Made by a program: the position numbers and the translations under genes. Below are positions 1-64,000 of a DNA stretch of 64,000 bases, piece after piece; within the stretch, counting starts at the first letter, position 1, and each line of letters starts with the position of its first letter. This stretch comes from a virus. Below the pieces are notes generated by a model that saw only the letters and a list, made by a program, of their open reading frames with translations, ran no database searches and had not been told where the DNA came from. The stretch spans positions 20,061 to 84,060 of the IMG/VR virus record IMGVR_UViG_3300032284_001133; one strand, 5' to 3'.

Positions 1-2673
1 AGTATTAGGAGATGCAATATATGTTTCATTAGGGTATGCTTCGATCGGAGTGATCGACGTATCAACTATTAAATAAGTTGATCCGTCTGAGTTTATTTGA
101 AAATAAACAAAATTATCTAAGTATCCTGTCTGTGCTGAAACATGTGTCGGATTCGTAATAATAGTAAATGCATCTGGATCTTGAATTTGACCTGTTACAA
201 GATTAGAATAAAAAGATACTTTTACCTTTTTAGGTTCTATATAACCATCAGCTTCGACTACACTACTATCTATTTGCCAATTATAATCTTCACCTAAAGA
301 AGCAGTTGAGTTAGGCGCATTATTAATGCCTAGTACAGAAATATTATCCTTGATAACTGTATTAGTTACAAAATCATAGTTAACATTAGTAGGATCAAAG
401 AAAAATGCAGTTTCTTGTTTGCTTTCAAATATATATTGAGTTGATCTATAATATACTTTATAATTAATTCCTGTCCATTGAAAACTAATGACCCAGCTTG
501 CATCTAAATTTGAATTAGTTGTATCTTCTTGAAATAATAAACTAAAAGGACTAACTAAATCTAAGTTTGTATCTGTAATAATGTACCAAGATCTAGTTGT
601 AGACGAAAAACTTAAACCAAAATTTCTATTGGCTAAACATAGGTTCACAATTGAAGTTTGTATACTCGGTATCAAAATGCTTCCGAATTCTGGAATTATT
701 TCCGTAAAATAACACCCTGTTGGGACATTTCCCGTAACAATAATTGGACCAGATCCGTTTGTTAATGCGCCTTTTCCGCCGTTCGCTCCGTCTCCTACAA
801 CATTAGTAATTTGTATCCATCTATAAGATACTGTTGTATCGTCTTGAGTAGTTGTTAAATTACCATTAGGTAAAAAATAATTACCTGCCGGAGGAAGTAT
901 CTTAACTAACGCACCTGTATAGGCGTATTGCAAGGTGTTAGATGAAAAATATCCTACCTGTACAGGTACAGTTTTTGATGGCTGACCAAGATAAGATGTT
1001 TTGTCAGCAAGATAACCTGTAGATTGGTTAGTACCCGATGTTACTTTAATCCAGACTGCTCCAGGATCACTAACGTCTGGTCTAGGCCAGTTGTCGTAAT
1101 AAAATGCTTTGACAGAATTTGAATTAACTATGTCTGCTAGTTGATTAGTAACTACAGAATAAATGTCTGTATTACTAGTAAATGAAAATTCAAAATTTGA
1201 TTGAGAATACTCTTTATAAAGCGCACCGTCTGTTGCAAATATATTTGTGCTGGAATATTTTCCTGACACATCAGATAAATCAAAAAATTTACTAATACCG
1301 CTACTGGTTCTATTAACGCTTTTAACTTTAAGAATATCAGTTCCTGCATTTAAAGGAGCAATATTATAGTCTTCGCCGGTGATCATTCTATTTTGAGTAT
1401 AATATATCTGTGGCGCTTTCTTTTTAATATTATCAACACTTTCAGATGCTGTACTATTTGTAATAGTATATTGTAAAGATAAAGTTAACGACAATGTTTG
1501 ACTTTGACCGCTCTTATTATAGTAAGGAATCTGTACTTGAATTCCTCTCATTTGATCAGGGGTGATAGAATAAGTTAGGCCATTACTTTGTCTATAAAAT
1601 AAGTTAAAGTTTCCTACAGGTAAATTACCAAATGCACCGTCAGCAAAATTTAAATCAATTTGATCGTTTGTTCTAGAAGTTACAGCATAGATATTTCTAT
1701 TAGAATTGCTAATACTATTATAAATCACATTGTTACCTGTAACCGAATCTACCTTTGTCCATAAATTTGCATAATTGTTGTTTGAGTCCATTTGCCATAG
1801 CCAAACATCAGAATCATTAATATCAGGTGCATCTACTCCCACAATTTCATTTGTTACAGGATTGCTAATCGAAAAACTAGTTACTCGTAAATCACCTTGT
1901 TTAAGTAAAACAAAAAATCCTGTGTTATTTGAACCTGCACCTTTTCCATCATTTTGATAAATGTAAGAAAAATTACTTCCGGGTTGTGGAGTGTTTTCGT
2001 AGATATATGTTTGTCCAGAGAATGTAGATGGAACGATTTCAAAAGCTATTGTTGTTCCATCTATAGGTCTACTAAAAGAATAAACAGGAACATCAATGTT
2101 AGCCGAATTAATTTTATATTGTTCGCTAGGAACATTTGAAATTGTACTTCTAGCATAAGGAGTACCAAATGTAAAATTGCCAGGCATTGCAGAATTTAAT
2201 ATGCTTATAAACTGCTGATACCAATTAGAATTTGTAGGATCATTCCAGCCAACTGGTTGGTTAGCTAAATTAATACCACTAGCATCAATCACGTTATCTG
2301 TAGTTTTTATAGCAGTAATTTTAATCAGGCCCGATGCAGGACTATTACGTGTTGCACTATAATTAATTAACTGTGCAAGTTGAATAACGCTGTCTTTGCG
2401 TTGTGCGGTCTCTAAAAAGTTTTCTCGAGCATTTAAATCAATTCTAAAACTTAAATTTTGTGCAATGAAGGCAATTAATTCAATGAGGGCAACATATTCG
2501 CTAGAATCAACATAATCATTAAAATCTTCAGGATACTTTTGATTAAGATAGTTAATCATTGTTCTACGAATTGTTTCAAAATCGTAGCTGGTAAAGTCTG
2601 AGTTTTGGAAAGACTGATATATCTTAGTCCAATCTTCAGCGACAAGTAATTTTGAGTTGGTTGCTGGAATCAT
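1..2673 (-). CDS. gp6: Baseplate wedge subunit, T4 gp6-like (3' end runs off the window)
   Basis: Absent from the ORF track (no stop inside the window). Hand translation from ATG 2673: MIPATNSKLLVAEDWTKIYQSFQNSDFTSYDFETIRRTMINYL...DLNARENFLETAQRKDSVIQLAQLINY, which is the gp6-type N-terminus. It follows a gp25-like gene. Confidence 0.85.
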   Translation of the reverse strand, partial: MIPATNSKLLVAEDWTKIYQSFQNSDFTSYDFETIRRTMINYLNQKYPEDFNDYVDSSEYVALIELIAFIAQNLSFRIDLNARENFLETAQRKDSVIQLAQLINYSATRNSPASGLIKITAIKTTDNVIDASGINLANQPVGWNDPTNSNWYQQFISILNSAMPGNFTFGTPYARSTISNVPSEQYKINSANIDVPVYSFSRPIDGTTIAFEIVPSTFSGQTYIYENTPQPGSNFSYIYQNDGKGAGSNNTGFFVLLKQGDLRVTSFSISNPVTNEIVGVDAPDINDSDVWLWQMDSNNNYANLWTKVDSVTGNNVIYNSISNSNRNIYAVTSRTNDQIDLNFADGAFGNLPVGNFNLFYRQSNGLTYSITPDQMRGIQVQIPYYNKSGQSQTLSLTLSLQYTITNSTASESVDNIKKKAPQIYYTQNRMITGEDYNIAPLNAGTDILKVKSVNRTSSGISKFFDLSDVSGKYSSTNIFATDGALYKEYSQSNFEFSFTSNTDIYSVVTNQLADIVNSNSVKAFYYDNWPRPDVSDPGAVWIKVTSGTNQSTGYLADKTSYLGQPSKTVPVQVGYFSSNTLQYAYTGALVKILPPAGNYFLPNGNLTTTQDDTTVSYRWIQITNVVGDGANGGKGALTNGSGPIIVTGNVPTGCYFTEIIPEFGSILIPSIQTSIVNLCLANRNFGLSFSSTTRSWYIITDTNLDLVSPFSLLFQEDTTNSNLDASWVISFQWTGINYKVYYRSTQYIFESKQETAFFFDPTNVNYDFVTNTVIKDNISVLGINNAPNSTASLGEDYNWQIDSSVVEADGYIEPKKVKVSFYSNLVTGQIQDPDAFTIITNPTHVSAQTGYLDNFVYFQINSDGSTYLIVDTSITPIEAYPNETYIASPNT

Positions 2674-2699
2674 ACGTTATCTTAACCTAAGTAATAACG

Positions 2700-2705
2700 T
2701 ATTTA
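2700..2705 (-). promoter_or_regulatory. Putative late promoter (TAAATA)
   Basis: TAAATA on the minus strand 26 nt upstream of the gp6-like ATG. Resembles the T4 late TATAAATA box. Confidence 0.55.
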
Positions 2706-2729
2706 TGGCGAAAATAAAGTTGGTATATA

Positions 2730-3167
2730 TTAAGCAGACGCTAGTCCTACAGCAGAATCAAAATTAAATCTTAATGTTTGGCTAACATCTGTTCCATTAA
2801 GTAATAGAGTTACTTCGATTAAAAATCCTGCATCTGCCTGTACAATATTAATTTGTGTCGGGCTGGCTCTCAAATCAGCATTTAATATTGCATTTAGGTC
2901 ATCAGTAATTTGTTGTTTGACTGCCGGTGTTAATGGCTCATAAATTAAATCCCATATTATGGTACCAAAATTAGGATTCATAACACGCTCACCCCTGCGA
3001 GTATTAAACCTATTCAAGAGATCTTGTTTAATTAGATCAAAATCATACATCTTAACACTTTTTGTAGTAGTGTCTTGAGTATTGAACCCTACATAAAATT
3101 GATTAGTTTTATTAGTATGTTGGCTCGAATATTTTGTAGGAGTAACAGTGATGTTTTTATATGGCAT
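2730..3167 (-). CDS. gp25: Baseplate wedge subunit, gp25/gpW-like
   Basis: DLIKQDLLNRFNTRRGERVMNPNFGTIIWDLIYEP is the gp25/GPW family motif; 145 aa. Confidence 0.9.
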   Translation of the reverse strand: MPYKNITVTPTKYSSQHTNKTNQFYVGFNTQDTTTKSVKMYDFDLIKQDLLNRFNTRRGERVMNPNFGTIIWDLIYEPLTPAVKQQITDDLNAILNADLRASPTQINIVQADAGFLIEVTLLLNGTDVSQTLRFNFDSAVGLASA

Positions 3168-3174
3168 AGTCTAC

Positions 3175-3180
3175 TATTTA
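3175..3180 (-). promoter_or_regulatory. Putative late promoter (TAAATA) overlapping the upstream stop codon
   Basis: TAAATA-N7-ATG for the gp25-like gene, with no Shine-Dalgarno in between. Confidence 0.5.
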
Positions 3181-5592
3181 TTGAGTCGCTGAACCAGTCT
3201 TTACCGTATTACCTTGACTGTCTGTTAATGGTATTCCAGATCCAGTAGTTACTGTTGTACCTTGTAACTGTGTTAAGAAGCATTGATAATAATCCATCTT
3301 TCTAGCATGAATGTCTGGGCTATTAACACCAACAGCGGCAATTGCGGCATTTATGTAATTAGGATCATTTTGATTAGCATGGCAACGTGCTTTAAAATAA
3401 GCTACAGTTACTTCTGCACCTAAAGTGATATCATTAACTAGATCAGGGTTGTTGATTAAATCAAGGCCTGTGGCAGTTGCGTATTGCTGATAGTTTCCTC
3501 TACCTGTTAATTGAATGTATCCCCTACCATAGTATTTTCCGCCGTCTGCATCAGTTTGATTGCCTAAGAAATTTGCACCTCGGAAAGTAGGACCGTAGAA
3601 GAAAGAGAAGAAATCTTCTCTTGAACCAGTCCATCTAGCATACTTGTTAATAACATCCTGCGACGCACTACGGAATATTTGTTGTAAACGTTCTGGAGTA
3701 TAGTAATACAATTCTTTTTGTGGTACCCACATACTTTCTCCACCCGCAATACCAAGTATTGCGGCAACTGCATAAGGACTTGTAATTTTAGCTTTTTCAC
3801 ATGCGGCTTTAAGTGCGGCAATACCTGCCTGAGCATTAGGATTGCTAATTGCTTGTTTAGCGGCGGTGCTACAAGTTCCTGGTATAGCACTCGATAAGTT
3901 TGCAGGAGGCGCAGTATTTCCAGAAGAAACAACATCAGGTCGACTTGCTGCCGCTGTGTCTGTGTTAGCAGGTGTAAATGCACTTGAATTAATATTTTCG
4001 TGTTGATCCCAAGGTTCATGCATAGGAACACGTTGCATAATTGTAGTCATCGGACTAGCTTTATAGAAATTACCATTGCTCCATCCAGAATCTACACTTC
4101 TAACAGGAACGTTATATGTCGGTATAGGACTAGGTAAATCTGCTGTACTTGCAGGAGTAGCAGGAGTAGCAGGATCAGCGGCTGCGGCGGCCGGACCGTT
4201 TTGATGTATTTCACTTGCAGATGCTAGGTATAAACCAGCGGCACCAACATTAAAGTTGCCACCTGTGCTTTGTTTCATATCTCCTTCTGACGCTAAATTC
4301 ATAGCACCAACTGACGATACACATATTTTTCCATTGGCATCGACCTGTATGTCAGACGTTGCTGACTCATACAAACTTCCGCTAGTAGATATATGCATAT
4401 CTGAGCCAGATGTTTGATACATGGTATCAGCCACCGCAATGTGCATATCTGCACCGACAGTTATTCTATAATTGTTATTAACAGTAAAATGTAAGTCTTG
4501 TGCAAAATCTATTTTTCCTTCGTTGTATACAATCATATAAAAATGATCAAATACATTAATATCCATTGCTTGGTTAGATTTAATGTTGAAGTTTCTTCCC
4601 GACTCAATATTAATATCTCGATCAGCACGAATGTTTAAATCATTTTCAGAATGTATACTTATAGAATCTTTTGCATATATATCTATCTTACCATTTGATG
4701 TAAGTTCAACCCATGCTGTTCCTTTACTATTAGCAATATAAATTAAATCTTGACTGTTATGTAACAATATTTGATGTCCAGTTCTTGTACGCAATCTAAC
4801 AAGTTCATTTTGACCATCTTTGTCGCCATCGTCCATTACAAATGTTGTTCCGCCTAATCTACTTATAGGAACTTTTGTAGTTGCAGGATATCCTATTAAC
4901 CCTTCTTTATAATTTGTATTAGTTGCAGAAGAATCAAGATCAACTGGTCCAGGAGTACTTATACCAAAAACCATACTTGGTACTTCGCGTCTAGCACTAC
5001 TTGATGTTACTCCACGAACTGTGTCTAATAGAAGACCTTGTGCTAGTAATCTATCTGCAAAAGGATGAACAGCTTTGGTAAAGTTGTTAATGGCCTGAGG
5101 AGTGGTCTGATCTCCTAATTTTTTTGTTTTCTTATTAAATTCTGTTACTGGTAAATTTTTTGTACCGTACTTTGTTTCTTGGTCTTGAGACAACTCAACA
5201 TTTTGACTTGCGGCCAATCCAGGAATTTCATAATTTTGATATTTGTCTGCAACACATCCAATCCAATAACCGGAATTAGGGTCTCCGTCTATAAAGATAC
5301 ACATAACTGTTGTACCAATATCAGGAGGTATTGCCCACCACCCGTAAGACTTTTGAGCATCACCTGGCCTAGCAGAATCATTTCCTTCAAACGAAATATT
5401 CGTCGCTCCATAGAACGGACTTAGATACTGCACCGGAAATGTTTCTTCTTGGAATTCTAAAGAATTTGTAACACCTCTCATTAAAGCCACTTCAATCCCG
5501 CCCATACGAGTAGGATCAAGGTGATTTGTTACTATTCCTAAGTAAGGTCCCGGATGTGGTAATTTACTTCTAATTCTTTTATATTCGCTCAT
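3178..5592 (-). CDS. gp5: Baseplate central spike, gp5/VgrG-like, with C-terminal GH19 lytic domain
   Basis: N-terminal OB-fold-type motif (DPTRMG...YGWWAIPPDIGTTVMCIFIDGDPNSGYWIG). Central beta-helix repeats. C-terminal GNQTDADGGKYYGRGYIQLTGRGNYQQYA...DLINNPDLV is the glycoside hydrolase family 19 signature. Confidence 0.85.
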   Translation of the reverse strand: MSEYKRIRSKLPHPGPYLGIVTNHLDPTRMGGIEVALMRGVTNSLEFQEETFPVQYLSPFYGATNISFEGNDSARPGDAQKSYGWWAIPPDIGTTVMCIFIDGDPNSGYWIGCVADKYQNYEIPGLAASQNVELSQDQETKYGTKNLPVTEFNKKTKKLGDQTTPQAINNFTKAVHPFADRLLAQGLLLDTVRGVTSSSARREVPSMVFGISTPGPVDLDSSATNTNYKEGLIGYPATTKVPISRLGGTTFVMDDGDKDGQNELVRLRTRTGHQILLHNSQDLIYIANSKGTAWVELTSNGKIDIYAKDSISIHSENDLNIRADRDINIESGRNFNIKSNQAMDINVFDHFYMIVYNEGKIDFAQDLHFTVNNNYRITVGADMHIAVADTMYQTSGSDMHISTSGSLYESATSDIQVDANGKICVSSVGAMNLASEGDMKQSTGGNFNVGAAGLYLASASEIHQNGPAAAAADPATPATPASTADLPSPIPTYNVPVRSVDSGWSNGNFYKASPMTTIMQRVPMHEPWDQHENINSSAFTPANTDTAAASRPDVVSSGNTAPPANLSSAIPGTCSTAAKQAISNPNAQAGIAALKAACEKAKITSPYAVAAILGIAGGESMWVPQKELYYYTPERLQQIFRSASQDVINKYARWTGSREDFFSFFYGPTFRGANFLGNQTDADGGKYYGRGYIQLTGRGNYQQYATATGLDLINNPDLVNDITLGAEVTVAYFKARCHANQNDPNYINAAIAAVGVNSPDIHARKMDYYQCFLTQLQGTTVTTGSGIPLTDSQGNTVKTGSATQ

Positions 5593-5608
5593 ATTCTTCC
5601 ATTAGTGG

Positions 5609-8600
5609 TTAACTAAAAAATGTTCCGCTTTTAACTCCGGCCAATGCTCTTGCTTTTGCATCTGCTAATGTTTGTTTTATTGCGGCAGTATCTAGGCCGC
5701 TAGTTAATCCGGTAGTGTCTAGCGAGGACCCAGGGCTTGTTAAATTATTTGATATACCGGCAAGAGCATTAGCCGGATTGGGTAGATTATTTAACGACCC
5801 GCCCATTAACGATTGTAAAGGACTGACTGCTGAGCTTAAACTAGATGCGGCAATAGACGCAGGATCTAACGAACTCGCTACGCTTTGTTTAATAGAATTT
5901 AAATCAATATTTCCGCTAGAGTCATAAAAATTAGAAGTATCAATTCCAGAAACACTAGCAAAAGAATCAAGTTTTGATTTAAGATCACTAGCTGATAAAT
6001 TTTTCAATGCGGCCGCTTGAGATTTTAAATCATCAACATTTAAATTAGCAATTGATGTAGCCGCTTGTGCTGCCGCAGATGAAATTCCAGACATAGGATT
6101 TGTTAATATACTAGATTTTAAACCTGCTAAATTACCTGATAATGCACCGCTAACATCCGATGCTGATGCAGTTAATGATGCTACCTGACCTACTAGATTA
6201 CCTGGAGCAGTTGCGGCCGCGGTAGCTAATGATCCAAATTGTACGCCGACTGATTTTACCTGAGATGCTACTGAACTTAAATTTAAAGGTCCTTGTAAAG
6301 CACCGCTTAGAGCACCAGTTGCATTGCCAGCAAGACTTGATAATTTACTCATTGCTCCTGATAAAGAAGAAGGTACCGCAGAATCTGCAGATGTAGTTAC
6401 ATCCGGTGTAGTGTCTCCGCCTTGTGCAGTTTTAATTTGAGCGGCAAGTGTGTTCACATACTCTGTAGGTCCCAAAGAATCTGCTAAATTTAAATCAGGA
6501 ATAGGAGCAACTGTTTTTGGCATAGTTGCAGGCAAGTTTGCTATGGCATTACTTTTTAGTTTAGCCAATAATAATCCTGCAGAGGCCGAAGCAGTTAAAT
6601 CAACTCCCGCAGGCAATTTTTTAGCTATATCTGCTACTTGATTAACAATATTACTATCTAAACTGCCGCCTAATCCGGCCAACTGACTAGTATCTATTCC
6701 TAATTTAGCGGTTATTGCAGATGCATTTCCTGCCAGTGCGGCTGAAATTTTATCTTTTGCATTAGCTACATCAATAGACGATGCGGCTCCTAATATATTA
6801 GATGCTCCAGCAATACTACCTATATTGTTTATTGCGCCAGTTGCATTATTTAGAGCGCCTTGAACTGCCGCGGCTGAACCAATGGCATTATTAACAGCAC
6901 CAGATGCAAAATTAGTTAAGCCCGCAGTTAGAGATAACCCATTAGTAGCCAAACGCACACCCGAACTTATAGCACTAATAGCCGAACTTGCCGCTGGACT
7001 TACTAATGCAAAATTTGTTATTTGATTTACTTTGCTAATAGCATTAATACCTTGTTGTACAACACCACCAACTTGATTTAATAATCCGGACGCAGATCCG
7101 ACTGCATTTGAAAAATTTGAAAGTACTCCAGGCAAACCTGCACTAGGTAAACCTCTTTTGACCATGTTAGTTAAACTTATTTCATTTGGTCTAGTGCCGG
7201 CCTGCACAACGTCATCAGGTGCTGTATCTTTAACAGGCTGATCACCTGATTTAGGTTGTTCAATTAACGAATACGCTTTATCTGATGCACCTGCTTGTTG
7301 TCCAGCTAATCTTAACATCTTAAGATGAGATTTAAACATTCCATCTTTAAACGTATTAACCGATTGTATTACCCTATAAACACCGCTATAGTCTGCAATA
7401 GTGTCAAACTTCATAAGACCTGTTTGAGAACTAATATCTGAAGGATTTCTAAATGTAAAATTCACTAAGGCCTGCGCACCTTGCACATTTGCTTCTCCAG
7501 AATTAGTTATTGCTGGATCGCTTGCTGGCGGAATATAATTTCCAGCGCCTCCTGTTACTACATAATAAGGATCACCTAATATGTCTAATTCTGCTTTAAT
7601 TTGATCAACACTTTTTAATATTGCTTCATGCGCGGCATTTTGTCCCATCCAATAGGGATCAGTCTTTTTTGTACCAGCACGTAAATTTTGACTGCTTGCA
7701 CTTGAATCTTGTTGCATCACAGGAGGTGCAACTTTTTGATCTGCCGGTGCTATTGCCGCACCTTTTGCTAATTGTGCTTTTTGATCACTCGAGGCGGCTG
7801 GAGTGTTGGCTGTTCCAGAATTATCTGTATTACCTGTGTTAGGATTTGCCTGTTGAAAATATAAAGTATTAAAATCTATTTTAAAACTTGTTATATCAAG
7901 ATTTTTACCTGTATAGATATAATTATAATCTCTTTTGATCAAAGGTTTTAAACTTGCAGGGTCAAATTGTGTTAATGCCTGTCCAGGAAGTATACTATAG
8001 TGTACCTTGTAAGGAGTTACCACATATTGATAAACAGTATTGTGTCTACCGGTAGATGAATTTAAATCTTTGGTTATGGTATTAATATGTACCTTAAAGT
8101 ATTTTATCATACCTTGAGCATCTTTAGCTTTATCAACATCTACTAAAATATCTCTTAGGTATTCGCTATCTCTAATCACTGCCGCAATAATATCATGTAT
8201 CTGAGCATCATTAGAAAACATAATTGCAACTTCTGAAGGATTGTGTGCATCTTCTTCTTGCTTTTTTTGTTGTTGCGCGGCAATTTCTGCTTTTTGTGCA
8301 TCTGTTAATCTGGGGTCACTTGCGGCGGCTTCAGCTGATCCTTGCCCTGCTCCTGCACTTTTTTTGTCCGATAAGTATCCTGTTCCTGGATTTGGAAATT
8401 TAAAAATATTATTGTCAGTTAGTATTTTATTAATTTTAGACGATGCAATAGCATTTCGAGTAGCCTTAGTTTCATTTTTTAAAGTGGCAGGGGTAATTTC
8501 TTTACCGTCTTCTATATTAGGAAAATATATTTCATATGTGTCTATACTTTTTGCTTTTTCAGGATCCTGTTCATTTTGTGATTGTTTTTTTAATTTTGTA

Positions 8601-9433
8601 TTCAGTCCTGTTATCATATTATCTAAAATTTCGCCAACAGTTGTTCCTGAAATTTGTATTTCTCCCACAAGGGTGTTTGGTTTAGAAAAACCTATTTCGT
8701 TAAAAGGTACTGCGGAACATGCATAGCGTGTGCCTGATTCAGTAACTGATACCTGCACTCCAGTTAACCTAATAGGAAAATATCGAGTAGCATTAGGAAC
8801 TGATTCAGGTTTGTCACTAGGGCCTTGAGATTTATCTGAATAACCTTTAAATTCTAATTTTAATAAAAATAATGCAGATAGATACGTTGGCCAGCCAGCG
8901 GCTCTAGATGAAACTCGTAAAGCTTCAATGAATCCATTCATACTGTAGGGTTCAATAACATCAAATTTTATTTTGGTGGCCAACGCACTGCCTGTTTCTT
9001 TTGAAGGTGTCATTATTGTATCAATTTCAACATTGTCTATAAACATGTCAAATCGACCAGGAGATAATGCATTAAATCCAGAAACTAAATCTTGGGCATA
9101 TTGAGCTGTCTGCTCTGAAGCAGGAGGAATTGGATTACCGTCGCTATCTTTTGTTTCTGAACCAGGATTGTCTGTAGTAATTGCCGAAGCCGCAGACGCA
9201 TTCATGCCGTTGGCTTTTCCTCCAGATTTAAGAATAATAAAGTCTGAAGAACTAGTTGGAAGAGAAGAAGGATCCTGTAATGCTGATGCTTTTAACGCCG
9301 CTAATGTAAAATTATAAGTAACTGACCTATAATTATATAAAACATTTTTGTTATTTGTACTAATTGTTGTTGCAGAAGGAGTCGTAGAAGAACTATTACC
9401 CGTATTGATAACATTGGTGTGTTGTACTGCCAT
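5609..9433 (-). CDS. Putative baseplate hub protein (gp27/gpD-like N-terminal ~700 aa) with long Ala/Ser/Gly-rich C-terminal extension
   Basis: 1274 aa, between the gp53-like and gp5-like genes. AELDILGDP...YSGVYRVIQSVNTFKDGMFKSHLKM resembles hub C-terminal strands. Confidence 0.55.
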   Translation of the reverse strand: MAVQHTNVINTGNSSSTTPSATTISTNNKNVLYNYRSVTYNFTLAALKASALQDPSSLPTSSSDFIILKSGGKANGMNASAASAITTDNPGSETKDSDGNPIPPASEQTAQYAQDLVSGFNALSPGRFDMFIDNVEIDTIMTPSKETGSALATKIKFDVIEPYSMNGFIEALRVSSRAAGWPTYLSALFLLKLEFKGYSDKSQGPSDKPESVPNATRYFPIRLTGVQVSVTESGTRYACSAVPFNEIGFSKPNTLVGEIQISGTTVGEILDNMITGLNTKLKKQSQNEQDPEKAKSIDTYEIYFPNIEDGKEITPATLKNETKATRNAIASSKINKILTDNNIFKFPNPGTGYLSDKKSAGAGQGSAEAAASDPRLTDAQKAEIAAQQQKKQEEDAHNPSEVAIMFSNDAQIHDIIAAVIRDSEYLRDILVDVDKAKDAQGMIKYFKVHINTITKDLNSSTGRHNTVYQYVVTPYKVHYSILPGQALTQFDPASLKPLIKRDYNYIYTGKNLDITSFKIDFNTLYFQQANPNTGNTDNSGTANTPAASSDQKAQLAKGAAIAPADQKVAPPVMQQDSSASSQNLRAGTKKTDPYWMGQNAAHEAILKSVDQIKAELDILGDPYYVVTGGAGNYIPPASDPAITNSGEANVQGAQALVNFTFRNPSDISSQTGLMKFDTIADYSGVYRVIQSVNTFKDGMFKSHLKMLRLAGQQAGASDKAYSLIEQPKSGDQPVKDTAPDDVVQAGTRPNEISLTNMVKRGLPSAGLPGVLSNFSNAVGSASGLLNQVGGVVQQGINAISKVNQITNFALVSPAASSAISAISSGVRLATNGLSLTAGLTNFASGAVNNAIGSAAAVQGALNNATGAINNIGSIAGASNILGAASSIDVANAKDKISAALAGNASAITAKLGIDTSQLAGLGGSLDSNIVNQVADIAKKLPAGVDLTASASAGLLLAKLKSNAIANLPATMPKTVAPIPDLNLADSLGPTEYVNTLAAQIKTAQGGDTTPDVTTSADSAVPSSLSGAMSKLSSLAGNATGALSGALQGPLNLSSVASQVKSVGVQFGSLATAAATAPGNLVGQVASLTASASDVSGALSGNLAGLKSSILTNPMSGISSAAAQAATSIANLNVDDLKSQAAALKNLSASDLKSKLDSFASVSGIDTSNFYDSSGNIDLNSIKQSVASSLDPASIAASSLSSAVSPLQSLMGGSLNNLPNPANALAGISNNLTSPGSSLDTTGLTSGLDTAAIKQTLADAKARALAGVKSGTFFS

Positions 9434-9434
9434 G

Positions 9435-9734
9435 TTATATTCCTAACAATTTATTAAGTGTTGCCTGTTGTGGTAGATATATAGTAGTTCCTGCAACAAA
9501 ATCATAAACAGAATCTACAATTACTTCAGGATTTCGAACAGCAAATACCCACCATAAATTAACATCTCCATATAGGTCAAATGCCAAAAGGTCTGGTCTA
9601 TTATCATAAGTAGGAGTTATTGTCCACAGAATATCAAATGTATTTGCAGGAATATCTATAGGAGTCCAGGTACTAAGATATTGTCCTGTCACTGAAGTTT
9701 GAAAATAGGGACTTGTTTTAGAATAAACAGCCAT
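9435..9734 (-). CDS. gp53: Baseplate wedge protein, gp53/LysM-like
   Basis: YDNRPDLLAFDLYGDVNLWWVFAVRNP...GTTIYLP motif. Confidence 0.8.
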   Translation of the reverse strand: MAVYSKTSPYFQTSVTGQYLSTWTPIDIPANTFDILWTITPTYDNRPDLLAFDLYGDVNLWWVFAVRNPEVIVDSVYDFVAGTTIYLPQQATLNKLLGI

Positions 9735-10633
9735 TATAGATATCCTTTACCTTTTAAATTGCCTGCAAGCCATCCAGTAACATTAAAATCTTGTATTTCT
9801 TGTCTGCTGTACATTACATTTAACGTAACACTGATTGTAGAAATTGTAGGAACCATACTAAGACCAAATAAAGATTTATATTTTGCAGTACCTACAGAAA
9901 TATAATCAACTCCGTCGGGCAATTCTATTTTAAATGAAGCAACTGATACAGGAACGTTAGCTAACATACTATCACCATAGGCATTTAATCTACAAACAGG
10001 AGGTGGACTACCTGCATTAGGATCTGAACCCCATAGCATCTTAGTTAAAGATCTTAATAAATGTACAATACCTAAATATATTGCCCCATCGTCCTCATTT
10101 TGATTTGAAAATTTGCCGCTTATTGTGATTGGACCTACCGAACTCTTTTGATAAAAATACACAGGATAATTTGAATGCATAGCCGCCTGTGCATTATACG
10201 ATGCTTGGTTATCGTATGATATACTAGGAGTATAAGGGAATAATATTCCTCCCATAGATTTTAATACCGATGTTGGACCGGGACCTAAATATGAACTAGG
10301 CACAATAATTTGTGTTCTCATATCTTTAGCTCCTGCCCAGCTTACAGTAGCTCCTGAATTACTAGGGCTAGCTCCTATTGAACGTGTATTAGGAGGAGTA
10401 GCTCCCGGAGGTAAATTAGAATTAGATCTACGATTATCTTGTGGTGAATCTGAGCTAGAAACTTTTCCGTCTGTATCTGTAGCTAATGTAGAACCGTCGT
10501 CAAATGTCTGTATAGTACTACCATCGTCAAATGTTTGAATGCCAGGTGCTGGAGCATTAATTGTTGACTGATCAACATCTGTTGCTGTTGTGGCTCCTTC
10601 ATTAACCGGAGATTCTTCTGTAATAGACGCCAT
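9734..10633 (-). CDS. Putative baseplate tail-tube initiator/cap (gp48/gp54-like)
   Basis: Tube-fold-like motifs GGILFPYTPSISY and GSPPPVCRLNAYGDSMLANVPVSVASF. First gene of the baseplate operon, with SD AAGGA upstream. Confidence 0.55.
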   Translation of the reverse strand: MASITEESPVNEGATTATDVDQSTINAPAPGIQTFDDGSTIQTFDDGSTLATDTDGKVSSSDSPQDNRRSNSNLPPGATPPNTRSIGASPSNSGATVSWAGAKDMRTQIIVPSSYLGPGPTSVLKSMGGILFPYTPSISYDNQASYNAQAAMHSNYPVYFYQKSSVGPITISGKFSNQNEDDGAIYLGIVHLLRSLTKMLWGSDPNAGSPPPVCRLNAYGDSMLANVPVSVASFKIELPDGVDYISVGTAKYKSLFGLSMVPTISTISVTLNVMYSRQEIQDFNVTGWLAGNLKGKGYL

Positions 10634-10654
10634 ATCGTTTTTATCCTTATAGCG

Positions 10655-10672
10655 TATTTAACCAGATAAATA
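10655..10672. promoter_or_regulatory. Back-to-back putative late promoters (TAAATA minus 10655-10660; plus 10667-10672)
   Basis: Two oppositely oriented TAAATA boxes in the divergent intergenic gap. Confidence 0.55.
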
Positions 10673-10689
10673 TGTATGCACTTAAATGG

Positions 10690-10718
10690 TTGACATGGTA
10701 TAACTGCTCTGTTATACT
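10690..10718 (+). promoter_or_regulatory. Sigma70-type promoter for the gp55-like gene
   Basis: TTGACA-17 nt-TATACT with extended -10 TG; SD AAGGAGG before ATG 10772. Confidence 0.85.
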
Positions 10719-10771
10719 TACTCGTAAAGGCTATTATTAGCCAAAAATAACTATAAGGAGGCCACGCTAAG

Positions 10772-11689
10772 ATGGCTACAGCACAAATAATATCCGCACC
10801 AGGTAGAAGAGTCCGCTACTTAAACAATAAAGACTTATTAGCAGAAATACATAAATCAAAAAATTCGTTTTCAAGTTTTACTAAAAAAGAATACGGACAA
10901 CACGATATAATACTCCCTAATTTAGAAAAAGTAAACATCAGGACTGTTGCAGAAGCCAAACGCAATAGAGCTAAACGACTAGGATTAGAAATTTTCAATG
11001 CCGCTAGGGCCGCAGGTGATAAAAAAATTAAACTAGCAGAATGTATTCCAGATTATAAAACCATTGCAAAAACAGATGTCGTTATTCGTATTATGACATT
11101 TGATCATATTCCTCTGGCACCAGGTCGTAAAAAGACTACTAAGACTACAGCAGACGCACATGATAAAGTTAATTTTCCACCATTTCAACATTGGAAATTT
11201 GACGAACACGATAATTTAATTTGCGTAGGCAAAAGTCACTGGAAAGGAACTGTAGAAAAGGGCTACTTTAGTAAGGATCATGGAAGAATTACAGAAGACC
11301 TAGGTAAAATGTATATTAAACTCAGCGAGCGATATGCACAGCGCAGTAACTGGCGCGGTTATACATATATTGATGAAATGAAAGGACAGGCTATTTTACA
11401 GTTAAGTCAAATTGGTCTGCAATTTGATGAATCAAAATCAGAAAATCCGTTTGCCTATTATACTGCCGCAGTAACTAATTCATTTACTCGCATACTTAAT
11501 CTTGAAAAGAAAAATCAAAATATACGTGATGATATGCTACAAGAAAACGGCCTAACACCAAGCATGACTAGACAACATAAAGAAGAATATGCAGAAGAAA
11601 CTGCTCGACAGGCTGAAATATATAAAAATATGCGTATGCCTAAGAGCGAAGATATAAGTCCGGACGAAGAAGTTGGAACAGAGGCTTGA
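10772..11689 (+). CDS. gp55: Late-transcription sigma factor, T4 gp55-like
   Basis: YLNNKDLL at the N-terminus and RSNWRGYTYIDEM...FDESKSENPFAYYT...FTRILNLEKKNQ. Sits next to gp47/gp46 as in T4-like phages. Confidence 0.85.
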   Translation: MATAQIISAPGRRVRYLNNKDLLAEIHKSKNSFSSFTKKEYGQHDIILPNLEKVNIRTVAEAKRNRAKRLGLEIFNAARAAGDKKIKLAECIPDYKTIAKTDVVIRIMTFDHIPLAPGRKKTTKTTADAHDKVNFPPFQHWKFDEHDNLICVGKSHWKGTVEKGYFSKDHGRITEDLGKMYIKLSERYAQRSNWRGYTYIDEMKGQAILQLSQIGLQFDESKSENPFAYYTAAVTNSFTRILNLEKKNQNIRDDMLQENGLTPSMTRQHKEEYAEETARQAEIYKNMRMPKSEDISPDEEVGTEA

Positions 11690-11715
11690 CTTAAGTGTGT
11701 AATATCTGTTACACT
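11686..11715 (+). promoter_or_regulatory. Sigma70-type promoter for gp47-gp46
   Basis: TTGACT-18 nt-TACACT with extended -10 TG; SD AGGAG before ATG 11733. Confidence 0.65.
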
Positions 11716-11732
11716 CATTAGTAGGAGACTCT

Positions 11733-12746
11733 ATGCAATTATTCAAAAAGGTAGCATGCTTTACTGATATACATTTTGGTTTAAAATCTAATAGTGCGGT
11801 TCATAATCAAGACTGCGAAGATTTTGTAGACTGGTTTATTGCCAATGCAAAAGCGCAGAACTGCGAAACTGCTATTTTCTTAGGAGATTGGCACCATAAC
11901 CGAAATAGTATAAATTTAACAACAATGGATTATAGCATTCGTTGTTTAGAAAAATTAGGAGCGGCCTTCAAACAGTTCTTCTGGTTTCCTGGTAATCACG
12001 ATTTGTTTTTTAAAGACAAACGTACTATTCATAGTTCGGCATTTGGTCGACATATTCCGGGAGTAACTGTTGTAGATAGCGTGTGGACAAGCGGTAATGT
12101 TACACTAGTACCCTGGTTAGTAGGTGAGGAATGGAAAGATATTTCCAGTACTAAAAGCAAATATATGTTTGGTCACTTTGAATTACCTTTGTTCTATATG
12201 AACGCTATGGTACAGATGCCGGATACAGGCGAGCTACAATCTGCACATTTTGAACATCAAGAATATGTATTCAGCGGGCATTTTCATAAACGTCAAAATC
12301 AAGGAAAAATCTGGTACATAGGTAATGCGTTCCCTCATAACTTTTCCGATGCAGGTGATGACGAAAGAGGTATGATGGTAATGGAATGGGGCAAAAAACC
12401 AGAATTCATCAAATGGGATCATGCTCCTAAATTTCGTACTCTTAAATTAAGTCAGTTATTAGACGAAGAAGATAGTATTATGAAAGATAAAATGTACCTT
12501 AAGGTGCATATCGATCTGCCTATCAGCTACGAAGAAGCAAATTTAATTAAAGAAGAGTTTGGTAAAAAATACGATATTAGAGAACTTAGTCTAATACAAG
12601 AAAAAGATAATATCGAAACTGTAATCGACGATAGTGTCGAATCTAAATTTGAAAGCGTTGATCAGATTGTCACAGAGCAATTGGTCAATATCGATTCTAA
12701 TTCATACGATCCTAAAGTATTACTGGAAATTTATAACGGTCTATAA
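11733..12746 (+). CDS. gp47: Recombination nuclease subunit (Mre11/SbcD-like)
   Basis: Metallophosphoesterase motifs DIHFG, GDWHH, GNHD, GHFE, SGHFH. Confidence 0.93.
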   Translation: MQLFKKVACFTDIHFGLKSNSAVHNQDCEDFVDWFIANAKAQNCETAIFLGDWHHNRNSINLTTMDYSIRCLEKLGAAFKQFFWFPGNHDLFFKDKRTIHSSAFGRHIPGVTVVDSVWTSGNVTLVPWLVGEEWKDISSTKSKYMFGHFELPLFYMNAMVQMPDTGELQSAHFEHQEYVFSGHFHKRQNQGKIWYIGNAFPHNFSDAGDDERGMMVMEWGKKPEFIKWDHAPKFRTLKLSQLLDEEDSIMKDKMYLKVHIDLPISYEEANLIKEEFGKKYDIRELSLIQEKDNIETVIDDSVESKFESVDQIVTEQLVNIDSNSYDPKVLLEIYNGL

Positions 12747-14527
12747 TGTTTAAAATAAAAAATATAACAGTTAAGAATTTTCTTAGCGTTGGTAATCAAA
12801 CACAGGCTGTCGATTTTGATAAAGAACATCTAACTTTAGTACTAGGTGAAAATTTAGACCTAGGCGGAGATGATAATGGAAGCCGGAACGGTACTGGAAA
12901 AACTACAATCATTAACGCATTGAGTTATGCTTTGTATGGTAACGCACTTACTAACATTCGAAAAGAAAATCTAATTAATAAAACCAACGGTAAAAATATG
13001 TTAGTTACTGTTGAATTTGAAGTAAGCGGTACTAAATTTAAAATTGAAAGAGGTCGCAAACCTAATATATTAAAATTCTTTGTAAACGACCAAGAACAAG
13101 AGCACAAAGACGATGACGCTCAGGGAGATAGCCGCGAAACACAAAAATCAATTGAGCAATTATTAGGTATGAGCCATACTATGTTCAAGCATTTGGTCGC
13201 TTTAAACACCTATTCTGAACCGTTTCTTAGCTTAAAACCTAATGATCAACGAGAAGTTATTGAACAATTACTGGGTATTACGCTATTGAGTGAAAAAGCA
13301 GAAAACCTAAAAACACAGTTAAAAGAATCTAGAGACGCGATTCAAGCTGAAACTGCAAGAATTGAAGCAGTTAAAGCCGCAAACGAGAATGTACAAAAAA
13401 GTATTGATAGTTTAATTACTCGGAGTAAAGCATGGAATACAAAAAAAGATGAAGATCTAGAACGCCTTGCTCGTGCTATCATGCAATTACAAAATGTAGA
13501 TATAGAAGCAGAGCTTGTAGCTCATGCACAACTTAAAAATTGGAACGATAGTAACAATAAACTAAGAGATCTTACTAAACAAAAAGCTACCTTAGATTCC
13601 GCAGTTGGGCAGGCGGAAAAAACGTTGGCCAAATATAAAAAAGAAACAGAACAATTAGAAAACAAAACATGTCCTGCATGTGCTCAAGAACTACATGATC
13701 ACAAACATGAAGAAATGACTGCCGTTGCTGAAAAAAATTATAAAGATGCTTTTGAGTATTTTCAAAAAATGAGTGCTCAACTTAATCAAATTAAAGATGA
13801 AATTATTGGATTAGGAACGCTACCTAAACCTCCAACAACGTTTTATGATTCTGAATCAGAAGCGTTAGGTCATAAAAGCAACCTTGCTAATTTAGAAAGA
13901 CAACTTGAAGATAAAGCCATGGAGCATAATCCATACAATGAACAAGTTGAAGAATTAAGACACACTGCTATACAGGAAATATCTTGGGATATTGTTAATA
14001 CACTAACCAAATTAAAAGAACACCAAGAATTTTTGTATAAACTATTAACCAACAAAGATAGTTTTATTCGTAAAAAGATTATTGATCAAAATTTAACACA
14101 TTTGAATAAGCGGCTAAGCTACTATATCAATAAATTAGGATTACCGCACAAGGTTACTTTCTTAAATGACCTGTCTGTAGAAATTACTCAACTTGGCCAA
14201 GATTTAGATTTTGATAATCTAAGCAGAGGAGAAAGAAACAGATTAATATTAAGTCTAAGTTTTGCATTTCGTGATGTATGGGAAAACTTATATCAAAATA
14301 TTAATCTATTGTTTATTGACGAGCTCATTGATGCTGGAATGGATGCCGCAGGCGTCGAGGCAGGCATTGCTGTTCTAAAGAAGATGGGGCGTGAACGTAA
14401 TAAAAATATATACTTGATAAGCCATAAAGACGAATTAATCGGCCGTGTTAATAATGTACTTAAGGTTATTAAAGAAAACGGTTTTACCAGTTATTCAAAT
14501 GATGTAGACTTTGTTGAAGCCCGATGA
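12746..14527 (+). CDS. gp46: Recombination ATPase subunit (Rad50/SbcC-like)
   Basis: Walker A NGTGKT, zinc hook CPAC within coiled coil, signature LSRGE, Walker B LLFIDE, H-loop ISH. Confidence 0.95.
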   Translation: MFKIKNITVKNFLSVGNQTQAVDFDKEHLTLVLGENLDLGGDDNGSRNGTGKTTIINALSYALYGNALTNIRKENLINKTNGKNMLVTVEFEVSGTKFKIERGRKPNILKFFVNDQEQEHKDDDAQGDSRETQKSIEQLLGMSHTMFKHLVALNTYSEPFLSLKPNDQREVIEQLLGITLLSEKAENLKTQLKESRDAIQAETARIEAVKAANENVQKSIDSLITRSKAWNTKKDEDLERLARAIMQLQNVDIEAELVAHAQLKNWNDSNNKLRDLTKQKATLDSAVGQAEKTLAKYKKETEQLENKTCPACAQELHDHKHEEMTAVAEKNYKDAFEYFQKMSAQLNQIKDEIIGLGTLPKPPTTFYDSESEALGHKSNLANLERQLEDKAMEHNPYNEQVEELRHTAIQEISWDIVNTLTKLKEHQEFLYKLLTNKDSFIRKKIIDQNLTHLNKRLSYYINKLGLPHKVTFLNDLSVEITQLGQDLDFDNLSRGERNRLILSLSFAFRDVWENLYQNINLLFIDELIDAGMDAAGVEAGIAVLKKMGRERNKNIYLISHKDELIGRVNNVLKVIKENGFTSYSNDVDFVEAR

Positions 14528-14844
14528 TAAACAAGTATAAGAATATCTATAGTGAGTTAATTGTAGCCTTAACTGAGCTACACAATGCTCATCTAGATTA
14601 TCTTGAAGGACCAAATATAAGAAAATCTAGAGATCTTAAAAAGAAAATTAAAAGTCTAACACCTAAGTTAAAAAATTTACTCAATATTGTAACAGATGTC
14701 AATAAAGAAGTAACCAAGCGAGACAGAGGAATATATCCAAGAATACCAAATGATCCCAATTTGTTGACTCCGGAATTTCACGAATGGGTAAGTAAAGGAC
14801 TAGGTAGAGTTAATAAATTTACACCAAAAGGAAAAAAGAAATGA
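14524..14844 (+). CDS. Hypothetical basic protein
   Basis: 106 aa ORF coupled to both neighbours by ATGA overlaps. Confidence 0.65.
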   Translation: MINKYKNIYSELIVALTELHNAHLDYLEGPNIRKSRDLKKKIKSLTPKLKNLLNIVTDVNKEVTKRDRGIYPRIPNDPNLLTPEFHEWVSKGLGRVNKFTPKGKKK

Positions 14845-15035
14845 ATTCACAAGCAGAACTATTAGCGGCTTATCAATCCTATATGGAAGAAAACGCCAAA
14901 TTTGAAAAAGGCAACAATGCGGCCGGTACTCGTGCTCGCAAGGCATTGGCAGACATGGGCAAGGCTGTAAAAGGTCGCCGCAATGAAATTACTGAAACTA
15001 AAAATGCCCGTAAAGAAGAAAAGGTCACAAAGTAA
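14841..15035 (+). CDS. Histone H1-like (Hc1-family) small DNA-binding protein
   Basis: AKFEKGNNAAGTRARKALADMGKAVKGRRNEI matches the Hc1-like pattern; SD AAGGA. Confidence 0.75.
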   Translation: MNSQAELLAAYQSYMEENAKFEKGNNAAGTRARKALADMGKAVKGRRNEITETKNARKEEKVTK

Positions 15036-15190
15036 TGTTCCATCTAAGAGAAGAAGGCCAGGTAGTACGTAACGGATTTAACTTTTACAAGTTGTCCGAT
15101 AAAAGTAATGCTGGTTTTATTTTTAGATTAGGAACAAAATTTTTTACACTTAGGTATTCTAAAATAAGGAAGACCTGGATTATTGGATGA
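15035..15190 (+). CDS. Small hypothetical protein (51 aa), missing from the ORF track
   Basis: MFHLREEGQVVRNGFNFYKLSDKSNAGFIFRLGTKFFTLRYSKIRKTWIIG fills the gap exactly, with a TAATG overlap upstream and an ATGA overlap downstream. Confidence 0.7.
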   Translation: MFHLREEGQVVRNGFNFYKLSDKSNAGFIFRLGTKFFTLRYSKIRKTWIIG

Positions 15191-15612
15191 CTTGGACTTT
15201 TCAAGGTACTTTAGTTGAAGAACTCCCCGAAGACTGTGTTGGGTTTGTGTATCTAATAACCAATACAATCACAGGACGCAAGTATATTGGCAAAAAATTG
15301 GCAAAATTTGCAAAAACAACATATAAGACTATAAAATTAAAAAACGGTAACAAGAAAAAGAAGAAAATTAGAGGCAAAATAGAAAGCGACTGGAAAACAT
15401 ATTACGGTTCAAACATAGAATTAAACAAAGACGTAGAAACCTTAGGCACAAATAACTTCACTAGAGAAATATTACATTATTGTAAAAGTAAAGCAGAAAC
15501 ATCTTACATTGAGGCCCGTGAACAATTCGACCGCAAAGTATTAGAATCAGATGACTACTATAACGGACATATACAAGTTCGTGTACATGGCTCACACATT
15601 ATAAAATCTTAG
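15187..15612 (+). CDS. GIY-YIG superfamily nuclease-like protein
   Basis: GFVYLITNTITGRKYIGKK, YYGS, FTREIL, a helix Glu (YIE) and a terminal YYN; catalytic-domain size only (141 aa). Confidence 0.8.
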   Translation: MTWTFQGTLVEELPEDCVGFVYLITNTITGRKYIGKKLAKFAKTTYKTIKLKNGNKKKKKIRGKIESDWKTYYGSNIELNKDVETLGTNNFTREILHYCKSKAETSYIEAREQFDRKVLESDDYYNGHIQVRVHGSHIIKS

Positions 15613-15629
15613 GCATATAATCGGTAATA

Positions 15630-16056
15630 AGCTCGCACCTGCTAATTTCGGGTGCCCAAAAATCTGGACTTAGAGTCGCAGGGATGGAAACCTCTTGCCG
15701 AAAAGAGTACTCAACTACTATCCTTTACAGGACGTCGATCGCAAATTGCCGCGGTTTAGTTGTTTGAAAAGAGTTAAAAAGGCCTAATGAAGGGAGAAAA
15801 ACCCTACGTTTACATTTATGATAGCGTATATTTGTAAACCGCCGTTGAATGAAGACGGAGCTCGTGGTACCGGTCAACCGCCACTGTAATGCTCTAACGC
15901 TGTGTGACTTGTTGAACTCAGATAATGTCATTTTTTCGCCCGGCAGGGCGAAGTGTGACCATAGAATCTAGATAATATCTTAAACACTTCGTGTTTTCAA
16001 TGTTAAAAAAATGCTTTGAGCTGAAAGCGAAAAAGCAAATGAGCGCAAGCTCATTA
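15630..16056 (+). ncRNA. Candidate large structured non-coding RNA (family unknown)
   Basis: Gap with no credible CDS, GC-richer than its flanks, with at least 10 consecutive stems, G-U pairs and a GCAA tetraloop on the + strand, plus a possible pseudoknot (details under findings). Confidence 0.6.
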
Positions 16057-16063
16057 TCAAACA

Positions 16064-16069
16064 TAAATA
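16064..16069 (+). promoter_or_regulatory. Putative late promoter (TAAATA)
   Basis: CATAAATA 28 nt upstream of ATG 16098, with SD GAGGA. Confidence 0.55.
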
Positions 16070-16097
16070 AATTTAATGTTCTTTTGAGGAATGAAAT

Positions 16098-16790
16098 ATG
16101 CGAATTGCTGAAATTATTGTAGAATCTGATTTAAATGAAGGTCCTGCTTGGGATGCTATTAAACAAGGTGCGGGTGCCGTAGGTAGTGCTGTAAAACAAG
16201 GAGCTCAAGCTCTTGGTAAAGGTGCTGTAGCCACAGGTAAAGCCGTAGGCAAGTATGGCCCTGGTGTAATTCAAGGTGCAGGTAATTTAGCTACTAATGT
16301 TGCTCATCAAGCAGGTAACGTTGCTAGTACTTTAGGTACTGGTGTTGGTAGAACAGCAGGTGGATTATTAGGTGGTATTAAGCAAGGATGGGATCAAGCA
16401 AGGGGTAACCCTACAGGTGCTAATCAAGTTCCGTCAGCAGTTCCTCCACAACAACCAAATAATCCAAACATCGCTAATTCACAAGGTGCAAATCAGACAC
16501 AAGGCGGTAATCAGTCTCAAGGTGTTACACAACAAGCACCAAATGCTCAGCAGGCCGCAAGTGGAGCTCAACCAACTCCTCAAAGTATTAAATCTCAAAT
16601 TTCTGCTAAACAAAAACAGATGAAAGCGTTGCAAAAAGAGTTAAATGGTCTGCAAAAAATGTTAACTCCTAAACAACCAGCTACAACTACTCAGCCTAAT
16701 CTTCAGGTTCAACAAGGCGGAATAGCACCTTCGGGAAACCAAGCCACAGGCGAAGGCTTTGAAAGTAAATTTTTAGGAATGACGATTTAA
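16098..16790 (+). CDS. Hypothetical Gly/Ala/Gln-rich protein, possible internal head/ejection protein
   Basis: Good SD and late box. N-terminal MRIAEIIVESDLNEG, 11-residue amphipathic repeats, Q/P-rich linker, short coiled coil. Confidence 0.65.
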   Translation: MRIAEIIVESDLNEGPAWDAIKQGAGAVGSAVKQGAQALGKGAVATGKAVGKYGPGVIQGAGNLATNVAHQAGNVASTLGTGVGRTAGGLLGGIKQGWDQARGNPTGANQVPSAVPPQQPNNPNIANSQGANQTQGGNQSQGVTQQAPNAQQAASGAQPTPQSIKSQISAKQKQMKALQKELNGLQKMLTPKQPATTTQPNLQVQQGGIAPSGNQATGEGFESKFLGMTI

Positions 16791-17017
16791 AAGAACGGTA
16801 ATCCGGACTTTTTAGTTGTTTCTAAATTATCTGAAATTATTTTTCCGATAATTTCTCTATCTTCAATTGATAACAAATATGCTTCGCTTATGGTCATGCC
16901 ACCACGCATGTACCAGCAAAACTTAAACAATTCGTCTTTGATGGCTTTTGATTCATTTTCCATGGACTTTGACAGCTGGTCAATTTGGTCCATGCTGAGG
17001 TTCAAAAGCCTTAAGCG
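16787..17017 (-). CDS. gp51-like / tail-assembly-chaperone C-terminal ORF, probably expressed by -1 frameshift from the upstream gene
   Basis: LFKFCWYMRGGMTISEAYLLSIEDRE. Its frame is open back through the T TTT TTC heptamer at the end of the upstream ORF. Confidence 0.65.
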   Translation of the reverse strand, partial: RLRLLNLSMDQIDQLSKSMENESKAIKDELFKFCWYMRGGMTISEAYLLSIEDREIIGKIISDNLETTKKSGLPFF

Positions 17018-17877
17018 AAAAAAGTTGATGCATCAAATATCAAAGGAATTTCGATAGGTTTATCTTCAACTCCACCTGCTAGCATTGCAGGAGTTGGATT
17101 AATAGTCAATGAGCTAATAGTATTTTGCTCTCTCAATACATCTAAATGATTTTTAACTTTATCAAAAATTTCTTTATCTGAGTTCTCCATAAACTCTTTT
17201 ATAAACACAGGATCATCTGTACTTCCTTGACTAGATTCAATTTTGTATACACAATCAGTAATAATGCCAACTGCTACTCTGTTGAGTTTATCAAAAGATT
17301 CTTTAAACAGTTTTAATTTGTCTTCTTCCTTCATTTCCGAGCTATTGGCAATTTGCATGATCTTTTGTGTTTCAAAACTTTGTAAAGCACTTTCGGTCAT
17401 TTTTCTGTAATTGATTGGTTTAACAAAAACTGTAAGATCTTGATTAATAGCAACTGCATCTTCCCAAGAAACTTTTCCTGCTAGATCAGACATTACTGAT
17501 CTTAAATCAACATCATATTCGTAATCTGAATCGCCTGTATCAATAGGAACAGCCATACGTTCACCATATGTAGCTATACGTATTGCCATTAAGATAGTGT
17601 CAACATCTAAATTTGGAGCTTCCCATGCATTTTTAATATTAGGCATACAACTTTGCATAAGATCAACAATAGCCTGTCCGTTAAGTAATGCATCGGGAAT
17701 TTTAATTAAAAGTTCATCTTTAGCAGTCATTGAATATACAGGATACTCGCCTGTTTCACTTACTACTAGACTACCTTCTGGCCAAAAACGTCCTCCGCTA
17801 GGCAATTTAATATAAATTTTAGGTTGACGCATTAATCCTGCTAGTGGATTATTTTTTAATTTTGGTTGTGTAATCAC
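17011..17877 (-). CDS. gp26-like baseplate-hub/tail assembly chaperone (start corrected to GTG 17877)
   Basis: SD GGAG then GTG ATT ACA. RQPKIYIKLPSGG...YSMTAKDELL...DVDTILMAIRIATYGE resembles the gp26 family. The ORF-track extension to 18303 overlaps the tape-measure gene. Confidence 0.75.
   Translation of the reverse strand: MITQPKLKNNPLAGLMRQPKIYIKLPSGGRFWPEGSLVVSETGEYPVYSMTAKDELLIKIPDALLNGQAIVDLMQSCMPNIKNAWEAPNLDVDTILMAIRIATYGERMAVPIDTGDSDYEYDVDLRSVMSDLAGKVSWEDAVAINQDLTVFVKPINYRKMTESALQSFETQKIMQIANSSEMKEEDKLKLFKESFDKLNRVAVGIITDCVYKIESSQGSTDDPVFIKEFMENSDKEIFDKVKNHLDVLREQNTISSLTINPTPAMLAGGVEDKPIEIPLIFDASTFFA
17017..17023 (-). other. Putative -1 programmed ribosomal frameshift site T TTT TTC
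   Basis: In-frame X XXY YYZ heptamer one codon before the TAA; the -1 frame continues RLRL-LNLSMDQ into the next ORF. Confidence 0.65.
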
Positions 17878-17891
17878 GGTTTTATCTCCAA

Positions 17892-17923
17892 TAAATAAGT
17901 TGACAAACTTATAGATATATTTA
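17892..17923. promoter_or_regulatory. Crossed pair of putative late promoters (plus 17892-17897; minus 17918-17923)
   Basis: ATAAATA on each strand in the 73 nt gap between the chaperone and tape-measure genes. Confidence 0.55.
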
Positions 17924-17950
17924 TCTACGCATATAACCCCAGGAAAAACT

Positions 17951-20923
17951 ATGGCAGACGTAACCGGTACAATAGGTAATGAACATGTAGAACTAGATAA
18001 TGCGGCTACCGAAGCCACGTTAAGAGCATTACTGGCGGCTACCAAAGGCCTAAACCAATCTATTATCAAAATGCAACCTAAAACAGGTGGCAAAGGAGGA
18101 ATAGAAGAACTTGATAAAGCATCTGAAAAAACTGGAAAAAGTTTTGCATCTCTGGTAAAATCTGTCGGTCCTGCTGGAGTAGCATTTGATACATTAACCA
18201 AAGCGGCCAGCGGCTTAGGAGGAGTTCTTGGTTCTTTGATGGCAGGCGCTGTTAAGACTGGCGAGAATTTAATAGAGTTAGGTAAGGCGGCCGTTGAAGG
18301 CAACGCTCGAATGAGTGGTGTCTATAAGGCGTTTGAAGATCTTCCTTTTGGTATAGGTAAAGTTGCTAGCCTGTTTACCATGTTAGCAAAAATACAAGAA
18401 GCTAACCTAGATGCTTATAGACAGATGAGCAAGTCTGGTGTTAATTTTTCAGGTAGCCTAACAGATTTAAGATTAGCGGCCAGTGATGCTTATATGACCT
18501 TAGATCAGTTTACAAATTTTGTTGGAAAAAATTCTGAAGCATTAGCTATGATGGGAGAAACTGCTGATAAAGGTGCAAAGAATTTTGTTAGACTAAGTCA
18601 TTCTTTAATTGACAGTAAATTAGGTGATCAATTAATGGCTATGGGTATGACTACTGAAGAAATTAATCAAGGCATGGCCAATTATATTAAAATGTCAGGC
18701 GGTCGAACTGATAAAGAAATGCAAGATACTGCAAAATTATCAAAAGCCGCAGGTGAATATATGATGCAGTTAGATGCTCTTTCACAGATAACAGGTGAAA
18801 GCAGAGCCGCTGAAGAAGAAAAATTAAAACAAGCCACGCAAGACGCACAGTTTGAAGCAATGATGCAAGGGCTAGATGAAGAAGGCAGAAAGAAAGCTAT
18901 GGCGGCTATGGCCAATGCTTTAGCCACAGGTGGCAAAGGAGCCGCCGATGCATTAAAAGCTAAAATGTTAGGAATTCCACCTGTTACAGAAGCCGCTCAA
19001 AATTTTGTTGCATTGTATCCTAAAGCCGCATCTCATATTGAAAGAATGGGAGATGCTGTAACTGATCAAAAGAAAGGCATAGATGATGTTAATCACATAA
19101 ACGGTGAAGCCGCAGTTGCATTAGCAAAAGAAAACAAAGCCTTAGGTAAAGAAACACGAGCCGCAATAACTGCGGCAGGCGGTTCGTTAGCAAGCACTAT
19201 TACTGATGCTACTAAAACTCAAAACATGCTTAACGCTAAAGGAATTAAAACAGCCGACGACTACGATAAGATGATGAAAGACATTGCTAAGAATGAAGAA
19301 GATCGTAGAAAAAGTGAAGCAGAAGCCGCAGCCGCGGCAGAAAAATCTTTAAAAGATTTAGGCAATACTATATTATCTGCTTTAACTCCTGTGTTTAAAG
19401 CTATGGCTCCGTTGGTTACTGATATTGTAAGAAATTTTGCCAGCTGGCTTAAGAGCGTTGACATGGACAAGTTAGGTAAAGATATGGCAGGGCTTGCTAA
19501 AGCTGTTACAGAATACATGTCAAATTTATTCAGTCCAGAAGGTAGACAAAAAATTATTAATGATATCACATACTACATGAAATTAATGTTAATTGAAATT
19601 AAAAAAGCTATCATTCCTTGGTATAGTGAAGCCGATGCTGAAAAAGATAAGAAAAAATTAGATGAACAAAAATCTGCATATGATGCTCAGGCTGAACAAG
19701 TTAGACTTGCTACAGGTGCAGAGCAAAGAAAAACAGCATTAGCTTTAGACGGAGACAAAGCGGCTCAAGAAAGAGTTAAAGCTGAAAACAAAGCATCAGA
19801 AGAACGAATTAAAAATGCAAACGAACAATTAAGAGATGGTAAGATTACTAAAGAACAAGCCGAAGCTATAAGAAAACGCGAACAAGCGGACATTGATAAA
19901 AAACAAGCGGCCTTGGACATGTTAGATGCAAAGACTGGTAAACTTGATGATGCAAAACGTAAAGAATTACAAGCTCAGCAAAAGACACTTGAAGAAGGTG
20001 GAGCTGTCGCAAAAGAAAAGATGGACAAAGTCCGAGAACAAGAAATTAAAGATAAGTCAAAAGAAGGAACACTTACAGGAAAAGCAACTGGCGCTGTAGC
20101 TGGAGGTGTTACAGGAGGTGTTGCTGGTTCAGTCGGTGGAGCAACAGCAGGTGCATGGGTAGGTGGTGCAATAGGAACCTTGCTTGGACCTTTAGGAACT
20201 GTAGCCGGAGCGGCCATAGGTTCAAGTGTTGGATCTTGGCTAGGCGGCGCCGGTGGTGCATTACTCGGTGGTTACATCGGTGAAGAAGTTGGCAATGCTG
20301 TAACAGCGCCATCTGAAAAAGCGGTAAGAAAATCTATGGATGAGAAAAAGGCCTTAGAAAAACGTGCCGCAGGAGGTCCGGTTAAGAAAGGTGAGCCTTA
20401 CTGGGTGGGAGAAAGCGGCCCAGAAATTATGAAACCAGATACCGGAGGACAGATTATTCCTAACAGTATGTTACAGATGCCTGGAACTAAAGACATTAAT
20501 AGCAGTTTTGATGCTATGACTAAAGAGTTAAAATCTCAAAGTATGGGATTACCTCCTATGTCTAAAGACGCATTAAATTTTAGTTCTTTGATGCCCGATG
20601 GATTGTCAACAGCGATGAAGACCGTTGGAGCTAAAACTAGCCAACTAACTGAAGATACAAAAGAAAAAGACAAAAAATCACCAACCTTTGAAGAAATGGT
20701 TGCAGGGTTTGGTAAATCAGTACAAGAAAAAGTACTAGGAGTTACCAATAATGCAACTACTCCTCACATGACAGCAGAGCAAGGAAAAAATTTAGTATCC
20801 GAGCTACAACTGTTAAATAAACAAACAGCAGACATGTTGAAATACATTCGTGATACAGCAGATCATGCTAAAAACACAGTAGATGCAACAAAAGCTCTTA
20901 ACGGGAACATATTCGCTAGATAA
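17951..20923 (+). CDS. Tail tape-measure protein
   Basis: 990 aa, Ala/Lys-rich and helical, with a glycine-zipper segment and RAAGGPVKKGEPYWVGESGPEIMKPDTGGQIIPN, a motif typical of tape-measure C-termini. Confidence 0.8.
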   Translation: MADVTGTIGNEHVELDNAATEATLRALLAATKGLNQSIIKMQPKTGGKGGIEELDKASEKTGKSFASLVKSVGPAGVAFDTLTKAASGLGGVLGSLMAGAVKTGENLIELGKAAVEGNARMSGVYKAFEDLPFGIGKVASLFTMLAKIQEANLDAYRQMSKSGVNFSGSLTDLRLAASDAYMTLDQFTNFVGKNSEALAMMGETADKGAKNFVRLSHSLIDSKLGDQLMAMGMTTEEINQGMANYIKMSGGRTDKEMQDTAKLSKAAGEYMMQLDALSQITGESRAAEEEKLKQATQDAQFEAMMQGLDEEGRKKAMAAMANALATGGKGAADALKAKMLGIPPVTEAAQNFVALYPKAASHIERMGDAVTDQKKGIDDVNHINGEAAVALAKENKALGKETRAAITAAGGSLASTITDATKTQNMLNAKGIKTADDYDKMMKDIAKNEEDRRKSEAEAAAAAEKSLKDLGNTILSALTPVFKAMAPLVTDIVRNFASWLKSVDMDKLGKDMAGLAKAVTEYMSNLFSPEGRQKIINDITYYMKLMLIEIKKAIIPWYSEADAEKDKKKLDEQKSAYDAQAEQVRLATGAEQRKTALALDGDKAAQERVKAENKASEERIKNANEQLRDGKITKEQAEAIRKREQADIDKKQAALDMLDAKTGKLDDAKRKELQAQQKTLEEGGAVAKEKMDKVREQEIKDKSKEGTLTGKATGAVAGGVTGGVAGSVGGATAGAWVGGAIGTLLGPLGTVAGAAIGSSVGSWLGGAGGALLGGYIGEEVGNAVTAPSEKAVRKSMDEKKALEKRAAGGPVKKGEPYWVGESGPEIMKPDTGGQIIPNSMLQMPGTKDINSSFDAMTKELKSQSMGLPPMSKDALNFSSLMPDGLSTAMKTVGAKTSQLTEDTKEKDKKSPTFEEMVAGFGKSVQEKVLGVTNNATTPHMTAEQGKNLVSELQLLNKQTADMLKYIRDTADHAKNTVDATKALNGNIFAR

Positions 20924-20925
20924 TT

Positions 20926-22656
20926 ATGAGTTGGAAAAAATACTTTACACCAGTTAACATATCTGGATCAATGAGTCCTATATCGGGCTCTACAATGCCT
21001 ACAGGTAGTAAATCAAACTACAGCTCATACCTTCCAGATGTTTATTCCGGGCATCCAAACCGACTTGAACGATACAGTCAATACGACACAATGGATACCG
21101 ATAGTGAAGTTAACGCGGCATTAGATATTCTAGCAGAATTTTGCACTCAAACAAACGACGAAAATGCTACACCTTTTGAAATTTTCTTTAAGGAACAAGC
21201 AACTAGTTCAGAAATTAAAATTATTAAAAAATATCTACAGCAGTGGACTAAATTAAACAAATTTACTAATCGAATCTTTAAGATAGTAAGAAATGCATTT
21301 AAATTTGGAGATGCATTTTTTGTTCGAGATCCAGAAACACTAGCATGGATGTATGTAGATCCTAGCAAAGTAGATAAAATTATTGTTAATGAAAGTGATG
21401 GTAAGAAACCAGAACAGTATGTTATTCGAGATTTAAACATTAATTTTCAAAATTTAACAGTAACTCAAATCAACCCAAGTAATCAAAATGCAACTCCGGG
21501 TGGTACAGCTTATGTAACAGGTGGTTCACATCAGCAAGGTATGGTTGGTGCGTATCCTCAATCAGCAGGCGGGAGATTTGGAGTTAATCAAAATCAATGG
21601 GCAATTGACGCTAAACATGTCATTCATATTAGTATGAGCGAAGGTTTAGATAATAACTTTCCTTTTGGAAATAGTCTGTTAGAATCAATTTTTAAAGTCT
21701 ACAAGCAAAAAGAATTGCTTGAAGATGCTATTATCATATATCGTGTACAACGTGCTCCTGAGCGCAGAGTATTCTATATCGACGTAGGCAATATGCCATC
21801 ACATTTAGCAATGAGCTTCGTAGAGCGTGTTAAGAATGAAGTTAATCAACGCCGTATACCATCTGTTACAGGTGGCGGTCAATCGGTTATTGATGCTTCA
21901 TATAACCCATTAAGTATCAACGAAGATTATTTCTTTCCACAGACAGCAGAAGGTAGAGGATCAAAAGTTGAGATTTTACCCGGCGGTACAAACTTAGGTG
22001 AAATTGATGACTTACGCTACTTTACTAATAAATTGTTTAGAGCTTTACGTATTCCTAGCTCTTATCTACCAACTGGTCCGGATGACGGAGGAAGCTCCTT
22101 TAATGATGGACGAGTTGGGACAGCCTATATACAAGAATTGCGATTCAACAAATACTGTGAACGACTACAAAGTTTAATGAATGAAACATTTGATTCTGAA
22201 TTTAAACAATATATGTTTAATAAAGGTATTAACTTTGATCCTAATATCTTTGATTTAAAATTTAATCCTCCGCAAAACTTTGCTTCATATCGTCAAGCAG
22301 AAATGGATACTGCTCGCGTTGGTACATTTGGTACGCTAGTGGCTGTGCCTTTTATGAGCAAACGATTTGCTATGAAACGTTTCTTAGGTATGACTGCTGA
22401 AGAAATTAGTGAAAACGAACAAATGTGGAAAGAAGAAAACGGTCTTTCTGAAAATAAACTACCTGCACTTTCTGAATTACGATCAGCTGGAATTACTTCT
22501 GGTAACATGGAAAGCGATATACAAGATCTATCACAAAGTCAACCCCCTCCTGAAGGCATGGAGGGAGGATTAGATATGGATACCAGTGGGGCTCCGGCCC
22601 CAAGTGCCGCACAAGGCGGTCCTGCAAGCGGTGCTAATCCTGCACCTCCTATGTAA
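20926..22656 (+). CDS. gp20: Portal vertex protein
   Basis: LLEDAIIIYRVQRAPERRVFYIDVGNMP, EDYFFPQTAEGRGSKVEILPGG, YFTNKLFRALRIPSS. Confidence 0.95.
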   Translation: MSWKKYFTPVNISGSMSPISGSTMPTGSKSNYSSYLPDVYSGHPNRLERYSQYDTMDTDSEVNAALDILAEFCTQTNDENATPFEIFFKEQATSSEIKIIKKYLQQWTKLNKFTNRIFKIVRNAFKFGDAFFVRDPETLAWMYVDPSKVDKIIVNESDGKKPEQYVIRDLNINFQNLTVTQINPSNQNATPGGTAYVTGGSHQQGMVGAYPQSAGGRFGVNQNQWAIDAKHVIHISMSEGLDNNFPFGNSLLESIFKVYKQKELLEDAIIIYRVQRAPERRVFYIDVGNMPSHLAMSFVERVKNEVNQRRIPSVTGGGQSVIDASYNPLSINEDYFFPQTAEGRGSKVEILPGGTNLGEIDDLRYFTNKLFRALRIPSSYLPTGPDDGGSSFNDGRVGTAYIQELRFNKYCERLQSLMNETFDSEFKQYMFNKGINFDPNIFDLKFNPPQNFASYRQAEMDTARVGTFGTLVAVPFMSKRFAMKRFLGMTAEEISENEQMWKEENGLSENKLPALSELRSAGITSGNMESDIQDLSQSQPPPEGMEGGLDMDTSGAPAPSAAQGGPASGANPAPPM

Positions 22657-22672
22657 TTTGGTAAATATAGAC

Positions 22673-22912
22673 ATGCTACTTAACGAATTCATTTATTTTA
22701 ACAAAGATTCTGAAGAGATGTCTTCTAACGATCGTTTTGACCCAACACATGACGATTCAGTTATTAATTCTAAAGACCTAAGAAAGACTAGATTAACATT
22801 AAAAATGTTAAATGATTTACGCAAAGCTGGTGATTCTAGAGAACAAGAACAAAAAGAAGATTTAGAATTAGTACAGACAATGTACAAAATCCCTGAAGAA
22901 CAGCCAGCATAA
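22673..22912 (+). CDS. Small head-operon protein (79 aa; start corrected to ATG 22673)
   Basis: MLLNEF...RKTRLTLKMLNDLRK. TAAATA at 22662-22667 lies 5 nt upstream. Confidence 0.7.
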   Translation: MLLNEFIYFNKDSEEMSSNDRFDPTHDDSVINSKDLRKTRLTLKMLNDLRKAGDSREQEQKEDLELVQTMYKIPEEQPA

Positions 22913-22917
22913 TAATC

Positions 22918-23061
22918 TATCCTGATAACTTTTCAGGATAAATTCTTAAATATTATTAACAAAAGAATCAAAAAACCCAAAAATTTTTGGGTAACTGAGG
23001 TCAAAAATGCTCGTTTTTGGCCTATTTCGCATAACTAAATCGAAATGGCTGTAAATACAGC
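22918..23061 (+). promoter_or_regulatory. Cluster of five inverted repeats with two TAAATA boxes upstream of the core/scaffold genes
   Basis: TATCCTGA/TCAGGATA; perfect palindrome ACCCAAAAATTTTTGGGT; AGGTCAAAAATG/CGTTTTTGGCCT; ATTTCG/CGAAAT; GCTGT/ACAGC. Confidence 0.55.
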
Positions 23062-23104
23062 ATATGACAAGCCTTGCCGCAAAACTAATTTAAGGAGAAC
23101 CCGC

Positions 23105-24133
23105 ATGTCTAACAAGTTTGAACAACTATTAGATCTTCTTGTTAACGAAGAACATGAAAAAGCCAATGAACTATTTCATGAAATCGTTGTAGAGAAGTCT
23201 AGAAGTATCTATGAAAATTTAATTGCTGAAGAAGCAGATGAAGAAATGGAAGAAGATTCCGAAGAACAGGAAGATGAAGCCGTTGAAGAAGAAACTACAT
23301 TTGAAATCGGTGGCGATAGTGCTGACGATTTAGTAGGTGGAATTGAAGACCACGATGCTATGGATGCCGCAGGCGCTGATGATGAATTTGGCGACGAGGA
23401 AGGCGACGATGCATTTGGTGGTGACGAAATGGGTGGTGAAGAAGACCTAGAAGATAAAGTTATGGATTTAGAAGATGCTTTAGAAGAGTTAAAAGCTGAA
23501 TTTGAAGCTTTATTAGCTGGCGAAGAACACGAAGAAGAAAAAGATCCTGATATCCACGGTCATGCTTTAGACGACATCGAAGGTAAAGATGACGAAGATG
23601 ACGAAGAAGATGACGAAGAAGATGACGAAGAAGATGAAGACATGATGCCTACAGAAAGTCGTCAATTTACTCGTGAATATCGCGAAACAGTTGGAAACGA
23701 CTGGGATAAGGGTAAGCAAAAAGAACAAGGTAAAAACGTAGGTGGTGGTTCTGGTGAATCATATCCTGCACCTGTAGAAGGTAAGAGCCCTACAAGTTCT
23801 GGTAAAGGTAAGCCACAAAGTGGTGCAAACGCAAGTAACATCGCACAAGGTGGTACAGGCGTAGGTGAAATGAGTGGTACAAGTCCTAATGCAGACAAAG
23901 GTAGCCGCGGTTTAGTTGGCGGTACTAAAGGTGAATTCACTAAAGGTGTTGAAAAGAACATCTCTAGCTCATCTAAGTCTAGCATGAAAGATGGCGCAAA
24001 ACTAGAAAAACAAGGTTCTGGTTATCCTAATAATAACAAATCAGCAGGTCCAGTAGGTTCTGGAACAGGCGACAAAGCTGGTCAAACTAGCATTGGTAGC
24101 CAAAAGTCAATTGTTGACCACAAGATTGGTTAA
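23105..24133 (+). CDS. Highly acidic prohead core/scaffold-like protein (start corrected to ATG 23105)
   Basis: SD TAAGGAG before MSNKFEQLL. Asp/Glu-rich, and located between portal and protease like T4 gp67/gp68. Confidence 0.7.
   Translation: MSNKFEQLLDLLVNEEHEKANELFHEIVVEKSRSIYENLIAEEADEEMEEDSEEQEDEAVEEETTFEIGGDSADDLVGGIEDHDAMDAAGADDEFGDEEGDDAFGGDEMGGEEDLEDKVMDLEDALEELKAEFEALLAGEEHEEEKDPDIHGHALDDIEGKDDEDDEEDDEEDDEEDEDMMPTESRQFTREYRETVGNDWDKGKQKEQGKNVGGGSGESYPAPVEGKSPTSSGKGKPQSGANASNIAQGGTGVGEMSGTSPNADKGSRGLVGGTKGEFTKGVEKNISSSSKSSMKDGAKLEKQGSGYPNNNKSAGPVGSGTGDKAGQTSIGSQKSIVDHKIG
23588..23632 (+). repeat. Coding tandem repeat GATGACGAAGAA x3 plus a partial copy (DDEE)
   Basis: Read directly from the sequence. 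Confidence 0.85.
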
Positions 24134-24145
24134 TAGGAAATCTTA

Positions 24146-24775
24146 ATGAAACATTCTTATCTAAGAGAACATCTAAGTTTTGATCAAGCTCGAGTAATAC
24201 TTGAGTCTCAAGGCGAGGATGGCAAAGACCTTTACTTAAAAGGAATTGCTATTCAAGGTGGTATTCGTAATGCAAACCAGCGGGTTTATCCAGTAGACGA
24301 AATTACCACCGCCGTAAAGACTCTAAACGATCAGATTAAAAATGGATATTCTGTTTTAGGTGAGGTTGATCATCCAGATGATTTAAAAGTAAATTTAGAC
24401 CGTGTTAGCCACATGATTACAGATATGTGGATGGACGGTCCAAATGGTTACGGGAAGATGAAAATTCTTCCTACCCCGATGGGTCAACTAGTTCGTACTA
24501 TGCTTGAGGCAGGTGTAAAACTTGGCGTCAGTTCACGCGGTAGCGGAAACGTTAACGAAATGAACGGTGAAGTAGCCGACTTTGAAATTATTACAGTAGA
24601 TATAGTTGCTCAACCTAGTGCGCCAGGAGCTTATCCTACACCAGTATATGAACATCTTATGAATAATAAAGGTGGCTATTATGCATGGAGGGTTGCGCAA
24701 GAGGTAAAAGAAGATCCGAAAGCCCAGAAGTATCTTAAGGAATCAATGCTTAAGATTATTAACGGGTTAAAATAA
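24146..24775 (+). CDS. gp21: Prohead protease
   Basis: RNANQRVYP, LGEVDHP, GVSSRGSG, DIVAQPSAPGAY. Confidence 0.95.
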   Translation: MKHSYLREHLSFDQARVILESQGEDGKDLYLKGIAIQGGIRNANQRVYPVDEITTAVKTLNDQIKNGYSVLGEVDHPDDLKVNLDRVSHMITDMWMDGPNGYGKMKILPTPMGQLVRTMLEAGVKLGVSSRGSGNVNEMNGEVADFEIITVDIVAQPSAPGAYPTPVYEHLMNNKGGYYAWRVAQEVKEDPKAQKYLKESMLKIINGLK

Positions 24776-24784
24776 GGAGAAACA

Positions 24785-25894
24785 GTGATGTTGGACGCAT
24801 TCAAACAACTAGTAGAAAGTGGTATGATGTCAGAAGAAATTAAATCTGAAATTGAAACCGCTTTTAATACTAAGATTCAAGAAAATCGCGACCAAGTCAC
24901 CGCTGAATTAAGAGAAGAGTTTGCTCAAAAATATGCGCACGATAAGGCGCAGATTGTTGAAGGACTTGACAAACTAGTCAGCGAGCGATTGGCCGTGGAA
25001 ATGGCTGAACTTGCAGATGATAAAAAAGCTCTAGCAGAAGCTAAAGTTGCCTATCATAACAAGATGGATGCAGATGCTAAAGTAATGGAAGCATTTGTTC
25101 TAAAACAGCTAACAAAAGAAATGCACGAATTCCAAAGCGACCGTCAAAAAGTTGCAGAGAATTTTGGCAAACTAGAACAGTTCATTGTAACTGCTCTAGC
25201 AAAAGAAATCCAAGAATTTGCCGTAGACAAGCGTGATCTAGCTGAAACAAAAGTTAAGTTAGTTCGTGAAGCTAAGACTAAATTCGAAGATATCAAAGCA
25301 CGTTTCATTCAACGTAGTTCTAAGATTGTTCAAGAAGCAGTTGCTACACAGTTGAAATCAGAAATCAAGCAATTGAAAGAAGATATCGATTCAGCACGTC
25401 AGAACAGCTTTGGACGTAAAATGTTTGAAACGTTTGCACAAGAGTATAGCACAAGCTACCTAAATGAAAAGTCTGAAACAGCCAAGCTATTAAAAGCTAT
25501 TGCTAAGAAAGATCAAGAGTTAGCTGAAGCAAAATCAGCAGTTGCAGAAAAAGCTCAATTAGTTGAATCTAAAGAAAGAGAAATCCGTATTCAGAAAAAC
25601 CAAGCAGAGCGTAAGGCTGTAATGAGCGAGATGTTAGCACCACTAAGTGCTGACAAGAGAGCAATTATGCAAGACCTTTTAGAAAGTGTACAAACTCCTA
25701 AACTTGCTACTGCTTTTGAGAAATACCTACCCGCAGTTATGGAAGGCGCAACACAGAAAATTGTTAAGGCAGAACAAAAACCTGCTAAAACAATGATTAA
25801 TGAAGGCACTGAAGTTACTGGTGATCGCGAAGCTAAACCCGCGGTAGGCTTAGATAACATCTTAGACATCCGCAAGTTAGCGGGCCTAAAATAA
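24785..25894 (+). CDS. gp22: Prohead core scaffold protein
   Basis: Glu/Lys/Ala-rich coiled coil between gp21 and gp23; SD TAAGGAG (start GTG 24785 or ATG 24788). Confidence 0.85.
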   Translation: MMLDAFKQLVESGMMSEEIKSEIETAFNTKIQENRDQVTAELREEFAQKYAHDKAQIVEGLDKLVSERLAVEMAELADDKKALAEAKVAYHNKMDADAKVMEAFVLKQLTKEMHEFQSDRQKVAENFGKLEQFIVTALAKEIQEFAVDKRDLAETKVKLVREAKTKFEDIKARFIQRSSKIVQEAVATQLKSEIKQLKEDIDSARQNSFGRKMFETFAQEYSTSYLNEKSETAKLLKAIAKKDQELAEAKSAVAEKAQLVESKEREIRIQKNQAERKAVMSEMLAPLSADKRAIMQDLLESVQTPKLATAFEKYLPAVMEGATQKIVKAEQKPAKTMINEGTEVTGDREAKPAVGLDNILDIRKLAGLK

Positions 25895-25914
25895 TTATAT
25901 TCAAGGAGACATAA

Positions 25915-27090
25915 ATGTCACAATTATTAAATGAAAGATGGTCAGAGACCAAAGAAGCTCTGCTTGAAGGCCTACAAGGTACCCGTCGTTCTTCTATGCA
26001 AATTTGTTTAGAAAACACACGTAAGTATCTAGCAGAAGCCGCAACAGCAGGTGCAACAAGTTCTGGTAATATCGCAACTTTAAACCGCGTTATTCTTCCA
26101 GTAATTCGTCGTGTTATGCCAACAGTTATCGCTAATGAAATTATTGGCGTTCAACCTATGACAGGTCCAGTTGGACAAATTCACACTCTACGTGTTCGTT
26201 ATGCTGATACTAGCACTGAAGTCGTAGCAGGTGAAGAAGCATTAAGCCCATTCAAGATTGCTCAGGCTTATTCTGGTAACAACAATGCGACAACTCCAAA
26301 AGCTGCCGCAACAAGCCAGCTAGAAGGTCAACCAGGCAACAGAATGAGCATCCAAATCTTGAAAGCTAGCGTTGAAGCTAAGTCTCGTAAACTAAGCGCA
26401 CGTTGGACTTTTGAGGCTGCTCAAGATGCACAAGCACAACAAGGTATTGATATCGAAGCAGAAATCATGGCCGCTTTAGCTCAAGAAATTACAGCTGAAA
26501 TCGACCAAGAAATTCTAGCTTCTCTACGTGCGTTAGCTAGCGTAGAAGCAACTTATGATCAATCATTAGTTTCTGGTACAGCAACATTCGTTGGTGATGA
26601 ACACGCCGCATTGGCAATTCTAATCAACCGTACAGCTAACTTAATTGCTCAACGTACACGTCGTGGTGCGGCTAACTGGGCAGTTATTTCTAACCAAGCA
26701 TTGACAATTCTACAATCTGCTACTACAAGCGCATTTGCTCGTACAACAGAAGGTACATTCGAAGCTCCAACAAACACCAAGTTCGTTGGTACATTGAATG
26801 GCGCTATGCGTGTTTATGTTGACGCATACAAAGTTGACAGCGATGACAACAACCAAGTATTGTTAGGTTATAAGGGTTCTAGCGAGGCTGATGCCGCCGC
26901 ATTCTATTGCCCATATATTCCTCTAATGAGCTCTGGTGTTGTTCTAGACCCAGCAACATTTGAACCAGTAGTTGGTTTCTTAACACGTTACGGTTATGTA
27001 GAACTTTCTAACACAGCAAGTTCTCTAGGTAACGCTGCCGACTACCTAGGTAAGGTTGCTATTACTAGCGCAAACGTAAGTTTCCAATAA
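25915..27090 (+). CDS. gp23: Major capsid protein
   Basis: VIRRVMPTVIANEIIGVQPMTGPVGQIHTLR, AKSRKLSARWTFEAAQD, FYCPYIPL, TRYG. Confidence 0.96.
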   Translation: MSQLLNERWSETKEALLEGLQGTRRSSMQICLENTRKYLAEAATAGATSSGNIATLNRVILPVIRRVMPTVIANEIIGVQPMTGPVGQIHTLRVRYADTSTEVVAGEEALSPFKIAQAYSGNNNATTPKAAATSQLEGQPGNRMSIQILKASVEAKSRKLSARWTFEAAQDAQAQQGIDIEAEIMAALAQEITAEIDQEILASLRALASVEATYDQSLVSGTATFVGDEHAALAILINRTANLIAQRTRRGAANWAVISNQALTILQSATTSAFARTTEGTFEAPTNTKFVGTLNGAMRVYVDAYKVDSDDNNQVLLGYKGSSEADAAAFYCPYIPLMSSGVVLDPATFEPVVGFLTRYGYVELSNTASSLGNAADYLGKVAITSANVSFQ

Positions 27091-27116
27091 TCTTTTTAAG
27101 GTTATTAAACTACACC

Positions 27117-27142
27117 AAAAAAGCACCTTCGGGTGCTTTTTT
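27117..27142 (+). terminator. Rho-independent terminator after gp23
   Basis: AAAAAAGCACC-TTCG-GGTGCTTTTTT. Confidence 0.9.
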
Positions 27143-27144
27143 GT

Positions 27145-27221
27145 TAAATACAGTGTCTAGATTATTATGCTGTACCCACAGCGTAGGGCCTAGAACGCTC
27201 ATAATTCAAAGGAGAAACAAA
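27145..27221 (+). promoter_or_regulatory. Late promoter box plus structured 5' leader
   Basis: TAAATA 27145-27150; stems ATTATG/CATAAT, GCTGT/ACAGC and AGCGT/ACGCT; SD AAGGAG. Confidence 0.5.
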
Positions 27222-28133
27222 ATGGGACGTCCTCTAAAAAAGAGATATTTTTTAAAAAATAATACACCTTCTGATGTAGTAAAATACGAAGGTGTTACAG
27301 TAAGCATCAATTCTAATGGTACTGGTTACTCAACCGGTGCTGTAGCAAAATTTTCAGCACCACAAGATGCCGCAGGTGTTACAGCAACATTAGGCTTAAC
27401 AATTACTCCAGCAGGTGGAATTACTGCCGCTAGTATTACTAACGTTGGTTCTGGTTATAATGCCGCCCCAACAGTTACAGTAACTCCAGCCGCTACACAA
27501 AATAACACAGCAGTAGCAACTTCTTCAAGTTTCACACTTACAAACGTTTCTGGTGTAAACGGAATTTATCCAGGTATGTTAGTTAGTGGTTGGAGCGGAT
27601 TAACAGCTTTCTCGCATGTTGCTAGTGTAGGTACAAATACAATTACACTTGATAAAGCTATTACTGCTTCAGGTGGCTCTACTGGAACTAGTGTAACATT
27701 TAGCTATTCTGATACAGGTACTGGTGCTACATTTACAGTTGGACTAACACCAACTGAAATTCTTCCAGGTACTATTGCGGCAACAGCATACTTAACAACA
27801 GGTTCAGGTGCTGTAACTTCTGCTATTATTAAACAAGAAGGCTCACGTAGCTATCTAGTTGAAAATACACAAGGCCGTGGCCGTGTTAAATTGGCTACAA
27901 CTGATGCTTTAACAGCAGGTACAATGAAAATTATTGCTACCGACGGAGCAGGTTCTACGTATTATGTAAAAAAATTAACTGCACGTAAAGTTTCTTTAGT
28001 TAGTCGTACAAACACAAGTACAGGAGTAATTACTTTAACCAGTGATGGTACTTATACTGTTGGTACAGCAAAATGGACTGCAGGTGTAGCAACAGGTACA
28101 CAACAAGTTACTATTGGTACAAATACAATTTAA
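27222..28133 (+). CDS. Putative virion structural protein, possibly capsid decoration (start corrected to ATG 27222)
   Basis: SD AAGGAG before MGRPLKKRYF. Thr/Gly-rich beta protein with GTGYS/GSGYN motifs, directly after gp23. Confidence 0.7.
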   Translation: MGRPLKKRYFLKNNTPSDVVKYEGVTVSINSNGTGYSTGAVAKFSAPQDAAGVTATLGLTITPAGGITAASITNVGSGYNAAPTVTVTPAATQNNTAVATSSSFTLTNVSGVNGIYPGMLVSGWSGLTAFSHVASVGTNTITLDKAITASGGSTGTSVTFSYSDTGTGATFTVGLTPTEILPGTIAATAYLTTGSGAVTSAIIKQEGSRSYLVENTQGRGRVKLATTDALTAGTMKIIATDGAGSTYYVKKLTARKVSLVSRTNTSTGVITLTSDGTYTVGTAKWTAGVATGTQQVTIGTNTI

Positions 28134-28138
28134 ATTTG

Positions 28139-28147
28139 TGTTATAAT
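28139..28147 (+). promoter_or_regulatory. Extended -10 sigma70-type element
   Basis: TG-T-TATAAT 25 nt upstream of ATG 28173. Confidence 0.4.
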
Positions 28148-28172
28148 AAGGGGGAGTAATCCCCCTTTTCTT
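28148..28172 (+). terminator. Rho-independent terminator
   Basis: AAGGGGGA-GTAA-TCCCCCTT followed by TTCTT. Confidence 0.75.
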
Positions 28173-28442
28173 ATGTTAACTATAGAATCTTCTTTAGACT
28201 GGACCAAAGTAGACACTGAGCTACAACGATTAGGCAAAATGCTTCCTATGTTTACGCATGATATTAAAAAAATATCAAAACATCTTTCTGAAGAAGTTAA
28301 AAAATTGTCTCAATTAGAAGTGGAACATAGAAATAGACACAGCGGCAGAACTGAACAACTGTGCAAAGATCAATGTTCTAAAATAAATCAAGAACTTAAA
28401 AAAATAGAACAATACCATTTAATGTCCTTGCTTGCTAAGTAG
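28173..28442 (+). CDS. Hypothetical helical protein
   Basis: 89 aa ORF filling the gap. Confidence 0.65.
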   Translation: MLTIESSLDWTKVDTELQRLGKMLPMFTHDIKKISKHLSEEVKKLSQLEVEHRNRHSGRTEQLCKDQCSKINQELKKIEQYHLMSLLAK

Positions 28443-28454
28443 GTAAATATTGGT

Positions 28455-28997
28455 ATGACTACTTCATGGATATATCCTACATCTGTTACTCAATCCGCAG
28501 AATTTTTAGAACATATTGAATGGTATAGTTCTAACGGAAATTTAAATGTTTTATCTCAGTTAGATACTAATCATATACGCACCGTTAAAAATCTTTTGCA
28601 TATATCTAATGCTACAGCAGGAGATATTAGACAAAAAACTTGGTACCTTTTTTGTACAGGTTTTAATTTTGACACATTACCTGATACAATCACCGGTCTT
28701 GATATTCAATTAAATGTAGTTAGAGGAAGAGTAGTAGAAGACGTAGTGCAGTTAGTTTATCAAGGATCTTTAATAGGTGATAATAAAGTCTATTATTCAC
28801 AAGACATTGAAAATCATATCAATGTTGTACCAAACCCTATGTATAGCGGTGCAAATGATTATTGGAAGACAAATTTAACTTCAGCAATATTATCGGATCC
28901 TACATTTGGAGTTTGTTTACGTTTTCAAAGCCACCCATATTATCCGCACAGTGAAGTTCCAGTTTTACATACAGTAGCTATGCGAGTTAATGGCTAA
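28455..28997 (+). CDS. Hypothetical protein, likely virion-associated
   Basis: 180 aa; TAAATA 28444-28449 lies 5 nt upstream of the ATG. Confidence 0.7.
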   Translation: MTTSWIYPTSVTQSAEFLEHIEWYSSNGNLNVLSQLDTNHIRTVKNLLHISNATAGDIRQKTWYLFCTGFNFDTLPDTITGLDIQLNVVRGRVVEDVVQLVYQGSLIGDNKVYYSQDIENHINVVPNPMYSGANDYWKTNLTSAILSDPTFGVCLRFQSHPYYPHSEVPVLHTVAMRVNG

Positions 28998-29018
28998 ATA
29001 TGAATAAAGGAAACCTGC

Positions 29019-30020
29019 ATGAGTACTGAAGTTCTACGATTATCTGGTGATTACAAAATTCAAGCCAATCCTGGAGGAACCATTACTATGGATCCTACTG
29101 GTCCTTCTGCAACTACAGGTACAGTTTTAATTAATGGTAATTTAACAGTATTAGGTCAACAATCATATTTTCAAACTAACGACACGTTAATCAAAGACAA
29201 TGTTATTGTTTTAAACGACGGTGAAACTAATGGCTATGTTACTGCTGGATCTGCAGGGGTTGTTATAGATCGAGGAAATCATTACAGCAACACCTTGTCT
29301 GCTGTATTACTATTTGAAGAACAAAATTGGTCGGCTGCAGGCGTAAAACAAGTTAGAGGTATCTGGGATTTTAAAGTAGCAAATGTACAATCAGCTCTTA
29401 GAGCTAACGCAATTTTATTTGACGGGCAGGGTGCAAATTTAGATGGTCGTTTACTACTATTTGGAAACCAAGTCGGTATGTTAAATGTTGGATCACAAGG
29501 CGATCCAACAGGTGTTAGTTATGCTAGTCGAGTAACTCAAGAAAACGATATTCCTAACAAGTACTATGTTGACCACGTAGTATCTCAATCAACTGAAGTA
29601 AATTTTGCAACATCAGCAACTTATATTCAACAAGGTAATAGTTCTGTAATTATTAATGATTTTACAGTAACTGGTCAGCCTAGTAATATTATTGCCTACA
29701 TTGATAACGAACAAACAGTTTTTATAGAAACAGATACCGTAGCACTTGCTGGCATTGCAATCACTAGCAGTACAATTAGAGCAAGTACTACTAACACAGA
29801 TTTAATTTTATTAACAAATGGTACAGGAAACATTATAGCCAATGCGGCAGTATCGTTTCAAGTACCTCATATACCTCCTAGTTATACACACAATCAGGTT
29901 AAAGTTTACAGCACTTCAACTCCGGGATCAGGCGCATCAGGCCTATTGTATGTAAATAACTTAGGTAGTGATGAATTAACAGGAGCACGTAGGGCTATGG
30001 TTTTTAGCCTTATATTGTAA
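29019..30020 (+). CDS. Putative virion structural/fibre-associated protein
   Basis: INGNLTVLG...IKDNVIVLN...AGVVIDRG and DIPNKYYVD fibre-type motifs; TAAATA 28995-29000 and SD AAGGA. Confidence 0.7.
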   Translation: MSTEVLRLSGDYKIQANPGGTITMDPTGPSATTGTVLINGNLTVLGQQSYFQTNDTLIKDNVIVLNDGETNGYVTAGSAGVVIDRGNHYSNTLSAVLLFEEQNWSAAGVKQVRGIWDFKVANVQSALRANAILFDGQGANLDGRLLLFGNQVGMLNVGSQGDPTGVSYASRVTQENDIPNKYYVDHVVSQSTEVNFATSATYIQQGNSSVIINDFTVTGQPSNIIAYIDNEQTVFIETDTVALAGIAITSSTIRASTTNTDLILLTNGTGNIIANAAVSFQVPHIPPSYTHNQVKVYSTSTPGSGASGLLYVNNLGSDELTGARRAMVFSLIL

Positions 30021-30030
30021 AGGATAAAAA

Positions 30031-30348
30031 ATGGCAATAACAAACAATTTATTAATTGCAACAGCACCTACCGTAGTGTTTACTGCAAGCGGCGAACAGG
30101 CAATTACTACTATGATATTTTGTAATACTACTCAGACAACTGATGATTTAGTTACAGTATGGATTGTTCCTTCAACACAACCTCTTGACATTAGTCGTAT
30201 GGTAATGAATCAAGTATCTTTACCAAAAGGCGAAACTTTTGCATTAGATTCTGAAAGATTTGTATTATCAGATGGAGATACAATCCAAGCACAATCTGCA
30301 CAAAATGGTATTATATCTTGCACTATTAGTAGCATGGCGACTCATTAA
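30031..30348 (+). CDS. Small beta-rich virion protein (likely paralogue of 36344..36730)
   Basis: PTVVFTASGEQAITTMIFCN...FVLSDGDTIQA; SD AAGGA. Confidence 0.7.
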   Translation: MAITNNLLIATAPTVVFTASGEQAITTMIFCNTTQTTDDLVTVWIVPSTQPLDISRMVMNQVSLPKGETFALDSERFVLSDGDTIQAQSAQNGIISCTISSMATH

Positions 30349-30350
30349 TT

Positions 30351-31076
30351 ATGAAATTTTATAAACGCAAACCAATTGATCAACATAACCCGATAGATAG
30401 TTCATGGGCTGTGAATAGTGACGGGACTATTGTTACAAATGCAAATGGTTCAATGGAAGTCCCGTCAGGCAATACAGGGCAAAGACCTACTTCGACAGTA
30501 GATGGACAAATGCGTTATAACACTACGTTAAATGAAGACGAAGCACACATTAACGGCGTATGGGAACGTATTAGAACAGTACGCCCGTCGACTATTATAG
30601 TTCAAAATTTAGGAAGCGGAAATTATCTTAATACATATTTTGGACCTTTAAATCCAGATTATGAACCGTCATATGCAAAAAGTTCTGCAAATATAATGGT
30701 GTATGTTGATAATGTTTATCAAATTCCTGAATATAATTATTCATTAACGTTAACTTCCCCTGCAGATTTTCAAATATCAACCAGTGACAATGTTGGTATA
30801 GGCAGTTCAACAATTCCTCTTTCAACCCTTACTAATGTACTAGTAGGAATGACAGTTAGCGGATCTTCAGCATTGCAAGCAAATACTACAGTTGCATCTA
30901 TTGATTCATCATCAACTTCTATAGTGCTTAGTTTACAAACAGTTGATAATATTCCATCATCGACTTCGATAGATTTTACCTATACCACAGGTACATATAT
31001 TAATTTTTCAGGACCTGTTCCTATGAAACCAGTAATTGCATTATTTGGTTTCGACGGCTATTTTCCTCCAGCCTGA
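30351..31076 (+). CDS. Putative virion structural protein
   Basis: VPSGNTGQRP...GQMRYNT and IMVYVDNVYQIP motifs, common in phage fibre/baseplate-periphery proteins. Confidence 0.7.
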   Translation: MKFYKRKPIDQHNPIDSSWAVNSDGTIVTNANGSMEVPSGNTGQRPTSTVDGQMRYNTTLNEDEAHINGVWERIRTVRPSTIIVQNLGSGNYLNTYFGPLNPDYEPSYAKSSANIMVYVDNVYQIPEYNYSLTLTSPADFQISTSDNVGIGSSTIPLSTLTNVLVGMTVSGSSALQANTTVASIDSSSTSIVLSLQTVDNIPSSTSIDFTYTTGTYINFSGPVPMKPVIALFGFDGYFPPA

Positions 31077-31107
31077 CCTTTAAAAACCACAAATATCCTA
31101 GCGGGAA

Positions 31108-31208
31108 TAAATACATTCGATGCCAGAATTTTTGGCAGTCGATCATACAGTGGTAAACCCGCTATGTAAGGTGGTTATCCGTGAAACACGGTGTATTGAG
31201 GAGCTGAC
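31108..31208 (+). promoter_or_regulatory. Late promoter box plus multi-stem 5' leader (candidate cis-regulatory RNA)
   Basis: TAAATA 31108-31113; stems TGCCAG/TTGGCA, ATACA/TGTAT, AGTGG/CCGCT and CCGTG/CACGG; SD GAGGAG. Confidence 0.55.
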
Positions 31209-34200
31209 ATGGCCGTAGGTCGTATAACGGGTCCACTCTTAGCGCAGAATCTTAACCGCGACGGAGTTGACTTATCATTTGAAACAGATTTATTATACCT
31301 TGACGTTAATAATGGTCAGATCGGTATTAAAACTGCAAGTCCTCAATACACGCTAGATGTAAACGGCACACTTCATACTTTAAATTTAATTGCAGATAAC
31401 ACCAGCACTATTGGACTAATGGTGTTTTCTAGTACTACGTCTAGTAGTACAGTTTCTACATTACACGGTCCTATATCTATTGCTCCATCTGGGCAAGAAA
31501 ACATCTACTTAGTTGGTAACACATTTGTTACTGGTGATGTACGTGCTACTGGTAACTTTTATGCACGTGGTAACATACAATTAGGTGTTTATACAGCTAC
31601 TGATACTATTTCGTTTGGTGGCGAGGTTAACACAAACATTACACCTTTTATTAGTTCAGGAACATACTATTCTACTGTAACTAATGGTACTACGGTCACT
31701 ACTTTTACAACTAATACTAGTGTATTTTCTGGATTTAATTTTGGTAGTACTACTAGCTACTGGGCTGGAGGTTATTTCCAAGATTTGTATGCTAATACAA
31801 TTAGTCCAGCAGATACCGCAACAAATATTACAATGTTTCCTAACCCTGTCTTAAACAGTAAAGGGTTACCAGGAAATGCATTAACAATCAATGGCGACAT
31901 AAGAGTATACGGCGGAAGTCCTATTGGTACAGCACCGGTGGTTAGTAACGTACTTTATGTGACTATGGACGGAAATGATTCTAACGATGGTCGAGCAGAA
32001 GATGCTAGTCGTGCTTGTCGTACCATCAGCGGTGCAGTAAATAGTCCGTTTTATAAACAAGGAACAGTTATTAAAGTCCGTAGCGGACACTATTACGAAA
32101 ACAATCCTATTCAATTATTACCTTATACATCAGTAATAGGAGATGATTTACGTACAACATTTATCGAACCTTTAAACAAAACAGTTGACTTATTTCATGT
32201 TAATTCAGGTGTTTACATTGCACAAATGCAATTTAGAAATTTACGAAGAGGCCAAGTAACCCGTTACGCCCCAGGCGGAGCAGGTACATATACCACTGGT
32301 GCTTATTGCGTAGCATTTCCTCCTAGTTTAACGAATCCTATAGATTTATTTTACAGTCCATATATTCAAAATTGTACTAATCAATCCGGTCCTTGGCTAC
32401 GTGACGGTACTATGTTTGTACCTAATCAAACAGTTCAAGTTCCTAATGTTGTTGCTACAAGCACATACGTTGCAGGAACTTTAACATTAACAGTTAATGT
32501 TGTACCTGGAACAATTGAGATGATTGAAATAGGTAATACTGTTAACGGTTCTGGAATAGTAACAGATTCATTAAACGAAGTTCCTGTAGTTGTGAGCATA
32601 CAAAATCCAGATTTTGGATTTAATAATGCCGCTATATTGCTAACAAAAAATAAAAATTATCTAATAGCCGAAACTATTGGTTACATTAATTATAATAATA
32701 GCGGATTTACTTACAATCAAGACACATGCAAAAGAGATTTAGGATTAATAATTGATGCTATTATTCATGATTCTGTGTTAGGTGGAAATGAAAAATCTGT
32801 TGAAGCAGGACTTGCATATTGGACTGGAAATAACAATATTATTTCTAATGAAATATCAACAACAACTAATGCTATTTCTTATCTAGGAACCATAGCTCAA
32901 AATATTATAGCAAACACACATCCAGGAACAACTTATCAAAATACTGTTCAACAATATATTGATACTGATTTAACAGGCGGAAGTGTTGCCGGAACAAATA
33001 TCACAGCATGTATTAATACAATTAATGATATAATTCAAAATTGGGCAGGTGTCGAAAATGCCGCTAGTTTATTAACAGCCAATAGAAGTTTTATTCAATC
33101 AGAAGTTGTTGCTTATGTCAATAATACTTTTGGTGCTCCATTTAATTATGATCAAACTAAATGTGCTAGAGATACAGGATTAATTGTTGATAGTATTAGT
33201 TTAGATTTAATGTATCAAGGAACAAGCCAAAGTAATTTTACAGGTTTACAATATTGGAATCACTCAGCAACCACTAATTCTATATTATTAGGCGAACAAA
33301 CTACAACAACCAATGCTATAAACTACATTAAAAATTTAGCATTACAAATTGTAACTAACACACCTATTATAACTCATTATCAAAATACTGTACCTCAAGT
33401 AATAAATTCTTTTACTGGTACTACTACAAACATTACATCTGAGTTTAATTTAATTGTTTCTATTATTAATAGTGGGACACATGGAGTTACTGATTTAATT
33501 GTACCAAACGGAATTACAAGTGTTAATACACTTACGGTTAATACCTATAATTTATTAGAGGCAAACAAAACATTTTTACAAGCAGAGGCTGTAGCTTTTG
33601 TAGAAGCAACTAAAACAGCAGGTTTTCATTATACTACCGCAACATGTTATCGAGATGTTGGTTATATTATTGATAGTGTAGCATTTGATATTCTACACAG
33701 CGGCAATAGACAAGCAATTCAAGCTGGTACCTACTATTATGGTTATAGTACAACTGATAGTGCTATTCCAAATGAGTCTATACAAACGATTGCGGCCTAT
33801 AATTATTTAAAAACTATAGTAGAATATGTAGTCACAGCAACACCTATACAGAATCCATATCAAACATATTCTTTACAAAATTATTCTTATCCTCCAGCTA
33901 CAGGTTTAGAAGTTACAACATTAAAAAATGATATTGATTTAATTATTAGTATTATTAAAAATGGACCAAGTGCTGCCGGACCTAAAACACCTATTGGATT
34001 AACTCCAAGTTCTAATCCTAATGTAGCTAAAGCATATACATTGTTAAATGCTAATAGGTCTTTTATTGCTAGTGAAATTGTTTCATTTATTAATGCAACG
34101 TTCCCTCAATCAGGATTTAAATACAATCAAGATATATGTTACAGAGATATTGGATATATTATAGATGCAGTACAAAATGACATCTTACATAAATCAAACA

Positions 34201-36326
34201 CTAGTACAATATATGCAGGTTTACAGTATTGGAACGGACAATATACTTCTTTAAAGGGAGAAATTCCTCAAACATACTATGCAATAGAATATGCTAAAAA
34301 TCTAGCAGTTGATGTTATTTCAAATACAACAGTTACTCAACTTTTACAAACTGGTACTAATGTTGTCAATCAAGTTATCAACTACGATTTAACAAATGGA
34401 TCAACAGCTACAACATCTTTGCAAACTGCATTTGATATTGTAGCAGGTATTGTTCAATATGGTCCCGAAGCGGCACCATTAACTACTAAATCAAATCTAA
34501 CACAATTTATTGTTACATTAAGCACATCAACTACAGCAGGAGCATCTAACGATACAATTTATTTTGGTGATACATCAGTATATCCGTTGCAAGATGAATT
34601 TATACCTACTGCTTGGTCAACAAGTACCAACGCCGATAGAAGAATTGATCCGCACGGATCGGGCGGAGGTGCTCTTGTAGACGGTAATGCTCCATCGTTA
34701 AGAAGCCCTATTCAATCTTTTGTATTTGATGCGTTTACACAGGTTAATCAAGGTGGTAATGGCATACACATTATTAACAAGGGATATGCTCAGTTAGTTT
34801 CTGTGTTTACAATTTTCTGTGACGTTGCTGTTCATTGTGAAAGCGGTGGTATTTGTTCTATTACAAATAGTAATAGCAACTTTGGAGACTTATGTTTAGT
34901 ATCAGAGGGATTCGGTCCAAGAGAATTCGGAGGAACAATTTACAATCCTCCTATTGAAAACTATCCATTAGGGTTCTATCCATACAATCAAGAAGTGGCT
35001 GTATTTGTTCCTAATCCCCTTAATCGTCCACATATTAGTTTAGTAATGGAGGTAGTTCCTCCTGACACTTATGTTGACTACGATGGCAATATTGTTCCTT
35101 ATGTTAACGAACAAGGTTTTCCTGGATTTCTATCAGGTGCATCAAGCATGGATGTACTAACCACAGGATCATATGTTATTACAACAAATTCTTCAACTGG
35201 TATAGTTTTTGATACAACTGATATTGCAGTTGGACAAAATGTTTATATTGTAGATCAATATGGAAGCCAGTACGATTCACATAATAATCTATATCTAAAT
35301 GCAAATACAGTAGTTACAAAAGTAGAATACCAATCTATCACTTTAAGTAATCCTATTAATGCAGGCGGCGGCCAATCTGGAAATGCAAATTATTTTAATA
35401 TATACACATGCGGCAATGCGTATTATTCTATTTTGTCTAGCGTAGTTGCTCCAGATCCTATCCCTGCAGGTCAAAGCAAAATTACAGGTCAAGTTACTGA
35501 AACTATAGCGGCAATCAATTATGCTAATACCTTGTCTCAGAAAATTATTTCAAATCAAATTGTTACTAGTTTACAAACAGGAACAACAACATCTACTCAA
35601 ATTACAAATAATTCGTTAAATGGGGCACCTGCTGGTTCGTTTATTGCTAACGAATTTAATATTATTAACAGCATCATATTGACGGGTCCAAACAATGCCC
35701 CTGTAGTTACAACAACAGGTACAATCGCTACAAATGCACCCGATGCGGCCAGCTTGTTGTCATTAAACAGATCATTTATTCAAGATGAAGTTATTGCCTA
35801 TGTAAATTCAGCGTACCCTGGGTTTAATTACAATCAAAGAAAATGTAGAAGGGACGTTGGATTACTAATAGATGCAGTAGTAGCAGATTTGAATACAGGT
35901 GGAAATTTCCGTGCTATAGAAGCAGGAGGAACATACTATTCTAAATCAGGAACATATCATATTGTAACTCTTGAAGATAACGTAAGAAATCCTTTATTAT
36001 TTGTCGATGGGGTAACAGTTAACTTCTATCAACGTAGCTACATGAGCGCAAGCGGATATTTGTTTGAGTATGTAGGTGCTGGTACGCAATACGGCGCACT
36101 ACCTCAGGTAGGAAAAGCAGATCCTATACAGAGTAAAGAAGTAATTCAGTTAAATAATGGTAAGGTGTTCTTTACTTCAACGGATCAAAACGGTGATTTC
36201 AGGATCGGCCCAGGGCTCGTTATTAGCCAAGCAACAGGCGTTTTAAGTGGACGAACTTTCCAAAAGAGCTTGTATGCAGAAATGACACCGTTCATTTTAG
36301 CAGTTGAAGCTGGTAGCAGTGAGTAA
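31209..36326 (+). CDS. Giant putative virion protein: pectin-lyase-like beta-helix core with 5 CxRD helical (phycobiliprotein/globin-like) modules
   Basis: VLYVTMDGNDSNDGR...IKVRSGHYYE...VIGDDLR core; CxRD codons at 32727, 33162, 33645, 34137 and 35844. Confidence 0.8.
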   Translation: MAVGRITGPLLAQNLNRDGVDLSFETDLLYLDVNNGQIGIKTASPQYTLDVNGTLHTLNLIADNTSTIGLMVFSSTTSSSTVSTLHGPISIAPSGQENIYLVGNTFVTGDVRATGNFYARGNIQLGVYTATDTISFGGEVNTNITPFISSGTYYSTVTNGTTVTTFTTNTSVFSGFNFGSTTSYWAGGYFQDLYANTISPADTATNITMFPNPVLNSKGLPGNALTINGDIRVYGGSPIGTAPVVSNVLYVTMDGNDSNDGRAEDASRACRTISGAVNSPFYKQGTVIKVRSGHYYENNPIQLLPYTSVIGDDLRTTFIEPLNKTVDLFHVNSGVYIAQMQFRNLRRGQVTRYAPGGAGTYTTGAYCVAFPPSLTNPIDLFYSPYIQNCTNQSGPWLRDGTMFVPNQTVQVPNVVATSTYVAGTLTLTVNVVPGTIEMIEIGNTVNGSGIVTDSLNEVPVVVSIQNPDFGFNNAAILLTKNKNYLIAETIGYINYNNSGFTYNQDTCKRDLGLIIDAIIHDSVLGGNEKSVEAGLAYWTGNNNIISNEISTTTNAISYLGTIAQNIIANTHPGTTYQNTVQQYIDTDLTGGSVAGTNITACINTINDIIQNWAGVENAASLLTANRSFIQSEVVAYVNNTFGAPFNYDQTKCARDTGLIVDSISLDLMYQGTSQSNFTGLQYWNHSATTNSILLGEQTTTTNAINYIKNLALQIVTNTPIITHYQNTVPQVINSFTGTTTNITSEFNLIVSIINSGTHGVTDLIVPNGITSVNTLTVNTYNLLEANKTFLQAEAVAFVEATKTAGFHYTTATCYRDVGYIIDSVAFDILHSGNRQAIQAGTYYYGYSTTDSAIPNESIQTIAAYNYLKTIVEYVVTATPIQNPYQTYSLQNYSYPPATGLEVTTLKNDIDLIISIIKNGPSAAGPKTPIGLTPSSNPNVAKAYTLLNANRSFIASEIVSFINATFPQSGFKYNQDICYRDIGYIIDAVQNDILHKSNTSTIYAGLQYWNGQYTSLKGEIPQTYYAIEYAKNLAVDVISNTTVTQLLQTGTNVVNQVINYDLTNGSTATTSLQTAFDIVAGIVQYGPEAAPLTTKSNLTQFIVTLSTSTTAGASNDTIYFGDTSVYPLQDEFIPTAWSTSTNADRRIDPHGSGGGALVDGNAPSLRSPIQSFVFDAFTQVNQGGNGIHIINKGYAQLVSVFTIFCDVAVHCESGGICSITNSNSNFGDLCLVSEGFGPREFGGTIYNPPIENYPLGFYPYNQEVAVFVPNPLNRPHISLVMEVVPPDTYVDYDGNIVPYVNEQGFPGFLSGASSMDVLTTGSYVITTNSSTGIVFDTTDIAVGQNVYIVDQYGSQYDSHNNLYLNANTVVTKVEYQSITLSNPINAGGGQSGNANYFNIYTCGNAYYSILSSVVAPDPIPAGQSKITGQVTETIAAINYANTLSQKIISNQIVTSLQTGTTTSTQITNNSLNGAPAGSFIANEFNIINSIILTGPNNAPVVTTTGTIATNAPDAASLLSLNRSFIQDEVIAYVNSAYPGFNYNQRKCRRDVGLLIDAVVADLNTGGNFRAIEAGGTYYSKSGTYHIVTLEDNVRNPLLFVDGVTVNFYQRSYMSASGYLFEYVGAGTQYGALPQVGKADPIQSKEVIQLNNGKVFFTSTDQNGDFRIGPGLVISQATGVLSGRTFQKSLYAEMTPFILAVEAGSSE

Positions 36327-36343
36327 AAATTAAGGAGAAATAA

Positions 36344-36730
36344 ATGGCATTAATTCCATTAAACACGTTTAGAACAATGACAGCGGTCTTGAATACCTCT
36401 ACCACTGCCACTGTTTACGTAGCACCAATTGGTGTTACAAGTATTATATTGATGGCGCAGGTTGCTAATGTTGATAACAATAACGCACATTATGTAACTA
36501 TGAGCCACCATAGAAATTTTAGAGTATTACCGAATGCACAAGGCAATAACGGTCAAGCACCAAATGTTATAACAGAAATTGTCTATGGATTTGGCGTTCC
36601 TAACAATGATTCGGCATCGCTGATTTCAGGTAAGATGATTTTAGAAAGCCAAGATAGCGTTATTGCTTATGCTGATACAACATCGACTATGAAGTTAACA
36701 TTATCGATTCTTGAGACAGCTAATACATAA
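36344..36730 (+). CDS. Small beta-rich virion protein
   Basis: TVYVAPIGVTSIILMAQVAN...GKMILESQDSV...LTLSILE; SD TAAGGAG. Confidence 0.75.
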   Translation: MALIPLNTFRTMTAVLNTSTTATVYVAPIGVTSIILMAQVANVDNNNAHYVTMSHHRNFRVLPNAQGNNGQAPNVITEIVYGFGVPNNDSASLISGKMILESQDSVIAYADTTSTMKLTLSILETANT

Positions 36731-36744
36731 TAAAGAGATAGAAC

Positions 36745-39700
36745 ATGCCTAAGTTACTAAGTAATAGAAAACCGGTTTTTCCGCCAAATAAGTTAACCGA
36801 TGATAGATTTAAATATCTCGGCCTAAGTCAGGCTCAACCTGCATTAGGAGAAGCTCCTACACAAAATGAGGGCTATACTATTCAGACTGATGGTACCGGT
36901 AAAGCTACATTTAGTGACACATTAGGTCAATTAAAATTTGTTAGTCAAAATATTAGTACAACATTACCTGGTGATATGACCTTTACTAATACCAATGGTA
37001 ACATTGTTATTAGTCCGTATGTTAAAGCACAAATAAATGGAAATTTTGAAGTAGAAGGTGATATTCTTGTCAAAGGTAAAAATCCATTAGGTACAGCACC
37101 AGTAGTCAGTAACGTACTTTATGTAACCATGGACGGTGATGATAAAAATGATGGTCGTGCTATGGATGCTACTCGTGCTTGTCGTACTATTAGTGGAGCT
37201 GTTCGTAGTCCTTACTATCAAGAAGGTACAGTCATTAAAGTATCATCAGGTCATTATTACGAAGAAAATCCTATTCCATTAAAAGGTTATACTTGTGTTA
37301 TTGGCGATGATTTAAGAACCGTTTTTATTGAACCATTAAATAGAGATCAAGATTTATTTCACGTTAACTCAGGTGTATATGTTGCACAAATGCAAATGCG
37401 TAATTTACGCAGAGGTAGTGTTGAACGCTATGCCCCAGGCGGAGCAGGTACATATACCACCGGTGCTTATTGCGTAGCATTTCCTCCTAGCTTAACCGAT
37501 CCTATTGATCTATATTACAGTCCATATATTCAAAATTGTACTAACCAAACAGGTCCTTGGTTAATGGACGGAACAATGTTTGTTCCAAACCAAACTGTTC
37601 AAATTCCTTTAGCAGCCGGTACAGCAACTTGGAGTGCAAATACCAATACAATTACTGTAGCAGTAAACTTAGGTACAATTTCAGTTGGCATGGCAGTCAA
37701 TGACGCGGCTAATGAGGGTTACAGAAATGCTCAATTGTTATTGCAAGAAAATAAAGTATTTTTACAAACTGAAGTTAATGCGTTCATTAATACAGAATAT
37801 TCAAGTCTAGTGTATGATACATCATTGAGTTTTAGAGATGTTGGTACACTAGTTGATGCAGTATCGGGTGATGCAAGATTTGGCGGTAACGGCCGAAGTA
37901 TTATTGCAGGTTTATCATACTGGAACGGAAACACCAGTGTACTAACCACTAATGAATCTCTTGCTTGTGTAGCGGCAATTAATTACCTTGCAACATTGGC
38001 TCAGTCAATTATAACTAATACTACTATAGCTTCACCGTATCAAAATTCAGTTTCTCAAACAATTGATAATTCTTTATCTGGTGGATCTGTAGTTTCAACT
38101 CGTATAACAAATTTATTTTCTATTATAACATCTATAATAACTGGAGGTCCTGGTTCGGAACCTGCTAGAGTAGATGATTTATACGGATTAATTTATCCAA
38201 CCGGTCTAAGTCCCAATCAAGTTAATAATGCAAGTACAGTTACAAATGTAGTAGACAACGGTGGTGGCTCATTTACCATTACGTTAAGTTCGCCGACCGT
38301 GTCTGAAAGCGATGATGCTACATTATATTTTGGTTATACAACAGTTTACCCATATTTAGATGCAGACATTCCTGATTACTGGTCAACAAGTACCAACGCC
38401 GATAGAAGACTAGATCCTCACGGAGCTGGAGGAGGAGCTTTAGTTGACGGAAATGCACCTTCTTTAAAATCTCCTATTCAATCATTTGTGTTCGATGCCT
38501 TTACTCAAGTTACACAGGGCGGACATGGCATACACATTATTAATAACGGATATGCACAGCTAGTTTCTGTGTTTACATTGTTCTGCGATCAGGCGGTTAC
38601 AACAGAAAACGGCGGTATCGCTTCTATTACTAACTCTAACGCCAACTTTGGTGATTTATGTTTAGTGTCTAAAGGTCTAGGAAAATTAGATTTTTCTGGA
38701 ATTGTTTGGAATCCCCCATACCCAACAAATAGACCTAATGGGCAATTCTATCCATTGGGTTACTGGCCGCAAAGACAACAAATGGAAGTGTTTATTCCTA
38801 ACAGCGTAAATCGACCACATATTGGTTTGGTTATGGAAGTTGTTCCTCCTGATACCTATCTAGATTACAGTAGCAATCGAGTACCGTACGTCAACTCAGA
38901 AGGTTATCCCGGTTATCTAGTTGCGGCATCTAATACAGGTACAATTACAACCGGTAGTTATACAATTAGTGGAATTGACACTACTGATATTGCAGTAGGA
39001 CATACTTTATACATTAGAGATATTTACGGACTCGAAGGGCCGTACGGAAGCACAACTACCTATGTAACAACAGGTACTCAGGTAGTTGACGTAGGGTTCC
39101 AAACTGTTACTCTAGATCAACCTATTTTAACAGGCGGCGGAGATGTTACAAATCCAAATTATCTAAATTTATATTTCTGCGGTAATGCTTACTATACAGT
39201 TTTATCAAGCCAAATTGATGAAACTTTATCTCATACCGGATCTGTTGCAACATCAGTTATTCCTGGAGAAGTAACTACTACCGCTAATGCTATTGCCTAT
39301 GCAAGAGATCTAGCGGTACAAATTATTGCAAATCAAACAGCAACATTATACCAAACAGATGTTGCTCAAATAATAGATCCAACATTTAATACAGGTGGTC
39401 CGCAAGGCCCTACTATTATTGATAGATTTAACGATATTATTGGTGTTATTACCGGAGGTAATCCTCAATTAGAATATAACATCAACGGACAATTTAAGAA
39501 AACAGATCAAAGTGTATTAGATGCGGCTAAATTATTAGAAAAGAATAGAAATTTTATTCAGGCACAAACTGCGGCATACGCAGATACACTATGGCCAAGC
39601 CGTTATAGTTATAATGCAGAAATCTGTGCTCGTGATACAGGACTGATTGTAGATGCTATTGCACAAGACATGTTGTTTAGTGGAACAAGCCAAAGTACTT

Positions 39701-42700
39701 TTGCGGCAATTCAATATTGGAATCAAGGCGATTCTAATATTCCTAACGAATCATATCAAACAATTCAAGCAGTTAAGTATCTAAAAACTTTAGCAGAACA
39801 AGTTGTTACAAATACAACAGGTACACGTTATCAATCAACCGTAACTCAAGTATTAACAGCATACACAGCAACTTCTGTCGAACAATCAATTATTGGTACA
39901 GATTTTGATGTCATTACTAATATTATGAGTAATGGTATTGCAGGAGTAACTGATAATATTGTTCCTAACAGTTTAACTTCTAGCACAAATACTGCAACCG
40001 TTGCGGCATTTAGAAATTTACAAGCAAATAAATTATTTTTGCAAAATGAAGTTATTGCTTATGTAAATGCAAATAAAAACTTTACATACAATTCTACTTC
40101 ATGTGGACGCGATACTGGATTGTTAGTCGATGCTGTAGCATTTGATTTATTATACCCAACTCCTACAGATAGCCAATCAACTTTTGCGGCTATTCAATAT
40201 TATAACCAAAGTGGTTATATTACTAACATTGCAGGAGAAATTACAACTACTACAAATGCAGTTAACTATCTAAAATCGTTAGCACAAAAAGTTATTGTAA
40301 ACGATAAGACTGGTACACGTTATCAAACTGCTATTGCACAAACAACCGGTACAGCGGCAACAAGTGCTGAACAAACTGCAATCGCAAACGATTTTACAGT
40401 TATTACAAATATCTTAACTGGCGGAGTTGCAAATATTACTGACACTATTGTTCCTAACGGAGCCGCAAGCACCAGCACCAGTATTTTAAACGCTTACAAC
40501 TTGTTAGAAGCCAACAAGGCATACTTACAAGCAGAAACAATTGCCTATATTGATGCAACACGTACAGGAACATTTGTTTATAATGAAAAGAAATGCAAGC
40601 GCGATACAGGTATTATTATCGACGATATTTCTCGTGATTTATATTTTGGTGGCACTAGTCAAAGTACGTTTGCTGGTTTACAATATTGGAATCAAAACGG
40701 TTATACCGGCGCTATTGCTAGTGAAATCACAACAACTACAAATTCTATTAACTATCTAAGTCAGTTGGCTCAGCAAATTGTTACAAATGATACAAGCGGT
40801 ACACGTTACAGCGGCGGCACACAGATTACAAATCCAATTGCCGCAGGTTCGAGTGCAGAAGCCGCAATCCTTGCCGCAGATTTTTCTGTAATTACAGATA
40901 TTCTAACAAACGGCACAGCAGGAGTAACTGATAAAATTGTTGCAAACGGAATTGTTGCAAGTTCTACACAAACTGTAATTAATTCTTACAACTTATTGGC
41001 GGCTAACCGTGCATACCTACAGGCAGAAGTTGTTGCTTGGGTAGAAGCACAGTATCCTACATTCGCATTTGACTCTTCTAAGTGCTTCCGTGATGTAGGC
41101 TACATGGTAGATAGTGTTAGCTTTGACTTATTGTATGGCGGTAATCGTCAAGCAATTCAGTCAGGTGTTTATTACTATAGTTTTAATGCTAGCTCATCTG
41201 CAATACCAGGTGAACAAACACAGACTATTGCGGCTTACAACTTTATGTCAAATTTGATTGGACAAATTGTTACCAACACAACTGCAACAACTTACCAATC
41301 TAAAGTTTCTCAAGTAAGAAGCCTACCAGCGGCAACCAGTTCTGAAGCAACTACACTTCAAGCAAAACTTACAAACATTGTAAACATTATTACAAATGGT
41401 CCAAGTGTAGCACCTACTAAGACAGCTATTACAAAAACACCAAGTGGTAATGCTAATGTTGCTAAAGCAGTTGCGATTATAGAAGCAAACAAAGCATTTA
41501 TCCAGGCAGAAGTTACAGCATGGATTAATCAAACATACAATATTTTCTCATACGATGAAGATAAATGCTCACGTGATGTTGGTTATATGATCGACTCAGT
41601 TGCATTTGACTTGGTACATGGCGGCAATCGTCAGGCAATTCAGTCAGGTGTAGCATACTATAATTACACTGGAGTAAATTCAGTGGGAACAGAGCTTCCA
41701 CAAATTAATGCGGCCTATGCTAGATTAAAATCTGTGATTAATACTATCGTCACAGGCGGCACAGTTGTTAGAAGTACCAGCAATACTTCTACTCAAGTAA
41801 CCGGTCTACCATCAGCAACTATTACTGAAGCAAATGCATTAGGTGCCAAAGTTGATTATATCTTAAGTGTAATTAACGGAGGAACTGGCGTTGCAAATAC
41901 TCTTACACCTATCAGTTTAACTGCAAGTTCTGATGTAAATGTACAACGTGCATTTACAATTCTTGAAGCAAACAGAACATTTATTACAAAAGAAATTGTT
42001 GCTTATGTAAACGATAACTTTGCTAACTTTACATACTTGCCGTCAACCTGTGCTCGCGATGTTGGATACATCGTTGATTCTGTAAGTTTTGACTTGGTAT
42101 ATGGCGGTAACAGACAAGCTACGCAAAGCGGTGTTTATTATTTTGGACATAACGGTAGTTCTACTGTTATTCCTGGCGAACAAACACAAACTGTTGCGGC
42201 TTATAACTTTATCAAATCATTAATTTCTAATATTGTAGTTGGTACACAGATTGCTGAGCCACAACAAGATAGAATATTACAAATTGTTTCAACAAGCACA
42301 GGCACATCTAGTGAAATTACTCTTGCAGATTCGTTGGTTGATAATATTACTAATATTATTACTAATGGTCCAAGCGTTGCTCCTAGCCCAACATCTATTA
42401 CACTAGCACCTAGTACAGATACCAACGTAGTTAATGCAACCAAGTTACTAGAAGCAAATAGAGATTTTATAACAGCCGAAGTTATTGCCTATATTGGAAA
42501 TACATTCCATACGCAATTTAATTACAACGAAGCAATATGCGCTCGTGATACAGGATTGATTATAGATGCTCTTGCACAAGATTTAGTATTTGGTGGAACA
42601 AGTCAAAGTACGTTTGCTGGAATTCAATATTATACACAAGGTTCTACGTTTATTCCTGGAGAAATAACAACTACAACAAATGCTATTAACTACGCAAAAC

Positions 42701-45700
42701 AAATAGCACAAAAAATAGTGTTAAATGACACAACGGGCTATAGATATCAAAGTACTGTAACTCAAATTACAACTATAACACAGGCTACAATTAATGAAGT
42801 TAATGCAATATCGAATGATTTTGGAATTATTACAACAATTCTAAACAACGGTATTGCTGGTGTTACAGACACTATTGTTCCTAATAGTTTAACAGCAAGT
42901 ACAGATGCAAATATTGTCAATGCCTATAACAATTTGCAAGCAAATAAATCTTATATTCAAAATGAAGTTGTTGCTTATGTAAATGCAACATCTAATTTTC
43001 AATACAATAATGCAACCTGTTTTAGAGATGTTGGATTAATTGTAGATAGTTTAGCATTTGATTTGTTATATCCTACAACTAATAACAGTCAGTCGACATT
43101 TGCGGCTATTCAATACTGGAATCAAAATGGTTACACAGGTTCAATTGGCAGTGAAATTACAACAACTACCAATTCAATTGTATATCTAAGTCAATTAGCA
43201 CAAAAAATTGTAGTAGGCGATAAGAGCGGTACACGTTATCAAAGCATTATATCGCAAACTACAGGAACTAACATTGGCTTGCCACAAGACGCGGCCGCTG
43301 TTGGTAACGATTTTGGTATTGTTTTAGATATTTTAAGCACAGGTCCTGCAAGTGTAACTGAAGCAATTATATCAAACGGTAGAGCAAGTAATACAACTTC
43401 TACAAATAATGCCTACAATTTATTATTAAATAATCTTGCTTATATGCAAGCAGAAGTTTTAGCCTATATTACAACAACAGCACCTACTTTTGCATATAAT
43501 ACAAGCACATGTATGCGTGATGTAGGGTACATTGTTGATAGTGTTGCATTTGATTTACTACATGGTGGCAATCGCCAGGCAATTCAAGCTGGTACTTATT
43601 ACTATGGTTATAGTTCAACAAGTACAGCGGTACCTAATGAACTACCTCAAGTAACAGCCGCATACAACTATATGAAGAGCGTAATTGCTTCTATAGTAAC
43701 AGGTCAAACTATAACTCCTAGTGTAGGTAATACAGTTCCTCAAGTAACATACATGTTACCTGCAGGTACTACTGAAGTTAGCACACTAAACAGTCTAATT
43801 GACAAAATTGTTAATGTTATCAATAATGGTCCTGATACTGTTACTGCTAAGACACCAATATCATTAGTAGGTAGTACAAGTCAAACCGCAGACAATGCAT
43901 TTAATTTATTAATAGCAAATAGAGAATTTATACAATCAGAAGTTACTTCATGGATTAATAATAAATTCTGTGGATTCAACTACGATGAAGCTAAGTGTTT
44001 CCGAGATGTTGGTTATATGATTGACAGTGTAAGTTTTGATTTGTTGCACGGCGGAAACAAACAAGCAGTTCAAAGCGGAGTTTACTACTACGGTCATAGT
44101 ACAAGTACTACTGTTCCACCTACTGAAATTCCACAGGTAACTGCGGCCTACGAATTTATTTCTAGTATTAGTTCTAAGATTGTAACTAACACTCTTGTTG
44201 CTCCGTATCAAAATAAAGTTACACAAGTAATTAACACAGGTACAAGTGCATCTGCCGCAGATATTGCAGACATCAAGAGTAATTTAAGTTTAATTACTAA
44301 TATTATTAGCAATGGACCAAGCGTGGCTCCGAGTCCTACATCAATTCCATTGACTGCTAGTGTAACAACAAGCACATTGGCAGCAGGAGCGTTGTTAGAA
44401 GCTAATAGAGCATTTATTGTAGCAGAAACTATTTCTTATATAAATCAAACATATGACACAGGATTTGCCTACAATGTTGCTAATTGTAATAGAGATACTG
44501 GACTAATTGTAGATAGTCTAGCATTTGATTTATTGTTTGGCGGAGAAAGTCAAAGTGCATTTGCTGGTTTACAGTATTGGAATCAAGATACCTATACAGG
44601 AAATATTGGAACCGAAGTTACAACTACTACTAATGCAATTAGATACCTAAGAGAAATTGCTCAAAAGGTTATTTTAAATGAAACAATTACTAACTCAGTT
44701 GGTAATACTGCTACTCAGGTAATTAACTTACCAGTTGGTAGTGTTGCGGCAGCTACATCAGTATACAACAATATTGATTTAATTGCTAATATATTACTAA
44801 ATGGTTCTGCAGGTATAACTGATCAAATTATTCCTAATGGAATTGCATCTACTGATACTGGTATTACAAATGCTTATGCGATATTAGAAGCCAACAAGGC
44901 ATTCTTACAAACAGAAGTTGTTGCACGTATTAACGCAGATAATCCAGACTTTAACTACAACCAAGCAACCTGTTATAGAGATGTTGGTTACATCGTTGAT
45001 AGTATAAGTTTTGATTTGTTATACGGCGGCAACAGACAAAGTATACAGAGCGGTGTTTACTATTACAACTTTAACGGAACTGAAACTATTGTTAAAGATG
45101 AAATGCCACAGGTAACCGCAGCCTACAAATATATAAGAGATATGATTCCTTATATTATTACTGGTACACTAATTCCTCAATCGTATCAGTCTAAAGTATA
45201 TCAAAATTCTAAAAATATAGTTTCTCAAATAACTGACATAGCAGTTGGCACCGGTTCTGAAGTTACAGAAATACAAGGTAGTTTAGATTTAATCACTAAT
45301 ATTATTAGCGAAGGTCCAAGTGTTGCTCCTTCTAAGGTTCCTATTGGGTTAACTCCAAATACGTCTGCAAACGTAGTAAACGCTTTCAATATTTTATTAG
45401 CGAATAGAGCATTTATACAAGCGGAAGTACTGGCTTTTGTAGATTATTCATATACATATAATCCTCCATATAACAAAAATAAATGTTATAGAGATATGGG
45501 TTCAATTGTAGATGCAATAATTTACGATTTAACATATGGCGGAAACTATAGATCTATTAACGTTGGTAATGGATATTATTATAGACAAGGTCAATACCAT
45601 GTTATTACATTAGAACAAAACGTTCTAGACCCAACATTGTTTATAGATGGTGCAACAGTTAACTTCTATCAACAAAGTTATATTTCAGCGTCTGGATATC

Positions 45701-45954
45701 TGTTTGAGTATGTAGGTGCTGGTACGCAATACGGCGCACTACCTCAAGTAGGTACAGCCGATCCGGTACAAAGCAAGGAGGTTGTACAACTAAACAACGG
45801 TAAAGTATTCTTTACATCAACTGACCAAAACGGAGATTTCCGCATAGGACCAAGTTTGGTTATTAGTCAGGCAACTGGTGTGTTAAGCGGTCGAACTTTC
45901 CAAAAGAGTTTGTATGCAGAAATGACACCGTTTGTATTAGTAATAGGAGCTTAA
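36745..45954 (+). CDS. Giant putative virion protein, paralogue of 31209..36326, with 14 CxRD-type modules
   Basis: Same beta-helix core and near-identical C-terminus (GRTFQKSLYAEMTPF); 13 CxRD motifs plus one FRD variant. Confidence 0.8.
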   Translation: MPKLLSNRKPVFPPNKLTDDRFKYLGLSQAQPALGEAPTQNEGYTIQTDGTGKATFSDTLGQLKFVSQNISTTLPGDMTFTNTNGNIVISPYVKAQINGNFEVEGDILVKGKNPLGTAPVVSNVLYVTMDGDDKNDGRAMDATRACRTISGAVRSPYYQEGTVIKVSSGHYYEENPIPLKGYTCVIGDDLRTVFIEPLNRDQDLFHVNSGVYVAQMQMRNLRRGSVERYAPGGAGTYTTGAYCVAFPPSLTDPIDLYYSPYIQNCTNQTGPWLMDGTMFVPNQTVQIPLAAGTATWSANTNTITVAVNLGTISVGMAVNDAANEGYRNAQLLLQENKVFLQTEVNAFINTEYSSLVYDTSLSFRDVGTLVDAVSGDARFGGNGRSIIAGLSYWNGNTSVLTTNESLACVAAINYLATLAQSIITNTTIASPYQNSVSQTIDNSLSGGSVVSTRITNLFSIITSIITGGPGSEPARVDDLYGLIYPTGLSPNQVNNASTVTNVVDNGGGSFTITLSSPTVSESDDATLYFGYTTVYPYLDADIPDYWSTSTNADRRLDPHGAGGGALVDGNAPSLKSPIQSFVFDAFTQVTQGGHGIHIINNGYAQLVSVFTLFCDQAVTTENGGIASITNSNANFGDLCLVSKGLGKLDFSGIVWNPPYPTNRPNGQFYPLGYWPQRQQMEVFIPNSVNRPHIGLVMEVVPPDTYLDYSSNRVPYVNSEGYPGYLVAASNTGTITTGSYTISGIDTTDIAVGHTLYIRDIYGLEGPYGSTTTYVTTGTQVVDVGFQTVTLDQPILTGGGDVTNPNYLNLYFCGNAYYTVLSSQIDETLSHTGSVATSVIPGEVTTTANAIAYARDLAVQIIANQTATLYQTDVAQIIDPTFNTGGPQGPTIIDRFNDIIGVITGGNPQLEYNINGQFKKTDQSVLDAAKLLEKNRNFIQAQTAAYADTLWPSRYSYNAEICARDTGLIVDAIAQDMLFSGTSQSTFAAIQYWNQGDSNIPNESYQTIQAVKYLKTLAEQVVTNTTGTRYQSTVTQVLTAYTATSVEQSIIGTDFDVITNIMSNGIAGVTDNIVPNSLTSSTNTATVAAFRNLQANKLFLQNEVIAYVNANKNFTYNSTSCGRDTGLLVDAVAFDLLYPTPTDSQSTFAAIQYYNQSGYITNIAGEITTTTNAVNYLKSLAQKVIVNDKTGTRYQTAIAQTTGTAATSAEQTAIANDFTVITNILTGGVANITDTIVPNGAASTSTSILNAYNLLEANKAYLQAETIAYIDATRTGTFVYNEKKCKRDTGIIIDDISRDLYFGGTSQSTFAGLQYWNQNGYTGAIASEITTTTNSINYLSQLAQQIVTNDTSGTRYSGGTQITNPIAAGSSAEAAILAADFSVITDILTNGTAGVTDKIVANGIVASSTQTVINSYNLLAANRAYLQAEVVAWVEAQYPTFAFDSSKCFRDVGYMVDSVSFDLLYGGNRQAIQSGVYYYSFNASSSAIPGEQTQTIAAYNFMSNLIGQIVTNTTATTYQSKVSQVRSLPAATSSEATTLQAKLTNIVNIITNGPSVAPTKTAITKTPSGNANVAKAVAIIEANKAFIQAEVTAWINQTYNIFSYDEDKCSRDVGYMIDSVAFDLVHGGNRQAIQSGVAYYNYTGVNSVGTELPQINAAYARLKSVINTIVTGGTVVRSTSNTSTQVTGLPSATITEANALGAKVDYILSVINGGTGVANTLTPISLTASSDVNVQRAFTILEANRTFITKEIVAYVNDNFANFTYLPSTCARDVGYIVDSVSFDLVYGGNRQATQSGVYYFGHNGSSTVIPGEQTQTVAAYNFIKSLISNIVVGTQIAEPQQDRILQIVSTSTGTSSEITLADSLVDNITNIITNGPSVAPSPTSITLAPSTDTNVVNATKLLEANRDFITAEVIAYIGNTFHTQFNYNEAICARDTGLIIDALAQDLVFGGTSQSTFAGIQYYTQGSTFIPGEITTTTNAINYAKQIAQKIVLNDTTGYRYQSTVTQITTITQATINEVNAISNDFGIITTILNNGIAGVTDTIVPNSLTASTDANIVNAYNNLQANKSYIQNEVVAYVNATSNFQYNNATCFRDVGLIVDSLAFDLLYPTTNNSQSTFAAIQYWNQNGYTGSIGSEITTTTNSIVYLSQLAQKIVVGDKSGTRYQSIISQTTGTNIGLPQDAAAVGNDFGIVLDILSTGPASVTEAIISNGRASNTTSTNNAYNLLLNNLAYMQAEVLAYITTTAPTFAYNTSTCMRDVGYIVDSVAFDLLHGGNRQAIQAGTYYYGYSSTSTAVPNELPQVTAAYNYMKSVIASIVTGQTITPSVGNTVPQVTYMLPAGTTEVSTLNSLIDKIVNVINNGPDTVTAKTPISLVGSTSQTADNAFNLLIANREFIQSEVTSWINNKFCGFNYDEAKCFRDVGYMIDSVSFDLLHGGNKQAVQSGVYYYGHSTSTTVPPTEIPQVTAAYEFISSISSKIVTNTLVAPYQNKVTQVINTGTSASAADIADIKSNLSLITNIISNGPSVAPSPTSIPLTASVTTSTLAAGALLEANRAFIVAETISYINQTYDTGFAYNVANCNRDTGLIVDSLAFDLLFGGESQSAFAGLQYWNQDTYTGNIGTEVTTTTNAIRYLREIAQKVILNETITNSVGNTATQVINLPVGSVAAATSVYNNIDLIANILLNGSAGITDQIIPNGIASTDTGITNAYAILEANKAFLQTEVVARINADNPDFNYNQATCYRDVGYIVDSISFDLLYGGNRQSIQSGVYYYNFNGTETIVKDEMPQVTAAYKYIRDMIPYIITGTLIPQSYQSKVYQNSKNIVSQITDIAVGTGSEVTEIQGSLDLITNIISEGPSVAPSKVPIGLTPNTSANVVNAFNILLANRAFIQAEVLAFVDYSYTYNPPYNKNKCYRDMGSIVDAIIYDLTYGGNYRSINVGNGYYYRQGQYHVITLEQNVLDPTLFIDGATVNFYQQSYISASGYLFEYVGAGTQYGALPQVGTADPVQSKEVVQLNNGKVFFTSTDQNGDFRIGPSLVISQATGVLSGRTFQKSLYAEMTPFVLVIGA
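39500..45590 (+). repeat. Tandem array of ~160-aa (477-513 nt) protein modules
   Basis: Cys codons of CxRD at 39625, 40102, 40594, 41083, 41566, 42049, 42538, 43018, 43510, 43996, 44485, 44971 and 45484. Confidence 0.9.
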
Positions 45955-45955
45955 T

Positions 45956-47674
45956 GTGAGCTTTGGTTTAATTAGTGGCGCACAGAAGAACCCGAGCTCG
46001 ACTAGCGGATATATTACCTTAAGTAATACGCAGGCCGCGTTAGGTAACACCCCTACAACCAGTACGGGTTATACAATTATTACTGTTAATTCTCAAACGT
46101 CTTATGCAAATTCGTTAGGTAGAATTAATTTTACTTTTACTAATACTGCTTCGTTTATAGAAAGTAATATTACTAATGGCAATGTTGTTTACAATCCAAA
46201 CGGAACCGGGTCACTAACTTTAAATGGTCCAGTATATATTCCAAATTTGCAAACATCTAGCGGTTTTAAAGGACCTGTTAAGGTTGCAACTACAAGCGAT
46301 GTTACTTTAATAGGTGGTGCACCTAATGCAGTTGACGGAGTTTCTCTACTAGTAAACGATCGAATATTAGTATTAGATCAAATTACTCCTTCGCAAAATG
46401 GTATATATGTAGTTTCTTATTTAGGCGTAGGATCTAATGGTACATGGGTAAGAAGTACTGATGCACAAACTTCAGATAAACTTGCAAGTGCGATTGTTAA
46501 CGTAGAGTATGGTTCTACTCACGGTGGCAAATACTATTATACAACATTTACTCCTTCAAATGTGATAGATGTAGATCCAGATTATTGGTATGAAATAATC
46601 ACAGACACGTTACCTCAATCTTTAAAAAATAAATCAATCGATGCTAGCCCAATTGGATTAAACTCAGCATCAGTTGCAACTTTTGTAAACACATTAATTA
46701 CAGGAGGTGCGCAGTCTTACGATATTAACAGCGGAGATTTACAAGTATACGGAGGCACCGGTATTAGAGAAAATCTAAATGTCGGCGGTCAAACAAACAT
46801 TTTAAATATTACTAGTGCAACTAGTTCTTTTACTGGTGCGTTAATTGTTGCCGGTGGAGTTGGCGTAGCAGGAGATATATACGCAAATCATTTTTATTCA
46901 AATGGCGTTCCTTTAAACAATTTATATTGGAACGGCGGAAATATTACTTCTGCGTTGAATATTCAAAATCCTTCTGAATCTACAAATACCTATTCTGGTG
47001 CATTAATTGTTTTAGGCGGTGCTGGTATAGGACAAAGTTTATATGTAGGTAAGAAAATTGTTGTAGAAAGTCGTGTAGTTACCGATAGTGTTAGCATTAC
47101 TATGCGAAATACTGCAACCAATGGACAAAGTTACACATGGAATGTTGGTGGAAATAATGCCGCAGGTCAAGGCGGCACTTCTCTAAATGAAGGTAGTTTA
47201 ACTTTATATAGCGACACAGCTAAAACTTATCGTTTAGCTGTATCAAAAACAACAGGAAATCTTCTAGTAGGACAACAATATGACAACGGTGTAGACAAAT
47301 TACAGGTTGCAGGTAGTATACAGTATGGATCTGCCAATTTGTTTACACAAGTAACCAGTATAAATAACACAAGTACTACAGTAATTGACAGTTTTTCAGC
47401 CGCAAGCTACAGAACTGCTAAGAGTTTAGTGCAAATTGCCAGTGGAATTGGTCCTACAGCATCATTCAACGTAATAGAAGTTGTTGTATTGTTAGATAAT
47501 ATTGGTAATGTTTACTTGTCAGAATACGGTATTATTACTACAGGAGCAGGAGAAATGGGCAAATTTGACGCTGATTATAACGTAGGTGGAAATGGTCTAG
47601 TAAGATTGTTGTTTACTCCAGCAAGCGCATCAAACAAAACTATTACCGTAGCAAGACAAAGTATCAGCAGGTAA
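45956..47674 (+). CDS. Putative fibre/decoration protein
   Basis: KGPVKVATT...DGVSLLVNDRILVLDQ...NGIYVV...WVRSTDA domain, TGALxVxGGxG repeats, and a C-terminal YRTAKxLVQI...EV...VYxSEYG domain. Confidence 0.75.
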   Translation: MSFGLISGAQKNPSSTSGYITLSNTQAALGNTPTTSTGYTIITVNSQTSYANSLGRINFTFTNTASFIESNITNGNVVYNPNGTGSLTLNGPVYIPNLQTSSGFKGPVKVATTSDVTLIGGAPNAVDGVSLLVNDRILVLDQITPSQNGIYVVSYLGVGSNGTWVRSTDAQTSDKLASAIVNVEYGSTHGGKYYYTTFTPSNVIDVDPDYWYEIITDTLPQSLKNKSIDASPIGLNSASVATFVNTLITGGAQSYDINSGDLQVYGGTGIRENLNVGGQTNILNITSATSSFTGALIVAGGVGVAGDIYANHFYSNGVPLNNLYWNGGNITSALNIQNPSESTNTYSGALIVLGGAGIGQSLYVGKKIVVESRVVTDSVSITMRNTATNGQSYTWNVGGNNAAGQGGTSLNEGSLTLYSDTAKTYRLAVSKTTGNLLVGQQYDNGVDKLQVAGSIQYGSANLFTQVTSINNTSTTVIDSFSAASYRTAKSLVQIASGIGPTASFNVIEVVVLLDNIGNVYLSEYGIITTGAGEMGKFDADYNVGGNGLVRLLFTPASASNKTITVARQSISR

Positions 47675-47689
47675 TATCAAGGAATAATA

Positions 47690-50600
47690 ATGGCATTCAA
47701 TAAAGATTTTATTGTCAAGCAAGGCATAGTAATTGAAGGTACAGCAACTACCTATTCAACAAATTCGGGTTCATTAATAGTTGGTGGCGGAGCCGGAGTC
47801 GGCCAAAATTTATATGTCAACAATGCTTTTGTAAGATCTGGCAATACAATCGTAGGAGGTCCTAACGGAGATTTTCAACTAGGTGGAGGCATTTCTTCAC
47901 TAGGTGCATATTATTTAGATCCTGTAACAAACGGTACCACTGACTTTTCTATAATTAATTATTTAGGTACTGCTACATTAGATGTAGTTAATACTAGTAT
48001 TATCAATAATGCTGTTGCATTATATATTGACGGATCTGTCAATACAGGAAGTAATAATATATCGATTGTTAATACATGGTCAGTATACATAAACAGCGGT
48101 AATATGTACTTAGGAGGTACCAGTGTAAACACACAAACTCCTGGAGGTAACGCATTAATCGTACAAGGCGGTATTAGTGGTAAAGGTTTATACATAACCG
48201 GCGGTGGTACATTATTTGGAAATTTTAATTTAAATGGTAGCCCGGTTTTAACAAAAGCAACTCAAAACGCAGGTAATCAAACATTCTCTGGTGATGTTGA
48301 ATTTACAACAAGTACACAATCTACTTCTCCTATCACAGGCGGCGTTAAAATAGATGGCGGTTTAGGTGTTCAAGGAAATATTTTTCTTGGAGGAACACTA
48401 GGTGCTACTACAGGTACATTTTCTTCATTACTAAATTCAACTAGTACAACTACTGGCGCATTAATATTAGCCGGTGGTATTGGTATTGGACAAGATTTAT
48501 ACGCCAGTAATGGATATTTTGTTTCTGGCAACGCTACAACTGGATCGGTTGCAGGTAATAGTTTAGAAGTTACCAATGGTGGCGGCTTAGGAGTTAGCGG
48601 AAGTGCTTTAATTCAAGGCCAGGTAGTTATTACAAATTCTACACCTTCTGCATTAAATGTTGCAGGTGGCGCATCTATCGGTAATACATTAAATGTATCT
48701 GACATCAATATTACAGATTCATCTTCTGCTACTTCGGCAATTAATGCTCCATTAACTGTAGCAGGTGGTGTTGGTATTAGTGGTAATGTTATTATTGCTA
48801 GTACAGAAGCAAGCACAGGAACAACAGCAAGTAACGCTTTGTATGTTGCAGGTGGAGTTGGCATCGGTGAGTCGTTAGTAGTTGGCGGAGATACTGTACT
48901 TTTAGGTAGTTTGACATTATTAAATGTTGGAACACAGTTAACAGTTAATAGTACACAGACAAGCATTGTTGATCCGGTAATTGATCTTGGTACAAATGTA
49001 AACAATACTCCATTAACAACATTTGATGTTTTTGATAAAGGTATCATAATACATTATAATGATGGACCAACTTCTTCTACAGATAATCATGCATTTATGG
49101 GATATGAACATACTCAAGGTAGGTTCATGTTCAAGAAAAATATATACCCAGGTGGTATTGAACAATTTCCAGTAACAGATTTAATAGATACAGGAACATA
49201 CGCTACTTTAGATGCAGGAACGATAAACCTTTCTGATACAACAAGTGCAGGAACAGGTACAGGTGCAATTACTGTAGCTGGTGGTGTTAGCATAAGTGAA
49301 AATATTTACGTTAGCGGAAACACCAGTACATTTGTTGGAACTAACTTTAATTTAAAAGGCATCGACGGCAATACGTTACAGTTACCAAACGGTGGAATTG
49401 GTGCCCAATACCTGTTTATTGCTACTTCTGCAACAATCAACGGCGCAAATATTCTTACTACTGCTACAGCTAACGGTAATATCGGCGGAGTATTTACGGC
49501 ATCGTTTACGTTTATTAATGGTGCAGAATCAAATAGCACAGATACAGGTGCGGTAGTTATTAAACATGGTTTAGGTGTTGGCGGAAATGTTAATGTTGGC
49601 GGTAATTTTGTTACCACTGGAACTGCTTACATATGGTCTACTCTAAATTCTACATCAACATTTACTGGCGCTCTAGTAGTACAAGGCGGTGTGGGTATTG
49701 GCCAAGATGTAAACATAGGTGGAAATTTAGAAACAACAGGAACAGTTTACATATGGTCTAATTTAAATTCGATGAGTACCACAACTGGCTCTTTAGTAGT
49801 AGGTGGTGGTGTTGGCCTTGGCGGAGATGTTTATATTGGCGGCACATTATTTTATTCTAATACCTTAGATATTATAAGCACACAAAATTCGACAAGTACA
49901 ACAACTGGAGCTTTAGTTGTCAGCGGCGGTGTTGGTATTGGTGAAAATTTAAACGTTGGCGGAATTATTAATGCCACAACCGCAAATTTATTCACAATAA
50001 ATCTTACAGGTGGTGTAGATTCTATATCAACTACAACAGGTGATTTGACTGTAACCGGTGGAGTAGGTATTGGTCAAGATGTAAACATAGGTGGTTATGT
50101 AACAGTAGGTTCTACAGCAACATCATATGCTACTACAGCTGGAGCATTGACTGTACAAGGTGGAGTTGGCGTTGGTGGCAATTTATATGTTGCAGGTAGT
50201 ATTGTACGAACTGGAAACATAATGAATCCGGCTTGGGGTACTTCAGGCCAAGGGTTACAATTAACCTCAGCAGTTTATACAGATCTAACATCAATTGGCG
50301 GAAACGCAGGACAAATTGCTGTACATTCAATTGGCCAACCAACAATTATAGGTTCAAATGCTCCTACATGGAGCGATGCGGCTACTCTATATATCGATAA
50401 TGCTCCATTAATCAGCGGTTTGGCTACTGCAACAGGTGTTTGGTCATTATTTGTTAATAACGGACAGGTAAAATTAGCTTCATCTTCTATTAATAACGGA
50501 ACAACAAATACAGGTGCCTTGCAAGTTATAGGAGGCGTTGGTGTTGGTGGTAATATTACATCCGGCGGAACAGTAAAAGGACATCAACTACAGGTTGATA

Positions 50601-50944
50601 ATAATGTTATTACTTCTCCTGCATTATCAGGAATTACTACAAATAGTCCTCAGGCACTTGATATTTTTGTTGGAAATACATTTAGGACTGCAAAATATCT
50701 TGTACAAATTAACGATCAAGGTACTCCTAATTTATTCCATGTTGCTGAAGTTGTAGTTGCCTATGACGGTAGCGGATCTTCAAGCGGTGTTTACATAAGC
50801 CAATATGGTCTTGTAACAAATACTGGTGAATTAGGTACATTTGATGTAGCGTATAGCGGCGGATTTATCACGCTAACCTTTACACCAAACTATACTCCTA
50901 CAAATATGGATATTCAAGCCATTAGAATGGCCATTACCTCCTAA
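47690..50944 (+). CDS. Putative fibre protein with STSTTTGALxVxGGVGIG repeats
   Basis: N-terminal KDFIVKQG, many GALxVxGGVGIG repeats, and the same C-terminal domain type as 45956..47674 (FRTAKYLVQI...VYISQYG). Confidence 0.78.
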   Translation: MAFNKDFIVKQGIVIEGTATTYSTNSGSLIVGGGAGVGQNLYVNNAFVRSGNTIVGGPNGDFQLGGGISSLGAYYLDPVTNGTTDFSIINYLGTATLDVVNTSIINNAVALYIDGSVNTGSNNISIVNTWSVYINSGNMYLGGTSVNTQTPGGNALIVQGGISGKGLYITGGGTLFGNFNLNGSPVLTKATQNAGNQTFSGDVEFTTSTQSTSPITGGVKIDGGLGVQGNIFLGGTLGATTGTFSSLLNSTSTTTGALILAGGIGIGQDLYASNGYFVSGNATTGSVAGNSLEVTNGGGLGVSGSALIQGQVVITNSTPSALNVAGGASIGNTLNVSDINITDSSSATSAINAPLTVAGGVGISGNVIIASTEASTGTTASNALYVAGGVGIGESLVVGGDTVLLGSLTLLNVGTQLTVNSTQTSIVDPVIDLGTNVNNTPLTTFDVFDKGIIIHYNDGPTSSTDNHAFMGYEHTQGRFMFKKNIYPGGIEQFPVTDLIDTGTYATLDAGTINLSDTTSAGTGTGAITVAGGVSISENIYVSGNTSTFVGTNFNLKGIDGNTLQLPNGGIGAQYLFIATSATINGANILTTATANGNIGGVFTASFTFINGAESNSTDTGAVVIKHGLGVGGNVNVGGNFVTTGTAYIWSTLNSTSTFTGALVVQGGVGIGQDVNIGGNLETTGTVYIWSNLNSMSTTTGSLVVGGGVGLGGDVYIGGTLFYSNTLDIISTQNSTSTTTGALVVSGGVGIGENLNVGGIINATTANLFTINLTGGVDSISTTTGDLTVTGGVGIGQDVNIGGYVTVGSTATSYATTAGALTVQGGVGVGGNLYVAGSIVRTGNIMNPAWGTSGQGLQLTSAVYTDLTSIGGNAGQIAVHSIGQPTIIGSNAPTWSDAATLYIDNAPLISGLATATGVWSLFVNNGQVKLASSSINNGTTNTGALQVIGGVGVGGNITSGGTVKGHQLQVDNNVITSPALSGITTNSPQALDIFVGNTFRTAKYLVQINDQGTPNLFHVAEVVVAYDGSGSSSGVYISQYGLVTNTGELGTFDVAYSGGFITLTFTPNYTPTNMDIQAIRMAITS

Positions 50945-50955
50945 TTAACCATAAT

Positions 50956-50985
50956 TTTGTATTTGAATAAATACTCAAATACAAA
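50956..50985 (+). promoter_or_regulatory. Perfect 11-bp inverted repeat with the TAAATA late box in its loop
   Basis: TTTGTATTTGA-ATAAATAC-TCAAATACAAA. Confidence 0.6.
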
Positions 50986-51014
50986 GACAGCCGTCATGTG
51001 GAAAGGGAAACTGA

Positions 51015-52406
51015 ATGGCACAACTTGATTTCGTCGTTAAAAACGGCCTAGTAGTTCTTAACGGACAACGGGTCGAATCAACAAGCACTAATACAGGTGC
51101 GGCTATTGTTGCGGGCGGATTAGGTGTCAGCGGTAACATCAATCTTGGTAAAAATCTTACAGTTAACGGATTTAGTACCTTACAAAAAGATGTATATGTT
51201 GGCGGCAATCTAGCAGTTCAATTAAATCAAATCAATACTGGTACTATAACAGTACTGAATACAACCAATTCTACAGGTTCAGCGTTTGGAGCATTAGTAG
51301 TTGCAGGAGGTATTGGTATCGGAGGTGATACCTATGCAACAGGTGATGTAAACGTAGGTAATAATGCAAATATTACCGGCAACGCAAATATTACCGGCAA
51401 CGCAAATATTACCGGCAATTTAATTGCCAATATCATTACAGCAACTACAGCGGTAATTACATCTGAAACTGTTACATATTCTAATATTACTACTGCAAGC
51501 ATTTCAACTGCTACAATTAGTAATCTAATTGTATCTGTTAGTGAAACAAATAACGGATCATTAACAGTTGCAGGTCTTGTTAATTTTAATAATAATACTA
51601 ACTCAACATCAACAACAACCGGTGCATTAATTGTTAGCGGAGGAGTTAGTATTGTAAAAGATTTAAATGTTGGCGGAAATATTGTAGCTCAAGGAAATGT
51701 TGTTGCTAATGGTAACATTGTATTAGGTAAATCTACAAGTACAGATACGTTAACATTAGACGCAGAAGTTAACTCTGATATTATTCCTGCATCAACTGGA
51801 ACATTTAATATTGGTAGTAGCACTCTTCCTTGGAATAGAGTATGGGCAGAAAGTGCAAGATTAATAGGCGGTGTAGATGCAAGTAGTACTACAACCGGTG
51901 ACCTAGTAGTATCAGGCGGTGTAGGTATTGGTGGTACGTTGTGGGCTACTAATGCGTATGTTAATGGACAGTTAGTTGTTACAAACGCAAACTTGGTAAA
52001 CTATGGTGTTGCCGTAATCAATGCAGGCACAGATACTGCGGTAAGTAGTTCGAGCGGTATTGTAACATTATGGGATACCAGCACATTAAAATCAGTTACA
52101 AGTAGAGGTTCAGAAACAACGTCTACAATAAGTATTACAAACACAACATCGAGTACAAGCACAACTACTGGTGCATTAACAGTGGCAGGTGGCGTCGGCG
52201 TTCAGGGAGATATACATGCAAGCGGAAACATTTATAGTTTGCAAGGATCTCCATTAGCTAATATAAAAGTTATAATTTCTTTAACTCCTCCCACAACTGC
52301 AACAAACAATGTTGGAGATTTTTGGATTGATCCGAGTATTGGCGTAGAATATCAATGGGTACAAGATGGATCAAATTTTTATTGGATACAATTTACAGGT
52401 GTATAA
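51015..52406 (+). CDS. Putative fibre protein
   Basis: N-terminal DFVVKNGL, GALxVxGG repeats, C-terminal PP...GDFWIDP...QWVQDG...WIQ module. Confidence 0.78.
   Translation: MAQLDFVVKNGLVVLNGQRVESTSTNTGAAIVAGGLGVSGNINLGKNLTVNGFSTLQKDVYVGGNLAVQLNQINTGTITVLNTTNSTGSAFGALVVAGGIGIGGDTYATGDVNVGNNANITGNANITGNANITGNLIANIITATTAVITSETVTYSNITTASISTATISNLIVSVSETNNGSLTVAGLVNFNNNTNSTSTTTGALIVSGGVSIVKDLNVGGNIVAQGNVVANGNIVLGKSTSTDTLTLDAEVNSDIIPASTGTFNIGSSTLPWNRVWAESARLIGGVDASSTTTGDLVVSGGVGIGGTLWATNAYVNGQLVVTNANLVNYGVAVINAGTDTAVSSSSGIVTLWDTSTLKSVTSRGSETTSTISITNTTSSTSTTTGALTVAGGVGVQGDIHASGNIYSLQGSPLANIKVIISLTPPTTATNNVGDFWIDPSIGVEYQWVQDGSNFYWIQFTGV
51363..51416 (+). repeat. 18-nt coding tandem repeat x3 (NANITG)
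   Basis: AA(T/C)GCAAATATTACCGGC three times. Confidence 0.9.
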
Positions 52407-52409
52407 GAT

Positions 52410-55400
52410 ATGGCAACACTAGGCTTTCCTTCAAACCCCAATATAGGTGATACCTATACATTAGGTACCCGTACCTGGGTATGGAACGGTAACGGCTGGC
52501 AGTTGCAAAGCGGAATTACTAGTTTTGATCCGTTTACTGCAAACAGAATTATTGTTACTACCAGTACAAATTCTACATCAACTACAACAGGTGGATTAGT
52601 TGTATACGGTGGTGCAGGCATTGGAGAAAATTTATGGGTAGGCGGTGATACTACAATACGAGGTAGTGCAACATTTGGTGGTCCTGTATATTTTAACGGT
52701 ACAGCCACTTACATTTTTAGTACAAATACCTATTATACTGATAACATTATTGATTTGCATGTTCCTCCTACTGGTGTTGACGGACAATGGTCTTTTGACG
52801 ATACTAAGGATATTGGTTTACGTTTCCATTATTATAATCGCTCATTATCAACTGATTCAAATGCGGCACTTATATTAGCCGACGACAGTCAAAATTTAGA
52901 ATGGTACGGCACAGGAATAGAAACTTTTGGAGATTTCACCAGTGCAACTTATGGTACATTTAAAACCGGTTCTATTATACTAGTTAGTACAACGACATCA
53001 TATTCTTCTACATCGGGCGCATTAACTGTAACTGGTGGTGTTGGCATTGGTGGAAATTTATATGCTAACGGTATCTATGACAATAACACTCGAGTAATCA
53101 GCCAAATTAATGTAGGTTTAGGATTAGGTGAAAGTGCGGCTAATGGTCCGATAATAACTTTAACCAACACTGGTGTTTTATCTTTATTTGGAACATCGGA
53201 TATTAGTATAACTACATCTACTGGTAATATTATAGTATCAAATACTAGTACACTACAAAGTATAACTAGTAGAGGTGCAATAACTGATAGAATAATTACC
53301 CTTACAAATACCAGTGGGTCAAATAGTACAACAACAGGTGCATTATTAATAGCAGGGGGTGTTGGTGTAGGCGGCAATTTATATGCTACTGCAATATATG
53401 ATAACAACAGTCGTGTTCTAACACAAGCAACTATTGGCAATTTTGGTGTAACATCATTAACTGCTGGTACAGATACAGCAATAAGCACAGCAACTGGACC
53501 AGTTGTTGTCTGGACAACTAGCACACTACAAAGTGTGACCAGCAGAGGTGCAATAACACCTAGTGCTATTACTATTACAAACTCGGCTTCTAGTACAAGT
53601 ACAACAACTGGTGCATTGGTTATAACCGGAGGTGTTGGAATAGGTGGCAACGTATATGCTAACTTTATCTACGGAAATTCATTATACGACAGCGGTAATA
53701 GAGTTGTAACTCAAGTTATTCCTTATGCTGGTCCTGCAATTGGTATTACTAATCTAACAACTAGCGGACCTCAAGCATCATTTACGATTCTTAACTTAGG
53801 TGTTCAAGCAATTACTACAGGTAGTGGAATTGCTATTAGTACATCAACGGGTACTGTTAATATTGCCAGTGTTGACACTTTACAATTAGTAACAAATAGA
53901 GGTGCTACAACTAATAATGCCATTAACATAACTAATACAACTCCAAGCGTTGATACAACATCGGGTGCATTAGTAATTACAGGTGGTGTTGGTGTTGGTG
54001 GATCACTTTATGGTAGTGCATTGTTTGACGATGGCAGTCGTGTTCTTACTCAAGCATCTATTGGTAGTTATGGTGTTACAAGTTTAACAGCAGGAACAGA
54101 TACTGCTGTTAGCTCATCAACTGGTGCTGTGATAATATGGAATACTAGTACATTAGACAGTGTAACTAGACGAGGCAACTCAACTACTGCTACCGTTGTA
54201 TTTGCAAACACATCATCCAGTTCTGTTGCAATATTGGGAGGATTATTTGTTGCTGGTAATGAAATAGTAGGTGGAAATCTTATCACTACAGGTACATTAA
54301 TTGTACAATCTCCATTATCAAGTGTAGGAACAAATAGCGGTGCATTACAAGTTGCTGGCGGTGTCGGCATTGCTGGTGCAACATACCACGGTGGCAATGT
54401 TAAAATTTTAAGTACAACCAGTGCAACAAGTACACTAACTGGTGCATTACAAGTTGCCGGCGGTGTTGGGGTACAGGGCGATTTGTTTATTGGCGGTGCA
54501 TTTATCTATGCTGGTCAATTGTACGATACTGGTGCTCGTGTCATTACAACGGGAACTATTTCTCAATACGCAGTTACAACATTAACTGCTGGTACAGATA
54601 CTGCGGTAAGTGCGTCAACTGGCCCTGTAATTATTTGGAATACAAGTACATTGGCTTCTATTACAAGTCGAGGTGCAACTACTCCTAATATTATCACAAT
54701 TACAAATACTACAACAAATACTGCAACAAGTTTTACATCAGGTAATGCGTTAATTGTTGCTGGTAGTATTGGTGCTAATAGTATTAATTTAAGTGCATCT
54801 AGTTATATTAATGGAGCACAGATTCTTACAACAGTTACCGGTATTATTTCAGCATTTAACGGTGGAACAATTGGTAATCCATTAATTATCGCTACAGGTA
54901 CACAATCAGTATCAACTAGTACAGGTGCATTAGTAGTTAATGGTGGAGTAGGCATTGGAGGCAATTTATGGGTAGGTGGTACTACTAATTTTGAAGGTAA
55001 TGTAATTTTTAATGGTACTGCTACATACGTATTTGCTTCGCAAAACTATTATACAGAAAATTTAATTATCTTACATGCTACAACAAGCACAACAGGTGAA
55101 AACAGTTGGACATTTGATGACGGCAAAGATGTAGGTATTATAGGAGATTACTACAATACAGATCTTAATACCGCTACACAATTCTTTATGGGTTGGAGAC
55201 ACGGTACAGGCAGTTTTGAATTTTTTGATTTTGGTAGTCAAAACACAGCAGGAAACTTTGTCGGTCTGTACGGGGATATTACAGCAGGCAATTTTTATTC
55301 TCAATCTACTGCAAACAGCATCAGTACAACAACCGGAGCAATTACAACACCAGGCGGAGTTGGTATTGGCAGTAATTTAAATGTAGGCGGAACAGCTTAT

Positions 55401-58400
55401 GTAAAAGGTTCGCCTGTACTAACACTTGCTAATTTAAGTGTTAGCACATTGACATTCTATGTATCTGTTAGTAACGGTAATGACAGCTATAACGGTCTAT
55501 CATCTTTACAACCATTTGCAACACTTGGCAAGGCCTTAAGCGTTGCTTCAAACGGTACTGAAGTCTATGTTGAAGCTGGTACATACACTGAAACATTCCC
55601 ATTAACTGTTCCTGCAGGTGTTACAGTTCGCGGTGCAGGCCTACGTTCTACTATTGTTCAACCTACAAGCATAACCAATACACAAACTGGTTTCTTATTA
55701 AATGGTCAAACTTTAATTAGCGATATTACAGTTAGTAATTTCTATAAACCAGGTTATGGTTTTGCTTTTGCTCCTGGTTGTAATATTACAACAAAGAGTC
55801 CTTACTTACAGCGTGTAAGTGTTATTACAAAAGGTTCTGTACAAACTGCTATAGATCCATATGGTTATGGTTCAGGTAATGCAGGTAACGGTGTTTACTT
55901 AGACGCAAGTGTTCTAGCACCTAACAGTTTAGAACCTGCTATGTTGTTCAACGAAGTAACATTTATTGTTCCAAATGCCACTGGTATGTACATGACTAAC
56001 GGTGTACGTGCAGAATTATTAAATGGTTTCTTCTACTTTGCTAATCAAGCGGTATATGCTACTTCTGGAAATGCAGGTGTTTCCGGAGCAGGTCAGACAA
56101 GACTTAAACTTTCTGGAGTATCCGGTTCATTTAATACAAACGATACTATCAGCTATAGAAACACATCTGGCTCAGTCGTTGCATCTGGTACGATTTCTAA
56201 TGTCGCTAATGGTTACATATATATTAACGGTCCGTCATGGGGCTTTACTGTTGGTAATGCAGTTAATACACAAACTGTTTATTCATCAAGTGGAGGCACA
56301 GCAAGTTATATTTCTTTAGCAGACTATCATCAATTTGGTGCCGAACTTCGTTGTATCGGTAGTGCGGCTGTATTTGGTAATAGCGGTGTTACTGCTAACG
56401 GTACTGGTACTGATTTAAAACTTATTGCGTTCAATATGAGCTTTATTGGCTCGCAGGGAAATTTGACAGACGATGATACATTAACTGTTCAATCAAATGA
56501 AGTTATACAAACTAATGGTGGTGTAGTATACTACCAAACAGTTGACCAAGAAGGTAATTTCCGTGTTGGTAAATTCTTTGAAGTTAATGAAAACACAGGA
56601 GTTGTTTCTTTCTCTACAGCTTCTATTGCATTAACTACTGCGTCAAGTATTACATTAACTGATGGTACAAATTATACTATTTTAACGCCAGGTAACGCTC
56701 AAATTGGTGAAGTTAATATTGGTGGAACTACAGTTGGAACTTTATCAGGTAATTTAAATCTTGCTCCGGCATCCGGGTTAACATCAGTCAACGGCTCTTT
56801 ACAATTATCCGGAACACTAACGGTACCAAGTACAACTCAAGCAGTGAGTACTACGTCAGGTGCGGTTATTGTAACTGGTGGCGTAGGTATTGGTGGTAGC
56901 CTTTACGCAGGAAATATGTTCTCTAACGGTAGCCAAGTACTTACTTACGGTTCACTAGCTTCTGCTGGTGTATCATCAATATTAGCAGGAACTGATATTG
57001 CGGTAAGTTCTTCAACTGGTGTGGTCACAATTAGTAATACCAGTACATTAAATTCTGTATTAAGTCGAGGCAGTTCAACTTATCAAAGCATTAGTATTAC
57101 TGGCACAGGTATCCTTTCTGTAGCAACAACAGTAACAGCTGGACAAGTTTATGATAGCAACGCTCGTGTTGTAACAACGGCAACTATTGCAACTTATGCG
57201 GTAACTAATTTAACAGCAGGTAATGACATATTTGTGTCAACTTCAACTGGTCCTGTAACTATTAGTGATATTAGTACATTTCAAAGTGTAACTAATAGAG
57301 GCGCACAAACTACAAATACTGTATATTTTAATAATACAGGAACTTCGATAGTTGCTTTGGGAGATATTACAGTAACAGGAACCGTTACAGCAGGTTTAAT
57401 TACTACCCCTCTATTTACAGCAACTAACGCTATAATTACCACAGCATCAATTATCTATGCTAATGTTACGACAGCAAGTATTAGTACAGCAACAATCGGG
57501 TCTTTAGTTATTAATACCAATGAAACAGATAACGGAACATTAACTGTTGGCGGTCTTGTTTCATTTACTAACACAAATTCTAGTACATCAACTGTATCTG
57601 GTGCATTAACTGTATCCGGCGGAGTTGGAATTGGCGGTACTCTAAATGCTAGTATAATTGCTACGCCAGTATTAACGGCAACTAACGCTGTAATTACCAC
57701 AGCATCAATTATCTATGCTACCGTTACAACAGCAACTATTAATACAGCGACTATTAGCACAGCAACTATTAATTTTCTAACAGTTTCAGGACTTGCCGCG
57801 TTTACAAATAATACAGCAAGTACAAGTACTCAATCTGGGGCAGTAGTAGTTACAGGTGGAGTCGGAATTGGCGGTACTCTAAATGCTAGTATAATTGCTA
57901 CGCCAGTATTAACGGCAACAAATATTACAGTTTCAACATTAAATGTTGTTACGACCGAAACTGATACAGGTTCTTTAACAGTAGGTGGCATTGTACAATT
58001 TACTAACACTACAAATAGTACAAGTACAACTACAGGTGCAGTTTTAATTACCGGCGGTTTAGGTATACAAGGCAATTTGTATGGCGGTAATATGTATTCT
58101 AATGGTGCTCCTGTATTAACAGGCAGTACATTAGGTGGATTTGGTGTTACAAGTTTAACCGCAGGCACAGATACAGCAGTCAGCACCTCAACTGGTAATG
58201 TGGTAATTTGGAATACCGGTACTTTACAAGGTGTAACAAGTCGTGGTAGTTCTACAAATCAAGCTATTACAATTTCTAACACTACACCTAGCGCAAATAC
58301 AGGTAGCGGTGCATTGATTGTAAGTGGTGGTATTGGTGTAAGTGGTCAAGTTTACTCAACAGGATTTTATTCTATAACTACAGTTGGTACATCGACTGTA

Positions 58401-60704
58401 AGAGTTGCAAGCAGTAGTAGTCAAATTGCTCAGATTATTTCTGATCCTGCTCTAGGACCAAGTTTAACTTTTGGTACTACTCTTGCTAATTCGTTATATG
58501 GATCATTAAATGCACCAACAGGCTACCTAACATTAGTTGCAGGATCATCTAGAGATATTAAGATTTACGGAGCCGCAACTACAAATAGCGTATGGATTAG
58601 TAATTCAACTGGTAACGTTGCTATCAATAAAGCGCCTTCTGCGTACACATTAGATGTTGGCGGTACAGTCAATATTTCAAGTACTTCATCAAGCACAGGT
58701 ACTGCATATGGCGCATTAGTAATTGCTGGTGGGGTTGGTATCGGCGGCGGTTTTTACGCAAACACATCTTCGTACATTAATGGTGCGATTGTATTAACCA
58801 GCGCAACAGTTAACCAGTATGCAAGTCAAACAATTATTTCAGCTGGTACAGATACAGCAGTTAGTACCTCAACTGGCAATGTTACAATTTGGGACATCAG
58901 TACATTACAGTCAGTAACAGGTCGAGGCAACTCAACCACTAACGTTGTAATTCTAAACAGTACAACATACAGTACAAATACAATAGTTGGTAATACATTA
59001 CAAATTCCAACTGGCGGTGTAGGTACAAATTACTTGTATATTGCTACCGCTGGCTTTATTAACGGACAACAGATTGTTACGACCGCAACAGCCAATGCGG
59101 CGGTTACAGCATTTAACGGTGGTACAATTACAACTCCTTTATATATTAATACCACAACTGTTTCAACAGGAACAAGTTCGGGAGCATTAATTGTAGGTGG
59201 TGGAGTTGGCATAGCTGGATCATTGTTTGTAGGCGGTACAACTTATCTATCAGGTGATTTATATGTAGATGGAACACAGACTGTAATTAACAGCGTTTTA
59301 GAAGCTACACAAGATAAGACATTAACATTAGGTAATAGTTTATTACAAGCAAGCACAAACGGCGCAGGTATTCAAATTGGATCAACTGCAACACCGTTTA
59401 TCAGTTGGTTGTATGATGGTGGCAATAACTGGAAATCGAGCAACGGTATTTTAGTTACAAACACTGCAACTATTGGTAGTGGTACAGCATCTAGCAGTTC
59501 TTCAACAGGTGCATTAATTGTTGCAGGTGGTGCAGGAATTAGCGGTACATTATATGTTGGTGGAATAGTTTCTGGAAACGTAACAGCTACAAATATTTCA
59601 GCTAGTTCAACTGCAACTATTAACTATGCTAATATCACAACGGCAACAATTAGTACAGCAACTATTGGTTCACTAACAATTCTTACTTCTGATACAGATA
59701 AAGGTACATTAAGTGTTAGCGGATTGGTAACATTTACAAATACAACAAATGCATCTAGCACTACAACTGCCGCAGTAGTAGTTACTGGTGGCATTGGCGT
59801 TGGTGGAAATGCTTACATAGGCGGATTATTAACTTCTACAACATTAGTTGTAGCAAATACAGCAACTATTTTAAGTACAGCAACAAGCACAAGTACAACA
59901 ACAGGTGCATTAATAGTAGGTGGCGGAGTTGGAGTCGGCGGAGCAGTTTACGCTGGCGGCAATATGTATTCCAATGGTGCTCTTGTATTAACAACAGCAA
60001 GTTTAGGTTCAAGCGGCGGAGTTGGTGTAACCACAATCACTGCTGGTACAGATACTGCGGTAAGTGCGTCAACTGGCCCTGTAATTATTTGGAATACAGG
60101 TACATTACTAAGCATAACCAGCAGAGGTGCGACAAGTACAAGTACAATTACTTTAACAAACTTAACAGCAAGTACAAGTACAACAACTGGTGCATTAATT
60201 GTTGCAGGCGGTATTGGTGTTGCTGGATCAGTAATGTTAGGATCTGGTGCTGTACAACGAGGACAGGCTTCTTTAGTACAGGCTAGCGGTCAATTTGTAA
60301 ATCCGGGTGATGCACAATCTAGCGTTTATACATTAAGAATAGCATCAATTGGAAGCACACCTAGCCCATTAACAACAGACGGTGGAGTAGCAGGAGCAAC
60401 TAATCAGGTTGTAATGCCAAATAATGCTGTGTTTACATTCCGTGTATTAATAACTGCAAAATCTACCACAAATACAGATAATGCAGGTTGGGAATTTAAT
60501 GGTGTAGCAACTCGTGGAGCAAATGCGGCAACTACCACATTACAGCGTGTAAATAAAAATAAAATTTGGTACAGCAATGCGGCATGGGATGCAAACGTTA
60601 CTGTAGACACCACAAACGGTGCTATACAAATTACAGGCACAGGTGACGGTGTTAACAACATTAGATTTGTAGCTAGAATTGAAACAGCAGAGGTTACAAA
60701 CTAA
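52410..60704 (+). CDS. Giant Thr/Gly/Ser-rich fibre protein with central beta-helix (pectin-lyase-like) domain
   Basis: N-terminal FPSNPNIGDTYT...WVWNG.GW; ten TAGTDTAVSxSTG...STLxSVTSRG modules; central FYVSVSNGNDSYNG...PFATLGKAL...VYVEAGTYTE domain. Confidence 0.8.
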   Translation: MATLGFPSNPNIGDTYTLGTRTWVWNGNGWQLQSGITSFDPFTANRIIVTTSTNSTSTTTGGLVVYGGAGIGENLWVGGDTTIRGSATFGGPVYFNGTATYIFSTNTYYTDNIIDLHVPPTGVDGQWSFDDTKDIGLRFHYYNRSLSTDSNAALILADDSQNLEWYGTGIETFGDFTSATYGTFKTGSIILVSTTTSYSSTSGALTVTGGVGIGGNLYANGIYDNNTRVISQINVGLGLGESAANGPIITLTNTGVLSLFGTSDISITTSTGNIIVSNTSTLQSITSRGAITDRIITLTNTSGSNSTTTGALLIAGGVGVGGNLYATAIYDNNSRVLTQATIGNFGVTSLTAGTDTAISTATGPVVVWTTSTLQSVTSRGAITPSAITITNSASSTSTTTGALVITGGVGIGGNVYANFIYGNSLYDSGNRVVTQVIPYAGPAIGITNLTTSGPQASFTILNLGVQAITTGSGIAISTSTGTVNIASVDTLQLVTNRGATTNNAINITNTTPSVDTTSGALVITGGVGVGGSLYGSALFDDGSRVLTQASIGSYGVTSLTAGTDTAVSSSTGAVIIWNTSTLDSVTRRGNSTTATVVFANTSSSSVAILGGLFVAGNEIVGGNLITTGTLIVQSPLSSVGTNSGALQVAGGVGIAGATYHGGNVKILSTTSATSTLTGALQVAGGVGVQGDLFIGGAFIYAGQLYDTGARVITTGTISQYAVTTLTAGTDTAVSASTGPVIIWNTSTLASITSRGATTPNIITITNTTTNTATSFTSGNALIVAGSIGANSINLSASSYINGAQILTTVTGIISAFNGGTIGNPLIIATGTQSVSTSTGALVVNGGVGIGGNLWVGGTTNFEGNVIFNGTATYVFASQNYYTENLIILHATTSTTGENSWTFDDGKDVGIIGDYYNTDLNTATQFFMGWRHGTGSFEFFDFGSQNTAGNFVGLYGDITAGNFYSQSTANSISTTTGAITTPGGVGIGSNLNVGGTAYVKGSPVLTLANLSVSTLTFYVSVSNGNDSYNGLSSLQPFATLGKALSVASNGTEVYVEAGTYTETFPLTVPAGVTVRGAGLRSTIVQPTSITNTQTGFLLNGQTLISDITVSNFYKPGYGFAFAPGCNITTKSPYLQRVSVITKGSVQTAIDPYGYGSGNAGNGVYLDASVLAPNSLEPAMLFNEVTFIVPNATGMYMTNGVRAELLNGFFYFANQAVYATSGNAGVSGAGQTRLKLSGVSGSFNTNDTISYRNTSGSVVASGTISNVANGYIYINGPSWGFTVGNAVNTQTVYSSSGGTASYISLADYHQFGAELRCIGSAAVFGNSGVTANGTGTDLKLIAFNMSFIGSQGNLTDDDTLTVQSNEVIQTNGGVVYYQTVDQEGNFRVGKFFEVNENTGVVSFSTASIALTTASSITLTDGTNYTILTPGNAQIGEVNIGGTTVGTLSGNLNLAPASGLTSVNGSLQLSGTLTVPSTTQAVSTTSGAVIVTGGVGIGGSLYAGNMFSNGSQVLTYGSLASAGVSSILAGTDIAVSSSTGVVTISNTSTLNSVLSRGSSTYQSISITGTGILSVATTVTAGQVYDSNARVVTTATIATYAVTNLTAGNDIFVSTSTGPVTISDISTFQSVTNRGAQTTNTVYFNNTGTSIVALGDITVTGTVTAGLITTPLFTATNAIITTASIIYANVTTASISTATIGSLVINTNETDNGTLTVGGLVSFTNTNSSTSTVSGALTVSGGVGIGGTLNASIIATPVLTATNAVITTASIIYATVTTATINTATISTATINFLTVSGLAAFTNNTASTSTQSGAVVVTGGVGIGGTLNASIIATPVLTATNITVSTLNVVTTETDTGSLTVGGIVQFTNTTNSTSTTTGAVLITGGLGIQGNLYGGNMYSNGAPVLTGSTLGGFGVTSLTAGTDTAVSTSTGNVVIWNTGTLQGVTSRGSSTNQAITISNTTPSANTGSGALIVSGGIGVSGQVYSTGFYSITTVGTSTVRVASSSSQIAQIISDPALGPSLTFGTTLANSLYGSLNAPTGYLTLVAGSSRDIKIYGAATTNSVWISNSTGNVAINKAPSAYTLDVGGTVNISSTSSSTGTAYGALVIAGGVGIGGGFYANTSSYINGAIVLTSATVNQYASQTIISAGTDTAVSTSTGNVTIWDISTLQSVTGRGNSTTNVVILNSTTYSTNTIVGNTLQIPTGGVGTNYLYIATAGFINGQQIVTTATANAAVTAFNGGTITTPLYINTTTVSTGTSSGALIVGGGVGIAGSLFVGGTTYLSGDLYVDGTQTVINSVLEATQDKTLTLGNSLLQASTNGAGIQIGSTATPFISWLYDGGNNWKSSNGILVTNTATIGSGTASSSSSTGALIVAGGAGISGTLYVGGIVSGNVTATNISASSTATINYANITTATISTATIGSLTILTSDTDKGTLSVSGLVTFTNTTNASSTTTAAVVVTGGIGVGGNAYIGGLLTSTTLVVANTATILSTATSTSTTTGALIVGGGVGVGGAVYAGGNMYSNGALVLTTASLGSSGGVGVTTITAGTDTAVSASTGPVIIWNTGTLLSITSRGATSTSTITLTNLTASTSTTTGALIVAGGIGVAGSVMLGSGAVQRGQASLVQASGQFVNPGDAQSSVYTLRIASIGSTPSPLTTDGGVAGATNQVVMPNNAVFTFRVLITAKSTTNTDNAGWEFNGVATRGANAATTTLQRVNKNKIWYSNAAWDANVTVDTTNGAIQITGTGDGVNNIRFVARIETAEVTN

Positions 60705-60719
60705 TGAATTTTATAACGA

Positions 60720-60725
60720 TAAATA
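60720..60725 (+). promoter_or_regulatory. Putative late promoter (TAAATA)
   Basis: GATAAATA 18 nt upstream of ATG 60744. Confidence 0.5.
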
Positions 60726-60743
60726 TTGGATTAGAGCAGAAAT

Positions 60744-64000
<3,257 letters not shown>

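Follow-up and report, generated by a model that had tools for sequence, protein, structure and literature searches.

The segment at positions 15630-16056 (+ strand) is the full-length form of the Polynucleobacter-1 RNA, a structured and conserved molecule of about 430 nt. It lies within a 64,000-nt stretch of viral DNA (the window), positions 20,061 to 84,060 of the IMG/VR virus record IMGVR_UViG_3300032284_001133, which is 84,060 nt long and has an estimated completeness of 23%. The 5′ third of the RNA has been known as an orphan motif since 2010; what is new here is its 3′ two-thirds, which are uncatalogued and equally conserved. At least 137 distinct phage sequences in IMG/VR conserve the RNA. 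One short word occurs in it twice; within a phage the two copies stay identical, and from phage to phage the word differs. We lean toward the reading that this is a self-folding noncoding RNA with two pseudoknots, acting in trans as a scaffold that presents its twin words to a common reader.

RF01718 domain and uncatalogued extension

The RNA sits in a gap of 485 nt (15613-16097) that, according to the ORF lists, is the window's longest stretch lacking an ORF of at least 100 aa. The runners-up among ORF-free stretches measure 321 and 300 nt, and the earlier note was thus correct in calling this the longest non-coding gap of the window. Using cmscan, we identified 15630-15765 (+) as Rfam family RF01718 (Polynucleobacter-1), with a score of 111.7 bits (E = 2e-23) spanning model positions 1-141 of 141, as compared with the curated gathering score of 37 bits. 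This 5′ domain of 136 nt has the identical four-helix layout, comprising P1, P2, P3 and P4, the last a three-way junction with P4a and P4b. Its consensus helices are kept through compensatory changes: 28 of 33 pairs changed on both sides, and 69-98% of cells were paired. The Rfam model ends at 15765, whereas the phage RNA continues for about 290 nt (15766..16056, + strand; P5-P8 and P10-P13) that include pseudoknots and the twin words. For this extension, cmscan returned only chance-level Rfam rows at E up to 10. The RNA had previously been described as unassigned and without a family match, which now holds for the 3′ two-thirds alone. Conservation begins near 15630 and fades past about 16060.

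The motif is listed in a table of Weinberg et al. (2010, Genome Biol 11:R31; PMC2864571) as a probable RNA with the habitat "Burkholderiales, fresh water/estuary", which agrees with a freshwater phage. A literature search on Polynucleobacter-1 and RF01718 returned nothing beyond this paper. For 16 years, the motif has been catalogued solely as a 141-nt orphan.

Several pattern searches of IMG/VR show how broadly the two parts are distributed. A pattern built from invariant letters of the 3′ part matched 55 stretches, and one combining the P8 core with AAGTGTGAC matched at least 120 contigs. A pattern from the 5′ domain alone matched 6 stretches, five of which belonged to RF01718 and to a more distant group, and all five had the 3′ extension. 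RF01718 was likewise found upstream at all five viral loci where a relative of the downstream protein is encoded, and the whole intergenic region of these loci aligns with the window. Among the 12 most divergent-looking loci, eight passed the RF01718 threshold. Because four of these 12 (L110, L163, L128 and L170) have a 5′ domain below that threshold and yet retain AAGTGTGAC, the P8 core and the twin words, the extension is at least as widespread as the catalogued part. Outside IMG/VR, the extension pattern matched 0 stretches in 185,579 prokaryote genomes, and the sole match of the 5′-domain pattern in these genomes, in a Bacillota MAG, did not contain RF01718 and was rejected as chance. A blastn search of the RNA against 50,697 GenBank phage records gave no match; this is an abundant RNA of giant T4-like lake phages for which those records hold no matching cultured model.

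The host of the RNA is an uncultured freshwater lineage of T4-like giant phages. The closest GenBank relatives of the T4-type portal gene (20926-22656) have about 50% identity and belong to giant phages such as Atu_ph07, Phosso and PA5oct. All homologues of the RNA come from one phage lineage with a common gene order, and synteny therefore says little about function. The structural region of the window also contains three very large ORFs on the + strand, at 31209-36326 (1705 aa), 36745-45954 (3069 aa) and 52410-60704 (2764 aa).

Fold, covariation and strand

We aligned the 137 distinct sequences with MAFFT, which is not structure-aware (alignment A3), and assembled a model of 94 pairs from the stems of the earlier note, RNAalifold and mutual information. 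With its two pseudoknots included, the model had 84.5% paired cells across the 137 sequences, versus 34-43% when partners were slid by 1-3 columns. Compensatory changes on both sides were found at 79 of the 94 pairs. Doubly changed cells numbered 1715; sliding gave 314-526 and shuffling 563 ± 32, and none of 500 shuffles matched any of the observed measures. The + strand folded with z = −3.03 relative to shuffles, none of 100 being as good, and the − strand with z = −1.60, 2 of 100 being as good. There were 1073 G-U cells and 367 A-C cells, an excess that argues for selection on a + strand RNA. The earlier note had proposed a structured RNA, had read its strand from G-U mismatches, and had named conservation and covariation among relatives and folding against shuffles as checks; the RNA withstood all of these, and nearly every stem listed at that time is backed by compensatory changes in the 137 sequences.

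Within the 5′ domain, compensatory changes occurred at 6 of 7 pairs of P1 (GCACCTG/CGGGTGC, 15635-55). They also occurred in P2 (CTG-GACT/AGTC-CAG, 15664-81), P3 (CTCT/AGAG, 15692-707) and the three-way junction of P4 (CAACTA/TAGTTG with two inner hairpins, 15712-62). The same was true in the extension for P5 (AGGG/CCCT, 15792-804), P6 (GTTTACA/TGTAAAC, 15808-39), the nested P8 (AGC-GTGG/CCAC-GCT, 15858-94) and P10 (TTCGCCC/GGGCGAA, 15935-52), all on the + strand, and the RNA finishes with a covarying 3′ hairpin, P13 (AATGAGC/GCTCATT, 16038-55). Our model adds P11 (15984-94) and the two hairpins formed by P12 and its inner part (16013-36), which were absent from the earlier list of stems. Compensatory changes occur across helices 11-27 of the model, those of the extension. 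The inner CGG/CCG of P8 is invariant in the relatives and so carries no covariation signal either way.

Pseudoknot 1 joins the P6 loop at 15821-26 to 15898-903 (span 15821..15903, + strand). This pairing had been anticipated from the single sequence and is now borne out, with 6 of 6 pairs changed on both sides, 90.6% of cells paired, and recovery by mutual information as well. Pseudoknot 2 is new and joins the loop of P7 (15843-57) at 15846-48 to the P8 loop at 15874-76 (span 15846..15876, + strand). All three of its pairs showed compensatory changes (e.g., UA 69 and CG 68), 98.5% of cells were paired, and mutual information detected it as well. A CCGTT/GACGG stem suggested for this region did not hold up, as it has only 3 invariant pairs and its 3′ letters belong to pseudoknot 2 and outer P8. 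The description of the region as almost fully paired was also overstated, since supported pairs cover about 188 of roughly 427 nt.

Four helices (P5, P10, P11 and P13) had only 63-75% paired cells in the MAFFT alignment, which we attribute to misalignment around indels. Among the 137 sequences, 31 columns were invariant, and dozens of invariant letters are unpaired. Three loci (L030, L044 and L059) have an extra hairpin of about 20-60 nt between the outer P8 strands (alignment A2, columns 323-382), and this shows where the fold tolerates expansion.

In its general build, the RNA resembles GOLLD, ROOL, OLE and raiA, which are large ornate noncoding RNAs of bacteria and phages, exceeding 400 nt and containing many helices and pseudoknots. 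The likeness extends to size class, helices, pseudoknots, invariant unpaired letters and an association with phages or mobile elements, but the phage RNA gave no match to their Rfam models at E up to 10. We looked for a self-association palindrome in the phage RNA, and what was found is not conserved across variants of the twin words. To our knowledge, few RNAs exceed 400 nt and combine several pseudoknots with dozens of unpaired letters that never vary, and every known class of them has proved to act as a ribozyme, as the core of a ribonucleoprotein or as a particle that assembles itself.

Twin words

The twin words belong to two units with invariant flanks on the + strand of the extension. 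Unit 1 (15904..15927) consists of GTGAC, a spacer, NNA-CTC and a 7-letter box at 15920-26, and unit 2 (15953..15976) of GTGTGAC, a spacer, NNA-TCT and a 7-letter box at 15970-76. At least 12 different words were present among the 137 sequences, the commonest being AGATAAT. Words were only 7-13 nt long, and a few of them dominated. Apart from two of the 137 sequences, the longest word common to both units was the box. In 120 of 120 sequences anchored by the CTC/TCT triplets, the two boxes were the same, with positions 1, 2, 5 and 7 agreeing throughout; at 5 and 6 letters before the box, the units agreed in 88% and 70%. The distance from box to box ranged from 47 to 60 nt, with one case of 90. 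For every variable box letter, the best mutual-information partner was its twin, and mutual information revealed no Watson-Crick partner column for any of these letters. The A/G and A/T states of the box combine freely, implying that twin identity is no simple clade effect. The word reaches 13 letters in L170, a locus with no GIY-YIG match upstream of its RNA.

Six candidates for the reader of the twin words were tested, and none held. RNAalifold on 44 sequences paired C-Y-G in the P3 loop of the RF01718 domain with C-R-G in unit 1 (UA 23, CG 16, CA 4, UG 1), but this link dissolved in 137 sequences, where loops containing C accompany A-words and the loop stays the same in sequences with the words GCATAAT and GAATAAT. 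In 61 of 136 sequences, a G-U-tolerant complement of the 7-mer is located about 110 nt before the anchor, but it turned out to be an invariant GTTGTTT, which stays fixed while the word changes. Pairing of unit 1 with unit 2, as drawn by alifold, is broken at 2 of 6 pairs by C/A at position 2, without compensation. The palindrome in unit 2, considered as a dimerisation site, is lost in GC and GA words. A third copy at 17990-18001, inside a 990-aa gene, coincides with a site that encodes a conserved peptide, and this site had the phage's own word in only 4 of 28 loci.

The sixth candidate, copies or complements of the word elsewhere in the genome, gave no pattern. The 7-mer complement occurred 43 times in G000 with no recognizable arrangement. 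Extra 9-mers in 148 loci numbered 25 versus 10 expected, with no common position. Counts of word copies and complements in five records of 200-355 kb equaled those of the reversed-pattern control. A recurring 11-mer on the opposite strand was found in unrelated contexts (about 40% identity).

We also considered other readings of the units. The GTGAC...GATAAT arrangement was rejected as a general promoter, given that its two matches in the window are the two units themselves. A mini-ORF or bypass reading was rejected because the spacing has no triplet phase (48/45/43). In the T4 gene 60 bypass cassette, two short words that match lie about 50 nt from each other on either side of a hairpin, and a homing-endonuclease gene adjoins. 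Our locus shares with it the paired short words about 50 nt apart, a stable hairpin, a mobile-type nuclease gene and a T4-like phage. However, the T4 words are codons in one frame, whereas no conserved ORF runs into or out of the units described here, and substitutions in the phage RNA follow base pairing rather than codons.

The pattern of the twin words is of the kind seen where recognition goes by base pairing. Strict identity between two short words that vary among phages provides a testable handle on the partner of the RNA.

Gene order and proposed role

The block upstream of the RNA contains SbcCD-like gp47/gp46 genes (11733-14527), a 106-aa ORF, an Hc1-like gene (14841-15035, + strand), a 51-aa ORF and a stand-alone GIY-YIG nuclease gene of the SegE type (15187..15612, + strand, 141 aa), which overlaps the end of the preceding ORF by 4 nt. 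The Hc1-like gene, two genes upstream of the RNA, encodes a histone H1-type protein of 64 aa (PF07432, E = 6.6e-12) that is kept in many relatives and is unusual for a phage. The GIY-YIG protein matched PF19835 at 116.8 bits (cut-off 25, E = 8.9e-34) over residues 3-129 and profile positions 1-123 of 123, and from its sequence it is predicted to be a bare catalytic domain of the SegE type with no further domain. PF19835 was also assigned to the neighbours in L003, L004 and L006.

We evaluated synteny in the 135 distinct RNAs preceded by 600 nt or more of sequence. Of these, 133 had a GIY-YIG homologue upstream, at a distance of up to 150 nt in 124 and of 167-1044 nt in nine, and two had none. 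Free-standing mobile homing endonucleases are recognized by patchy presence; this gene occupied the same place in 133 of 135 with 57-84% identity and behaves like a core gene of the lineage. In L004 (1069-1908) and L002/L060, an additional ORF of about 279 aa that belongs to no Pfam family lies between the GIY-YIG gene and the RNA, indicating that the two can be parted without loss of the RNA. Homologues of the GIY-YIG protein are labelled "NAD synthetase" in RefSeq phages (e.g., NC_047838, NC_041997 and NC_028945), which looks like a propagated misannotation.

On the downstream side, a low-complexity gene (16098..16790, + strand, 230 aa) is a variable neighbour outside the RNA, and baseplate-like genes on the − strand come after it. 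A Pfam profile search assigned its product to no family, and relatives of this product were found in only 5 viral loci. The word ATAAATA (16063..16069, + strand), which we take to be the T4-type late promoter, is situated between the RNA and this gene. It is depleted about fourfold in the window, with 10 copies (2700, 3175, 10666, 16063, 17891, 17918, 31107, 47360, 50967 and 60719) versus 37 ± 6 expected, and for 8 of the 10, an ORF on the same strand begins 8-100 nt farther downstream. Across the 85 loci with enough DNA on this side, a convergent baseplate-like gene followed the RNA within less than 700 nt in 18, at 700-1500 nt in 42, farther away in 24, and in one not at all. In the distant group, convergent genes come directly after the RNA, with no + strand gene. 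The late-promoter word and the varying or convergent downstream genes argue against a 5′-leader role, and the same facts favor its production at the end of the gp47-gp46-GIY-YIG block. A search of sequencing runs for the stretch yielded six, all of DNA and none recorded as RNA; four contain part of it, and only one all of it.

Under the reading we favor, the RNA would form the 3′ end of an early/middle gp47-gp46 operon and be transcribed together with the GIY-YIG gene or immediately after it. Such co-transcription is suggested by the 17 nt between the stop codon and the RF01718 start, with no conserved promoter between them. The RNA would end at the P13 hairpin, ahead of the late promoter of the next gene, and would act in trans as a stable scaffold instead of a leader. 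On the + strand, the consensus scan calls no terminator at P13, which weighs against this reading; in relatives, P13 is followed by UUUA or UUUU. Its knotted core would hold out both words for one reader, which would read by identity. A nucleic acid or a factor programmed by sequence is a more probable reader than a loosely specific protein, and the reader would not be encoded beside the RNA.

One alternative, raised as a possibility in the earlier note, is that the RNA is a targeting or activating partner of the minimal GIY-YIG nuclease, with the twin words supplying recognition. Its attraction lies in the same-strand synteny, in a protein that the catalytic-domain profile covers end to end with nothing else, and in words that are short, variable and set in an invariant scaffold. 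The synteny part of that proposal stood, although adjacency is weak evidence for partnership because the RNA-bearing loci share ancestry and gene order. The rest fared poorly. GIY-YIG homologues with 41-55% identity occur in 476 GenBank phage records, and blastn found the RNA in none of the 50,697 searched. In all five cultured phages inspected (Melnitz, BUCT-ZZ01, Bellamy, ACP17 and phiN3), what comes after the homologue is ORFs, tRNAs or a convergent gene, and none of the five has a gap there that could accommodate the RNA. At two loci the RNA occurs without any GIY-YIG match, and at nine other DNA intervenes. The shortness of the words and the dominance of a few of them also weigh against recognition, as do the chance-level word counts in the five long records. 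Top mutual information between GIY-YIG residues and the word was 0.17-0.49, compared to 0.19-0.64 for the gp46 control (74 loci), a test that has no bearing on a pure guide model. We therefore consider the partnership unlikely. Still far less probable is its most specific form, wherein the knotted RNA programs a GIY-YIG dimer, one word per protomer, to cut nucleic acid bearing the matching word. If true, an RNA-programmed GIY-YIG would represent an RNA-directed nuclease of a class not known before, used in giant-phage competition. A literature search on phage GIY-YIG proteins and structured noncoding RNA found nothing related.

The partnership had been proposed by analogy with HEARO/OMEGA systems. 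HEARO/OMEGA RNAs, which work with IscB, IsrB or TnpB, and IS110 bridge RNAs belong to RNA-programmed DNA enzymes. Like them, the phage RNA is a structured RNA beside a gene for a small DNA-cutting enzyme and contains variable words in an invariant scaffold. The neighbouring enzyme, however, is a GIY-YIG rather than a RuvC/HNH nuclease or DEDD recombinase, and its relatives work without such an RNA. The phage RNA is 3′ of the gene, in a phage core region lacking transposon ends. Its words are identical to each other instead of matching two DNAs, and no target for them was found in the loci or the five records of 200-355 kb. No HEARO row appeared in cmscan at E up to 10, and the neighbours are SegE-type GIY-YIG, Hc1-like and SbcCD-like genes rather than IscB, IsrB or TnpB. 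No group I intron row appeared at E up to 10 either; there is no room for a 5′ intron half, and the flanking genes are unrelated.

Somewhat more doubtful than a nuclease partner is a 3′-end module of the early/middle operon, a folded barrier that would halt 3′ exonucleases or transcription where the late structural genes, some of them convergent, begin, and that would have no function in trans. The position of the RNA is compatible with this, directly behind the gp47-gp46-GIY-YIG block and ahead of either the late-promoter word or convergent genes. The P13 hairpin at its end is terminator-like on the − strand, the only strand on which the consensus scan found this. However, a 430-nt fold that includes two pseudoknots and keeps dozens of unpaired letters invariant is far more than a barrier needs, and identity of the two words is left unexplained.

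We regard as highly improbable that the RNA is a cis-regulatory leader or riboswitch of the downstream gene, a reading that gene order in the relatives already contradicts. In its favor, Table 1 of PMC2864571 gives the motif a "y" under cis-regulatory and a "?" under switch, and a + strand gene begins 42 nt past P13 in the window. That tentative label clashes with the phage gene order and is probably wrong. We found no single conserved gene family downstream: the gene after the RNA is not conserved, and convergent genes take its place in the divergent group. In the window, a late-promoter-like word intervenes, and between the RF01718 domain and the start codon there are about 330 nt of additional conserved structure.

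A DNA-level element (replication origin, recombination site or nuclease target) whose words are protein-binding or cleavage sites is equally improbable: identical direct repeats about 50 bp apart do flank a GC-rich hairpin and recombination (gp46/47-like) and nuclease genes adjoin, but compensatory changes run through about 430 nt, the unit arrangement recurs nowhere else in the window, and a purely DNA-level role is unlikely because the tolerance of G-U, three times as frequent as A-C, is one-stranded.

The window contains a second Rfam motif, the RF02980 freshwater-2 RNA, at 27147-27224 (+), with a score of 56.8 bits compared to a gathering score of 49.9. It is located in the short gap after the gene at 25915-27090 and overlaps the listed TTG start of the ORF at 27141-28133.

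Follow-up and report, generated by a model that had tools for sequence, protein, structure and literature searches.

The 3069-residue protein P0001, encoded within a 64,000-nucleotide stretch of viral DNA (the window), is probably a giant fibre-like virion protein of an uncultured tailed phage, in which helical modules of two classes, A and B, pack on each other as nested partners to form hairpin arms. Specific pairing of A with B in nested antiparallel order, as a preliminary description of this DNA had proposed, is well supported across the protein family by the order of the modules and by residue couplings between partners that are absent from crossed pairings.

Results

The P0001 gene is placed within a virion morphogenesis block, and its product matches tail-fibre and virion structural families (PHROGs 4527, 5342 and 701; E 2.8e-137, 4.8e-126 and 5.3e-72, respectively). 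The C-terminal domain is matched by phrog_17885 and phrog_3442 (aa 2968-3066). Going by these PHROG assignments and by GenBank names, which are annotations, P0001 would be a fibre component present in the particle. The features referred to below are as follows, in window coordinates.

20926-22656, plus strand: portal
25915-27090, plus strand: major head protein
31209-36326, plus strand: paralogue P0002, 1705 aa (ORF)
32592-33056 and 33987-34481: C modules either side of the paralogue A-B pair
33057-33986, plus strand: single A-B pair of the paralogue (A about aa 617-764, B aa 765-926)
36745-45954, plus strand: P0001, 3069-aa module protein (ORF)
37690-38169, plus strand: C-class module with Ser replacing Cys, aa 316-475 (motif scan, tree)
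38170-39237, plus strand: non-module domain, aa 476-831
39238-39462, plus strand: half-module h, aa 832-906, profile positions 82-156 only (helices 3-4)
39484-42393, plus strand: AAABBB, putative arm 1 (motif scan, tree, profiles); A1 aa 914-1072, A2 1073-1235, A3 1236-1398, B1 1399-1560, B2 1561-1720, B3 1721-1883; likely partners A1:B3, A2:B2, A3:B1
42394-44340, plus strand: AABB, putative arm 2; A4 aa 1884-2044, A5 2045-2209, B4 2210-2370, B5 2371-2532; likely partners A4:B5, A5:B4
44341-45336, plus strand: AB, putative arm 3; A6 aa 2533-2695, B6 aa 2696-2864
45337-45618, plus strand: half-module t, aa 2865-2958, profile positions 1-93 only (helices 1-2, carrying the Cys at 45484)
45619-45951, plus strand: C-terminal domain, common to the paralogue and PHROG tail-fibre families
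52410-60704, plus strand: baseplate wedge protein

The repeat unit is a helical module of about 160 aa, present in P0001 in 12 complete copies. A scan for C.RD.G locates their Cys codons at 39625, 40102, 40594, 41083, 41566, 42049, 42538, 43018, 43510, 43996, 44485 and 44971, exactly to the base as first described. Two further hits in P0001 are a Ser variant (37828) and a degenerate copy at the C-terminal end (45484), and the paralogue has copies at 32727, 33162, 33645, 34137 and 35844, in agreement with the 19 modules previously counted for the two proteins. In a maximum-likelihood tree of these 19 modules the seven A modules group together (support 99/97), as do the seven B modules (86/86), which bears out the proposed division into two classes, and the motifs given for A and B agree with the module alignment. 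Besides A and B, the tree contains a third class, C (88/77; P0001 aa 362, P0002 aa 507 and 977), and a fourth comprising the two C-terminal half-copies (100/100). The order A A A B B B A A B B A B in P0001 was confirmed. The full protein runs from an N-terminal domain through the C module, the non-module domain, h, AAABBB, AABB, AB and t to the C-terminal domain. The paralogue does have one A-B pair; its modules read C A B C and are followed by a non-module domain, h, t and the C-terminal domain. The non-module domain of P0001 is homologous to paralogue aa 1092-1421, and relatives have a domain of some 385 aa flanked by a module head of 38 aa and a module tail of 64 aa.

With A read as an opening and B as a closing bracket, 132 of the 924 possible orders of six A and six B are balanced words; strings made up wholly of A^kB^k blocks number 32. 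The P0001 order is thus only mildly improbable by chance when taken alone, and its real significance comes from homologues and covariation rather than from its own word. A profile search yielded 1245 clusters at 50% identity. First-generation typing covered 196 proteins with 128 architectures, from which 66 with ambiguous types or fewer than four A/B modules were dropped; 47 of the 62 cleanly typed architectures are balanced, a count which, like the block counts below, overstates the number of independent events because blocks and proteins are interrelated. Label shuffles of the 62 architectures (2000 rounds) left 7.9 balanced on average and at most 18; shuffles preserving run lengths left 28.4 on average and at most 39, with 0/2000 reaching 47. 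Retrained models applied also to more distant proteins typed 237 architectures, of which 129 were dropped; 75 of the 108 clean ones are balanced, and only one of the 108 has equal A and B counts without being balanced. The brackets close even across inserted mini-modules or domains, as in AAB-th-ABB. The claim that A and B always come in equal, bracket-like numbers therefore holds for P0001, its paralogue and most cleanly typed homologue architectures, but not for the 15/62 (first typing) to 33/108 (retrained) clean architectures that are not balanced, many of which are fragments or carry an untyped module at an expected A position. Among more distant relatives A/B typing fails and C-like modules dominate.

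Covariation was analysed by mean-field DCA over 309 columns, using 1097 A:B pairs matched by bracket order (effective number 636). The top couplings of the whole matrix fall between partners (A144-B72 at 6.30, A66-B66 at 6.26), the best couplings within modules being lower (3.36 in A, 5.29 in B), and partner couplings occur reciprocally (72-144/148; 42-95 with 95-42). An in-block control drew on 191 AABB blocks, with an effective number of 107. Their outer A and outer B modules lie about 320 residues from each other and are still coupled, with 144-72 at rank 1 (z 15.2), 66-66 at rank 2 (z 8.1) and 81-88 at rank 3; inner A and inner B are coupled at 66-66 (z 15.1) and 144-72 (z 13.5). Neither crossed pairing of the 191 blocks has these couplings (outer A with inner B, z -0.8/-0.4; inner A with outer B, z 0.6/0.5). 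The two are also weak or absent in consecutive A-A (z 2.4, -1.4), B-B (3.3, 1.3) and B-A (-0.9, 0.6) pairs, in all of which a serial coupling, 103-31, ranks 1-3. It might be argued that the classes or their order are meaningless, a product of chance or of the typing, given that 132/924 orders are balanced for P0001 alone. Clade support for A and B, an observed balanced count that no shuffle reached, and couplings at z above 15 make this scarcely credible.

A partner score trained on adjacent pairs only places the bracket partner above the mean of the same protein's other B modules in 90% of 288 non-adjacent pairs. Across the 191 AABB blocks, bracket matching is better than parallel matching in 171, equal in 8 and worse in 12. 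Among 6 matchings it is the best in 23/28 AABABB words and in 7/10 family AAABBB blocks, and among 120 the best in 9/12 AABAABABBB words; in two AAABBABB words it ranks 6 and 9 of 24. The couplings translate into simple residue rules, A66/B66 combining F with Y in 501 pairs and Y with H in 382, and A144/B72 combining D/E with A in 653 pairs and N/K/L with S in 212. F-Y or Y-H is obeyed by five of the six bracket pairs of P0001, and in its compatibility matrix A1 is best with B3, A3 with B1 and A6 with B6. The residue score of A4:B5 is poor (-7.3), and over the whole protein parallel matching comes out ahead of bracket matching (ranks 14 and 41 of 720, respectively); the residue rule for P0001 taken alone is not decisive.

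AlphaFold model 1 (m5c54c43ebfa1) covers aa 1794-2621, including the AABB block (26-row alignment, pLDDT 84.8, pTM 0.50). Contacts in this and a second model were deduced from the alignment ranges of compact units rather than from coordinates or PAE. The units of model 1, about 90 residues each, span model residues 130..729, 292..577, 173..643 and 334..482; the first joins A4 with B5 and the second A5 with B4, so that the predicted structure folds back on itself with the A5|B4 junction as its tip, and the helices joined are those coupled by DCA. Model 1 also zips the flanking half-modules together (43..821), so AlphaFold may have a tendency to zip a symmetric fragment. Model 2 (aa 1794-2958, 14-row alignment, pLDDT 67.0, pTM 0.35) has local units only, built from helices 3-4 of one module and helices 1-2 of the next, with no long-range span among the 50 alignments listed. 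The antiparallel A-B contacts anticipated beforehand are thus predicted in the AABB model, as A4:B5 and A5:B4, but not in the larger, low-confidence one. Arms of 3, 2 and 1 pairs, as first suggested, are a reasonable reading of P0001 that agrees with the fold-back of model 1; model 2 speaks against it, and the residue ranks of P0001 do not decide the matter.

Comparison of relatives indicates how such arrays grow. The members of three related protein pairs differ by one A and one B at an A|B junction, and those of six other pairs by tandem AB or AABB blocks. The original proposal of growth by AB insertion into A|B junctions rather than by tandem duplication fits the former, but as the only route it is unsupported, since tandem block duplications also occur. 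The module tree has no resolution within P0001, and a mirror-tree test (rank 49 of 720) is only suggestive.

The three junction differences are as unit insertion predicts, and history alone could be invoked for the whole pattern: AB units would have been copied and inserted whole, order and covariation would be inherited, and the protein would be a single-file string with no A:B contact. The serial contact 103-31 at every junction type and the local junction units of the larger model would suit such a string. We consider this unlikely. Crossed pairings in the same AABB blocks share identical inheritance across relatives, yet they are uncoupled. The partner couplings are few and sharp and exceed all others in the matrix, their reciprocal or diagonal positions are like those of a pseudo-twofold interface, and the two leading pairs vary independently through several residue states. 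History alone does not account for the lack of unbalanced products that recombination between neighbouring A modules would yield, and model 1 brings the coupled helices together.

A further alternative is that the A:B contacts are real but lie between protein copies, as they could in a dimer or trimer with swapped hairpins. Covariation looks the same for intra-chain and inter-chain contacts, and tail fibres are commonly trimers (10.1101/2024.10.28.620165; PMC12143355). Such an arrangement is improbable for several reasons: AAABBBAABBAB is not self-complementary when reversed, so that only block-wise pairing between copies would work; the branched AABAABABBB is best matched by nested pairing within the chain, in the 9/12 words given above; and model 1, a monomer, folds back with good pLDDT.

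Discussion

We infer that the couplings reflect contacts within one chain. The repeat region of P0001 would then be a chain of modules of about five helices each, with helix 3 of module i lying on helix 1 of module i+1 all along the chain and each A packing on one given B, its bracket partner. The partner interface would be pseudo-twofold, the ends of the two Cys-bearing helices meeting at column 66 on both sides and helix 4 of either module lying on helix 2' of the other (A144-B72, A72-B144/148). Nested matching of partners would make each A^nB^n run an antiparallel two-stranded ladder, the chain passing outward through A modules and back through B modules. Three arms of 3, 2 and 1 rungs would stand between the half-modules h and t of P0001, and relatives would have other arm numbers, other arm lengths and branched arrangements. 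Insertions or deletions of unequal A and B numbers would leave modules unpaired and shift the chain ends, which may be why only balanced changes are seen.

More tentatively, the A/B order could be a topological code for a single-chain, tree-shaped fibre with A^nB^n stems, consecutive arms and multi-branch junctions (AABAABABBB), a possibility to which we give somewhat less than even weight. By analogy, such a code may specify shape as bracket notation does RNA secondary structure, and phages would retune arm number, length and branching by balanced insertions and deletions. If the ladder is correct, the one-dimensional arrangement of two module types would reveal the three-dimensional topology of a repeat protein. 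This would give a shape-prediction rule for thousands of very large unannotated phage virion proteins, account for their changes in length by two or more modules at a time, and offer protein design a natural, evolvable scaffold of rigid helical arms. We found no description in the literature of the two module classes, their order or a fold-back.

The modules are weakly phycobiliprotein-like at the level of sequence, a likeness that would link phage particle proteins to the phycobiliprotein fold. P0001 matches no Pfam family at E<=0.1, the C-class module of P0002 (aa 942-1042) matches PF00502 at 27.8 bits (cut-off 22.2), and 3/17 modules scanned singly match the same family (best E 0.0013). The chromophore site of phycobiliproteins consists of Cys84 with Arg86 and Asp87, and the HMMER alignment places the module C-x-R-D over K-C-V-R-D of phycocyanin 6jpr_A. 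Across the 17 window modules there is no variation at R, D and G, and conservation of C is 90% or more. Much less likely than the topological code considered above is that the modules are real phycobiliprotein descendants whose conserved Cys-x-Arg-Asp putatively still holds a ligand. Phycobiliproteins bind bilin covalently and assemble into (alpha-beta)3 rings; the 84-kb record (23% complete) and four related records yielded neither the CpeT lyase family nor psbA. The earlier analogy with phycobiliprotein alpha/beta is apt as a picture, that of a pseudo-symmetric hetero-pair of globin-like units, but the module contacts proposed here (helix 4 on helix 2') need not be those of alpha/beta.

Homologous module arrays occur in giant T4-like cyanophage proteins classed as structural or 'tail fibre', one of them being the 3338-aa S-PM2p091, which is annotated as a tail fiber protein. 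tblastn matched 180 phage records at <30% identity, every one of them Synechococcus, Prochlorococcus or 'Cyanophage', and BFVD matches are proteins of S-PM2, S-H9-1, S-WAM2 and ACG-2014d. In contrast to these cyanophages, the present lineage may have a host that is not cyanobacterial, since related near-complete genomes lack psbA.

The proposed ladder also has parallels among unrelated proteins. In flagellin the N- and C-terminal segments pair and insertions lie at the tip, and the arms of SMC and Rad50 are likewise out-and-back hairpins. As would be the case in the ladder, an early part of these chains pairs antiparallel with a late one, insertion at the tip lengthens the structure and the termini stay together. 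Unlike them, the strands here would consist of homologous modules of two classes, with several successive arms per chain, and some words are branched (multi-loop); the comparison implies no relationship in sequence. In talin the helical bundle R8 is nested inside R7, which resembles the ladder in that one bundle is inserted in another within a rod of bundles. Talin is a single case in one protein, whereas the modules described here follow a two-letter grammar repeated across many architectures.

Module classes and order in the two giant paralogues

The preliminary description had placed twelve complete modules of two classes, A and B, in the protein P0001, and a single A-B pair in its paralogue P0002. 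The features concerned are as follows.

31209-36326, + strand: P0002, giant paralogue of 1705 aa
36745-45954, + strand: P0001, giant paralogue of 3069 aa
39238-39462: half-module h at the start of the P0001 array, profile match
45337-45618: half-module t at the end of the P0001 array, profile match

A scan for C.RD.G returned all twelve cysteines of P0001 at exactly the bases claimed, with additional copies of this type at 45484 (degenerate, C-terminal) and 37828 (a Ser variant), and found five copies in P0002, including both members of the A-B pair (33162 and 33645). The 19 modules could be aligned across approximately 160 residues, and a maximum-likelihood tree of these placed the seven A modules on a branch of their own (support 99/97), as it did the seven B modules (86/86), with a third class, C, of three modules (88/77) and a fourth made up of both C-terminal half-copies (100/100). 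By profile scan, P0001 is laid out as C-(non-module domain)-h-AAABBB-AABB-AB-t-(C-terminal domain) and its paralogue P0002 as C-A-B-C-(domain)-h-t-(C-terminal domain), where h matches the second half of a module only and t the first half only. Cysteine scan, tree and architecture therefore confirm the original observation. An ORF of 128 aa lies between the two genes, at 36344-36730.

If A is read as an opening and B as a closing bracket, the order in P0001 is correctly nested, or balanced. By itself this is only mildly improbable: six A and six B can be ordered in 924 ways, of which 132 are balanced and 32 consist of AkBk runs alone.

Balanced order across the family

Typing relied on profiles made from the A, B and C modules in the window and took in 120 homologues found by protein search and the ORFs in 128 viral or metagenome contig loci. 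This first typing, with open-ended ORFs left out, covered 196 proteins with 128 distinct architectures, 66 of which were set aside because their types were ambiguous or they had under four A/B modules. Bracket-like order extended to the homologues, with 47 of the 62 clean architectures balanced, a count inflated by kinship among the sequences and drawn from a set that includes some fragmentary database proteins. Wherever A and B were equal in number (47 architectures) the order was balanced; the other 15 had unequal numbers, and several of these were truncated proteins or had an incompletely matched module exactly at the missing A. The recurring words were AB, AABB, AAABBB, AABABB and AABAABABBB, together with concatenations of these. 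Shuffling of labels gave a mean of 7.9 balanced architectures and a maximum of 18 (2000 shuffles) against the 47 observed, and shuffling that preserved run lengths gave a mean of 28.4 and a maximum of 39, with none of 2000 reaching 47; chance is a highly improbable source of this order. After profiles were retrained on the family and 141 more distant representatives were added, 75 of 108 clean architectures were balanced (237 in total, 129 set aside), with a single unbalanced word having equal A and B counts. A/B typing breaks down in the remotest relatives, where C-like modules predominate.

Bracket closure is often undisturbed by an intervening mini-module or ~385-aa domain (AAB-th-ABB, for example). 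Joined "th" tokens are either a module cut to helix 1 and helix 4 (~80 aa; for example P0035, aa 1816-1901) or both of these pieces separated by the ~385-aa domain (for example P0015, aa 2294-2780), so in the latter the non-module domain sits in a split module. We rejected the idea that t tokens always mark chain ends: tokens of ~105 aa before a gap of ~33 aa are whole diverged modules, and the "th" tokens of 38+40 aa are mini-modules or modules split by the ~385-aa domain.

C modules are often found on either side of a balanced A/B block that directly precedes a non-module domain (C AB C, C ABAB C, C AABBAB C). Such blocks occur in the window at 32592-34481 (C-A-B-C of P0002) and in the homologues P0127, P0137, P0143, P0146, P0153, P0161, P0183 and P0185. 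These orders suggest that two C modules may pair with each other around the A/B block. All-C arrays with even counts occur in distant homologues (18 in P0158, six each in P0231 and P0260).

Covariation between bracket partners

Mean-field direct-coupling analysis was applied to 1097 bracket-matched A:B pairs (809 adjacent, 288 non-adjacent; effective number 636), using one 161-column profile and 309 columns with less than 30% gaps. The top two couplings of the entire matrix fell between partners, A144-B72 (6.30) and A66-B66 (6.26), the best within-module couplings being lower (3.36 in A, 5.29 in B). At A66/B66, F occurs with Y in 501 pairs and Y with H in 382, and at A144/B72, D/E occurs with A in 653 pairs and N/K/L with S in 212. 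Other partner couplings were reciprocal or near-diagonal (72-148, 72-144, 69-144, 60-141, 81-88, 71-74, and 42-95 with 95-42). This pattern of covariation is that of a putative interface with pseudo-twofold symmetry, where each module's helix 4 would lie on the partner's helix 2' and the ends of both helices 2 would be in contact.

As a control we compared all pairings within one set of 191 AABB blocks (effective number 107), so that every pairing has a common descent. The outer A and outer B, ~320 residues apart, were coupled at 144-72 (z 15.2, rank 1), 66-66 (z 8.1, rank 2) and 81-88 (rank 3), and the inner A and inner B at 66-66 (z 15.1) and 144-72 (z 13.5). No partner coupling was found in these blocks between outer A and inner B (z -0.8/-0.4) or between inner A and outer B (z 0.6/0.5), and successive A-A (z 2.4, -1.4), B-B (3.3, 1.3) and B-A (-0.9, 0.6) modules showed such couplings weakly or not at all. 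It is unlikely that a common history without contact between A and B accounts for these couplings, given that the crossed pairings are silent and that the couplings are sharp and reciprocal. The coupling 103-31, from helix 3 to helix 1 of the next module, ranked 1-3 at every junction type, and 107-20 ranked 4 to 26 at module junctions. The presence of 103-31 throughout, together with partner couplings in bracket mates alone, points to an array with serial contacts at all junctions and partner contacts between bracket mates only.

A partner score for which only adjacent pairs served as training data favoured the bracket partner over the mean of the same protein's other B modules in 90% of the 288 non-adjacent pairs; the mean relative rank was 0.146, where chance would give 0.5. 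Bracket matching scored better than parallel matching in 171 of 191 AABB blocks (8 equal, 12 worse) and in 10/10 AAABBB blocks, and it came first of 6 matchings in 23/28 AABABB words and first of 120 in 9/12 AABAABABBB words, although these are not independent events because many of the proteins are closely related. In two AAABBABB words it came just 6th and 9th of 24.

On this evidence, all of it computational, we consider it likely that an A and its B make up a pseudo-symmetric hetero-pair as complementary halves, with partners matched in nested order and unbalanced insertions or deletions selected out. With nested partners, AnBn runs would form two-stranded antiparallel ladders, and the chain would be back at its base after every arm; selection would eliminate unbalanced indels. 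The same A:B contacts might be made between copies of the chain instead of within one, an arrangement from which covariation does not separate within-chain contacts and which we judge improbable.

Structure models and the proposed pairing in P0001

In the structure models, contacts were read from structural alignment ranges rather than from coordinates or PAE. The preliminary description had looked to AlphaFold for antiparallel A-B contacts, and here the outcome was mixed. Model 1 (aa 1794-2621, the AABB block with 90-residue flanks; 26-row alignment, pLDDT 84.8, pTM 0.50) folds back with A4:B5 and A5:B4 and so counts for the arm picture, but its flanks were zipped too (range 43..821), and AlphaFold may therefore zip symmetric fragments as such. 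These flanks, packed together in the model, correspond to h and t, which suggests that h and t may close the whole array and so place the preceding domain next to the C-terminal domain. An asymmetric control, model 2 (the B-tail, AABB, AB and t, aa 1794-2958; 14-row alignment), had a pLDDT of 67.0 and a pTM of 0.35 and, among the 50 alignments listed, gave local units only, of helices 3-4 with helices 1-2 of the next module. This model neither confirms the fold-back nor, at so low a confidence, refutes it. Three predictions of the outer A and outer B as separate chains (30-row alignments each), made without controls, scored 0.40, 0.01 and 0.01 and speak neither for binding nor against it.

Within P0001, five of the six bracket pairs follow the F-Y/Y-H rule. 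In its compatibility matrix the best partners A1-B3, A3-B1 and A6-B6 agree with the arm model, A2 and A5 are ambiguous between B2, B4 and B5, and A4:B5 is poor (-7.3). Among all 720 matchings the bracket matching ranked 41st and the parallel 14th, and the sequence of P0001 alone therefore does not carry the three-arm picture; the putative arms of 3, 2 and 1 rungs rest on the family rule and model 1.

Growth of the array

It had been proposed that the gene grew by insertion of AB units at an A-B junction rather than by tandem duplication. Comparisons of related proteins divided as follows.

One A and one B at an A-B junction (three): P0092/P0050, P0085/P0072, P0036/P0023
Tandem AB or AABB block (six): P0042/P0028, P0042/P0007, P0096/P0061, P0109/P0093, P0050/P0036, P0001/P0004

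The three junction comparisons, AB against AABB at 66-82% identity, would fit insertion, but the six tandem differences make the exclusion of tandem duplication too strong. A tenth comparison (P0109/P0085), with a 328-aa difference beginning outside the typed modules, was left unclassed. There was no unbalanced difference among the ten. Both nested and tandem changes occur. The modules of P0001 differ from each other by ~50%, and inside the A and B clades of its tree only A2 with A5 was supported (93/95). A mirror-tree test on P0001, P0005 and P0004 (bracket r 0.42, rank 49/720; parallel r 0.11, rank 271/720) favours bracket pairing in a suggestive way only.

Module fold and likeness to phycobiliproteins

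AlphaFold models the module as about five helices, a kinked helix 1, helix 2 starting from the Cys, a short 2', and helices 3 and 4, the last two joined by a loop of ~23 residues. One C-class module of the paralogue P0002 scored 27.8 bits against Pfam PF00502 (Phycobilisome protein; cut-off 22.2), which had no match in P0001; 3/17 single modules matched it weakly, and it was assigned to ~65 of the 120 homologues listed in a precomputed table. With a profile of 73 C modules, phycocyanin 6jpr_A was matched at E 0.0081; at E<=1 there were five matches, four of them phycobiliproteins. The Cys-x-Arg-Asp of the module aligns with Cys84-Arg86-Asp87 of this phycocyanin, its bilin-binding site. A remote kinship of the modules with phycobiliproteins is plausible on these profile matches. 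Cys-x-Arg-Asp-x-Gly is near-invariant in all module classes (for example at 39625-39642 of the window).

Foldseek, run on the 828-residue model, found no PDB match at E<=0.001, only transporters with TM <0.1. In a language-model comparison (ESM Atlas), the named clusters closest to the C module (33993-34481) were bacterial, with DUF4214 and RsaA_NTD (scores 0.90-0.92, at low recognition (1744) and with at most 161 features in common). The latter is the N-terminal, S-layer anchoring domain of RsaA, and kinship of the C module with a family of surface-binding helical domains is a possible lead.

Gene identity and phage

Both paralogues have matches among PHROG families whose names are tail fibre, short tail fibre and virion structural protein, P0001 at E 2.8e-137 and 4.8e-126. 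Portal and major head protein genes lie upstream of the two genes and a baseplate wedge gene downstream. This wedge gene, a third giant ORF (52410-60704, 2764 aa), matches baseplate wedge subunit families, and it and the ORFs at 47690-50944 and 51015-52406 each match the structural protein family phrog_697 over short stretches. By tblastn, homologues in cultured phages were confined to 180 Synechococcus, Prochlorococcus or "Cyanophage" records, all at <30% identity and including S-PM2p091, annotated as a tail fiber protein; BFVD gave the same relatives, and megablast of the gene against phage records gave no match.

The window comes from a record of 84 kb, a fragment with an estimated completeness of 23%, and related contigs reach 328-331 kb at a completeness of 92-93%. 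Relatives carrying module proteins have jumbo-sized phage genomes (contigs of 331, 328, 259 and 266 kb at loci L006, L021, L009 and L061). As neither psbA (PF00124) nor the CpeT lyase family (PF06206) was present in the 84-kb record (23% complete) or in four related records, two of them 92-93% complete, the host may be other than a cyanobacterium. The Cys-x-Arg-Asp-x-Gly motif is kept, yet both are missing in these two most complete records.

Comparison with known systems

In the open full-text literature we found no description of these module classes, their order, the fold-back or phycobiliprotein-like modules in phage fibres, and passages retrieved by keyword from two reviews (PMC3037559, PMC2984593) make no mention of such modules. 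The proteins themselves were already known as sequences with automatic tail-fibre names, some of them flagged PF00502 by Pfam. Proteins whose chain runs out and back as a hairpin are known from flagellin and the arms of SMC, and a nested helical bundle from talin R7/R8. What is new here is an apparent two-letter bracket grammar with branching, backed by covariation.
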